Shown piece by piece: positions 1 through 64,000 of a stretch of 64,000 nucleotides of DNA. Both the position numbers and the translations under genes were made by a program. The notes beneath the pieces are model-generated. The model ran no database searches. It had not been told where the DNA came from and was given only the letters and a program-made list of their open reading frames with translations. Source of the stretch: Bispira polyomma (Eukaryota); the NCBI GenBank assembly GCA_965649765.1, contig OZ287748.1, positions 55,614,001 through 55,678,000 of the forward strand, written 5' to 3'. Positions within the stretch are counted from its first letter, which is position 1. Each line of letters begins with the position of its first letter.

Positions 1-1125
1 TCCATATGGTAAATAATAACCCTTGTGAGTACCCAAATTCGAGTCGGGTTTCCGATAACGAGCACTCGATGCAAATTTTTGCACCCGTCCCACCACTAAT
101 AATAACAATAATATATATATATATATATGTGTGTGTATATATTTCTATAAGGACCATCATATATTTTTTAAAGAATTAATAACTGAACAGCCATGCTGCC
201 CAGTATTTCCCGGTATTTCCTAGTATTTCCCAGTATTTCCCGCCGCCCCGGGAAATACAGTATTCCCTGGAAATATAACAACCCTGACCGTATTTACTTT
301 GTACATATTTTACGGTAAACGTAATTTTTTAAAGTATTTAGGAAACCCTGTTGAACATCATCCAACTAAAATTAAGAAAATAGGAGGTAAAAAAAGGTAT
401 TCGATTGTTAAAATACATTTTATATAATATTCTGCTTACGTGATCGATAAGGCACTATAAAGACGCCGTTTCTAATATGCGATAAATGTACATTTCTCGT
501 ATGAAAGAAATGGCGTTTCCAATTGTATGAGAAATGGACCAAAAATAGTTAAGGTTGTTGACGGTGGGCCTTAAGTGGAAATTTTACCTATCTTTGCTCA
601 CCCATACTCTTGTCCTTAGCTTTATAAATATTCATGGAAGGTAACCATATGGTTAACCATATGATATAGATAGCAAATATTTGATTTACAATTAACTGGG
701 AGACTATTCCAGGCTTTAGTGGCTGGCATCACACATCAACACACTTATGATGTTATATGATTATATCTCGTGCCAAAATATTTAACAGGTATGTTGGTAT
801 GTACAGCTGGTTTGTGTATTGAATATATTGATATTTAATAATATTATGAGTTATGACTGTCTTTTGTTATTTGTGTTTTAGATATTTTATAGAGAACAGT
901 GAAGGATTGCAGTGTATGACTGTGTGACATTTTAAATACAAACAATAAACAGTCCCTCATTATGGCTACACTGCCTCAAAAATGAAGATGATCAGGATAT
1001 TTTATGTATCTTATTGTATAATACCAAAACAAAAACTGCAAGATGGCCCAATATATATTTTAATGTCGCATATCATTTACTAAGGAATTTAACCAGCTTG
1101 TGTTACCGTACAAACCTAGTTCACC

Positions 1126-4100
1126 ATGGCTTCTATTGGACTTTGTAGCGATGCCACTGATGCCACAGAATTATTTGAACCTCAGCATTTGTTTTTAAAA
1201 CCAATTGCACGATTACATGTAAGTGTTCAGCTGCCTCAGCTTAAAACCCCTGGCAAGTCCATCTCAAACTGGGAAGTAATGGAGAAACTGAAGAAAATGA
1301 TACGGCCTGATCAGTTTATGTTTCTCAAGGTGGCCAAGAGTACATTGGAGTTTGTGCGGTTTGAGGGAGAGATTGAGAGCAAAAGCAAAATGTTGAATGT
1401 ACTCGGTAGGTTAGACAATAAAACGATCAAACTGAGTGGTTTCCCAGAAGCTCTAAAGGTGCGCTCAGCAGAGGCCAAGCCAGTGTTTCCTCTAAGACAC
1501 GACTGGGAGTCCTTTTTCCGAGATGCCAAACACATGAATGAAATGAAACCGGGAGAACGGCCGGATACCTTACACATAAAAGACCTCCCCTCTCGATGGT
1601 TTGCCAACCGCAGAGATGGTGAGTCAGAAGAGCCCAGTGAATATATACTGAAAAAGGTGTTTGAAACCTGTGGAGAGATAAGGTGTGTGGACATTCCAAT
1701 GCTGGACCCTTACAGAAAGGAAGTCAATACTGCCGGTGCTATACAGACATTTAAATTTGATCAGGACATTTTGTTTGAGGCGTATGTACAGTATCAGGAG
1801 TATATTGGCTTTGTGAAAGCTATGACTGCCTTAAGAGGGATGAAACTCGTGTATAACGAAGAAGATGGAAAAACCCTTGCTGCAACTATTAAGGTGATTC
1901 ATTGTTATATATAATAAAGTAGAAAACTCCCATTATCTCAACTTCCGTTGTTTGAATATTTACTTTTACTTATATGTATGCACCTTTGTTATATAAAAAA
2001 TAATAAATATGTTGTTATTGTTAATAATAGCAAGATATCATAAATAAAAAGAAGAAATGTACAAATATAGATGTATATTTTACATGCTGTAATTTCTGGA
2101 ATAAACGCCAGTCAGAGCTTTTGTGTTTATTCAAAAGTGGGGCTGTTCTGAAAGAAAACAATGTTAGCATGTTGTGGACCTGTGGTGTAACACATTATTG
2201 AAAAAAAAATCGTAGTAATATGTATAAGACAGTGGAGCTATACACTTAATGTCTTGATGCTTAATCATAGGTTAATGTAATTAACATGCTGGCCTACATT
2301 GTCATACAATCAAGTCACTATATTTATATTTCCCACAGCTGAGAGAGAAATGTAACGATTTCCCCATATATTTAAACACCAGTTGCTTTACTATTAGTAT
2401 TTGGTGATATAAAAATCTCTTGAAAAGCGGGAGGGGGCTATAATAATTAGAGAGGGGGTCTTTTATAGACAATATATTTTTTACTTTATATACAGCATCT
2501 CATGTTCAAAGTCAGTAGCTTTGATCCAGTTTACAGACTTACTTAGGACGTTGGGTCATTTGAGTCCGTGCATACAGTTATTTAATATTAATGAGTGCAT
2601 AGAAACATTATAATTGAATTGTTATCACTACTTTTCAGGTTGATTTTGATAAAACAAAGCATTTAACGGATAAGAATATCAAAAAGCGAAGAATTGAGCG
2701 TGAACGGTTGATGAAATTAGAAATGGACCGTGAAATGCGTGTGAGAAAAGAAAGAGAGGATGAAATTAGACAGAAAGAAGAGGAGAGGTAAGTCTTATAC
2801 ACAAGGGTCATGTTCTCTAAATGTGTGTGGTACTGTGTGGACATACTGTGTATAATGAAAAATTTCTGTGGAGTCAAATTGATGTCCAAGTATCCTCTTA
2901 AAGTACGTCATCTACAGGACCACAGAGTACACCATTAGAATTAGACAGAGAGAGGAAGAGAGATAAGTGTAATGCACAAGGGTCATGTTCTACAAATGTG
3001 TGTGGAAATACAATGTACTGTATATAATGAATAATTGCTATACACGTAGTGTCAAATTAATGTCCAGGCCCGTTAGAATAGTCTAGTATACACAATGGGG
3101 TTCATAAGGAAGGTGTGGAGTGTCAGAATAAGCCTGCCTGAAAAGCTATGACTTTAGGTTTCTTCTAAATGCGTTTAGGCTTTTCTAAATTTTCAAATCA
3201 GTAGGAGGAATCTTGGTGTATAAGTAGAGATTTTTTATAAAGAATTAATTTTAGCAAAGAATATGTCACCTCTGTGGTGGACATCTTCCTAGGACATTTT
3301 CATCCAAGGGGTTGAGGGGAGGGGGGGATGTCACGGTACCCCATTACGTTTTAGTCAATTCCAGATAGTGCATGTTTGTTTTGAATTGGTGTTTTGCTTA
3401 CTTCGTATTACTTCCTATTTCTGAAGGTATGTTCGATTGGTTATAACTGGGTTTTTTTTCTTAGTGGTGTCACTGAATCACAACGGTTTTAAAAAGTGGT
3501 ATCTCTGGTATTTTCGGTACTGTCCCATTCCTGATTTAGATGTAGCATTGAGATGTAAAGAAATTCATTATGGGGACATCAGGATTTAGTGTGAACCTAA
3601 AGAAAGTTACTTTGAGTAAACATTTCATGGGGGTTTTAATAAAACAAGTTTGAAATCACTCTTAGTGCTCCTTAACACTGACATTTCTTTGCGTGTTCCT
3701 TAATACTGTCACACAATGACATTTCTGTGAGTGTTCCTTAATACTGCCACACAATGACATTTCTGTGAGTATCCCTTAACACTTTCACACAATCACATTT
3801 CTGTGAGTGTTCCTTAACACTTCCACACAATCACATTTCTGTGAGTGCTCCTTAACACTGCCACACAATCACATTTCTGTGAGTGCTCCTTAACACTGCC
3901 ACACAATCACATTTCTGTGAGTGCTCCTTAACACTGCCACACACTGACATTTCTGTGAGTGCTCCTTAACACTGCCACACACTGACATTTCTGTGAGTGC
4001 TCCTTAACACTTCCACACAATGACATTTCTGTGAGTGTTCCTTAATACTGCCACACAATGACATTTCTGTGAGTGCTCCTTAACACTGCAACACAATGAC

Positions 4101-6860
4101 ATTTCTGTGAGTGTTCTTTAATACTGCCACACACTGACATTTCTTTTAGTGCTCCTTAACACTTCCACACAATGACATTTCTTTTGGTGTTCCTTAATAC
4201 TGCCACACAATGACATTTCTTTTAGTGTTCCTTAATACTTCTACACACTGACATTTCTTTTAGTGTCCCTTAATACTGCCACACAATGATATTTCTTTTA
4301 GTGTTCCTTAATACTGCCACACAATGACATTTCTTGAGTGTTCCTTAATACTGCCACACAATAACATTTTTTGCCATGTTTTAGTTATAAGCCTGTGTTG
4401 AAATTAAGTTTTAAAGTATAATTAAGCTAACTGTCACATTGAAACAAGTCTTATGAAGAAAATAATGCATCATATTATATGTTATCATTTTAATTTTGGA
4501 GAATCATGTAGACTTGATGCCTTCTATTGTTTAATGGTACATATTGTAGGATTGTGTTGGATGTTTTGTGTACATTGTGAATGGTATTTGTACTTTGTTC
4601 ATCTCTTTGCTCTGTAACATAGGTTAAAACGTGAAGCTGAGGAATTTGATAGAATACGGAAAAGGGAAGATAAACTGAGGAAAAAGGAAGAACGCAGGCG
4701 GGAAAGAGAAGAAAAACGGAGACTTAAAAGGTACGGTGAACACTAGGGGCCACATTTATCTAAGGTCAGGATGTTATAACACTCATGCCTAAACTCAAAT
4801 ACAGTGGAACCTCTATTTTCCAAACATGTTGGGAAAAAGTAAGATTTTGTTCAGTTAGTTGAAGGTTCATAAAATGGAAGATGCCATTGTATGTAAAACA
4901 ATAGAAAAACATACACTTGGAAGAGTGACACAGTGTTTATAAAATTTAATATTGGGATAACAAAAATTTGGATAAAAATTTGGTTTATTTAGATTTATTT
5001 ATTAATGTGGAAAACTAGACATGTTACCATCCATTTTCATAGAGCTTTCAGTGAGACTCTCAAATATATGTAGTCAGAAATTAGATGTCTTTATTGTACA
5101 CGACGATACAGCAGGACAGATATAGGGATTATTGTGAGTTTAAGTTTTAAGGCCTTTTATAAATATGAGCCCAGGTGTCACATAGACATTTGGGAGTCTT
5201 GTAGAAATCCTGTATTGCTGTGTCTTGTTAAAAACATACCAGACCAGGTGTTACCATTGTTGTGTGGGTTTAGGTTACAGCGTATACTGGATTAATTTTC
5301 TCTACCCGCCTATCCTTAATATTAAACAGGTAGAACTTATAGAATAAGGAATCTGAAATTAGCCACCGCCTAAAATTTAAGCCAAATCAATAAAAACTGG
5401 TGATAAATAACTGGAAATTAGGTAAGTCGGGCAAAATAGTCACAAAAATCTCAATATCAGCAAAAAATTACCCACAATTCAACCAAAAAAGATGACATTT
5501 TCTGGGTGGTGAATTTCAGATACAGTGGTGAATTTCAGATTCCTTACACTCTAATGTTATTGGTTCTGACACTTTTTCTTACATTTATCTATTTGAAGAC
5601 TTGTGAAGCGCAGAAAAGAAGACCAGAGGCAGATGCAGCTCAAAATAGCCTTAGAAGAAAGGAGAATACTGATAGCACAACGTAAATTAGAAACTATCCG
5701 ACTGTTAGCAGAGCTCTTCAACAGGATAAAAGTAAGTTGATTTTGGTAACTAGACTACCGACAACTAGACCTTTCCGTTTTGATAATGAACATATGAAAT
5801 TTATATATTACAGATAAAAAACATGATTTTGTATAACTATGTAATACATTACCCTTTTAGCTTGGATATCCCTGCTTAAGTAAATGTGTTTGCTTTTGTT
5901 CTTTAAGATTCGATTTAACTGTACAGTAGGCTCTGTATAAATAGAACCTCCAATATCCACAGGATTTGGTTCTGGTTATAGCAAACTTCCAGTAAAACTA
6001 CATAAAATACAGCATTTCTTGATGTTGGGACCTCCACTTATACCTAAATTTGACTTACACTGGTTCTATTTATACAGAGTCTACTGTATATTGTTTTAAC
6101 ATGATGAACAACTAGCTTAGATATCCCTACTTAAATAGATGTATTGGTTTACAAGAAGATACAGCCGATTTGAACAGTTACGAATACAATTATTACCTTA
6201 AAAATAATAATAATACATGTATATATATATATGCAGTGTTTTAGCATGGAAATTATTTTCTGCTTCTCAATTTTGTAAGAAAATTCAAACTTGTTGTTGG
6301 AGTACAAATTGTTTGATGCGATGAAAGAAGATTTAATTAGGTAGTCATTCCACAAAATCAGATTTGAGTAAAACAGGTGGTTACCCAAGGAGACAGGATA
6401 ACTGTTAAGATCATAAATTAATATGGCATAAAGCTTGGATTTGTATCCTGTTTTGATTTACACATATTTTATTAGACCATTGGCAGTAACAATAATGTTT
6501 ACATTAAGCTGCTTGCTAATATATTCGTATTATGAAATCATGTGAGATTTATTTTGTTTTTGTGTGGTTCAGGTTGTAAAACAGGCTGAAGAGGTGGAGC
6601 AGTTAGAACGTGAACTGGAGGAAGAACAAAGGAAGCAGGTCGAACTGGGGAAACAGAAGAAACTCGACGAGGAGAAGCGCAAGCTTGATGTGGAACGCAA
6701 GAGGCAGGAACGGCTAGAGAAACAAGAGCAGGAACTGAGGAACAAAATATTAAAGAACATGAGGCTTGTGGAGGAACGCAAAGCCGAGAAACAGAGAGAG
6801 GAACTCAGGAAAAAGATTGCGGGCTCCAGAAAGTTACGGAGTGTCATGATAAAGAAATAG
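1126..6860 (+). CDS. AKAP17A: A-kinase anchor protein 17A (SFRS17A/XE7)-like splicing regulator; coding exons 1126-1893, 2639-2787, 4623-4730, 5599-5731, 6573-6860 (~481 aa)
   Basis: N-terminal ORF carries recognisable AKAP17A motifs (LFLKPIA..ISVQLPQLK.PGKSISNWEVME, RHDWESFFRDAK.MNE.KPGERPDT, VDIPMLDPYR, FEAYVQY.EY.GF.KAM.ALRGMKL). The exons join in frame through GT-AG introns (phases 0,2,2,0) into VDFDKTKHL and an E/K/R-rich coiled coil, ending at TAG 6858-6860. Confidence 0.93.
2762..3067 (+). repeat. Degenerate direct duplication (~176-bp spacing) of the AKAP17A exon-2/intron-2 junction
   Basis: GAAATTAGACAGAAAGAAGAGGAGAG|GTAAGT..ACAAGGGTCATGTTCT..AAATGTGTGTGG..GTCAAATTGATGTCCAAG (2762-2890) versus GAATTAGACAGAGAGAGGAAGAGAG|ATAAGT..ACAAGGGTCATGTTCT..AAATGTGTGTGG..GTCAAATTAATGTCCAGG (2938-3067). 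Confidence 0.85.
3665..4370. repeat. 38-bp minisatellite, ~18 copies, in AKAP17A intron 2
   Basis: Unit GTGYTCCTTAAYACTGCCACACAATGACATTTCTGTGA; successive starts at 3731 and 3769. Confidence 0.95.
4743..5175. mobile_element. Degenerate non-autonomous DNA transposon (MITE), possibly with a nested Tc1/mariner-type end at ~4801
   Basis: Imperfect terminal inverted repeats CTAGGGGCCACATTTATCTAAGG and CCTTTTATAAATATGAGCCCAGG; internal TACAGTGGAACCTC. Confidence 0.45.
5924..6086. mobile_element. Tc1/mariner-type MITE (163 bp)
   Basis: 25-bp TIRs CAGTAGGCTCTGTATAAATAGAACC / GGTTCTATTTATACAGAGTCTACTG (1 mismatch), flanked by TA on both sides. Confidence 0.85.
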
Positions 6861-8489
6861 TAGAGGGATTGATCTTTCTCCCTGTCTGTGTAGTAGTAGT
6901 AGTGTTGGTTAAGGACCGGATAGGGTTGGGCACAGATGTGAATTAACAATGAAATGTCCCTATTAAAGTCACCGAGTGGAAGCCAGTATGGTTGAGAACC
7001 TTTGCTGGGGAGCTATGATAGGTTTGTTGACGAGATAATTACAGAATTATGGCCAGCTTGTTTTTAGTTTTGTTAATTTTTGTCAGCGTATTGGTAGTTA
7101 AGTTTCTATACTATTAGAGAGATATTTGGGTTGGTTCACTTTGCTGGATTTGTTTTTTCAGATTATTTTTAACCAAAATATTTTAGTTATTAACATTGTT
7201 TGACATATTTGTTTTGTTAGTTAAAAACCATGGTTAGTGGATATGTTTTTTTAGTTTTGACCAGATTTAATTTATATTTTTTTATGATCAAACAATGTGA
7301 TATAGTTGATTGGTTTTAAATAAAACTTAGTTAATCAAACTTGTCGCCCCCCTCCCTCAGATAAATGGGCAGTATTTTTTAGTGTAAAACTGAGAGTCAT
7401 TTCTAGTGTCTTTGTGTCCTTAATCAACACTACAATGAAATACATATATGTGTGATTCAAACAGCATAGAACTTGAGGCCATCATTTGGAACTGCAGTCA
7501 GAGGACTTTGATATAAAAAAATTATTTTGGTGTGAAACTGTTACAAGTGAAAAGAAACGTGTACTACGTGAACATAGGTGAACAGACCAGGCAGTGCCGA
7601 ACTTGAAGCCTTTGTTGAACAGCCAAAATTGTAAAGGAAGCGGTTTCTGTTTTTTTATGGAAAGGTCCAGTCATTATCTGGACGTTGGGAAAGGTTTGCT
7701 TGCCATAAATAAGGACGTCATCACATAGAAAAGTGAAGAATTCTCAGAAAGTGTAGAAATAGTATTTGTGCGACCTTGTGTTCACTTCTTTCGGAACAGC
7801 AGAACTGGTGATATGGATACTTGTTGACAACTGGGTCAAACCAGTTGGAGAATGTACAGATCATGATATGTATTGAGTACTAGATGACTGAAGTTGGAAT
7901 TTAACACAGTAGAAACTACGTCAAAGATTTAGCAGATACTTCATTGACAGAATTGGCAATGTTTACAAATGTTTTAACAAGTTTGGTGAACTATTTGTGT
8001 TGCCCTAATATCAACCATATAGGATTCTGTTTGAAGGATTCGGATTTTTTTGTGGTGTGTGAGGAGAACCGAGTTATGTTAGATAGTATAAAGTCATGTA
8101 TAAAGAGTGACCCACAAACACTGCATACCTCAGAGATAGACAGTAACAAACTACCTGAGGTAGTTTGGAGGACTTTGTTTTTAGTGAGAGACTAGAGATA
8201 CATGTATATGGTGTTATGAAATTATAAACTTTAAGATACTGGACAGCATATAGTGTTCGGATTTATAGCCAAATGATGTACACTTATAAAAAGAGGCACA
8301 CTATCTTATGATATGAACGAAGAATCCGTACTGTATAATGATATGAAACAAAAAAAAAAACGGTGCTTGATGGAAGGGTTTCCTTTGTATCCAGGAGTTT
8401 GTCTTTTTTTGTTTTAACACAAACTTGCTAAACTTATCAGAACCTGTCCCATTGGTGGAATGTAGCTTACACCTTGTCACCTCTGTTCC

Positions 8490-8690
8490 AATAGGTTATG
8501 TTTTGACACCTTTTTTGGTTGGTTGGTGGGTGGATTTGTTTGTTTCTCACCAGGATTTCACAAAAACTACTCAACTGGTTTACAAGAAATTTAGTGGAGG
8601 GATGGGGCATATGCCAAGAAAGAATCCAATCAAACACTTTTTGGGGTATTTCTTTTCACTTTTAGGCAGAGGTATGCCCATCTTCTAGTT
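8490..8690 (+). mobile_element. Short Helentron/Helitron-associated non-autonomous element fragment
   Basis: Layout typical of these elements: GGTTATGTTTT, GTTTGTTTG microsatellite, CAAAAACTAC, GAAATTTAGTGGAGGGATGGGGCATATGCCAAGAAAGAATCC. Recognised by pattern only. Confidence 0.5.
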
Positions 8691-9559
8691 TTCTGGCATA
8701 CGTTAGACAGTTCTGATAAGTATAGTACGTAAGTTCTGCATTAAAAGACATACTCCTGGCTGGCAAAGTGTGGATGTGTGGAATGTTGCATCACAATGGA
8801 ACTTTTAGACAAAAACATGGAATATTTCAACCAATATAAGATAGACAGAATGTTTATAGACTATAAATATAAATTTGTGTGCTGCTGCACCTGGATTTCC
8901 TGCATAAATCAACAGATTGCTTCATCGGAATACGTTTGACAGTTGTGTTCCCTTCTGTTCAAAGCTGTTGTTTGTTGTTGTTTTCTGTCTTTTTCAGTGC
9001 ACATCACTGGAGATGAGAAGGGAGACAGTCTCATACAGGACCTACTACTTGATTGGACTTTCCCCAAGATAAATGTTGTATTTATTTAAAGATTCGTAAA
9101 TTTTCTGTTCTATTCTAAAGAAGACTGTTATCAATACACAGAGACAGTATTATAAAGATGATATTGTATGATTAAGATTGTACATCCTATTTTAAAAAAA
9201 CAAAAACTCATTTTACATTGTGTATATTTCTCAGTAGACTTCAGTACATTTTCTATGAGTATTACCCTACTTTGGAATGTTCAGAGAATGCGTAGAGTGA
9301 GAGTCAGACAGAATGGCCTAGAAGTCAAAAGAGGATGCAGAGGTCTGGGAGCAGAAGATTTCTACAGATGACTACCTACTGCCTAAAGTGTGACATGTTT
9401 GAAGGACCACTTCAAAGATTTGATGTTGATTTTACCTAGATTGTTGTACCTTTGGAGGGTATATATAATGACTAAAGTTATCGGCAATATCAAATTATTG
9501 TCTATGGGTTTTTCTTTGTCAAGTATATCCATGTGCCCTTGAATTTGAATTTAGTTTGT

Positions 9560-9785
9560 TTTTACTTCGCTTTTAACAACTTAGGTGGTCATATCACAAT
9601 TGCCAGATATTTAATGGTGGAAAAAACCAGTGCTGAAGCACTGCAAATCACCGACCTATGGCAAGTATCTGACAAACTTTGTCTTTCCCACATGAAGGAA
9701 TGAACACGATTTGCAACCCACTTTGTTGGGAGACCAGTGATTGTAAAGCAGACGCTTCAAACCACTGGGCCACCTCGGGCCCCCT
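9560..9785 (-). mobile_element. tRNA-derived SINE
   Basis: Reverse strand begins GGGGCCCGAGGTGGCCCAGTGGTT (A-box-like) and shares core blocks (TGTGGGAAAG, TTGCCATAGGTCGGTG) with the copies at 14310-14530 and 36751-37010. Confidence 0.65.
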
Positions 9786-10559
9786 CCATTTGGCCTTAAA
9801 TAAGAAAAAGACTGATGAAAAGACTTAAAAATATTAAAAAATATTTAGTACCGCTTATAGTTAAACATAAAATAATGTTTCCCCAAAAAATAAGGAAGCA
9901 ATAATCAGGAAATATACTAAGATTCCACCACTGAGATTTTATGGTACTTTAGTGTGTGTGTAGATTTGTCTGCAACTAAATTTTTAATAGTGAATTTCTG
10001 TAATATTTTCAAAATTAGAATTTTCAGAAATTAAGAAAATAATATTTTCATATGTTCCTTTTCAAATTGTTATATATTTCAGAATATTACATAGGTGTTC
10101 CAAAGTTGATAACAAAGACTAAGGGTTAAAGTAAACTACTATTGTGACAAAGTGCTGACATTTTGCCATTGTTTGTTAGTATAAGCAAGCCATCTGTGTA
10201 TTCAGCCTATCTATCTCAAGTTGCTCCCCACCTCCAGTAACCTTTGGACTTGATTTTGACAAAGTTTTCACAGTATTCACTGTCCAGATCCGTTCACTAT
10301 CCAGACTTGCTGAAATAATGCAAGTATCAGGTCTACCCAGTACGTTTTAACACAGTTTCTGACTAGTTGGCTTTGATTTTAAAAGTTGTTTTTATAGCCC
10401 TGAGGAAGCTAACTTCGTACCAGGTGCAGGAACTTTCCTATAAAATTGTATTCTGTATTCATAATAAATCTGTTTACTTTTTCGAGTAAATTACAGTGTC
10501 CAAAGTGCATTACCTCTTAACCAAAAATATACATTTTTTCTGGCCTTAATTATGTTGAG

Positions 10560-10745
10560 GTATGCCTTTGCTCTCACCGCTCAATCTTGGGTTTGAATCT
10601 TGACCCAGGCGCTTATTGGTGAAGGCTGCCAGTGAACTGGCTAAGGACTAGTTGTCTGTAGGTCAGAAATCTCGACCAGCTATCGTGTTTCACTTTCCTC
10701 CACTAGTAAACTACCCGTCCCATTATAATACGTGGGTAAAGTCAA
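10560..10745 (+). mobile_element. Degenerate tRNA-derived SINE
   Basis: B-box-like GGGTTTGAATCTTG and a 3' block TTTCCTCCAC..ACTACCCGTCCCATTATAA matching the SINE at 36751-37010. Confidence 0.55.
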
Positions 10746-11254
10746 AAAAGTAAATAATCTTCTACTTAGTGCTGTGGTTACTCATTTGGTTCCCTGTTAA
10801 ATCGAAGTTCATTTAAAAAGCAGCCATCATAGTTTATATATTCCTTTATAAATAGCATACCTGAATATTTTTGCTGGCACTTTTATGAATGTTAAAAGTG
10901 AATGTTCGGAGTAGATGTGACTATATTTGCAAAACTACAGGCTCATAAAAGTTTTGAATATTCCGTAGTTTGTGCAGATGTTGCATGTCATGCTTTGGTG
11001 TTCAGTTTTGTACACCTCTGTATACAGCTTGGGAGTAATGACCTTGACGTAAATAGTCATATCTACATTAATGGGTACACTTATTCTATCCAACCAATGA
11101 ATTATGGTAGATGCATTGTGTTGTGCTTGCTTATATTAACAACAGCCACAGAGACTTTTCTCATTACTGCTCTCGCATGAACTATAGTTCTTTAATCAAA
11201 TGTCTCTGGCATATTGGTATATCCATATCTTGCATCTGTAGCATTTTTGCCGTG

Positions 11255-11700
11255 GTTTTGTGTCCCCTGCTCTGGCGGGCACATAGGAATTGCTTTGTCC
11301 ATCGTCTGTGTTGTCTGTTCTCGCGCTTTTGTTTCCGGACTCTAACTTCAAAACCGCTTGATGGATTACATTCATATTTGGTTCACAGATGTATATGGAC
11401 CTGAGAAGGAACCCTATTATATGGTGACCTTAAACTCCTAAGAGTTCAAATTTTATGACAACTTTAAGGTTACAACATATTTTAACATTTCCGGACTCTT
11501 AACTCCAAAGCTTGATGGATTTTTATTTATATTTGGCACACAGATGTATATGGACCTGAGGAGGAACCCTATTGTATGGTGATCTTAAACTCATAACAGT
11601 AAAAGTATTATAATGAATTTAAAGTTACGACATGTTTGATTACTCCCAGACTATACACTTTTAAGTTAATATTTGAGGTTAAGAGCAATTTTCATCAATT
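11255..11700 (+). mobile_element. Helentron-associated element with an internal ~157-bp tandem repeat
   Basis: Short hairpin TGTCCCCTGC..GCGGGCACA, then a GTCT-rich stretch, then two copies of TTTCCGGACTCT..GCTTGATGGAT..CACAGATGTATATGGACCTGAG.AGGAACCCTATT.TATGGTGA (11332 and 11488). Confidence 0.6.
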
Positions 11701-11719
11701 TTGTTTACTTCACTAGTAT

Positions 11720-12750
11720 ACTAGACTAATCCAACCTCACGAAAACGGATTATTATTTTGTGAAGAACCTTTTCCATGTCACGTAAATTTTGAAATAAAA
11801 TATGTAGAGAAAACTAGCTCCACCTGGCGAAAATCTATTCCATTTCCTTAAAATAAAGGTTATGGTACCATTGAATGCTTGTTTTCTACTTCTCTGCGTT
11901 CAAAAATTCCACAATTCGCCAAAAAAGTAAAAATTTTTCAAAAAGTCAAAAATTAGAAATTTAAATTTTTCAAATTTTTTAAAAAATGAAAAAAAAAAAG
12001 TCAAAATTTTCCAAAAAGTCGAAAGTTTTCAAAAAGTTTAATTTTTTTTATCAAATTTATCAAAAAGTCAAAAAAATTTCGCAATTTTATTTCATAAATT
12101 TTTTGAAATCTTTTAAAAAAAAATTTTTTTGTGCAATATATATATATATATTTTTTTTTCTAGCAATATTTTTAAAATTTTTTTTTATTTTTAAAAAAAT
12201 CGCTCGTCATTATTGACGGCCAACTTGAATTTCTGCGTTAAACGCAAAAACGTGTTTATCTCGGAAACGGTGTCAGATCGAGCAATTTCGGCCTAATTTT
12301 TGGCCCAGAGGGTGTATGCAAAAAATTGCTCAATGTCTTATTTCGACACCTTGTTTTTGCTGCCCAAAAACAATTTCCTTTCATTTGTAAAGCAGTACTC
12401 TAGTTGTATTTGGGCCCATTCTGAAAAACAAGATGGCCACCATCTTGGAAAGGTTTCTGGACATTTAAAGGAAAAGTATTGCAGCTATCATTACCAAGTT
12501 TGTTGTGGAGGTATATCATGTCAATAGCTTGGTTTGGATTGTATTTGGGCACATTCCGAAAAACAAGATGGCCGCCATCTTGGAAACGGTTTCCGGCATT
12601 TAAAGGAAAAGTTTCGCAGCTATCATTACCAAATTTGTTGTGGAGACGTATCTGTTGCTGGACCCTATCCCTGATACCAATTGCACAACCCGCCTTTTTG
12701 GGGTCTATAACCCCACTTGTCTTGTTTGTGGCCATGCTGATTTTTTGCAA
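11720..12750. mobile_element. Non-autonomous repeat element (Helentron-like) with an A/T low-complexity core and a ~133-bp internal duplication
   Basis: Two copies of TTGTATTTGGGC.CATTC.GAAAAACAAGATGGCC.CCATCTTGGAAA.G.TTTC.GG.CATTTAAAGGAAAAGT (12404 and 12539); A-rich then T-rich tract at 11920-12200. Confidence 0.5.
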
Positions 12751-14309
12751 CTTTCATTAAAATCCAAATAATTCAATTTCAGGGCATGATGAGACCATAA
12801 GTGAATTGATTGATTAACGTTGTGCTGATCATTTTTCAAATTGCATATCTCCATCTCGTATGTACCAGGGGCCGTATACACAAAAGGTCTGAAGTCAACA
12901 TTTTGTCTCAAGTCTTGGACTTTTGTCTCAAATCTGAGACAAAAAATTATCTTACATTGAGTGGTATTCACAAAATGGCTCAGCCAATTTTTTGTCTCAG
13001 ATTTGGTCTCGAAGTTGAGACTAGTTGGGAGGTGTCTCAAGTATTTAACAAAAAGTCTCCAGCATTAATCTGTATAAGTAGAGGGCAATACATTTATGAT
13101 TGAAAATAAACTTAATATATTCCATTACTTTTATGATTTATATACATACAGATTATTTTCTGCTTACATCTTATCTTTTTAAAAGACTGATCAATCTTGC
13201 ACCTTTTGGAGTTTTACCTTGAAGGTTTACAGCCTCATGGCTTCACATGGATTTAATATAGAAAATAAGTTCTTCACTTAAAATTAAATTCCGTTTTTAT
13301 AATAATGCACAAATGTATTAAGGTTTTAGTAACATATACACACACATATGTCGCCAATAAATCATACTGCATTTGGGCAAGTTCATTTTTGTTTATATAC
13401 ACAATAAGGTAGCCTTAAAATGATTCTTCAGTGGTGTTTTTAACTATTTTTGGTATGCCTACACAATTTAAAACTGAAAACTTGTCACAAAGTAATTAAA
13501 GACCCATAGAGTGATTCCTGTATTGTGACGTCACACAATTTGAACTCTATGGTGGAACGTCTGTGACAACTATAAATGTAACAAAAAGTACAAATGTAGC
13601 TATAACCTCAAATGTAACAATTTTCAACCACATATGTAGCTATAACCGCAATTGTAACAATGTCTGACAACAAATGTAGTAATCTAAAAAATAATTACAG
13701 CCACAAATGTAACAAATTGAGAAACCACAAACGCAATAACCACAAATGTAAATCCAAAAACCGCAAATGTAACAAATAGATCGACCAAGACTAAAATGGT
13801 TGTTTGGTCTTCAGAAATTGTAAAATGCATATTTTATTATTGAATCATTTAAACGTTGCATCATAATTACAAACTTCTAATTAAAAAAAAATCATCTTTG
13901 ACGAAAAAATTATTTAACTATAACTTTAAATTTTAAATAGTGTGCATTACTGTCATCTTTGCATATTACTTAAAATTACCCATAATTCTATCAAAAATAG
14001 ATGTACGCATATTTATAATTAATAAATAATCCTGTTTTTTTAAATACTTTTGTGTATATGTGCATAAGGTTGTATTTATCTTGTATTGCACAGCATGCAA
14101 CTGTTTCATACCCACCAGGAATTTGAGGGTGCAGCGCAGTAAAAACTGATATTAGATGGGGAGTAGGGATGCTAAGAGCCTGTATGCTGAAAAGATGTTA
14201 GTGGACTTTCCGCAGTCTTGTGGTATAGAGTGCAGAAATCTTCACCAACTGACTACATTCGTGTCTTCTACTAATAAAATGTCTATTGTGCTATCACACC
14301 ATGGTGCTG

Positions 14310-14530
14310 ATTTTTAACTTTTAACGTCCCTTTCAATACATTGTGTATGTCATATTACGACGGGCAGCTCTACTGATGGGGGGAAAGCCATGTACACTAG
14401 TTGGTCAAAATTCTGCACTGTAAACCACCGACCATCGGCAAGTACCTGCCAACTTTCCCACTTATGAGCCGGGGCCGAGATTCAAACCCACCACCTCTGA
14501 GGTGGAAGGCGTGTGTGTTGTCACCGAGGC
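14310..14530 (-). mobile_element. tRNA-derived SINE
   Basis: Reverse strand: GGGTTTGAATCTCGG (B-box), AGTGGGAAAGTTGGCAGGTACTTGCCGATGGTCGGTGGTTTACAGTGCAGAATTTTGACCAACT, homologous to 36751-37010. Confidence 0.7.
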
Positions 14531-14769
14531 AACTACCTTGTGCTGGAAGCTACCTTAACTGCTAAGTTTAGGTGATATTTTATTTTTAAACGTATCTTTT
14601 TCGTTACTGATAGAGAAGTGTAAATGAGCTAATATATTTAGGCTGACCTTAATTTATCTGTCTCTGTGGCCTAGTGGGTAATGCACTCCCTTAGGAACGT
14701 CGTGGTCCTCAGTTCAATCCCAGTTACATAGTTCTCCCTATAAATCAATGTCTTGCATTTTTAGCTGAT

Positions 14770-15630
14770 ACATTTTGAAAAATTTTCATTGATAAGATCA
14801 GCAACATTCGTGACCGTGTTTTAATGATGTATCATTTCTGTCCTCCAACCCCAGGCTCCAAGGCTTCTAACCTATTTCATTTCTGCACCCTCTCCAAGCA
14901 AGATGTTCTATAACTTTATAAAATTCTCTCCTATTAAATCTTTTGAACTAGATCCTATCCCAGCGGTTATTCTAAATAAATGCATCGACATTTTGGTCAC
15001 ATCCATAACCAACATAATAAACTTTTCTGTTCTGGATGGTATCTTTCGCACCTGTTTCAAGACTGCAAATGTAACTCCCTTTGATAAAAAACAAGGGCTC
15101 AAAAGAACCAGCTCAAAAATTACAGACCGGTGTCAAACCTCAGCTTTGTCACTAAAGTTATCAAGAAAGTACAATAAATTCCTGACCACCTCAAAAGACA
15201 TAACATCGAAAATTGTCACCAATCTTCTTACAGAAAATTTCACTCTGCAGAAAGTGCCCTTCCAATCAACAATGATATCAATCTTGCACTGAACAGCAAT
15301 GAAACAGTGGCTCTCACCCTTTAAGATCTTTCAGCAGCATTCGACACTATTGATCATGGTCTGCTCTGCGACACTTTCAAGCAGTGGTTATAAATAACTG
15401 GTAGTGTCCTTAAATGGATAAGATCCTACCTTACTCTTCGAGCACAAAGAATTGAATTAGATGATCACCTATCATCTTCCACAAACCTACCATACACTGT
15501 CCTTGATTGGATTAAATCCTACCTAGCTCTTAGAACCCAAAAAATCAAAACGTTCCCCAGGGATCTGTCCTTGGGCCTCTACTTTTCACCCTTTGGGAGT
15601 GTCCTCAATAATCAATATAAAACACCACAT
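14770..15630 (+). mobile_element. Decayed CR1/L2-group LINE ORF2 (reverse transcriptase), 5' part, interrupted by the LTR element
   Basis: Frameshifted motifs KS.ELDPIP..IL, FKTANVTP, NYRPVSNL, DLSAAFDTIDH, VPQGSVLGPLLF. Confidence 0.88.
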
Positions 15631-16405
15631 TGTTACATATAAGGACATTGTAGTATGTTAAAGCACTCTGCTAGAGTGATCTATTTATAGATTTGGGGAC
15701 ACCCCTAAGCTTCTAGAAGCTGTTTCTATTTTGTTTCTGTTGTTAATGAAGCTGTCCTTATTTGTTTACATCTCAATCTGGAACATTCTAGCAATTGTTC
15801 ACATATTCTAGCAACCTTCTCTAGCAGTGGTATATATAAGGATTGACAGCCTGGCCACAGACCAGAGTTTATTTAAGTTGATGTGCTATACGAACTGCTA
15901 TACTGTGAAACATTTTATTTCTTTTCCTGTGGATATAAACTGATTACTATATATGTTTTTGTGGTGAACTCATTGGAGTGAACTAGATAAAAGTTGTGGA
16001 TCTACCAGGGATTGGATTTACTGCATATTGGATATTTTTGCATCCTGGACTGGATAGCTTACTTGTGCAGACTCTCTGGATATATACATTTTGTGTTCGT
16101 GGACACCAAAGGGATAACAGGATACAGGCATTGTGTGGACACTGAGCGAATCTCAAGACAGATTGCTGGATACAGTGGACAAACTTGTTTAATTGTTATT
16201 TATGTGGACAGGACTGTGGTCAGGTCAGATTGGTTTCATTATTGTATTATTGTATGAACTATTAAGGGTATCTCAGTTGACTGTAATTCTGTAATTGTTA
16301 TTTTATTTGTTAAATAAATTTGTAAAGTGAAACTTTTTGTCTTTTCCTGTTACAATCTCAAAGCAACCGATAATTGCTACCGTGCTTGCTCCCGTGACCG
16401 TAACA
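15631..16405 (+). repeat. 5' LTR (775 bp)
   Basis: TGTTAC...GTAACA inverted termini; TATA-like TATATATAAG (~15831) and AATAAA (~16313); near-identical to 21441-22214. Confidence 0.97.
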
Positions 16406-16412
16406 GGAAAAT

Positions 16413-16430
16413 TGGGGGCTCGTCCGGGAT
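16413..16430 (+). promoter_or_regulatory. Primer-binding site complementary to the 3' end of tRNA-Pro
   Basis: TGGGGGCTCGTCCGGGAT, the canonical 18-nt tRNA-Pro PBS, 7 bp after the 5' LTR. Confidence 0.93.
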
Positions 16431-16512
16431 CCAACCATTTGATCTAACTATTTATATAGCTTTTTAAAAAATAACTTATTTGGAAAATATATTGCAGTCA
16501 ACAGTGCTCAAA

Positions 16513-19500
16513 ATGGCTAGTGCTAAAGAGTTTGTACAGTCACCATCTATTGAGGTTCTAGAAACTTTTAAAAAAGATATTTTAATGCAGATAGCACAAG
16601 AATTACAGTTAGATGTGAAAAGGTCAACATGTAAACATGAACTGAAAAGGCTTATTGTTGAACAGTTAGTTGATGAAGACATTTTGCATGATAGTTGTTT
16701 AGAAGTGTATAAACCTCTGCCAATGGAACCTTCTGGGCAATTTGAGATCAGGCGATTAGAAATTGAAAGAGAGCTAAAACTTAAAGAGCTTGAAGCTCAG
16801 CAACAACAGAGAAAAGTTGAGCTTGAGGCTCAAAGGCGAAAAGAAGAGCTTGAGCTTGAGGCTCAAAGACGAAAAGAAGAGCTTGAAGCTCAAAAATTTG
16901 AAAAAGAACTTGAGCTTAAGCATGAAAGGGAAATGAAGGCTTTGGAACTCAATGCTCGCCGAATTGCCCACGAAGAGTCAATGGCAACCAAATTTGATTT
17001 GGGTAAAAATATGCGACTGGTACCACCTTTCAACGAGTCAGAAGTTGATAAATATTTTCAACACTTTGAACGAGTGGCTCAAAATTTGAAATGGCCCACA
17101 AACCAGTGGCCTTTATTGCTGCAAAGTGTTTTCAAAGGCAAAGCCCAAGAGGCATATACAACTTTACCAATTTCTGAATGTAGAGACTATGACTGTGTGA
17201 AAAATGCTATTTTAAAAGCATATGAGTTAATACCAGAAGCATATCGTCAAAAATTCAGAAATTACCGTAAGCAAGAAAATCAAACTTATGTTGAATTTGC
17301 CCATGAGAAAGAAGTGTACTTTGACAGATGGTGTAATTCTAGAGAGGTTGGTACAGACTTTGAAAAGCTTAGGCAAGTCATTTTAATTGAGGAGTTCGAG
17401 TTCAAAAGGGGTGTTCGTGATGACATTAAAACCTATCTGGATGAACGGAAAGTAGAAAATTTGCAAAAAGCAGCAGCTTATGCTGATGATTATGCGCTGA
17501 CTCGCAAGTCCACTTTTAACAAGAGTAAATCCTCTGGTCCCACAAAGAAGTTTTATCCTGAAGTAGGAAAGAAATTAGGAAATGTAGCTCCAGAAAAGAG
17601 TTCAGATAAGTTTCAAACAACAAATCAGACAATGAGTAAGGATAGGAAACCTAGGTCCTTTGCTCCTGTGTGCCATTACTGTAAAAAACCTGGGCATGTT
17701 ATGTCTGACTGTTGGCTCTTAAAGAAAAGAAGAGAAAAGGAGGCAACACCTAATGCCTTTATTTCAAGCAAATCTAATTGGCATTCAAATCCCAATAGAG
17801 CAGAATCTAGTATTGGTTTAGACAAGTCTGAGATTAGGGATGAGTTCAAACCTTTTGTGTCTGAGGGTTTTGTATCCTTAGATAGTAGTTCCAATCAAGT
17901 TCCCATTAGGATATTAAGAGACACTGGGGCTACTCAGTCACTACTTTTAGAAGGTGTATTGCCATTGAGTGTAAGCACTTTTACTGGTGAGAGTATTATT
18001 GCTCAAGGTATTGAAGGAGGTTGTGTAAACATTCCCTTACATAAGGTCAACTTAGTATCAGACTTAGTTACTGGTTCTGTTGTGGTGGGTACCAGACCCA
18101 CTTTACCCATTACAGGGGTGTCTTTGCTGTTGGGAAACGATTTGGCAGGTGGCAAGGTGGTTGCTGATCCTAAGGTTACTTCTAGGCCGATCACTTTGGT
18201 TAGCACTGAGAAATTAGAAGAGGTTATTCCTGGTATTTTTCCCTCCTGTGCTGTGACTCGAGCTATGGCTAAAAAAGCCCAAGAAGAACCAAAAGATTGT
18301 AAGCAATCTACAGATGTCTTGGTTGATTTATCAGATACATTCTTGAACAACTGTGACCATGATGTGCAAAATCATAGTGATATTGACCCTAAAGGTAGGG
18401 AAGATTTTGAGAAACAAGATCCAATTGATGATCCAAATGTGTCACTCTCAAAATCAAAATTGATTGTAGAGCAGGAAAATGACCCTGAATTAGCCCCTCT
18501 ATTCAAATTGGTGTTACCACCAGTAGAGCTAGATATGGTCCCAGTGGGCTATTATATCAGAAATGGTGTGCTTATGCGAAAGTGGAGACCGCCAAGCGTG
18601 CCTACATCTGAGAACTGGTCAATAATTCATCAGATTGTATTACCAAAAATGTACCAAAATGATGTATTGAGGTTAGCTCATGAGTCTCCAATGGGTGGTC
18701 ATTTAGGCATCAATAAAACCTATGGCAAAATAACCAAGCATTTCTACTGGCCTCAAATCCGGCATTGTGTGGCAGAATTTTGTAAAACTTGCCACATTTG
18801 TCAAGTTGTAGGAAAACCAAACCAAAAGATTCCTATAGCTCCTCTAAAACCCATTCCAGCATTTGAGGAACCATTCAGCAAGGTGATAATTGATTGTGTA
18901 GGCCCCTTACCAAAGACTAAATCCAGAAACCAATATCTCTTAACCATTATGTGTGCCTCAACCAGATTCCCTGAAGCCATACCTTTGACCAACATAACAG
19001 CCCCGAAAATCTCGAAAGCTTTAGACAATTTCTTCTTGGCTTACCCAAAGAGATCCAATCAGATCAAGGGTCAAATTTCATGTCAGGATTATTTCAGCAA
19101 GTTGTGTTTCAGCTAGGTGCCAAACAGATCAAATCTAGTGCTTATCACCCAGAATCACAAGGTGCCCTTGAAAGGTTCCATTCCACTTTAAAAAATATGA
19201 TTAGGACCTATTGCTTAGAAAATGAGAAAGACTGGGATGAAGGCATCAACTTATTATTGTTTGCAGTTAGGGAATCAGTGCAAGAGTCTTTAGGCTTTAG
19301 TCCCTTTGAGTTGGTGTTTGGTCATTCAGTCCGTGGTCCTCTTAAGTTGTTGAAAGAAAATTGGTTATCTGAGAACTCTGAGAGCCTAAACCTGTTAGAT
19401 TATGTTTCAAAGTTTAGGAGTAGGCTGAAAAAGGCTTGTGAGCTAGCACAACAAAATTTGAAACAATCTCAGTCAAAAATGAAAATGCTTTATGATAGAA

Positions 19501-21242
19501 AGTTGCAAAATCGTGTTTTTAAACCGGGAGACAAGGTTTTAGTGCTATTACCTGTCCAGGGGAACACGTTACAAGCCAGATATCATGGACCATACAAAGT
19601 GTTAAAGAGAGTAGGTGATTTGGATTATATCATTGAAACCCCGGACAGAAGGAAGTCAAACCAAATGTGTCATGTAAATATGGTAAAACCATACTTTGAA
19701 AGGGGTGTGACAAAGCCTGTCATGGCTACTGACTGTAATGTAGTAAATGACAACAATCAGGAACATGAACCATGGAATGACAATCCTGATGTTGAAGTTA
19801 AATGTAAAATCAGGTTGAGTAATTCAGAAATTCTTGCTGATTTGGAAACCAAACTGAATCATGTACCTCCAGATAAGAGGATCCCACTTAGTGAGTTACT
19901 CTTGAAGTATAAGTCAGTATTTCCTGATACCCCTAACAGAACCAATGTACTCATGCATGATGTTGATGTTGGTAATGCCATTCCGGTCAAACAGCACCCG
20001 TATCGTGTAAACCCAATCAAACTTGAAAAATTAAGCCAAGAAGTGCAATACATGTTGGACAAAGATATAATTGAACCAAGTCAAAGTAGTTGGGCATCTC
20101 CTTGTGTTTTGGTCCCGAAGCCTGATGATTCTATCAGATATTGCACAGACTATAGAAAGGTTAATGTTTTGAGTAAAACTGATTCATTTCCTATCCCAAG
20201 AATGGAAGACTGTATTGATCGGATTGGTAAAGCCAAATATATCACAAAGTGTGGCTTATTGAAAGGTTACTGATGTGTACCTCTTACTGAATGGGCAAAA
20301 GAAATATCAGCATTTGTAATTCCCGATGGTCTGTATCAGTACAAAGTAATGCCATTTGGCATGAAAAATTCCCAAGCTACATTTCAGAGACTAATGAATA
20401 TATGTTTAAGGAACTTAGAAGGGGTTGAAGTGTATGTAGATGATATTGTCATCTTTAGTGATACTTGGGAAGAACATTTAAAAAGACTTGAACAAGTTCT
20501 GTTTCAGCTCAAGCAAGCTCACCTTACTGTGAATCTATCAAAAAGTGACTTTGTAAAAGCAAAGGTTGTTTACTTAGGGCATGTAATTGGTCATGGAGTT
20601 GTGACACCAATTAAAGCAAAAGTTGAAAGCATCATTGACTATCCCATTCCTAGAAATAAGAAAAGTTTAATGAGGCTCCTGGGAATGTCAGGTTATTATA
20701 GAAAATTTTGTAAAAATTTCTCAGATGTCACTGCGCCACTGACTGAGCTTTTAAAAAAAAATGTAAAATATCACTGGTCTGAAGCATGTCAAAAAGCATT
20801 TGACAAAGTAAAGAGTGTTCTCTGTTCGGAGCCTGTACTAGCTGCTCCAGACTTCAGTAGACCATTTCGGCTAGCTGTGGATGCCAGTGATGTTGGGGCA
20901 GGTGCAGTTTTACTGCAGACTGATGATGAGGATATTGAACATCCCATTTGTTATTTTTCAAAAAAATTTAACGTACATCAAAAGAATTACTCTACAATAG
21001 AAAAGGAATGTTTAGTCCTCATTCTAGCCATTAAACACTTTGATATCTATATATCTTCATCATCAAAACCAATTATTGTGTACACAGATCACAACCCTTT
21101 AGTATTCTTGCACAAAATGAAAAACAAAAACAGACGATTATTGAATTGGAGTTTGGTTTTGCAAGAATACAGTTTACAAATAGAGCATGTTAAAGGAAAA
21201 GATAACATTTGTGCTGATGCTCTATCCAGAAGTTGTAGTTAA
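16513..21242 (+). pseudogene. Disrupted gag-pol polyprotein: capsid/SCAN-like region, CCHC zinc knuckle, aspartic protease, integrase, reverse transcriptase, RNase H
   Basis: AYELIPEAYRQKFR (capsid); CHYCKKPGHVMSDC; LRDTGA; HESPMGGH..CKTCHIC; IIDCVGP..SDQGSNF..YHPESQGALER; YVDDIV; DASDVGAGAVL..YTDHNPL..ADALSR. One frameshift near 19030 and one TGA at 20271-20273 (GYW>GY*). Confidence 0.95.
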
Positions 21243-21429
21243 AGGTTATTTTGTATGTTAGTAACTGAAAAGTAAACTTGTAAAACTTAGATGTTTACTT
21301 ATGGATATTACTTGTGTAACTTAAAATACAATGTTCCATAGAATGTTATTATATATGTACACTATATATTCACTTATATTTTGTGTAATATGAAATTTTG
21401 TAACCCCTTGGCTTCCAAAATTTTTCTTT

Positions 21430-21440
21430 AAGGGGGGAGA
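21430..21440 (+). promoter_or_regulatory. Polypurine tract
   Basis: AAGGGGGGAGA immediately before the 3' LTR. Confidence 0.9.
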
Positions 21441-22214
21441 TGTTACATATAAGGACATTGTGGTATGTTAAAGCACTCTGCTAGAGTGATCTATTTATAG
21501 ATTTGGGGACACCCCTAAGCTTCTAGAAGCTGTTTCTATTTTGTTTCTGTTGTTATTGAAGCTGTCCTTATTTGTTTACATCTCAATCTGGAACATTCTA
21601 GCAATTGTTCACATATTCTAGCAACCTTCTCTAGCAGTTGTATATATAAGGATTGACAGCCTGGCCACAGACCAGAGTTTATTTAAGTTGATGTGCTATA
21701 CGAACTGCTATACTGTGAAACATTTTATTTCTTTTCCTGTGGATATAAACTGATTACTATATATGTTTTGTGGTGAACTCATTGGAGTGAACTAGATAAA
21801 AGTTGTGGATCTACCAGGGATTGGATTTACTGCATATTGGATATTTTTGCATCCTGGACTGGATAGCTTAGTTGGGCAGACTCTCTGGATATATACATTT
21901 TGTGTTCGTGGACACCAAAGGGATAAAAGGATACAGGCATTGTGTGGACACTGAGCGGATCTCAAGACAGATTGCTGGATACAGTGGTCAAACTTGTTTA
22001 ATTGTTATTTATGTGGACAGGACTGTGGTCAGGTCAGATTGGTTTCATTATTGTATTATTGTATAAACTATTAAGGGTATCTCAGTTGACTGTAATTCTG
22101 TAATTGTTATTTTATTTGTTAAATAAATTTGTCAAGTGAAACTTTTTGTCTTTTCCTGTTACAACCTCAAAGCAACCGGTAATTGCTACCGCGCTTGCTC
22201 CCGTCACCGTAACA
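21441..22214 (+). repeat. 3' LTR (774 bp)
   Basis: Copy of 15631-16405 with about 15 differences counted by eye. Confidence 0.97.
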
Positions 22215-23055
22215 ACATGCATGCTGACAACACTCAAGTCTATCCCTCTCTCAACCATCAAAATGCGAATAAAAATATTGATCTACTGGATGAACTACTC
22301 CAAACTAAAACTAAACCCGGTAAAAAGGGAATTCATTCTCATTGAAAACAAGACAAACATTGAATTCTTAAAATCCTTGTTCCCCGTTACTAACTTCCAA
22401 AACTTCCCAAACCTTGGTGTCACTTTTGATTCGGCCTTTTTGTTTGACACTCATATTGCCAACATCTACCACATGTGCAACATCAAAAGAATCTTAAACC
22501 ACCTGTCAATGGAAACTGCGATAACTGTGGCTAACGCTTTTGTGAGCAGCTGCCTCGATTACTGAAACTCTCTTATGTTAGGAGTAAACAAGCCACAGAT
22601 TTAAAAGCTTCAGTCCATTCAAAACTACCTATCCAGGGTGATTTTTTGCCTGGGTGGTCGCACAGACGCCACTCCTTACCTCCAAAAAGTACACTGGCTG
22701 CCCATTCACTTTCAAATTCTTTTCAAATTTAACGTTGCCACTTTAAAGGCTGTAATTACTCAACAGCCCTCCTACCTTGCTTCCCTTCCCTCTTTCAGTA
22801 ACCGTAAGAGAGGCAACAGACTCTCTGTTTCTTCAGTCAGACCCATAAGAAAAGCGGCATCGGTATTAGAAAAAAGCTTAAAACCTATCTTTTTAACCTT
22901 GCGTACCCACCTTAGTTTCCTTTGTGCATGCTCTTTCCTTACTACTTTGCTATGCCCATTGACTTTACAATTGGATCCATGATTCTGCTGTTGCACTTTA
23001 GAAGATGCCTAGCATCAATAAAGTATGTTTAAAATTAATAATAATAATAATAATA
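22215..23055 (+). mobile_element. 3' continuation of the CR1/L2-group LINE, with 3' UTR and (AAT)n tail
   Basis: MHADNTQVY (decayed YADD), WMNYSKLKLN, NLGVTFDS, VSSCLDY, LQKVHWLPI; the tail TTAGAAGATGCCTAGCATCAATAA is shared with 59215-59240. Confidence 0.88.
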
Positions 23056-23119
23056 GTTACTCAGATGACCGCTTAAAATGGCAGTCCTCTTATGCTATGC
23101 TAATATGAAAGATTTTTAA

Positions 23120-24300
23120 CGAGCCTAATTGATGCCAGGCATCTTCTAAAGTTCAACATCATTGACAGTGTTGATAAAATTATAGTCCTTTTTCAATGCA
23201 GAATCGGGATCACCGGTTGGGGTGAAGGATAAAATGTTTATGGAGGGTAAGCAAGGGTGAAAAATATTTCTGGTAAATTGCTCCATTGATTAGGTGCTGC
23301 AACAGAGAAAGCATAGGATCCATTAGAGAGTGAGATTCTCCTAGTAAGCATGCTGCACTAGGCAAAATATTGGGGCTGGCAAAGGTTGACAGCTTTGTAT
23401 GTAGTGACATTGGAATAAATTACAATGTCAAGATCATAATCAATAAAACTTTAAAGTGTAGATAAAGCAGATACAGCATGAATGTTACTTTTTATTATCC
23501 ACTAAAAGTAGCCCCTCCAATTTTATATTACCCCCGCCCAATTAGTGTTAAACAAAATAATTTTTCAGTAGTGTTGTGTACTGAAAAAAGGTCAGGTGGG
23601 ATAAGTGAAAGAGAAAGTGAGCACCTAGTAACTTGTGTTAGGTCTTTCCATAACTTGGGTGCAGCTTATGAGAAACTATTATTGAAATGGACTTCTGATT
23701 TGTGTATGCGGCAATCAAAAATATGAACATTGAGAAACAATTTGTTGGGATTACCACAACGGTTATTAAATTGTCCAGAGTTAGGGTTGAGATAGGGGCT
23801 GAGGTATTTTAAGAGGCCTGTTTTAACAGACAGGCAGTGTAAATCTTTTAGAACAGGAGATATATGGGAATACTTTTAGGTATGATTGATAATACGAGCG
23901 AGAGTGTTCTGTATTGTTTGAAAGTGAAACATCTACTTGGTAGACAAAGTACTCAGCAATAAGTTACGGTAGTCAACGTGACTGCTCACAAGTGCCCACA
24001 ACAGCTGTATCCCCTGACAAATTTTATTGAACTGTATGTAATGCTAACGAAACAAAGTGGTTTTGTGTATAATCAGAAAAGGGTTGGACCGAGCATTGAA
24101 CCCTGAGGGACAGCAAATCCGAGCTTGATAAAGTCAGAAAGAGATGAACCCATTTTAACTACTTGATATCTGTTGGCTAAATATGATTTAAACCAAGCAA
24201 GAGAAGCACCACTGAAACCATGCCAAGAAGCAAGGCAGTAGGACAGTGTGATGGTCAATAGTGTCAAAAGCAGCCGATAGGTCCAATAAGAGCCGTAGGA
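23120..24300 (-). mobile_element. Decayed CR1/L2-group LINE fragment on the minus strand
   Basis: Reverse strand: LLDLSAAFDTIDH, WFKSYL.NR.Q.V, VPQGSMLGPTLF, SSHVDYRNLL, HISPVLKDLHCLSV; tail TTAGAAGATGCCTGGCATCAAT at ~23130-23150. Confidence 0.8.
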
Positions 24301-27300
24301 TTACCAATAAAGAGTGACTTTTACCAGCTTTTTTTTTAACCAACTCCGAATGGGGATGCTCCATGTAATATATTGTTTTTGTTTATACTAGTCTCCTGTT
24401 ATACTCACCTTTTGCTTTGTTTCAAGTTTGTTTACATCGGTTAATTTGCCTGCTCAGCCGGGATCGGCTAAGCACTGATTTATATCTTCTCCATTGACAT
24501 TCAAATTACCTACGCAGGCATTTGCTAGTATTGTATTCAGTTGTGATCCATTTAGGAGTGTGTTTCTTAAAGACTTTTTGTTTTCAAGGAAGCATGCTTG
24601 TCTAATATATGCCTAAGGTCTGATAGATATTGATTGTATAGTTCATAAATATCATTGGAAGGTAAAAGAACAAAGAAAATATTTTGTTAATCACTTGTTA
24701 AACTATCCAGAGTGTGTGTGGAATGGAAGTGAGCAGTCTGCTGGAATAAGCAGTAAATCTAGGGTGTGACCTAAGAGATGTGACCTAAGGATGCCACCAC
24801 CAATATGCCAGCGGTCCCAAAGAAGAGTTGGTATGATGGTTACCCTGGTCGCCATAGTATGACCCATGGATACATGTCACAGATGTCACAAGATATTATG
24901 AATAAATATTATAAATACACATATTACAAATACATGTTATAAATAGCATGGAACATCAGGCTTCATTTGGGTGGCAAATACTGATCTATACGATGTTGAT
25001 TGATGAAGATCCTGAATGAATATGCAAGCCATTGCAGAAACCTACCCATATATATATATATAGCTACAGAGTCCAGACACAATCCAGATAAGATCAAATC
25101 ACCCTTCATAGCCTGCATTCTTCCTGTCCTCTGCGTCATTGGAACCCATTCTCCCAAGCCTCCTAGTAGATGGGTAGGAAGTTCGCCATCCAGCAAAACT
25201 TATTATTCTTTTTATCTTCCAGTAATAACCTATGCATTGTAGATAATTCCCAGTTAACTCACGCACATAGGTGATAGATTGGCAACCCTTTCTTCTTCCT
25301 GGTTCTCAATGGAACTATAATGCATTGTTAGAGGGGTCGCCAAAATCATAACGTAAGCATGGGCATTACCACCATGGATAAATCTGGGACAGATTTGTGG
25401 CAGCCATTTGTGTAAATGAGAACAAGGTGTGAAGATCTACTCCATACAAGTAAGACTAAGCCTATGCTTATGCTATAGTTTGTGCTTTTCTGTTCTACTC
25501 GTCCATTTCCACCGTTTGTGCTAAACTAGTTTGTATCTTTCGGTTACAGAACGTTTCTATTATTTGAACAAAGTTCTCCCAACACATTGAAATAATAGAG
25601 GTTTTACTGTGCTATTGCAAAGACAACAAAAATCTGTTAATACTGCTACAATCTGGCATTTAGTGATATTTTATTTTTCAAGATCAAATTAAGATCGTTT
25701 TAGTCGGAATAATCTGAAAACATAATTATATATTATATATTTATTGTAGCTTTAAATTGGGCCTCAATATTAACCAGTACTTTATCTAGTTGTAACTGTA
25801 GGGAAAATAATTATACTGATAATGCATACTTATTGCACTTGGAGGGAGATGATACAATAATATTTTGTTATAAAATTTAGCCTCCCATAGTATTAACATC
25901 GAGCATCAATATGTCAGAAATAAGTCTAAAACTTGTGGTTGTTTAATAGGCTGTATATTAATATAGTTTTATCGCTTTAATGTGAGAGTCATATGTAATT
26001 TGAACATGTGTTAAATTATCAACAGGAAATGTTAAATATAACCGGGTTATCTACTATTTCTATGTGAGTTAAATAAATACAGATAAAGAGAAATAGATAA
26101 TATGAAAGTAACAGATATGTATTTCTATATATGCACTTGACACGTAGACAGTTGAATAAAAATGATCTGATAATGAATAATATGTATATATATTATAATA
26201 TATTTGAAACTATTTTAACATAAATGATATAAATATATTAGAACTATAATGGAAGCCACTACCATATTCGACCATTTAAGTGTACAGCGCTGCTACAAAA
26301 TTGCTTTTCTTAAACTAAATCTAATTGATTTTATTCTTCAATTTCACAGCATATAATGTATAACATAATTACAAGTTCAGAGATAGAAATATATAATATA
26401 CAAATGTTCGTACATGCATACTTTAGTACATAAAGAGAATAAAGAAAGACAATTTAATAAATAATAGTCAAATAACAGTACTAGGAAAACAAGAATAAAT
26501 AAGGAAATACACTTAAATACATAACAATACTAACAATACTATTACAATCGTACATCTTCTATATATTTACATTAAAGTGTGTCTTCATGTTTGACTTAAA
26601 TGTATCTTCCTTTTTCTACATTCTAATATTCATTTTGGTACATATGTTCAACTTTTTTTAGGTTATGGTAGTTTAACGTTTCTTCGTTTATAGCACATGA
26701 GAAAATATAATGTTTAGTTGCTATTATAATAAGGTTGATTGGAAGGAATTTATTGCTAAATTTTGATTAGAAACGACTAGATTATATTATATTAGGACTA
26801 TGGCAGGCATGTTTCTACCGCGACCGGCTGTATAGATTGTTCTCGTTATTTGTTTATTTTATATTCGTACACAAAGTGCACAACTGTAATTTAAAAGGAA
26901 AACAACAAAAGGAATATAACATATATCAAAAGAATGGAATTAATGATTCATTTATTATCAAATATGCTATTTCAGCTACATCTCGTGCTACAGCATAGCA
27001 GACAAACATTTGTAAAAATGTGTTATGTACGAGTGAACAATTTCCTTTCTTATACATTTCTTTTTAGAGTGTATTCCATTCGTGTTTATAAACTATATAT
27101 ACTTCAGTGTAACACGTGTTGGGTCAAAATTAAAATATACTAAACAGAATGATGACAGAATAATGAAAGTGGGATAAGAAAGTTATGCCTTTATGACTGT
27201 ATATTATAATATATATGATCTTGCCTCATTAATGTGTAGATTTTATGTGGAGACAGTGGAGCAAATTAAACATTTTGTAATGTAAGAAAGGGGAAAAAGG

Positions 27301-28390
27301 GACAGCTGTCTTATATTAAATCATTAGTTTTGTGTGCTACAACCTGAATATGTTATTACCCAATCATGATAAACAGTGTGAAAAAGCGGGTGTAGATGAT
27401 GAAATCAGTTGGTTATGTCTTGCAAACGGCGGAAAACGAGTGGAAAACTAATGTGTGCTTAACTTGTGTATTGCTCATTTGTTTCAATTTTCCAAAATCA
27501 AGCATGAAACAAATTTTAGTTAATAACACTAATGTAATGGGTTTCCCTACATATTTTTGCATTTTCTATTTTACTAGGATTTAATTTGTGACCATCAAGT
27601 AAAATAGAGAAACTTTAAACAAACTGTTCGTTTATTGTAAAATTGTGTCATTTAAAAAAAATGTCAACGTTCCTTGCCCCTTTTTTCAAAGCTAGCTTAG
27701 GCTTGTGTCTTATTGCTATCTGTTAGATAGAAAGAAAGAATGACAACGATGGGAATTATGTCATATGTCTTTGATACAAACAACGTATATACATCATCTC
27801 TGCACTTTATATGATTATATTAACTCTATTTTATTGCTCCTTTTTGGAATAGATATTGGCCATTACATGAATTACTAAAATATATCAGTTCTATTTTTTT
27901 TCTAACTGTTTGTATTCATATTTTGGTATGCCAACGTATAGTCTGCACATTTATCTACCTAAAGACGGGCTTGAGCACATAAACATTTATTAACGTTTCC
28001 AAGATTTTTAGAAGGCGCTGCCCGGTATTGTTTTTATTATTAAAAGGGTGCCGACATCTTGAAAAATATGTTAGGGTAATATAAACGATGACATAATAAA
28101 TTGTATCATTAGGCAATGCTCTGTCGTCAAGACATTATAATCTACAAATTTAAATGAACTTCAACAAGCTTTACAGGAAGACTGGATAAATTTACCCCAA
28201 TTTTATCAAAAATAAATGCATTCAACATTTTTAGCATTCTTGTATGGCCAATTAGATTCGTTTCCACCAAATGTTGCAATGCTGCATACTTAAAAATGGT
28301 TAGGTCCGTTTATGAATGACTCTTGGCTAGTTTTTATCTTCGTCCAAGGTCACCTGAACGAGCTTGATAGCCGGCAGGAAAATGACCTCA

Positions 28391-28413
28391 AAGATAACTG
28401 AACAAGTATAAAA
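28391..28413 (+). promoter_or_regulatory. Candidate core promoter of carboxypeptidase copy 1 (GATA motif plus TATA box)
   Basis: AGATAA at ~28392 and TATAAAA at 28407-28413, ~70 bp before the ATG; the paralog has TATAAAA at a similar position. Confidence 0.55.
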
Positions 28414-28480
28414 ATGCATGTTTTGTTGTGTGAACCACATTGTTTCTTTTCTGGCTGGTGCAAAAGTCAGAGACTGAAGG

Positions 28481-31400
28481 ATGCTGAAGTTACTTATATT
28501 GGGACTTGGGCTCATTAGTCTTACTCATGCTTGGAAGACATACAGAGGGTAATTATAACTGTTACTTCAGTATTTTGTTAGGAATCAAAGAAGAAAGAAG
28601 CGTCTCAGAAAGAAAGAAATCTGCTATTATACATTCTTTTATATTCTAGTCAAATTTGACTTGTAATGTGGCCACTTATTGTAACCTTTGAAATTTACTA
28701 CATTTATTTTTTTATTTATTACAGTGACATGCACTTATTTAATATATTAATACAAATAAAATAGTTTTTCAATAGTGTTGCCCAGCCCACATGGGCTTAT
28801 ATGTCACTTCAACTTACCACATAATTTTATTGTGTGACTAATACATTTGCAGAATTCTGCAGTTAATAAAAATTTCAATAACAAAGTGAACATTGTTTTT
28901 CTACAATTGCTTTAACATCACACTCTCACTGTTTTTCACTATACTACCAAATTTAACTTTTTATTTTTACAAGAAATTTACATTACAATATATACCAAAA
29001 CAATTTAGTTACTGTTCAATTTTGTTTACCATTTACATAATACTACTTTTGGAGAAAGTTTTGCGGTATATTCCAAGATGTATTAAGGTAATTTGCTAGG
29101 GCCTTGTCAAAGTGTTTTACAATAGTTTAGGAACTTTTCAGTATCAGGGATAGTTACTAAAGAAGGAACACTTTCCCGTATAACATTATATAGAATATCT
29201 CTTGGTTTACTGTAAGCAGGACAGTTACAAAGAAAATGTATTTCATCCTTAATTACATTACTGTTACAAACAAGACATAATCGTTCTTCAGGGAATAGCT
29301 TCTGAAACTTTCTAGTATTTACATCTTCAGTCAAATTTTATCTCCCTGTGCTATCCTTAAAGGTAGCACACTGTACGAAATTGAACAAGGCGAGACCTCT
29401 TATGATTTTTTAATAGTATTTTTGCATACTTGTCTGGTTCCAATTTACATTTAAATGTCCAATACAATCTACGTTTTGGTTTAGAGTCTACCTCAGATTT
29501 TCATTCTTTCTCAAATACATTTGAAAGTTTTAATTTGTACTGGTCATTCATGTTGACCAAGACTTTAGAAGTTTATGCTTGTGACATATTTAGAACATTA
29601 AATAAATTTTTCATATTCGCTGACCAATTTGATTTACAGTTATTGTTATCCCAGAGAAAGATATTTTTTAACAACCTGTCTTCATTTGTTTTTTCTATTC
29701 CAAAGTCTAAACATGGATACATATTGTCCATACCTTCTTGGTATCATCGTTTCATATCGTCTATACAACTAAAAATGCCAAAATCCTCAATCGGAAATGA
29801 TTTAATTGCAATTTAATATATAACTCAAGTGGCAACCCATGTTAGAATTCCTTGTACCTTCAAACGTACCGCAATATGTTTTGTGCATTTAGTTACCGCA
29901 CTTACAAAGTGACACCCCAGACTGATGAACAAGTGATAAACCTGAGAAATATTCTGGATAATGATATTGAGGTAATTTATTGTATTTTACAATGGCAGTA
30001 ACTAAACTGAAGTACTTGTTCGTGGAACAATCCTTTTGGTCATCTTAAACTATAATATCAGTGATCATTACAAAGAAATAAAACTTGGTAACAAAACGTC
30101 CTCAAATATTATGCTTCCATTTAGTAAAACTTCTACCATTTTAAAGTAATTTTGCACCATTTTCACCCTAATTTTTGATAAATTTTCAGAGGCATTACAT
30201 TCTTAACATTGGTATGTTGTAGTTGTCATAGTCAACCAAAAGGACATTAAAAAAAAACCAAAGTTTATGACCATCTAACCGAAGTTACAAAAACAACCCC
30301 ATTAATATATTTTGATGGAATTCATTTTAATTTAATTATTAGACATTTGACTACTGTTAATTTCTGCAGTATTATGTATGAAAGCTTCTGTCATTCACAA
30401 TAGCTGCAATCGTTAGAGGTGAGCTCTGCATAAGGGTCTGCAAGGCTCTTGTGGTAAATTTCTCTAATCTGCCTGTAAATCTTGTTCCAGTGATTAACTT
30501 GGTCACCTTTAGGTAAAAATTAAATAAATCAATTTTTCTCGCAATTTTGGTGGATAGATGTAGCATTTTTTTAGCAGCCCTATATGTGTTCATTTCAAAT
30601 AGTTCTTGTTTACAAACCCTCCTGGCATGAGTTGTATAATTAAGTTAATCAGCTGCGACTGGTCAAGGTACTGACATCTGTTGAAGATATATATTATTGT
30701 CCTTTTGTAGCTAGATGTGTGGAAAGCCTCCCATGGAGTTGGTAATGAAGCCCATGTGATGGTCTCACCTGAAAAACGTCTCTCTTTCGCAGAACTTATG
30801 GTCAGGAAGGGTTTTACCCTTGGTGTACATGTGGAAGATGTAGGAGAGTAAGTCAAAGCTATTTGTTTACTGGGAGCTTTTTAAGTAGATGTACATGTGG
30901 CAGATGTTGGAGAGTAAGTCAAAGCTATTGATTTACTAGGAGCTTTTAAACTAGATGTACATGTGGTTTGGTCTTAATGGTACTGTCCTTGATTGGATCA
31001 AATCGTACCTTGCTCTTAGAACCCAAAAAATCAAATTGGGCAACCACTTTTCATCTTCTTTTAACCTACCATTTGGAGTACCCCAGGGGTCGGCTCTCGA
31101 CCCTTTACTGTTTACCCTCTGCACCCATCCTATCAGTGCAGTCATCAATAATCACAATGTTAAACATCACATGTATGCTGATCAAAGCTATTGGTTTACT
31201 AGGAGCTTCTAAACTGGATGTACATGTGGTAGATGTAGCAGAGTAAGTCAAAGCTATTAGTTTACCAGGAGCTTTTAAACTAGATGTACATGTGGAAGAT
31301 GTAGCAGAGTAAGTCAAAGCTATTTTTTTATGCAGAGCTTTTAAACTAGATGTACATGTGGTAAATGTAAGAGAGTAAATCAAAGCTATTGGTTTACCAG

Positions 31401-34400
31401 GAGCTGTTAAACTAGATGCACATGTGGTAAATGTAGGAGAGTAAATCAAAGCTATTGGTTTACTAGGAGCTTTAAAACTAGATGTACATGTGGAAGATGT
31501 AAGAGAGTAAATCAAAGCTATTGGTTTACCAGGAGCTTTTAAAGTAGATGTACATGTGATAGATGTAAGAGAGTAAATCAAAGCTATTGGTTTACTAGGA
31601 GCTTTTAAACTAGATGTACATGTGGTAAATCTAAGAGAATAAATCAAAGCTATTGGTTTACTTGGAGTTTTTAAACTAGATGTACATGTGGTAAATCTAA
31701 GAGAGTAAATCAAAGCTATTGGTTTACTAGGAGCTTTTAAACTAGATGTACATGTGGTAGATGTAGCAGAGTAAATCAAAGCTATTTTTGATCCCGGAGC
31801 TTTTAAACTAGATGTACATGTGGTAAATGTAAGAGAGTAAATCAAAGCTATTGGTTTACCAGGAGCTGTTAAACTAGATGTACATGTGGTAAATGTAGGA
31901 GAGTAAATCAAAGCTATTGGTTTACTAGGAGCTTTTAAACTAGGTGTACATGTGGAAGATGTAAGAGAGTAAATCAAAGCTATTGGTTTACCAGGAGCTT
32001 TTAAAGTAGATGTACATGTGATAGATGTAAGAGAGTAAATCAAAGCTATCGGTTTACTAGGAGCTTTTAAACTAGATGTACATGTGGTAAATCTAAGAGA
32101 GTAAATCAAAGCTATTGGTTTACTAGGAGCTTTTAAACTAGATGTACATGTGGAAGATGTAGCAGAGTAAGTCAAAGCTATTTTTTATGCGGAGCTTTTA
32201 AACTAGATGTACATGTGGTAAATGTAAGAGAGTAAATCAAAGCTATTGGTTTACCAGGAGCTTTTAAACTAGATGTACATGTGGTAAATGTAGGAGAGTA
32301 AATCAAAGCTATTGGTTTACTAGGAGCTTTTAAAGTAGATGTACATGTGATAGATGTAAGAGAGTAAATCAAAACTATTGGTTTACTAGGAGCTTTTAAA
32401 CTAGATGTACATGTGGTATATCTAAGAGATTAAATCAAAGCTATTGGTTTACCAGGAGCTGTTAAACTAGATGTACATGTGGTAAATGTAGGAGAGTAAA
32501 TCAAAGCTATTGGTTTACTAGGAGCTTTTAAACTAGGTGTACATGTGGAAGATGTAAGAGAGTAAATCAAAGCTATTGGTTTACCAGGAGCTTTTAAAGT
32601 AGATGTACATGTGATAGATGTAAGAGAGTAAATCAAAACTATTGGTTTACTAGGAGCTTTTAAACTAGATGTACATGTGGTATATCTAAGAGATTAAATC
32701 AAAGCTATTGGTTTACCAGGAGCTGTTAAACTAGATGTACATGTGGTAAATGTAAGAGAGTAAATCAAAGCTATTGGTTTACCAGGAGCTTTTAAACTAG
32801 GTGTACATGTGGAAGATGTAAGAGAGTAAATCAAAGCTATTGGTTTACTAGGAGCTTTTAAACTAGATGTACATGTGGTAAATCTAAGAGAATAAATCAA
32901 AGCTATTGGTTTACTAGGAGCTTTTAAACTAGATGTACATGTGGTAAATCTAAGAGAGTAAATCAAAGCTATTGGTTTACAAGGAGCTTTTAAACTAGAT
33001 GTACATGTGGTAAATCTAAGAGAGTAAATCAAAGCTATTGGTTTACTAGGAGCTTTTAAACTAGATGTACATGTGGTAGATATAAGAGAGTAAATCAAAG
33101 CTATTTGTTTACCAGCAGCTTTTAAACTAGATGTACATGTGGTAGATGTAGCAGAGTAAATCAAAGCTATTGATTTACTAGGAGCTTTAAAACTAGATGT
33201 ACATGTGGTAGATGTAGCAGAGTAAGTCAAAACTATTGGTTTACCAGGAGCTTTTAAACTAGATGTACATATGGAAGAAGTAGGAGAGTAAGTCAAAACT
33301 ATTGGTTTACTAGGAGCTGTTAAACTAGATGTACATATAGCAGATATACAAGAGTAAATCACAGTTATTTGTATACTAGGAGCTGTTAACCTAGATGTAC
33401 ATATAGCAGATATAGGAGAGTATATCAGTTATTTGTTCACTAGGAGCTGTTACACTAGATATACATATAGCAGATATAGAAGAGTACATCACAGTTGTTT
33501 GTTTAATAGGAGCTGTTAAACTAGATGTACATATAGCAGATATAGGAGAGCAAATCACAGTTATTTGTTTACTGGGGGATTTTAAACTAGAGGTACATAT
33601 AGCAGATATAGGTGAGTGTAAGTCAAAACTATTTGTTAACCTTTATTTTTCTTTGTAATTAGTGAGGTGGCTGAATTTAAAGCCAGACTGGATGCTAGAA
33701 GAAAACCTGATGGCAGAATGGACTTTAATCTGAATGATTACAATACTGTGGCGGACGTAAGATTTATGATTTGGCTAGCATCTTTGCAATGTTTCATTTA
33801 TTGATTTATAGTACAGTAATTTGAAGTAAATCTCTCCCCACCTTTCCCCCACCAATATAAGATTGGTTTTTGTTTGATAAGTCAGTCAAAGTAGATGTCA
33901 GGACTAGATTGTAGTTGGATTGAGGAAAAACCTCTATAATATTTAAAAAAGAAACCGCATAGTCTTAAATTATAAGACCTATTATTGCTGCACACAGTCA
34001 AATTCTAGTCATATGTGGAGACACAAATTTTGTCAATTTATATTTGTCATTAAATTGAAGTAAATATGTTTTTTTCTTTGAATACAGACTTTTGATCAAC
34101 TTTACATTTGGCAAAACAACTGTCCAAATGGCATCACTTGTGGAGTGAGAACAGTAGGGAATTCACATGAAGGCGAGAACACACTGATGTTTTGGGTAAG
34201 TTGTATTTGAGTGGCTTGTGATAAAATCAATGATTATGTACCATTTTGGAAGTATAAAAATTTGTTGGGATAATTCCATAAAACAAAAATCCTGGACAAA
34301 TTCGGGTCGCTCTGTCTGCTTCATAAATTCGAACAGTTTGTGTCAATCGTTTTCACATATTCATAGTAGAATGTATTTTGGAGAAGGATTGGAACAAGGA

Positions 34401-37400
34401 CACCTACTCAACTCCATACAAGCGTTATTGACCCGTCCAAACTCAGGGGTGTCAGATTTATATTATCAGGCGATTATCAGGCAAAGTCTTATGTTGTAAC
34501 CATGTTGAAAATAATATGTAAAACCTTTACAGATTGATTGGAAGTAATCAACCCAACCAAAACTTAGGGGTGTTAGACACACTGTGCGCTCATTTTTTTA
34601 AAAAGACAATTCTTGTTACACACATGCTTTATTTAAGAAGATGAATATATTATAATTTATTCCTTTCGGGTCAAATGGCGTACTGGAATTAAATGAACTT
34701 GCCCCATTTGTGACTTCCCCCCGAACAAATCCAACTTGTTTTGTAGTAAAAGTGTAAATAACTCCTCTTAGTACTCAGAGATGATGAAAGACATTGACTG
34801 GATATCAACAGGGTCTATATTTATACAACATCTTATACTCACAGTAATTGCCAATTTTTTGTATCCTTGTTTACATGAAGATATAACAAAAAGGGTGATA
34901 CACGGGCGGTCACAATAGTGTCTGGGTCATGATGGTGTCCGGGTCATAATAGTTTTTAAAGAACACAATGAGGGAAATTATTGTAGCATTTAATAAAATG
35001 GTAACATCTCTAGGTTATTCTTAATAAACAAAAATTGATACATGTCATATTTCAGTTTCATCATGAGTTTATTTTCACACCTTTGATAAATATGCTTCAA
35101 TGTGACCTTAAAGAATCAATCCATGGTCAAACAATATTCAATTGTTTTGTCTTCTTTAACCTGCAAAGCAGCAGGAATAAAACTATATTATATTTTGAAT
35201 TTTTTACTTGAGATAAAAATAGAAAAGAAATTCTTCCGAATCTCTATAGATATAAATGTATGGAAAACAAACTATTGAACACATTAAGCCACAGTTTTAG
35301 CTTATTGTAAGAATCAAACCATTCTTTCTTAAATACCCTGTATTTAATTGTATGAGGTATGTTATGAATTAAATACAAAATGTGATTTGGTAGTTTTGAC
35401 TATCATCGTTTTTTAGATAGCATCAAGATCAGTATACTGTATAACCCTTTGTTTCTTATAGTATACGCTTATAGTATATAGACTATACAGAAAAAAAACA
35501 ATCATGTGTGTTGTTAAAGGACCTTTCTGTGTTGACATATTATTAGATGTCGGGAGGAGGGGCAGGAGGAAATATTTATATAGATTCACTGACCCATGCA
35601 AGAGAAAGGTTGACTGGCACTACTGTGAACAACATGATAAATAAGGTAAATTCTGGTTTAAACTATTATAACAGAAGCTGTTAGTTACAAATGAGTACTA
35701 ATCTTGTTTTGTTGCATATATGTATATATATATATATATTTGGTGTGAATACTTGGATAGAATATGGCTAAGGAAGGTCCAAAGATGTAATGAAAAACAG
35801 ATTTTACCATGTAAAAATGGAACACTCGGTAATGTTAACTTACTGTATTGAAGTTACAATATGTATACAATTCTAAATACTAAACCTTATCTTGAGTAGA
35901 TTTTCTATGATTTCATTTTGACTTCGTGACACAGTATGTGGGTTTGTTTCAGATGGTTTTTGACTATGACAGTGATAGTGACGTCCAATATTTAGTGGAC
36001 AATTATGACTGGTACTTTGTGCCCATTGTTAATCCAGATGGTTATCAGTATGCTCTTGACGCGGTAAGTATGCACCATTTATTATTGAAACATTTCTGTA
36101 GCACCCTATTGATATAACATCATCCTGACACTCACTCTCCAAAAGGGATAGTACTACAACATAGTCTGGGTTGTCATCAGTAGACAATGGTATGTACACA
36201 TCTTGGTCCAGATGTTATCTCACCAATCCAATTAGCAGTATTAGCAGGAGCCGAACAGCAGACCCTGCCAATAACTAGACCAACTCCCCCAAACTAGAAT
36301 TGAACCAGAACCCTGTAATAGCTAAACCAACTCACAAGACATTAGGCTACGAGGGAACAGCAGAGAACTGTTACAGTAACACCTCTTTAAAACTGAGGCA
36401 AGGACAGTAAAACCTCTAGTATCCAAACATATTGGGAGAACAAGATTTTGTTCAAATAATGAAGGTTAATACAATAGAAGATACATTTCTTTATAAAACA
36501 ATAGGTTAACATATATTTGGAGAAACAATTTAATAAAATTGAATATATACCCCGGCAAGAATAAATTAAAAATTGAATAATAGAAGTTCCAATATATTCA
36601 CTAATCAATATCACATTTGTTCCCTTGCAGAATGAGCCACTTACTAACCGATACTGAGAACAGGTTACTACTTGAATTATTGTTGCACCTTTATTTTGTC
36701 GTCTCACAAAATATGATCCTCAAATCTCTATATTGGCTTCCATTTCAACAAGGGGCCGCGGTGGCCTAGTGGTTAGCAAGCATTGCGCTTCACAATCACT
36801 GGTCTGTCAGCTCTGAGCGGCGTGAGTTTGAATCCTGTCGATGCCTATGTGGGAAAGGTGGTAGTTCCTTACTGTGGGCCGCTGGTTTCATTGCAGAACC
36901 TTGATCAACTGTATGCAGTGTTTCCTCCAGCGTTTCCAACTACCCATCCCACTATAACCTAAACAGGTACTAGAGTGGACGTTAAATATCCAAATTGAAT
37001 TAAATTAAATCCACTTCAACAAACTCATGAATACAAGATCCTACTCGTATGTTTCAAGGCCCTACATGGTTTCACATCCAGTTAACCTGGGCTTCCTTTC
37101 AGCATGTATTTCTCGGCTGACGTTGGCCGATATCGGCCAATTTCATTGATCATTATTTAATATTAGGAGGTGCTTCCTTTCAACACAGTTCCCCCAGATC
37201 AGACGTCGGCCGACGTCTGTTCCCCCATCATAATTTATCGGTCAAAGAGTGAAAAAAATCGAGAGGTCTGTCTGAATCTAAGGTTTGAACAAAAATTAAA
37301 AAAAAAATCTCACACCATTTTACATAGTATATATTAGTTCACAGGAAGCCCTACATCGGCTGATGTCGGCTCGTCTCGGATTTCAAAAAAATCTGCTGAC

Positions 37401-40400
37401 TGCTGAAATAAGCCCAGGCCAACATCACCAATCCCCAACCAGATATATTTGAAATCGCTGCTCAAATCAGGTTTACATCAATTACTGTTAGAATCAAGAA
37501 CTAATACATTGGGAGATCTCACTACATCGCAGTAATGATATATTCTGCCTGTTATCTCACTACACCGCAGGAATGATATATTCTGCCTGTTAAAGTGAAT
37601 AGGTACTGGGGTTTCCTCTCAAAAATTGTTGTAAAAATGATATCCATTACATTTGTCTTGGAATTTTTTTATATCTATAATGTTCATATCCAAGTATAAC
37701 TATGTAGTACCTATTCAGTGTTATTTGTCGTATTGTGTCTTTGTTGTATCCTAATGTCGACTTGTATATTTGTTTGGAGGATGCAATGTGGAGAAAAAAC
37801 CGTGAGCCTAATAGTGGCAGTGTTTGTATTGGAACAGATCTGAATAGGAACTTTGACACTGGTTTTTGGGGAAGTGAGTCATTGCTATTTTTTTTCTGTA
37901 ATGAATTAGTAAAGAATATATGTAATCACCAAAGGTTGCAGGTAAATGTGTACAGATGCAAAAAAGTTAGTAACAGTTCATACATTTTGGTGCAATCTCT
38001 TACAGTTGGACACTGCTTCTACACATATTCACAGGAATATCTTTGGTCAACTTGTCCGTAACATGCCCATGTGTGGTATTAATCAATTATTATTTGTACG
38101 CTGTTCAGACTATTTTAGATTGACTCGTGATTGGGGATTGATTAAGATTTAGCTTCAGGTTCTTTTATGGGGCAGGTGAAAGCTTTGTGTACAATACACC
38201 AATCGGGTAAATAAGCGGGGGCTGAGATTTCTGTAGCTTTTGACGTTTGGTATGTCATGTACAGTAGATTTTATGAACTGGTTTGTAACTGGACCTTCTA
38301 TGGCAGTTTTAAATACATTATTTGAAATTCCCACAGGTGATGGTACTTCCACTAATCCCTGTTCTGACACATATGGAGGTGCAAGTGCCGCTTCTGCACC
38401 TGAGACAGCGTATATTCAAGACATGTTGATTGAACTAAATCCCAAAATCATGATCAGCATCCATTCCTATGCCAACATGTGGCTTCAACCGTTTGGTCAC
38501 CAAGAGGGATTTACTTGTGCACGCACGGACATAGTCATGCACAATAATATGGTATATAGGGTTGCTAAAAATGGTAGATACAGATACATAAAGTTGAGGA
38601 AATTGGATTTACTGAATTGTCACCTAATGGTAACTCAATTGAGTACCGTTTGGTTGCCTTAGGCAATTCTCCTACATACATATAGAATCTTTAAATTTAA
38701 TTGAATTGGAGCAAGTTTTACAGGAAAAGTGGAGAAATCTACCCCAAGAAACAGCTATTTTACAAGCCAAAGGCTTTCATACTTAATACTAAACAAATTA
38801 ACAGTAGTCAACGTTAATGTCCTGTTAGTTTAGTTAACTGTAACTGTCGCAATTATGTTGTAAAGAAAATGTTTAAATCGCCTCTAAAAATCAACATTAC
38901 ATAAATATTCTGTAAATGTTCCAATAAGTATATGTACTTTAAAAATATACTTCAATTTTATCAACAATTAGGTGGGTGTATCTACCATCAAAACACTTAA
39001 GTGGTACAATGGCCAAATGAAATTGTCAATACTAGTTTACATTTAATTGTACAGTTTTGATAAAGGGTTTTGATAAAGTTGTCATTTTAATATAGTAATT
39101 TTAACACTAAATAATCTTGAAGTAAACATTACCAGACCATAGTGCATATATTATATATTAGTACAAATATAACTACACAATATTGCAGCAACATTTTATG
39201 TTGACTTTTACATTAGATGGATGCAGGGCAAGCAGCTATTGATGCAATTATGGCAGAAGGTGGACAGAGCTGGGTTCGTGGCACTGTGTGTGAAACTATA
39301 TGTAAGATACATTTCTGCTATTCATTCATAATCATAGCCATGTTTTTCAACATTGCAGAACAATTATAGGATATCCATATTCCCCTTTTATATTAAGAAT
39401 AGAAGTCTAAAATCCAGACTATGTTATTGGTAACATTGTATTCTTTTCAGGCGCAACCTCTGTGGCTACAATCAACTATAATTAGTTTTCAAAAATTTTA
39501 TATGAATTAATTGGGTTATGAGCCAACTTGTATTATTTTTATTATTATGTGATATTTCTAAAGAACTGTAACTATTAAAAGCACAATGTGCTTTACAATA
39601 CATATGTTGTAAAAGTTAAAATATAACAAAATGAAATGGGGTAATGGATATAAAAAGAATAAAAATATGTCCAGGGTAGCACAATTTCTAGTAAAAATGT
39701 GTCTTTAATAGTTACTTGAATTCATCTGTTGAATCAGCTGGTTTGATGTCCATTGATAGTTTATTCTATAACTTTGGTGAAGTTTAGTGAAAGCTTTTGC
39801 TTTTATTGGGGGTGAATCTAGGAGTTTGATTCCTGTAGTAAGATGGACCAAGAGGTAACAATTTGGTTTACTGTATATATTTTAGATCAAACCTCTGGAG
39901 TTACTTTATATATTTCAGACCAAAGCTCTGGAGGTGCTGTATATATTTCAGACCAAACCTCTGGAGCTACTGTACATATTTCAGATCAAACCTCTGGAGC
40001 TACTGTATATATCTCAGACCAAAGCTCTGGAGCTACTGTATATATTTCAGACCAAAGCTCTGGAGGTTCTGTATGTCTTTCAGACCAAACCTTTGTAGGT
40101 ACTGTATGTCTTTCAGACCAGACCCTTGTAGGTACTGTATGTCTTTTAGACCCAGCTTCTGGAAGTACTGTATGTCTTTCAGACCCAGTCTCTGAGGTAC
40201 TGTATATCTTTCAGACCCAGCCTCTGAGGTACTGTTTGTCTTACAGACTCATCCTCTGAGGTACTTTATGTCTGTCTGACCAAATTCTTGAGGCACTGTA
40301 TAACTTTCAGACCCATCCTCTGAAGGTACTGTATATCTGCCTGTCCAAATTCTTGAGGTACTGTTAACTTTCGGACCAAACCTGTAAAGTACTGTATATC

Positions 40401-40579
40401 TTGCAGATGCAGCCTCTGGTGGTACTGTAGACTATGCTATGACAACTAGTACTCTCTACAGCTACACTCCTGAATTGAGAGGAAACAGCTTCAATCCACC
40501 AACATCGCAAATACAGCCAGCTTTTGACGAAACATGGGCTGGAATTGTGGCACTTGTTGCAGAAACTGAAACACATTAG
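28481..40579 (+). CDS. Secreted M14A zinc metallocarboxypeptidase (prepro-CPA-like), copy 1; exons 28481-28548, 29893-29971, 30711-30847, 33663-33756, 34088-34195, 35547-35645, 35953-36063, 37780-37873, 38337-38551, 39217-39301, 40407-40579 (~420 aa)
   Basis: Signal peptide MLKLLILGLGLISLTHA; propeptide YRGYRTYKVTP..LDVW..HVMVSP..VEDV; HARE (His69/Glu72), PIVNPDGY, WRKNR (Arg127), GTDLNRNF (Asn144/Arg145), NPCSDTY, SIHSY (His196), IYAASGGTVD (Tyr248), YTPELR (Glu270). All junctions are GT-AG and phase-compatible (1263 nt); AATAAA at ~40664. Confidence 0.93.
29100..29820 (-). mobile_element. Decayed non-LTR retrotransposon 3' end in carboxypeptidase intron 1
   Basis: Minus strand: KPKRRLYWTFK..RSRLVQFR..LPLRI.., ERLCLVCNSNVIKDEIHFLCNCPAY (C-terminal CCHC typical of LINE ORF2). 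Confidence 0.75.
30822..33640 (+). repeat. 66-bp minisatellite (~39 units) whose first unit is the exon-3 3' end plus splice donor of carboxypeptidase copy 1
   Basis: Unit AGATGTACATGTGGWARATGTARGAGA|GTAARTCAAAGCTATTGGTTTACYAGGAGCTTTTAAACT; the real donor GT is at 30848 and the next at 30914. Confidence 0.96.
30968..31182 (+). mobile_element. CR1/L2-group LINE RT fragment inserted in the 66-bp array
   Basis: WFGLNGTVLDWIKSYL..GVPQGSALDPLLF..HHMYAD; same 5' junction as the insertion at 57824. Confidence 0.9.
36751..37010 (+). mobile_element. tRNA-derived SINE, most complete copy in the window
   Basis: GGGGCCGCGGTGGCCTAGTGGTTAG (A box), GAGTTTGAATCC (B box), conserved core, 3' GGACGTTAAA and AATT-type tail. 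Confidence 0.75.
37086..37419. mobile_element. MITE inserted in a short LINE 3' fragment
   Basis: Imperfect TIRs CCTGGGCTTCCTTTCAGCA / TGCTGAAATAAGCCCAGG; internal palindromes such as AGACGTCGGCCGACGTCT; left flank reads EYKILLVCFKALHG. Confidence 0.65.
39869..40429 (+). repeat. 33-bp (31-33) minisatellite, 17 units, whose last unit is the true splice acceptor plus start of the final carboxypeptidase exon
   Basis: Unit TACTGTATATATTTCAG|ACCAAACCTCTGGAGC; true junction TACTGTATATCTTGCAG|ATGCAGCCTCTGGTGG followed by TACTGTA. Confidence 0.93.
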
Positions 40580-41269
40580 GTAAATGTTGCCTTGACGAGG
40601 AATCAAGATGAAATACATTACACGTGAAGATTCAGATGTGTTGCTTTGTGTAATAGTTGTGAAAATAAAACATACCTGTCTTCTGTATGTTTCTTTTGGT
40701 TTAAACCCTAAATGTTTACATTTCAGAATGTCAGATAAATGCCAACAATTTTATAGTTCAGTGTTTTCTGTATTGGGTATTACCTGAACAGTAAAAATAT
40801 ATTTTAGCTTGAAATTAATTTTATTTTTTTTTTACAAATAAGCTTACATAGTGGTTGATAAACATTGAAATTACTGAAAAAAGAGAAAAACAAATAACCA
40901 AATTAATAGGGCCAGTGAGAATGATTGGCCATTGTGGTCAAATATATTTATATCCTGGAACAACAATACAGGATAGTATGGCTTTGGTCCTGTTACGTCA
41001 CCACCACTGGCACTTAAAATTTGCATTTGGAAAAGATGACTCAAAAATACTTTGACCTACGTTTTTTATGTTTGGTAGCACACTTGAATTTTGACCTTTA
41101 TTCTCAATAGTAGTCTTTGTATTGCCCAATTTTGGGCATTTAATCACATTTCTCTGTAGCTTGGATTATCTTAATAAGTAAAATAGATACATAATATTGT
41201 CTGGATAAATTTGACACTGAAGCGGTTACTCTAAGGTCATCCACAGAACACCAAAATACCAACATTTGT

Positions 41270-41880
41270 CATTCCTGTTACTATCACATTTGTGATATCA
41301 CTTGTCACTGGACTGCCATCACTGTGGCTAACTCCCTTATAAGTAGCCACCATGACTACTGCCATTCCTTTCTGTTTGGGTAAAAATGTTTCACATAAAC
41401 AAGTAACAGTCTATTCCAAACCATCTGTGTAAAGTCATTTTTTGTCTTGGGATCTGTGCTGATGTCTCTCTATACATCAAACAATTATAATGACTTGCTA
41501 TTTACTATTGAATTTTGTTTAAAATCGATGTAACCACTTTCAAATCTGTTGTGTCTCAACAGCCATCCTATCTTGCTGCTTGCATTTTCTTTAGCAACCT
41601 TAACAGGAGAAAGAGACTTTCTATTTTGTCTGTAAAACCTACCAAGAGCACTGGATGTAGAGCTTTTTCTATTGCTGCATATGGTATGGTCTCCTAATTG
41701 AGCTTAGATCACTTAACGCACTGTCTGGGTTTAGATAAAAAGTTTAAAACCCATCTCCTCAAATGCCCCTACTTCCCTCCCTATACACTTCCCTCTTTAC
41801 GACCATGGTTATGTTTTTGGACTTATCAACTGGTCAATTGATTCGGTTGTTGTTTTAGATGATGCCTCACATCAATAAGA
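41270..41880 (+). mobile_element. Highly decayed CR1/L2-group LINE 3' fragment
   Basis: ILFKIDVTTFK.VVSQQPSYLA..SVKP..RAFSIAA, homologous to 22700-22850; tail TTAGATGATGCCTCACATCAATAAG. Confidence 0.75.
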
Positions 41881-44225
41881 AAAAAATATTTATTTGGTCA
41901 GTAAATATGCGTATTCCTTAAAAAATTTCAGTAAATACATGTATTTACTGGTTTCACACGTTTACTGTTGGTCATTTTAGTAAACATGTGTAATGACAAC
42001 ACTTTTGCAAGTGTTTCATTTATATTTAAAAGATAAATATCAATGTTTAGTGATTTCATCAGTTTTTATTTCGCAAATGATGTACATGAAGTATTATGGG
42101 TGGTTTGGTGTTCTAGAAGTTATTAATGCGTCTGTCTTTATTTAGGTCACTTTAAAGCACACTACATCACATATATTTTTACATTTTTCTTTATTTGCAC
42201 AAGAGTAGCCAAAATATTGTTTTTAATTTATTATTATATTATTTCAAAAATTATTGAAATTAAAGATGATTTTACATTACTATTTAATTAAATAAAGACT
42301 AAAGGTAGTAAGGTTTTGTAAAACTTTCCTTTAATATAATTGTAACCAGTCAACTGTGGCTTCTATAGCAGGCAAATATCATCAAAGACTCAATTACATG
42401 TCTGTAAAAGCCACACTACCTTTGATGGTAGTATATTAACAAGATTAAAAGTACCCTTTTTAAACCCTTGTGAAATGTGGCTTCTGTGGAAGGTAAATCT
42501 CATCAAATAATCACAATTGCCAATCAAGGCCAGTGTGTCTATGAGAGAGGCAGTAATTAAACAGGGATTTGCGAAATGTAACTGTAGTGAAAATCAGTGC
42601 AAAAACAATATATGTGTTATAAATATAAGCTTAAACGCAACAGCAGGTGCTGCTCTAGTTTATCCTGCAGATATTCTGTTCTCTAAACAATCGGCTTTCA
42701 GCAAGTCTACTGCCTACACATACATACCATAGCAAAGAATCAACTTCACAACTGCAGAGGTGGGAGTCAAGTGTGTTACTACTACACCACTGAGGTCTCT
42801 AATCAATCTCTGTGGAGTACTAAGTGCGGGTAACTGGTAATGTTCCTGAAGAACGGTACAACTATCACAATGGATTAATTACCTTTTTATGTATATCCTG
42901 TCTCAAACTGTTAACTACCTTGCTTGAAGAGTTACTGTTTAATACTGTTTTATATTTGATACTGTTTTATATTGTGCTCTATGGTGCTCGACCCTTTTCT
43001 GTCCTTGGATATTGAAATTGAATTACTGTCTTTTGCGCTGTTGCGCCTTAGAGTCCCCTTCGTTAAGGGAAGATTAAGCGCTAAAAAAGTCTAATTACAA
43101 TTACAATTTATAATAACAAGCTCTAAGAATAAATTTGGGGTTTCTCCAGTCATCTAACAAAGCAAAGTTACATAAACCCTCCTCATCTGATGTATATGTA
43201 TTAAGATTTTTTTAACTTTTGTTGCATTAAGCAAGTAATAAAATTTATTCTTGTAAATCATGTCTGTATGCCAGAGGGGAATCTACCATTTTTAGCAACC
43301 CTGTATTTACAGAGAGTTTTTGTAGTGATACCAGCAATTAATTGCAACTTACCATATTTTTCATGAACACATGATGACTATAAATTTTGTTGTGGATAAT
43401 ACTGACACCATACTACATGCAAGAAAAATAAGGTTGTAGTTGAAAATACTAACAATTTAATGTACAGGTGTGTCAAGCACGACAACTTTAGGGATCTGCT
43501 GGTTCAGTTCACCATCCCAACAAATACCCCTTTTATAAACCTATTCTTGTTCACTGAGATGCCCTTTCCACCTTTCCCAGTCAACCAATCACTAATGAGA
43601 ACCCCCCTTAATTAGTTTGTGGGTCCCAACTTTTGGGTGCCATTTTTGAAACAGTCAAACTGAAGATTTTATTTATTCCCACCTCCCACCGTGCTAACCA
43701 CGCAAGGCTCAATAATTAAAGCAAAAGTCCACGCAAAGTTGTAAAACCCCATGCAGAAATCCATTTTTATTTTTCCTTACGTCAAACACGTTTTATTAAG
43801 TAGAGAACCACGTTTTCTTACGTTAATACATGTGAAGACTCGCAAGTGATGCAAACTGTTACGTTAAAATGTTTACGCAAAGACACACAAACATATGTAA
43901 GACTATATATATGGATACATCAAAAGACGTCATATTATCACAGGGGAAATTTTGAGTAGGAACCTTTAATGTGTTGTCCCCATGACATCATATATAAAAT
44001 GATAAAATGGAGATGTAATTAGGTAGTTGGATCTTTTCTAGCTTAAACATACTTTTAAAATTGTAAACTTCTTTTGATATAAAATGTTTTCATAACAATA
44101 GGTGTTTGTGGTGTAGCCATCAAAGGACATCTGTTTATGTAAAGTAAGATATGTTTCTGTATAACACACAAAATACATTTTAAATATGAGATTGGTCAAG
44201 TTGATCAGATAAATTTACACTTAAA

Positions 44226-44931
44226 TGTTACTGGGACATAAAAGGTTTATTGTCATCAGGGTGTATTGTTTGAACCCGGATGTCTGTATGTAGTGTTATG
44301 TAATCAGGGTTATATGGCAGGAAGTAACTAGGGTAGAGATAAAGGACCAGACAGTGATTAAAAGAGAACACATCTGGCATCAAAAGGAACAAACCCAGGC
44401 AGAGTATCATTTAGCATATAAACTAAGATAATAGGCTGTTGGTTTGGGAGCTAGGTAATTATAATGGGGTTGGGGATGTGATTGGCTGTTAGAAAGGTAA
44501 AGTGTAGCTTATATTTTGAGTATAAATATAAGGGTCTTCTAGGATCAGGGCAGAAAGAAAAGAAGAGAAACAGACAAATCAGAGATAGAGAGTTTTTAAG
44601 AGAGAGATAATAAGTGTTATATAGAATTTACAGAAATAGATTACACAGAGAAATTAATGAAAAGAGATTTATTTATGTGAAAACTGAGATATAAATAAAT
44701 GATAGAATCTATATGAGTATTTAGTAGTGAATGAGAAAGAGTATTAAAGTGACCAGAGAAGTAGTGTTTGAATCAATATAGTTATTTGTGAAATGTGTGA
44801 AATATATATGACTAATTTGTTATAAATAAAAGTAATTGTTATATTGTGTACCTGAAGAAATAAAGTGAGAAAAGAAAGACATTAGTTTATATGAGTTGAA
44901 ATAACAAACAAGAAAAAAATATGTTATAATA
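44226..44931 (+). mobile_element. Possible solo LTR nested in the Harbinger 5' region
   Basis: Starts TGTTAC, contains TATAAATA (44521) followed by a purine-rich region and AATAAA, and interrupts the ACGT-rich subterminal sequence; no TSD identified. Confidence 0.3.
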
Positions 44932-45278
44932 TTGCATTTGATTATTACGTTGTGTGTATGTTTTAATACGTTAACTTATGTAATGTTATGTTTGCCACGT
45001 CAAAGTAGGTAAACTTGCGTCAATTGATATGTGCATTGACGTCCCATCACGTATATTATGTCAATACTCGTTTGATCACATCAGGCGACATTTCTAAAGT
45101 ACATGTACGTCACTGCACGTACATCATGTGGCTTCTCGCACCACAAAGTAGCTATCTATTGAGAGATTTTTCACAAAGCATGTTCATTCACTTGTGAGCC
45201 TTTATATGATAAGGAGCTTACATTTAACAATAAAACAATTGTTTGACAATAAAATTATTTTATTTCATAAGTATAACA

Positions 45279-47550
45279 ATGGCTGTAGCTAATTTTCCAC
45301 AACAACTTGTTTTAAATCAAGCTATGAATTTGCAAGTATAAGGTTTGAACAATGTTGTAGATCTGTTGCAACTGCGTCAGAGGCAGAGGAGAAGGGCTCA
45401 AAGGAGGGACAGGACAGTGTGGGTTAGGCCATGGCTACTAAGACGGAGACAATACTGTTACTATGAAAACCTAATGGCTGAATTAGAGGCAGAAGATCCA
45501 GCTAGTTACAGAAACTTTATTTGTTGTGACCCACAGTTCTTCAGGGAACTGATGAACAGGCTAGACGGCAGACTGACCCATCAAATAAACAACTACAACA
45601 CCCACTGACCTGCACTTGATGTTGGCTTAATGTTGGCCATTACTATGAGATATCTGGCTTCTGGACAAAGCTATCACAGTCTGATGTATGGTTTCAGGGT
45701 GGCACAAAATAAGGTTCTGGATCTCTGTATTTTAACTACAAAAAATTCATATCTATTGTACTTATGGCAGTGATAGATGCTGAATACAAGTTTATGTGGA
45801 TCGATGTTGGTGCCAATGGTAGTTGCAGTGAAGCACAGCTGTGGAACCATTCCCCCTTAAAACCTGCTTTGGAGAATTGGTGGCTCTGTCAAGTGGTGCT
45901 TGGGGTGTCTTTTATTCAAATGTTTCTGTAGACGTGGCTCTGTGGTAGTTGTGTGTTTCCGGCGGGTTCCACCACTTGACAACAGTTGAAGTCCAAAATA
46001 ATAATAGTTTTTTTTGTTAGCTTTTTCATCACACTTTATTTCTTCTTTTAAGAAACTTAAAAATATTTAACAAACAACAGTTGTAGTATCATATTAAATC
46101 TTGATGTTACTTTTCTGTGAGGCCTGATATAACTGGCTCTTTATTACAGACTCTGCGCACAAAGCCCAGAATGCTGTGCTTAGCTCATCTCATCTCATCA
46201 TGTCACAATATCTTAATAATTTTCTGGAGTATGTGCTGCTCCTTATATACACAACATTGGCATGCATGCCATGAGTCACACAGATAACAATCTTTGGAAT
46301 TCTACGGGAAACACTGGTCACATGGTTAGAGAAAATAAGTAATTTAGTAAATGTTGATGCATTGCTTGGTCATGTGATCAAACCATTGCCTTTTATAGTA
46401 TTGGCAAGGGTCATGTGATTTATCATCTGATTAGGAAGAAAGAATTGTTGATGGTCATGTGACTAGGAAGCCAGAATTGTTGATGGTCATTTGACCAGTT
46501 ATCTGATAATATTTAGATATCATTGCCTTATATGGGGTGTCATGTGATCTGCATAGGATTGTGGGTAATATAGTTTTTGATAGCTGAAAGGGTCACATGA
46601 TTACATATTTTGCTAAACCTAAGTGTATGGGAAGAACCTTGGACTACATTCCTAAGGAATGATGCACAGGAAACAGGGTTTCTTAGTGCATACACTTGTA
46701 TAAAACTGCATGCTTACACATTGATAAAATACATTATATGTTTGAACATAGTTGTCAAAAAATATGATGATACCATATACTTACAAAAGATTCATTATTA
46801 AACATGTTGCTTTTAACTTTTTTACTGACATAATAATTACTTACTTAACAATGTGGTATTTACTTTTAAACTATAAAATTTAAATGACATTTGCATGATT
46901 TATAATATTCATATGCTTGACTTACCTTAAACTGTTTAATTACATTTACTTTTAATAACATTAACTACATGTTTTATATTATATACAGTTTCTAATGAAG
47001 TAATAAGAACAAAGAAAATAGTAACAAGAGCCTCCTTAATAGCTCACTGTTCCTCCACCCACACCACTACCTGGGGATACTCAACCGGTGCCTTACTTTC
47101 TGTTGGCAGATGATGCTTTTGCCCTTACTAAGACTCTGATGAAACCATTTGGGCACAGAAATCTCACCCGTCCTGAGAAAATCTACAATTACAGAGTGTC
47201 ACGAGCCAGACGAGTGGTTGATAATGCCTTTGGCATATTGTACAACGGATTTCAAAGTCTCACCACCAAACTTCAACATGATGTGCCCAATACCATTCGT
47301 TTTACTACGGTGTGTTGTATTTTGTACAATATCTTTTGGTTAAGATATGCTACCAATCATGTGGAACTGGAGAGAGAGGATGTTGACCATAACCTGATAT
47401 GTGATGCCTGGAGACAAGGATTGGACATGACATGGATGATATTTTGACCGGCAATACATCCAACAAGGAGGCCAAGGCTCATAGACAATTATTGAAGATA
47501 TACTACAACAGCGGTGGTGCAGTTCCATGGCAGGATCGTACGAGAACATA
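45279..47550 (+). pseudogene. Harbinger DDE transposase (HARBI1-like) remnant, split by a ~1.15-kb insertion (~45880-47050)
   Basis: VWVRPWL, YENLMAEL, ITMRYLASGQSYHSLMYGFRVA, FNYKKF.SIVLMAVIDAEYKFMWIDVGANGSCS, PYFLLADDAFAL, YNYRVSRARRVVDNAFGIL; contains stops, frameshifts and an internal deletion. Confidence 0.9.
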
Positions 47551-49099
47551 AACTTTTGGACATTTACATATCAAGTGTTATCATTTAATTTATGGCTGTG
47601 TTGATTTTTTTTTTTTATGGGCGGGGGGGGGGGGGGGGGGGGTTGCAATTAACGGTTCAATGATAAATAAATGTGTTTTCAATTTGAATGGCGGCAAATT
47701 TGTTTCAATTATCCCCTTGAAGGCAAGCATTAGGAACTGAACCCACGACCACATAATTTCAATCAGGCACCTCTAAATGGGACAATTGGCCCACATATTT
47801 CAAAGAATTTGGTCCAAAATTAGGTCACATAGAACATTTCAACTTTGACCATTCAGTTTGACCTTGGTCAAGTTTGCATATATCAAAACATTTAAACGAC
47901 ACAGGCCATGATCAGCTACACCCTGGTTTCATATTCCAAACATGTAGGACCACTAATGAGCAAGATTTAGGCAATTATAAGTTTCACTATCCCAATTTGA
48001 CCTTAACCAAGAGGTCCAAGGTCAAATCTGAAAATATAAAAAAAACTAACAAAATAACAATAAAAGAGATATGTAATAACTGTCCCTTGTTTATTAAAAA
48101 TCAGATAAGTATTTCTTAAATAAAAGTCTCACATGGCTGGCTCTTACACAGAAGTGTCTGTGTAGGCAGTTACAATGTGAGTCACAGACAGGATGCCGCC
48201 GCCGCCTGTGGTGTCCACAAAATCAGCCTGTGAAGCCAACAGCTCTGTGTACGTGGTCCCAGTTACGACCTGGGTGTCAGCAATCGTGATTGGTTGTAAA
48301 GGTTCACCAAAACTTGTAGAGGTGGCTGCTTCCCTTGTTGTTGGTGTGGATAAGGATGTCGCAGATGCCACAGAGAGATTTCGAGGGGTGTCGATCTGTG
48401 ATGGTAGTGTAAAGTCCATTGGTCCCCAAGTGTCTTGATCCAGGGCGGGGACCTGGTCAGCCTTGCAGACTCAGTTGTTTGGGTTGACATCTCCGGTCTC
48501 TGTGATGCAGCATTGTCCCTGTGAAATATTAAAAATCGATAGCTTGATTGATTGAGGTGGAAAAAGTTAGATAAACATTGGACAGGTGGAAACATGCTGT
48601 AATTGTAATTAGACTTTTACGGCACTGCTGCTGCTACTGCTAATGCTGTTAATTACTAATAGGACTGAAGGCGGATATGTGGAAAAGGTTGGACAAACAT
48701 TGGACAGGTGGAAACAGGTTGTAATTGTAATTAGACTTTTATATTACAACATCTTCTTGGGGCTTTACTTTATCAATGTGACCTTTATATAAAACTACAC
48801 TGCAGTTGATGTTAATTGCTTACTTGCACCACCAATTTAGCAGCATTTTAATTCCTTCAACCATTACAATCTCCACACCATTTCCAACTATTTTATGACA
48901 GGTTCTAAAATCCAAATTAGCCCAACAACTACAGACACAATGCATAAGGCCCATCCAATTTCATTGTATTTTGATACCTGCAACTGCAGCTCAACATTAT
49001 ATTAGCTTACTCACTAATCAAAATATTGCTAACAGAAGAACACAAACCATCATTGAAAGTTTAAATAAAATTTAATTAAAATTTAATTACACACGTATG

Positions 49100-49254
49100 C
49101 AGTAAAACCTCGATAGTCCAACCATATTGGGTAAGTACTTTGTTAGTTCTGATAAGGGAAATCTCAAAAAATGGCACATCGTAGGATAAACAAAGAATGG
49201 GACCACGGCCAGGCCAGTATGAAATCAAATATTCGGATAATGGAAGTTCTACTG
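49100..49254. mobile_element. Degenerate Tc1/mariner-type MITE
   Basis: CAGTAAAACCTCGATAGTCCAA ... TTCGGATAATGGAAGTTCTACTG imperfect inverted termini. Confidence 0.5.
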
Positions 49255-50514
49255 CATTTCACATTAGAAACATATAAATTAACTTACACATATTTGTCCA
49301 GCAGTTGAAGGACTTTTACGCTGTATTGCCGGAATGATCGGTCGTCTAAATGGCGACAGCTGTTGCCCAGCATGACCCCGAACTGCAACCTGGGGTCAGC
49401 AGACAGACCTTGCTGCTGGGCCAAGGTGTCGTACATCATTTTTTGGAGCCTAATGGTCCTCTGAATCTTTAGACACCCCTCGCCTGGGCCTATTCAGGGT
49501 AGCACCTTGCGTTGGTGTGGGGGTATGGGTCGGCCCATTTGGGGGTTCGCTCGGGTATTTCATCAGCCTCAGCATCTGGCCCAAACGCTGGTTCCTTGTC
49601 CAGGACCTCAGTATCTGCCTCTGTTTGGGTGGAGAGTCCAGCGACTTCGCCTGATGACATGCTCTCTGTTGTACTTGAGCTGTAATTGAAAAGACAAATG
49701 CAAAGATATTTAAAAGAAGAAAACTGAAATTCATGAAGACATTCTTGCAGCATTTTAGCCTGGCCTTTAAAATCTAAAATATTTAGTGAGCATATTTCTC
49801 CTGCATTTCATCCTGGGGTTGCATCGAAATGGGAACCTTTTGAAATCAATTATGTTTAACTTCAACATTATCAATGTAAATGGAGCAGTATTTCTGTAAT
49901 GCAAACAAACAATATCTCCCCCACCATGGTCGGATAACCAAAGTCCTGCTGCACATGCACTGAAAATGCAATCTTATCTTAAGTGCAGCAAAAGCTCTAT
50001 TATCCGACTATTCCATTTCACGAACTCAAATTCATTTTCAAAAACTTATTTTTGGCTATTGTTCAATACAAAAATGTCCCTTCTATTTTACAGACCTTTA
50101 TCCAAACCAATTCTCACTCTCCAATGTGGTCGGAATATAGAAATTACACTGTATGCATGCTATTGACGTTAGCGAAACAGGTTACTGTGACTAATTTATT
50201 ATAATAGACATTGTTCAACCGCAATACATTATTGCATGTCCTCTTCATCATATATTATCTTCAGTTTACTTAATTATTGTAAATATAAATCAAACTTACT
50301 GTTGTGTTCTTCCTCTTTTCCAATCTGGAAATCTGACCAAAGTGGGAAGGTATAGCGTTGTAAGATCCACTCTACCCATTTGGTTGGCTTTCTGTACCCT
50401 GCGCCTGAGGGTGGCAGCTCTGTGTGTCTTGCATAGGTGTTATGTATGTTGGTCCACCATTGGCGGAGCTGATCACCTGTTCAAAGCAAACAACACTTTT
50501 ATTTATTAACCGAA

Positions 50515-50955
50515 ATGTTTGGATAACAGGACTTACGAGTTATCAGTTAAAAAAGATCATTACATATGACAGTTACAAGTTGGGCACTCTGTTATCCACA
50601 CTTCAATGGATTACTCAATATGTTTGGATAACAGGACTCATCAGTTTTCAGTAAAAAAAGATCATTACATAGGAGAGTTACAAGTTGGGCACTCTATTAT
50701 CCACACTTCAATGGATTACTCAATATGTTTGGATTACAGAACTCAACAATTATCAGTACAACAAAAGCATTACATATCATTATTCACATATAAATGACTA
50801 AATTAGAAACATTAATTCAGAAGTTAAAACTCTATTATCCACACTTCATTGGATTACTTAATATGTTTGGATAACAGAACTCATCAGTTATCAGTACACC
50901 AAAAACATTACATATCATTATTCACATATAAGTGACAAAATTAGAAATATTAATT
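50515..50955. repeat. ~105-bp tandem repeat (3-4 copies) in the first intron of the Harbinger MADF gene
   Basis: ATGTTTGGAT.ACAG.ACT recurs at 50515, 50620, 50725 and 50863, with CTCT.TTATCCACACTTCA.TGGATTACT between. Confidence 0.9.
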
Positions 50956-51889
50956 TACAATCAACATGCGTGTGAGGTCTAATTGGTCTGCTTTTTCCTT
51001 CCAAATACCCAGCTTCTCAGTGTTCGCTAGGCTGTACTTTCGGGACTCCTTGTCCCACAGGACCTTCTGACCTCTGACCCAATCAATCACCTCATCCTCC
51101 TGGTCACGGCTTAATTCAACTGGAGGTTTTTTGTCCTTTTTATTACACAGCTTCCTGTGCTTTACACTGTCAGAACTATGACCACCATCTGGCTTCATTC
51201 CCACCCACACTTCCCACGTGGCTTTGCATATGCACACAATACATATGGAGGATCTTGCGTCATCAGACGTGAGACGTAATGTGGGCCAATGGGAGGTTGC
51301 GTCCAATTAAGCACAATTTGAGAGAACTTGCGTGTTCAAATGCCTAGTTTTGCAGCATCAAACGTAAGCTTGCGTGTCTTTGCGAGTCTGTATGTGAGAA
51401 ACGTACAGCTGTGTGGGACCACATAGACTGGCTAGTGTTACCGTAGGAAAATGCGACATGTAGCAACAGTTCGCGTCTTGCGGCGAGATCAAATGTACAT
51501 CAAAGGTGTGTACGTGGGAATGCGTATGTTTGCATTGGGGTGTGGCCTTGCATAGCCATGACGTACATACACACATTGTGACGTATATAGACGTTACTTG
51601 ACGTTTAAAGACGTAATGCTTACGTCAAAGTTCTCGTTTGAATATGTCACAGTTTTTACAGCTCATGCGTGTCCAAATTTGTTTGAAATTACAAATTTCT
51701 TGCGGGTCAACTCTCACGCTAGTTTATGTATGTCTCTGTATGTAATGCTTGTTCACACAACAACCACGTAAACCTTACGCAGAACCAAATTTCTAACGAC
51801 TGCTTACGTGTAAGTCGGTGGGACTGGGGCATTTGTAAGGGTTTTTTCATAGTTCTACATTGCTATATGCATGCTGAGGACTGACCACG

Positions 51890-52255
51890 TGGCCGGTTGA
51901 AGATGGGTGTTGCCTTTAGTCTCTCCTCTGAGCTTAACTATAGTGGCCAGAGTAGAATAAGGGATTACTGATTGCATTCCTCTTTGCTGGGTGACCAGGT
52001 ACCATAGGCCTTGGACTCCACAGACTCGCTTGCATATTGCTTAGTCAAATCTTGTAAGGTTGTCATTACCAAACAGACAGCTATTTAGTATAATTGATGT
52101 TTACGCATACGGATGTTTGACGTTGTGGCCGTGTGGAGTCAGATCCAGTCCTTGATACCTCTTCTGAGCCAAACTATAGTGGCCAGGGTTTAATAAGGGT
52201 TTAGGGACTCAATTCATCTCTGCTAGGTGATTAGGTATCACAGGCCCCAGGTTCC
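51890..52255. repeat. Degenerate direct duplication (~235-bp spacing)
   Basis: GTGGCCG..TCTGAGC..AACTATAGTGGCCAG.G...AATAAGGG..TGCT.GGTGA..AGGTA.CA.AGGCC occurs twice. Confidence 0.7.
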
Positions 52256-55200
52256 ACGTGCCCATCTGTGCAATTTAAAAATGAATGTATTAAATTCACA
52301 ATTATCAGTGACTGAGCTACTAGAACAGTCATATGGGGCCTTAGGTCTTATATATTCGACTAGAACTGACAATCATAGTGTAAAACTTGTATGTGCATTT
52401 GTCCGCTGTCGTTAGCTTACTACTGTAATATTATACCAGTTGTGTCTTTTGGTAAGAAGCTGAACTAATGTACCGGGCTAGTCCCATAAACGACTTAACA
52501 ATTCCCGTGTGGGTCTTGATATACTGTTGTATGTACACAAATTTTAACTGAATTTTAATGTACCAGGCTAGTCCCATAAGTGTTTTTTAACTGTGTATTC
52601 ACACCCATGTGGGTTGTTATGCTTTGATATATACACAAGTTGTTTTAAAAAAACGTATATGTATGTTCCAGTTATTGGTCTGTTGTACTATTATTTACAT
52701 ATATATGGGTTCATTTAAAATCTGAGTTATCTCTTACAATTTTAAACATTTTATATCAAGTACGGTAACATTGTACATAGATATACTAACATATACAAAA
52801 ATAAACTCAAAAATTACTAGCACGACCCCTTTAGGGAGCGTGCTGTCTCAGTTCCTAACCACTTTCCTTTCCTTTTTTAAGGGGACTATTCTTGTTCCCC
52901 ATTATTCATTAGCTATGAACCAATCACACTGCACATGCTTCATGACTTTCTGTTTTTGGCCCCTGCTCAGGCACCATTTTCCACCCAAGTGTTCAAGGGT
53001 AAACATCAAATCAGTAATTTTAAAAAATTTCATTTTATAACATTTTAATATACTTTTACCTACCCTGTACATATATACTAACCTGTACAGAATAAAATAC
53101 CTCAAAGCTTATTCTGGTTCTCACTTAGCTTTCACCATAACTTTTTCTCCACTTTAACCTTCACCTTTGGGAACTGCAGTATCTTTTCATTGTCTTCCAT
53201 TACTAATTCACTGATACCATCACACAGGGAACTGTGAAAATATATGCGTATATAGTAGCAATAAAAGTCGGTACCTTAGAAAAAATATATCTGAGACTCA
53301 GAAAGGTTAGGCTAGGCTTGCATAAAAAGGAAATAATTAAACATTCATAATAAATACATGTTAATTGAACTGTATGGTGCGTAGGCGTGTTGTAACAAAT
53401 ATTTGTCTCCAACAAATTAAAATGACAATTGTCAAATACTAAATATGTTTTGCATTATTTTTCCTATGAAAGAAAGCCCCACCCTCGTCCCCTTATTTTG
53501 CATTATGTTGGGGGAGATTAAACAAAACTTAATGTGACCACTTGGCTTGATCATAAGGTACTTGAGAGGTATGGACTGCTATATACATTCACTGACGTTA
53601 TTGGGGTGTATAAATGGTTTATCTTCACTGCCCAGTGCATTAATGATTTCAACGTGTAGTTTTTAGTAAATGGTGAGTCAAATGTGTGTACGTGTGCATC
53701 ATGAACATAGCAAATGTAAGAGCATGTCAAACTTATAGAAAGGCATCTTGAAATTTCTACAATTAACAGAATCATTAGTAATTTCTGTAATACACAGTGG
53801 AAGCTTTATTGTCCAAACATTCAGTTTTATAAAGTCGCTTGTGTTCTATCAAGTTAACCATAACCCTCAACCATAATGTTCTTGGTGAAGTGCATCTTCT
53901 GTACCAAAGTTGCAAAGTAAAGAATTTAAATACCGTATTTTCTGTAGTATAAGCTTGCTCCAACTTTAAAATATATTTCTCTCCAGCAGGTTAAAGTTAC
54001 AATAGTCAAATACTAAATAGATTTTGCATTATAAAATTTAAAAAATTATGTTGCAAGGAAAATCCGCCATATTTCCCGAGAAAGAAGTTCAGTTTTCGTT
54101 CAGTTTCGTGAATAATAATTTAGAAATTCTGATGTAACAATGGCAAAGCATAACTCCAAAGATCTCTGGTAAATTTAATACTTTTAAGGACTGTACATTA
54201 TAATTACCAGTATGTATATACGGTGATAGTATACTTTATTAATTGGGAAGTTAGGTGATAAAGAACACGTTATCAACGGTAGCTGTTTATGATAATACAC
54301 TAACAGTGAATATTTGTATTCATTATTTATACGTTTATTGATCTACTTGATCTAATCATTTGCATATATATGCATACAATTGAGTAGCATATGCAAGTTC
54401 TTACATGTAGCTATTTTTTGTGTTTAATCAGTTACACATTAAAAACATTTATAATTACACTGTATTTGAGTTTTTAGCTTGCACAAAATTTCACTAATGT
54501 TTAATTTGTAAGCAATTTGCAGGATTGAGTTTCACTATTGGACATTTTTACTTAAATGAATCATATCAATTTTAATTTTCAATGGGAATAGGCATTCTCC
54601 ATTTTAAGTTCTTTAGAGAATAGTTAAAATAAATTCATAATTAAATTTCCTAACTATAGAGTATGTTATATCCAGTTTGGCAATATGCTCATTTCATAAA
54701 ATGGTTAATAACTTTTTGTGTATAAAGTCATTCAGTAAAGTAGTCATTAAAAAATGATAAATTTATATAGGCAGGCAATTGATACAGATTGTAAGATAAA
54801 AAGATAGAGGCTTAGAAAGTCAGATCTTGAAAATAGAATAAGAATGTGTAGTGCAACAAAGTAGTTTTTTTTAAATGCATCCTGTTCAGCTGTACTAGGT
54901 AGGCTATGTTTAGATCTGGGATGATACACAAGTCGTTTGGGGATATTTCCCTAGAAAATATAAGTTGCTCAGAAACAAACATTCCAGTTGATTTAAAGAA
55001 TTGACTTTAATGGTGTTGCCTTCCCAGCTCAGACTTATTTTAATTCATTTCTATTTAGAAATTGAAGTTTAAAAATATTAACCTGAATTAAAAAATTAAT
55101 TTCTAAAATGTATTTAGACCTTACATTATTTTAGATGTCAAAATATAGCACATAGTTAACTTATATGTAACATTCAGAATAAAAAAGGTTGTCCTATTAC

Positions 55201-55318
55201 CAGATATCAGAACTGAGGCATCACACGCAAATCAGTTATGCATTGTTGTCTACTATGTCTTTCTTTTTTCTACATTATCAGTTTGGTGAACATAAGGTAG
55301 GGGTTACATGTTCTGTGT

Positions 55319-55325
55319 TATAAAA
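55319..55325 (+). promoter_or_regulatory. Candidate TATA box of carboxypeptidase copy 2
   Basis: TATAAAA ~50 bp upstream of ATG 55375. Confidence 0.55.
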
Positions 55326-55374
55326 GAGACAGACCATGTGATGTCTAGTTAGACGTTTTGTGGAAGCAGCAGAC

Positions 55375-58300
55375 ATGATGAAATCACTCATTCTGGTACT
55401 TTGTCTCCTGAGCCTGACCGTGGCGTGGAAAACCTACAGGGGGTAAGTCAGGATATTCTTCTGGCTGTGTCACTGTATTTAAGCTGCACAGTCTGGTATT
55501 GTAAGCATTATCCAGACCAACTGTTAATTTTTGGTGGAAAGCCTTTTTGCTTTCAGTAATCAAATACTGACAGTGTATGCACTCGGATATTACTATGACT
55601 TCTATGTAGCTATGTTGACAAAAAAGATTTAATATAAACATAAGCTGTATGTTATAGGGAAGAAAAAAAGTTTTCTTTAGACTGTTGATATTGCAAGATA
55701 TAAACCGATGTTTATTTTAGTTGCCATTTCTTATTACATGCACTTATCTGTAAAGAAAAATAAGATGATCAAAACCCCATAATGATGTGAATACCTTCTG
55801 TATACTCTATTTTCATTATAAAAAGATATATTTAAGATAAATTGTCTGTAGAAACTGACACAAACTTAAAAATATTTTTTGTTATTTCTTTCTTTCTGTA
55901 AGTTGTGTGGTTGATAGTTGAGATGTTATGGAGAATCAGTGTAGTTTACATGTATTAAGCTATTTTAAGTGATGATGTTATGGAGAATCAGTGTAGTTTA
56001 CATGTATTAAGCTATTTTAAGTGGTAAATAAAGAGGTAATGCCAGCCACCCATTATTAAAATATATATTGCACTCTTTATAACTTTTAATAATTATCCAC
56101 TATTTTTCGAACTCTTATTTTGTAGTTAGACAATACTTTGCAGCCTGTCCAAATAACCTTTGTTTTGTCAAGATTCTAAGACAGATCACCAAATATATCC
56201 AGTGTATTTAATGTAGCCTGCACGGAAAATTTAATTCCACCTAATATGATTGCAGTGCCATCTGTGAATTGCATTTAATTTATTGTTTGAATTCCAATTG
56301 TACACCAAAATACTGCTAGCATAAATTAGACATGTTAGAAATGTTACTACATTTTATCACATGATAATAGGAATTAATATTGTTTGTGATAACAAATTTG
56401 ACCTTTTTACAAAATACTTTTTTAAAGAGATGACTATAGTATTTTTGACTTCCTGGTTTTGTCTATTTGCAAAAAAAATAAGCATTGTCATATGATATTT
56501 AGCTTGATATATCAGTTTATTTTCTATCATTAATAATATCAAGTACTTTGCTGGCTTTTGGTTTGTTTATACATGTATTTAAATAGTTACAGCAATATTT
56601 TAATCTGTCTGAGATTAAATAAAAGTCGCCGCATATGATGATATTATCACCTTTGGCAGTCTTAGCTAATTATTTTATAATTTGTTTTTGATGTTTTTTT
56701 ACCTATATTTTTATTAGATATCGCACTTACAAAGTGATCCCACAGAGTGAGGAACAATTGAAGGATTTACGAACCATCTATGATGATATAGAGGTAATAT
56801 AATGCATAAACTTTAAATGTAAACCAATTTGATTTTGCCACAGTTCGTTACATAAAGAGAGCATTGTACTGGTTTCAATTGCTTTAAATGTGTTACAAAT
56901 TGCAATGTAACTTTACAACATAAGTAAAAAGATAACATTATTGTTGTGTCCAAAATGAACACCTGCTACCCATATTTTCACAATAGACGAAATTTTAACA
57001 ATGACTATAGCTGTGAATCATTGTGAAATAATTATTATAATCATTATTAATAGCAACAATCTTGAAGCATTTGGTTTAGCATATCTAATACCATCCCGAA
57101 AATATGTACTTGCCACTGGATAAATAGTTTAGATTAATTATGTGGTCTACTTCCTTAGTGTTGCCATGTGATACTAATGTCATCAAACTCAATGTTGCAG
57201 TTGACCTGTTCTAGTTTCACGGTTTAATTTTTTTTAAAGACTGTGCAAACTATAAAGTAGTGGAGCACCGTATGTATTCGTGATTCTTCTGTTTACTTTG
57301 CAGCTGGATGTGTGGAAAACTTCCAGTGGAGTCGGTGATGAAGCCCATGTGATGGTCTCACCTGAAAAACGGCTGTCTTTTGCAGAACTCATGGTCAAGA
57401 AGGGTTTTACCCTTGGTGTACATGTGGAAGATGTAGGAGAGTAAGTCAAAGCTATTTGTTTACTAGGAGTTTTTAAACTAGATGTACATGTGGTAGATGT
57501 AGGAGACTAAGTCAAAGCTATCAGTTTAAAAGAAGCTGTTAAAATAGATGTCATGTGGCAGATGTAGCAGAGTAAGTCAAAGTTATTGGTTTACTAGGAG
57601 CTTTTAAACTAGATGTACATGTGGAAGATAAAGGAGAGTAAGTCAAAGCTATTGGTTTACCAGGAGATTTTAAAGTAGATATACATGTGGTAGCTGTAGG
57701 AGACTAAGTCAAAGCTATTAGTTTACTAGGAGCTTTTAAAGTAGATGTACATGTGGTAGATGTAGGAGAGTAAGTCAAAGCTATTTGTTTACTAGGAGCT
57801 TTTAAACTAGATGTACATGTGGTTTGGTCTTAATGGTACTGTCCTTGATTGGATCATTTCATACCTTGTTCTTAGAACCAAAAAAATCAAATTGGGCGAC
57901 CACTTTTCATCCTCTTTTAACCTACCATTTGGAGTACCCCAGGGGTTGGTTCTCGGCCCTTTACTGTTTACCCTCTACACCCTTCCTATCAGTGCAGTCA
58001 TCAATAATCACAATGTTAAACATCACATGTATGCTGATGACAGTCAAATCTCTCTCTCTCTCTTAACACTCAGAATGCTGGATACAACCTGGATTTAATT
58101 GCCGACTGTCTCTCCTCAGTTCAGGCGTGGATGAACTACTCCAAACTGAAACTAAACCCTAACAAAACTGAATTCATCCTAATTGGAAATAAGAAAGTGA
58201 ATACTTAAGATCACTTTTCCCAATCACACTGCTGGGCAATGAGATTCAACCTTCAGACCAGGTAAAAAAACTAGGTGTCACTATCGACCCGGCTTTTTAT

Positions 58301-61300
58301 TTTTTTTCCTCACATTAATACCATCCGCCGCTCCTGTTACTATCACATTCGGGACCTCAAAAGAATCCGAGATTATCTGTCACAGTCCTACCCACAAGGT
58401 ACAGCCCAAAATTCAATCTTCACAGGCAGGCACAAATTTTGTTTTATCAGGCTTAACTTGACCCTTGAAAACACACAAATGCTCTGTTAAGTTGAAAGTC
58501 CAACTTTATGCTAGACTGATGTGGCCTGGAAAACCACTGATGCCTTGGATAAACAAACATGCAGAAGACAACACACTCCTCCCACTGTACAGTCTGGTCT
58601 TTTATTTAAATAAGCTGCACAGTTTTATGAGGATGATTTGGGTGGGGGGTGGGGGGGATTTGTGAAGTAGAGTATGAAATAAAAGATTTTTACACTGTAA
58701 AATATATTTTAATTTTCTGCTATGTTCTTTTAAAAAATATGATAAAGCATTAAATACTGAACAGTTATATTATTTACAGTAATAGGATAATAAGGATATA
58801 GATGTGGAATACACAAATATTTTATACATTATATATACAAAGGCAACTATTTAACAGTTACACTTTCAAGAAACTGGAGGTTTTTAATTTCTGCATTTCT
58901 TAATTTTCATACTATTAAAGTTTTAATAAAAATATTTTAACTGAAATTATACACACATAAGATACACACAGAAACAGTTGCATTTACTAGCTCTTAGGTT
59001 TTGCTACTGACAAATGAGCCAAGTTAACCAATGTTTTAATCATTGAAAGTCAGAAATGGGAGGATAGGAAGGATAACGGGGATAGAATTGGTTGCCTATC
59101 TCTTCAGGCCTGCCTATCTGCCGTAGTCCTCTTCCTGGGTGCTGACATATCCATCCTTACAACCTGGCTATGTTTTTTCATTTTTCTATTGGCTGATTGA
59201 TTCTGATGTTGCGCCTTAGAAGATGCCTAGCATCAATAAGGCGCATTAAAAATGTACAATACAATACAATGTGGTAGATGTAGGAGAGTAAGTCAAAGTT
59301 ATTTTTTATGCCGAGCTTTTAAACTAGATGTACATGTGGTAGATGTAAGAGAGTAAATCAAAACTATTGGTTTACCAGGAGCTTTTAAACTAGATGTACA
59401 TGTGGTAAATCTAAGAGAGTAAGTCAAAGCTATTGGTTTACCAGGAGCTGTTAAACTAGATGTACATGTGATAGATGTAGCACAGTAAGTTAAAGCTATT
59501 TGTTTACTAGAAGCTTTTAAACTAGATGTACATGTGGAAGATGTAAAAGAGTAAATCAAAGCTATTGGTTTACTAGAAGCTTTTAAACTAGATGTACATG
59601 TGGCAGATGTAAGAGAGTAAGTCAAAGCTATTGGTTTACTAGGAGCTGTTAAACTAGATGTACATGTGGTAGATGTAGCAGAGTAAATCAAAGCTATTGG
59701 TTTACTAGGAGCTTTTAAACTAGATGTACATGTGGAAGATGTAGCAGAGTAAGTCAAAGCTATTGGTTTACCAGGAGCTTTTAAACTAGATGTACATGTG
59801 GTAGATGTAAGAGAGTAAATCAAAACTATTGGTTTACCAGGAGCTTTTAAACTAGATGTACATGTGGTAAATCTAAGAGAGTAAGTCAAAGCTATTGGTT
59901 TACCAGGAGCTGTTAAACTAGATGTACATGTGATAGATGTAGCACAGTAAGTTAAAGCTATTTGTTTACTAGAAGCTTTTAAACTAGATGTACATGTGGA
60001 AGATGTAAAAGAGTAAATCAAAGCTATTGGTTTACTAGAAGCTTTTAAACTAGATGTACATGTGGCAGATGTAAGAGAGTAAGTCAAAGCTATTGGTTTA
60101 CTAGGAGCTGTTAAACTAGATGTACATGTGATAGATGTAGGAGAGTAGATCAAAGCTATTTGTTTACTAGGAGCTTTTAAACTAGATGTACATGTGGCAG
60201 ATGTAGCAGAGTAAGTCAAAGCTATTGGTTTACCAGGAGCTTTTAAACTAGATGTACATGTGGTAGATGTAAGAGAGTAAGTCAAAGCTATTGGTTTACT
60301 AGGAGCTTTTAAAGTAGATGTACATGTGATAGATGTAAGAGAGTAAATCAAAGCTATCGGTTTACTAGGAGCTTTTAAACTAGATGTACATGTGGTAAAT
60401 CTAAGAGAGTAAATCAAAGCTATTGGTTTACTAGGAGCTTTTAAACTAGATGTACATGTGGAAGATGTAGCAGAGTAAGTCAAAGCTATTTTTTATGCGG
60501 AGCTTTTAAACTAGATGTACATGTGGTAAAAGTAAGAGAGTAAATCAAAGCTATTGGTTTACCAGGAGCTGTTAAACTAGATGTACATGTGGTAAATGTA
60601 GGAGAGTAAATCAAAGCTATTGGTTTACTAGGAGCTTTAAAACTAGATGTACATGTGGAAGATGTAAGAGAGTAAATCAAAGCTATTGGTTTACCAGGAG
60701 CTTTTAAAGTAGATGTACATGTGATAGATGTAAGAGAGTAAATCAAAACTATTGGTTTACTAGGAGCTTTTAAACTAGATGTACATGTGGTATATCTAAG
60801 AGATTAAATCAAAGCTATTGGTTTACCAGGAGCTGTTAAACTAGATGTACATGTTGTAAATGTAGGAGAGTAAATCAAAGCTATTGGTTTACTAGGAGCT
60901 TTTAAACTAGGTGTACATGTGGAAGATGTAAGAGAGTAAATCAAAGCTATTGGTTTACCAGGAGCTTTTAAAGTAGATGTACATGTGATAGATGTAAGAG
61001 AGTAAATCAAAACTATTGGTTTACTAGGAGCTTTTAAACTAGATGTACATGTGGTATATCTAAGAGATTAAATCAAAGCTATTGGTTTACCAGGAGCTGT
61101 TAAACTAGATGTACATGTGGTAAATCTAAGAGAGTAAATCAAAGCTATTGGTTTACCAGGAGCTGTTAAACTAGATGTACATGTGGTAAATGTAGGAGAG
61201 TAAATCAAAGCTATTGGTTTACTAGGAGCTTTTAAACTAGGTGTACATGTGGAAGATGTAAGAGAGTAAATCAAAGCTATTGGTTTACTAGGAGCTGTTA

Positions 61301-64000
61301 AACTAGATGTACATGTGGTAAATCTAAGAGAATAAATCAAAGCTATTGGTTTACTAGGAGCTTTTAAACTAGATGTACATGTGGTAAATCTAAGAGAGTA
61401 AATCAAAGCTATTGGTTTACAAGGAGCTTTTAAACTAGATGTACATGTGGTAAATCTAAGAGAGTAAATCAAAGCTATTGGTTTACTAGGAGCTTTTAAA
61501 CTAGATGTACATGTGGTAGATATAAGAGAGTAAATCAAAGCTATTTGTTTACCAGCAGCTTTTAAACTAGATGTACATGTGGTAGATGTAGCAGAGTAAA
61601 TCAAAGCTATTGATTTACTAGGAGCTTTAAAACTAGATGTACATGTGGTAGATGTAGCAGAGTAAGTCAAAACTATTGGTTTACCAGGAGCTTTTAAACT
61701 AGATGTACATATGGAAGAAGTAGGAGAGTAAGTCAAAACTATTGGTTTACTAGGAGCTGTTAAACTAGATGTACATATAGCAGATATACAAGAGTAAATC
61801 ACAGTTATTTGTATACTAGGAGCTGTTAACCTAGATGTACATATAGCAGATATAGGAGAGTATATCAGTTATTTGTTCACTAGGAGCTGTTACACTAGAT
61901 ATACATATAGCAGATATAGAAGAGTACATCACAGTTGTTTGTTTAATAGGAGCTGTTAAACTAGATGTACATATAGCAGATATAGGAGAGCAAATCACAG
62001 TTATTTGTTTACTGGGGGATTTTAAACTAGAGGTACATATAGCAGATATAGGTGAGTGTAAGTCAAAACTATTTGTTAACCTTTATTTTTCTTTGTAATT
62101 AGTGAGGTGGCTGAATTTAAAGCCAGACTGGATGCTAGAAGAAAACCTGATGGCAGAATGGACTTTAATCTGAATGATTACAATACTGTGGCGGACGTAA
62201 GATTTATGATTTGGCTAGCATCTTTGCAATGTTTCATTTATTGATTTATAGTACAGTAATTTGAAGTAAATCTCTCCCCACCTTTCCCCCACCAATATAA
62301 GATTGGTTTTTGTTTGATAAGTCAGTCAAAGTAGATGTCAGGACTAGATTGTAGTTGGATTGAGGAAAAACCTCTATAATATTTAAAAAAGAAACCGCAT
62401 AGTCTTAAATTATAAGACCTATTATTGCTGCACACAGTCAAATTCTAGTCATATGTGGAGACACAAATTTTGTCAATTTATATTTGTCATTAAATTGAAG
62501 TAAATATGTTTTTTTCTTTGAATACAGACTTTTGATCAACTTTACATTTGGCAAAACAACTGTCCAAATGGCATCACTTGTGGAGTGAGAACAGTAGGGA
62601 ATTCACATGAAGGCGAGAACACACTGATGTTTTGGGTAAGTTGTATTTGAGTGGCTTGTGATAAAATCAATGATTATGTACCATTTTGGAAGTATAAAAA
62701 TTTGTTGGGATAATTCCATAAAACAAAAATCCTGGACAAATTCGGGTCGCTCTGTCTGCTTCATAAATTCGAACAGTTTGTGTCAATCGTTTTCACATAT
62801 TCATAGTAGAATGTATTTTGGAGAAGGATTGGAACAAGGACACCTACTCAACTCCATACCAGCCTTATTGACCCGTCCAAACTCAGGGGTGTCAGATTTA
62901 TATTATCAGGCGATTATCAGGCAAAGTCTTATGTTGTAACCATGTTGAAAATAATATGTAAAACCTTTACAGATTGATTGGAAGTAATCAACCCAACCAA
63001 AACTTAGGGGTGTTAGTCACACTGTGCGCTCATTTTTTTTAAAAAGACAATTCTTGTTACACACATGCTTTATTTAAGAAGATGGATATATTATAATTTA
63101 TTCCTTTCGGGTCAAATGGCGTACTGGAATTAAATGAACTTGCCCCATTTGTGACTTCCCCCCGAACAAATCCAACTTGTTTTGTAGTAAAAGTGTAAAT
63201 AACTCCTCTTAGTACTCAGAGATGATGAAAGACATTGACTGGATATCAACAGGGTCTATATTTATACAACATCTTATACTCACAGTAATTGCCAATTTTT
63301 TGTATCCTTGTTTACATGAAGATATAACAAAAAGGGTGATACACGGGCGGTCACAATAGTGTCTGGGTCATGATGGTGTCCGGGTCATAAAAGTTTTTAA
63401 AGAACACAATGAGGGAAATTATTGTAGCATTTAATAAAATGGTAACATCTCTAGGTTATTCTTAATAAACAAAAATTGATACATGTCATATTTCAGTTTC
63501 ATCATGAGTTTATTTTCACACCTTTGATAAATATGCTTCAATGTGACCTTAAAGAATCAATCCATGGTCAAACAATATTCAATTGTTTTGTCTTCTTTAA
63601 CCTGCAAAGCAGCAGGAATAAAACTATATTATATTTTGAATTTTTTACTTGAGATAAAAATAGAAAAGAAATTCTTCCGAATCTCTATAGATATAAATGT
63701 ATGGAAAACAAACTATTGAACACATTAAGCCACAGTTTTAGCTTATTGTAAGAATCAAACCATTCTTTCTTAAATACCCTGTAATTGTATGAGGTATGTT
63801 ATGAATTAAATACAAAATGTGATTTGGTAGTTTTGACTATCATCGTTTTTTAGATAGCATCAAGATCAGTATACTGTATAACCCTTTGTTTCTTATAGTA
63901 TACGCTTATAGTATATAGACTATACAGAAAAAAAACAATCATGTGTGTTGTTAAAGGACCTTTCTGTGTTGACATATTATTAGATGTCGGGAGGAGGGGC
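55375..64000 (+). CDS. M14A carboxypeptidase tandem paralog (copy 2), truncated by the window end; exons 55375-55442, 56718-56793, 57304-57440, 62103-62196, 62528-62635, 63984->64000
   Basis: Signal peptide MMKSLILVLCLLSLTVA then WKTYRG|YRTYKVIPQSEEQLKDLRTIYDDIE|LDVWKTSSGVGDEAHVMVSPEK..; same intron phases as copy 1; exons 4-5 appear identical to copy 1. Confidence 0.92.
55922..56023. repeat. Perfect ~50-bp tandem duplication (52-bp period) in copy-2 intron 1
   Basis: GATGTTATGGAGAATCAGTGTAGTTTACATGTATTAAGCTATTTTAAGTG at 55922 and 55974. Confidence 0.92.
57415..62080 (+). repeat. 66-bp donor-junction minisatellite of copy 2 (~6 units, LINE insertion, then ~42 units)
   Basis: Same unit as 30822-33640; starts inside exon 3 (GGTGTACATGTGGAAGATGTAGGAGA|GTAAGT, donor at 57441). 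Confidence 0.96.
57824..59268 (+). mobile_element. 5'-truncated CR1/L2-group LINE inserted in the 66-bp array, itself interrupted by unrelated sequence (~58385-59090)
   Basis: GVPQGLVLGPLLFTLY..HMYADDSQ..WMNYSKLKLNPNKTEF..CYYHIRDLKRIR; 3' tail GCGCCTTAGAAGATGCCTAGCATCAATAAGGCGC plus (TACAA)n; flanked by ATGTGGT at 57817-57823 and 59269-59275. Confidence 0.88.
60300..64000 (+). repeat. Near-identical duplicate of ~32000-35563 (offset 28440 bp in the unique part)
   Basis: Exons, introns and repeat-variant order match almost base for base (e.g. 33661 = 62101), with only a handful of substitutions and indels visible. Confidence 0.95.

Follow-up and report, generated by a model that had tools for sequence, protein, structure and literature searches.

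The Carboxypeptidase Gene and Its Junction Arrays

The stretch of Bispira polyomma DNA analyzed here (64,000 nucleotides, referred to as the window) harbors a gene whose product is predicted to be an M14A metallocarboxypeptidase. The catalytic motifs HARE, WRKNR, NRNF, SIHSY, ETI(Y) and YTPEL occur in successive open exons, PF00246 matches are found, and the last exon aligns to residues 250-304 of bovine carboxypeptidase A (PDB match, E=1.4e-5). These motifs contain what we take to be, by assignment of the bovine numbering, the zinc ligands (HxxE and His196), Arg127, Asn144-Arg145, Tyr248 and Glu270. Besides this alignment of the last exon, bovine carboxypeptidase A has the motifs and the Val at position 255 in common with the predicted product, whereas the gene considered here (A) belongs to a cluster of four tandem paralogs with intronic junction arrays, a search of the genome against itself having revealed three further copies (B, C, and D) downstream of it.

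The end of the last intron of A is occupied by a tandem array that runs into the last exon (39869-40429; period 33, 17.2 copies, 79% matches in TRF; Table 1). As the first-pass annotation of this DNA had claimed, its unit is the acceptor together with the first 16 nt of the exon, i.e., 17 intron bases and 16 exon bases, and the heptamer TACTGTA stands at both bounds, at the start of the array in the intron (39869) and at its close in the exon. The consensus of the sixteen decoy units is identical to the real junction (40390-40422) at 27 of 33 positions, and single units at 20 to 28, which is the similarity on which that claim had been made to depend. The distribution of YAG was likewise read correctly: it is present in units 1-12 and 14, absent from units 13, 15, and 16, and followed downstream by the real acceptor TTGCAG, whose AG ends at 40406. 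The AG is replaced in the context CTG in unit 13, CGG in unit 16 and, by eye, CTG in unit 15, where the automatic alignment was gapped. Tandem units that straddle a boundary between exon and intron of the gene in which they lie are the hallmark of the minisatellites called mirages, and the period of 33 bp lies inside their range of 10-160 bp (PMC3087553). The splice dinucleotide survives in many units, though not in all (YAG in 13 of 16), and the array displays concerted evolution with less homogenized edges, units 1-6 and 10-11 being mutual nearest neighbors and divergence per site amounting to 0.22 in units 13-16 vs. 0.14 elsewhere.

The annotation had asked whether the last intron of the paralog carries the same array; those of B and C do, whereas that of D has a separate one. 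The array of B is identical to that of A (0 of 561 positions differ; 17.2 copies in both). In paralog C, the array amounts to 9.6 units and includes the unit-13 type, and a TTTCAG persists 32 nt ahead of the real AG. The 33-bp array is of equal length in A and B and shorter in C, and two samples are alike in this respect. In D, a 64-bp unit is repeated 13.1 times at the same acceptor; it contains longer pieces of exon and intron and is therefore likely of separate origin. All 11 decoys detected in D keep their AG and score 5.4-7.3, above the real site (4.7), so that intact decoys appear to be tolerated.

The same gene bears a second mirage, a 66-bp array that spans a donor site and sits in the intron of the propeptide exon (57417-62038 of the window in B). 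The decoy nearest the exon retains GTAAGT. B carries 6.2+42.0 copies of it, C 7.2+25.6 and D 3.7. Over long stretches (window 33599-46422 vs. G000:C1 +28.4 kb), the identity between A and B amounts to 99.5-99.8%, which points to a very recent tandem gene duplication. Since these near-identical copies carry about 39 and about 48 copies of the 66-bp unit, that array seems to be unstable to this day; the 33-bp array, of equal length in both, gives no such indication.

Table 1. Positions in the window of the features of carboxypeptidase gene A discussed in the text.
Feature	Position	Strand	Remarks
Second mirage, 66-bp donor-spanning array	30824..33598	+	Exon end 30847, GTAAGT; 2.2 + 36.7 copies
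Penultimate exon (predicted)	39217..39301	+	Ends ...ETI-(T); phase-1 donor GTAAGA at 39302
Open frame of 138 aa	39843..40259	+	Read as a by-product of the 11-codon unit, without sign of protein-level constraint
Sixteen decoy units, 31-33 bp, acceptor-spanning minisatellite	39869..40389	+	YAG kept in 13. Starts of units 1-8: 39869, 39902, 39935, 39968, 40001, 40034, 40067, 40100; of units 9-16: 40133, 40166, 40198, 40230, 40262, 40294, 40327, 40359; real unit then at 40390
Unit 13	40262..40293	+	CAG to CTG; the resulting branch-point-like CTGAC precedes the intact AG of unit 14 by 32 nt
Branch-point-like TTAAC in unit 16 (candidate)	40364..40368	+	Its A precedes the real AG by 39-40 nt; found in paralogs B and C as well
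Real junction unit	40390..40429	+	17 intron bases ending TTGCAG (40401-40406) and 16 exon bases, then TACTGTA (40423-40429)
Last exon, coding part, M14A carboxypeptidase	40407..40579	+	YTPEL Glu270 motif; stop TAG 40577-40579
AATAAA, candidate polyadenylation signal for the last exon	40664..40669	+	From sequence

Predicted Products of the Decoy Acceptors

If used, the decoys would yield products devoid of Glu270. When the donor at 39301 is joined to each of the 13 AG-bearing decoys, all 13 products stop before the Glu270 motif, in agreement with the earlier suggestion that distal acceptors could produce proteins truncated ahead of this residue; two decoys are in frame with the real exon, and their products also stop ahead of it. 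A regulated alternative-acceptor cassette should give in-frame, catalytically complete products, and none of the 13 reaches Glu270; hence none is a specificity variant. The peptide pattern that the annotation had predicted for the decoys is obtained, as Y-Q-T/S-S-G-x-x, from units 1-6 and not from units 7-12 and 14, which would encode YQTFVG (unit 7), YQTLVG (unit 8) and YPA, YPV, YPA, YSS, and YPS (units 9-12 and 14). That the unit copies the segment of the substrate-specificity loop is most likely incidental, given that exons of kinesin, myosin, DEAD, ABC, aldehyde dehydrogenase and dynein genes bear the same kind of array.

The 138-aa open frame reported within the array is present. As a gene it was rejected, since codon-position constraint is absent; third codon positions of decoys 1-12 vary less than first and second positions (5/60 vs. 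28/132), with a nominal p=0.04 calculated on units that are not independent. Several decoys of array A score at least as high as the real acceptor (5.4-8.6 vs. 7.2). The AG|GT donors internal to the array score 0.4-3.4, the median of called donors being 8.0, and micro-exon or recursive splicing via AG|GTACT was rejected because these donors are weak. A second CAG is found 6 nt into the last exon (40407-40412) in all four paralogs, and its in-frame product would lose Tyr248 and one neighboring residue.

Loss of the Decoy AG

All three losses fall within the last four units, in copies A and B alike, which gives a naive positional p of 0.007, and they had been interpreted as a purge restricted to competitors near the real acceptor. 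This interpretation is unsupported as a rule, since paralogs C and D and the genome-wide counts go against it. Units 13 and 15 have the tail CCAAATTCTTGAGG in common, and their unit type recurs in paralog C; the loss in these two units is probably one ancestral change, so that about two events, not three, need to be explained, for which p is 0.03-0.05. In addition, units 13-16 are more diverged everywhere, and the loss of AG from at least two of four edge units is therefore unremarkable (p=0.50; p=0.17 for at least three of four).

Across arrays of the genome, the nearest decoy has AG in 45/51 cases vs. 122/134 for decoys further out (p=0.58, two copies more than 1000 nt away being excluded). 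The junction probe used for these counts overlooks units that have diverged strongly, among them units 13, 15, and 16 of array A, so that the counts lean toward intact decoys; four nearest units that it missed (loci L250, L320, L375, and L424) have an intact AG by eye. The AG or GT of decoys in these arrays erodes no faster than the flanking bases. A general proximal purge was rejected on the genome-wide and paralog counts. Nor could selection to retain decoy AG or GT be established: the p-value for the donor G is 4e-7 when seven irregular or duplicate loci are excluded and becomes 0.07 when only paralog duplicates are dropped, and the same test of acceptor AG conservation, with only paralog duplicates dropped, gave p=0.74. 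We infer that the absence of AG from units 13, 15, and 16 mostly reflects edge decay, and a local effect on the single unit located between the branch-point-like motif and the real AG is possible.

Frequency of Junction Arrays in the Genome

The frequency of such arrays was estimated at splice sites predicted from DNA alone, with a matrix learned on this genome. Sample 1 was built from exon matches of Pfam families in the genome (120 of 127 extra regions were fetched) and consisted, after removal of duplicates and short flanks, of 332 multi-exon and 59 single-exon matches; sites scoring below 4 (36/331 acceptors and 52/332 donors) were dropped. The junction probe ignores AG and GT and was confined to the 300 nt on the intron side of each site. 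It detected junction copies at 30/295 acceptors and 30/280 donors, vs. 148/6195 and 143/5880 intronic controls (2.4%), which are non-independent positions and include arrays of neighboring exons. Sample 2 comprised 111 matches (14 of 16 AMP-binding, 14 of 14 Aldedh, and 83 of 86 dynein), and the excess was repeated in it, with 21/98 acceptors and 8/93 donors vs. control values of 2.4% and 3.3%. When both samples are pooled, 89 of 766 predicted splice sites (11.6%, about one in nine) are flanked by junction copies, vs. an intronic baseline of 2.5%, and the junction is found in the end unit of an array 4-5 times as often as intronic positions are. In the 59 single-exon controls, none of the matches contained an array end. 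Matches to P450, kinase and sugar-transporter families were mostly single-exon; the first two families were used as controls, and the 10 sugar-transporter loci were left unused. A preference for acceptors over donors was rejected (51/393 vs. 38/373, p=0.26), sample 2 alone leaning toward acceptors.

Among M14A genes, the Tyr248 acceptor is accompanied by repeats in five of nine lineages, with units of 33, 64, 61, 96, and 46-49 bp. Outside the cluster described here, this holds for three of seven lineages (p=0.026 against 10%, a post hoc comparison), two of which carry only 6-7 exon bases. Other M14A genes with repeats of their own at the homologous acceptor are L319 and L320 (G000:C4:72163984 and 72188995), L330 and L322; in L319 and L320, most decoys encode Pro-Pro where the real exon encodes Ala-Ala.

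Origin of the Array and Choice of the Acceptor

We regard it as probable that the array is a mirage minisatellite, in which a piece spanning the junction became tandemly repeated, slippage at TACTGTA being the likely seed, and that its sixteen spare acceptors are near-neutral passengers spliced out with the intron. A single duplication between the intronic and the exonic TACTGTA would have placed a copy in the intron and kept the exon complete downstream of the last AG. The 33-bp unit may then have been amplified by unequal exchange, at a pace later slowed by interruptions. The acceptor used in the last intron would be the exon-proximal AG, which, together with the polyadenylation site, would define the last exon, perhaps with the help of the TTAAC in unit 16. 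Judged from the sequence, the decoys are likely silent in splicing.

A complementary proposal, compatible with this explanation, is that the array displaced the old branch point and that selection favored the new TTAAC in the nearest unit along with the loss or masking of the AG that follows it. As the unit holds only 10-17 intron bases, the old branch point would have been pushed away. Such local compensation would fit the TTAAC found at -40 in A, B, and C and the position of the surviving decoy AG of C, only 8 nt past the branch-like A; in the myosin array L250, YTRAY is found in the nearest unit and in just one other. This motif is weak evidence, as it occurs in 92/295 control windows vs. 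117/295 windows at acceptors. Units with fewer than 15 intron bases were found in 1/21 acceptor vs. 14/28 donor arrays of sample 1 (p=6e-4, post hoc), but a pre-stated replication failed (4/16 vs. 2/6, p=1.0; pooled p=0.004), and at least 20 intron bases were present in 11/16 acceptor arrays, where at least 85% had been predicted. The rule that acceptor units must hold the whole 3' signal, of at least about 20 intron bases, was therefore abandoned as a post hoc find unreplicated in sample 2. Against local compensation also stand the change in unit 13, by which a CTGAC arises 32 nt before the AG that unit 14 retains, and the resemblance of the upstream flank to the branch region of D, which is non-significant (p=0.08) and leaves a stranded ancestral branch point upstream of unit 1 unsupported. 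On balance, we hold local compensation to be possible but somewhat doubtful. The excess of junctions in end units raises a different problem for the mirage explanation, since neutral slippage alone does not account for an enrichment of 4-5 times. Exon-intron junctions of this animal might be hot spots where arrays are born or retained by an undescribed junction-linked mechanism, with arrays at the Tyr248 acceptor exchanging sequence with the exon and varying the substrate-binding loop; we consider this combined proposal improbable.

That the arrays serve as a gene-conversion reservoir rewriting the codons with which the last exon begins (residues 249-254) seems to us quite improbable. The real junction of D shares TTTTAG|ACCC with its four nearest decoys, its most distal unit ATGCAGCC resembles the real exon of A, and the real exon starts with Ala in A/B and L319/L320, most decoys having Pro or Gln. 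Homogenization of the array by the exon accounts for D equally well, however, and two samples are identical over the array stretch. Regulated use of the decoys, with distal ones generating an enzyme without Glu270 as an off-switch or with variation of the S1' loop, is in our view very improbable, for lack of a catalytically complete product and because of the weak internal donors. Decoy scores that resemble those of real acceptors would fit regulation, as would the reduced variability of third positions in decoys 1-12 and the location in the last intron, where a premature stop in a decoy product would have no exon junction after it. On the other hand, unit length and number vary among paralogs (33x17 in A and B, 33x9.6 in C, 64x13 in D), and unrelated genes bear the same arrays. 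Finally, the identity of A and B over the array might suggest an artefact of assembly, a reading to which we give practically no weight. The units are only 79% alike, the diverged paralogs C and D have arrays of their own, and a false duplication of B would leave the array itself in place. Assembly error is also unlikely given that 39338-40620 is covered, in each of three DNA runs, by one contig showing 0 differences, these runs representing at most two samples from one study that is possibly the assembly's own source.

Comparison With Known Repeats

In lancelets, mirages are known for Adh3, the globins BflGb6 and BflGb9, troponin C and PGBD5, and they are reported, in the parts of the two papers drawn on here, to leave splicing undisturbed (PMC3087553; PMC3902484). 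They have in common with the arrays described here that boundary copies lie within the adjoining intron, that the unit falls in the 10-160 bp range, that AG or GT is present in many units but not in all, that acceptor and donor types exist and that edge units diverge. The array of BflGb6 is of the acceptor type, like the 33-bp array. The host here is Bispira polyomma and not a lancelet, a rate was obtained (89/766 predicted sites) where those reports deal with single genes, and the lancelet cases are backed by RT-PCR, whereas the present ones are known from genomic DNA. A quick CYP4 tree of 33 sequences, thinly sampled (2 from this genome and 31 of the 120 hits listed, molluscs not among them), places the animal with the annelid Owenia (SH-aLRT 96) and away from Branchiostoma, so that it is probably a spiralian; a DDX5 search was uninformative in this regard. 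In the literature searched, which included few subscription journals, neither a genome-wide count of mirages nor a report named mirage from outside lancelets was found.

A 37-bp VNTR in intron 7 of human F7 has an edge unit that spans the exon-intron boundary; its spare donors are functional yet normally silent, the exon-proximal site winning in a series of 50 constructs (PMC1557585). The nearest counterpart in the gene described here is the 66-bp donor array. The F7 repeat concerns donor sites, while acceptor choice, as in the 33-bp array, also requires a branch point. CBS 844ins68, considered as an analogue by acceptor duplication, was set aside, the part of PMC4296076 consulted not describing it so.

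Taken by itself, the locus is an unremarkable case of a repeat type already described; what is of modest interest is the genome-wide rate. About 12% of the sampled predicted splice sites adjoin near-perfect copies of themselves, mostly with an intact AG or GT, which makes this genome a natural test bed for intron gain through tandem duplication and for the way in which the spliceosome selects one among many equal acceptors. Gene predictors may choose decoy sites in it. The four paralogs offer a ready series for minigene work, in which the nearest unit is without AG, an AG stands at -32, or full decoys recur every 64 nt.

Several other features were observed along the way. Two myosin genes (G000:C6:37887644-37892497 and C6:7860820-7866666) have open frames of 1688 and 1950 codons; part of the myosin profile is matched twice in the first, and both probably represent mirage arrays of great length that stay in frame. 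At loci L058-L087, introns are absent from the entire domain in dozens of cytochrome P450 genes, and single-exon kinase ORFs, many of them near-identical, are dispersed over the chromosomes. Elsewhere in the window, positions 15631-16405 and 21441-22214 form a 775-bp direct repeat of 98% identity, about 5.8 kb apart, possibly the long terminal repeats of a retroelement, and a 38-bp minisatellite of 18.3 copies (TRF) occupies positions 3675-4369.
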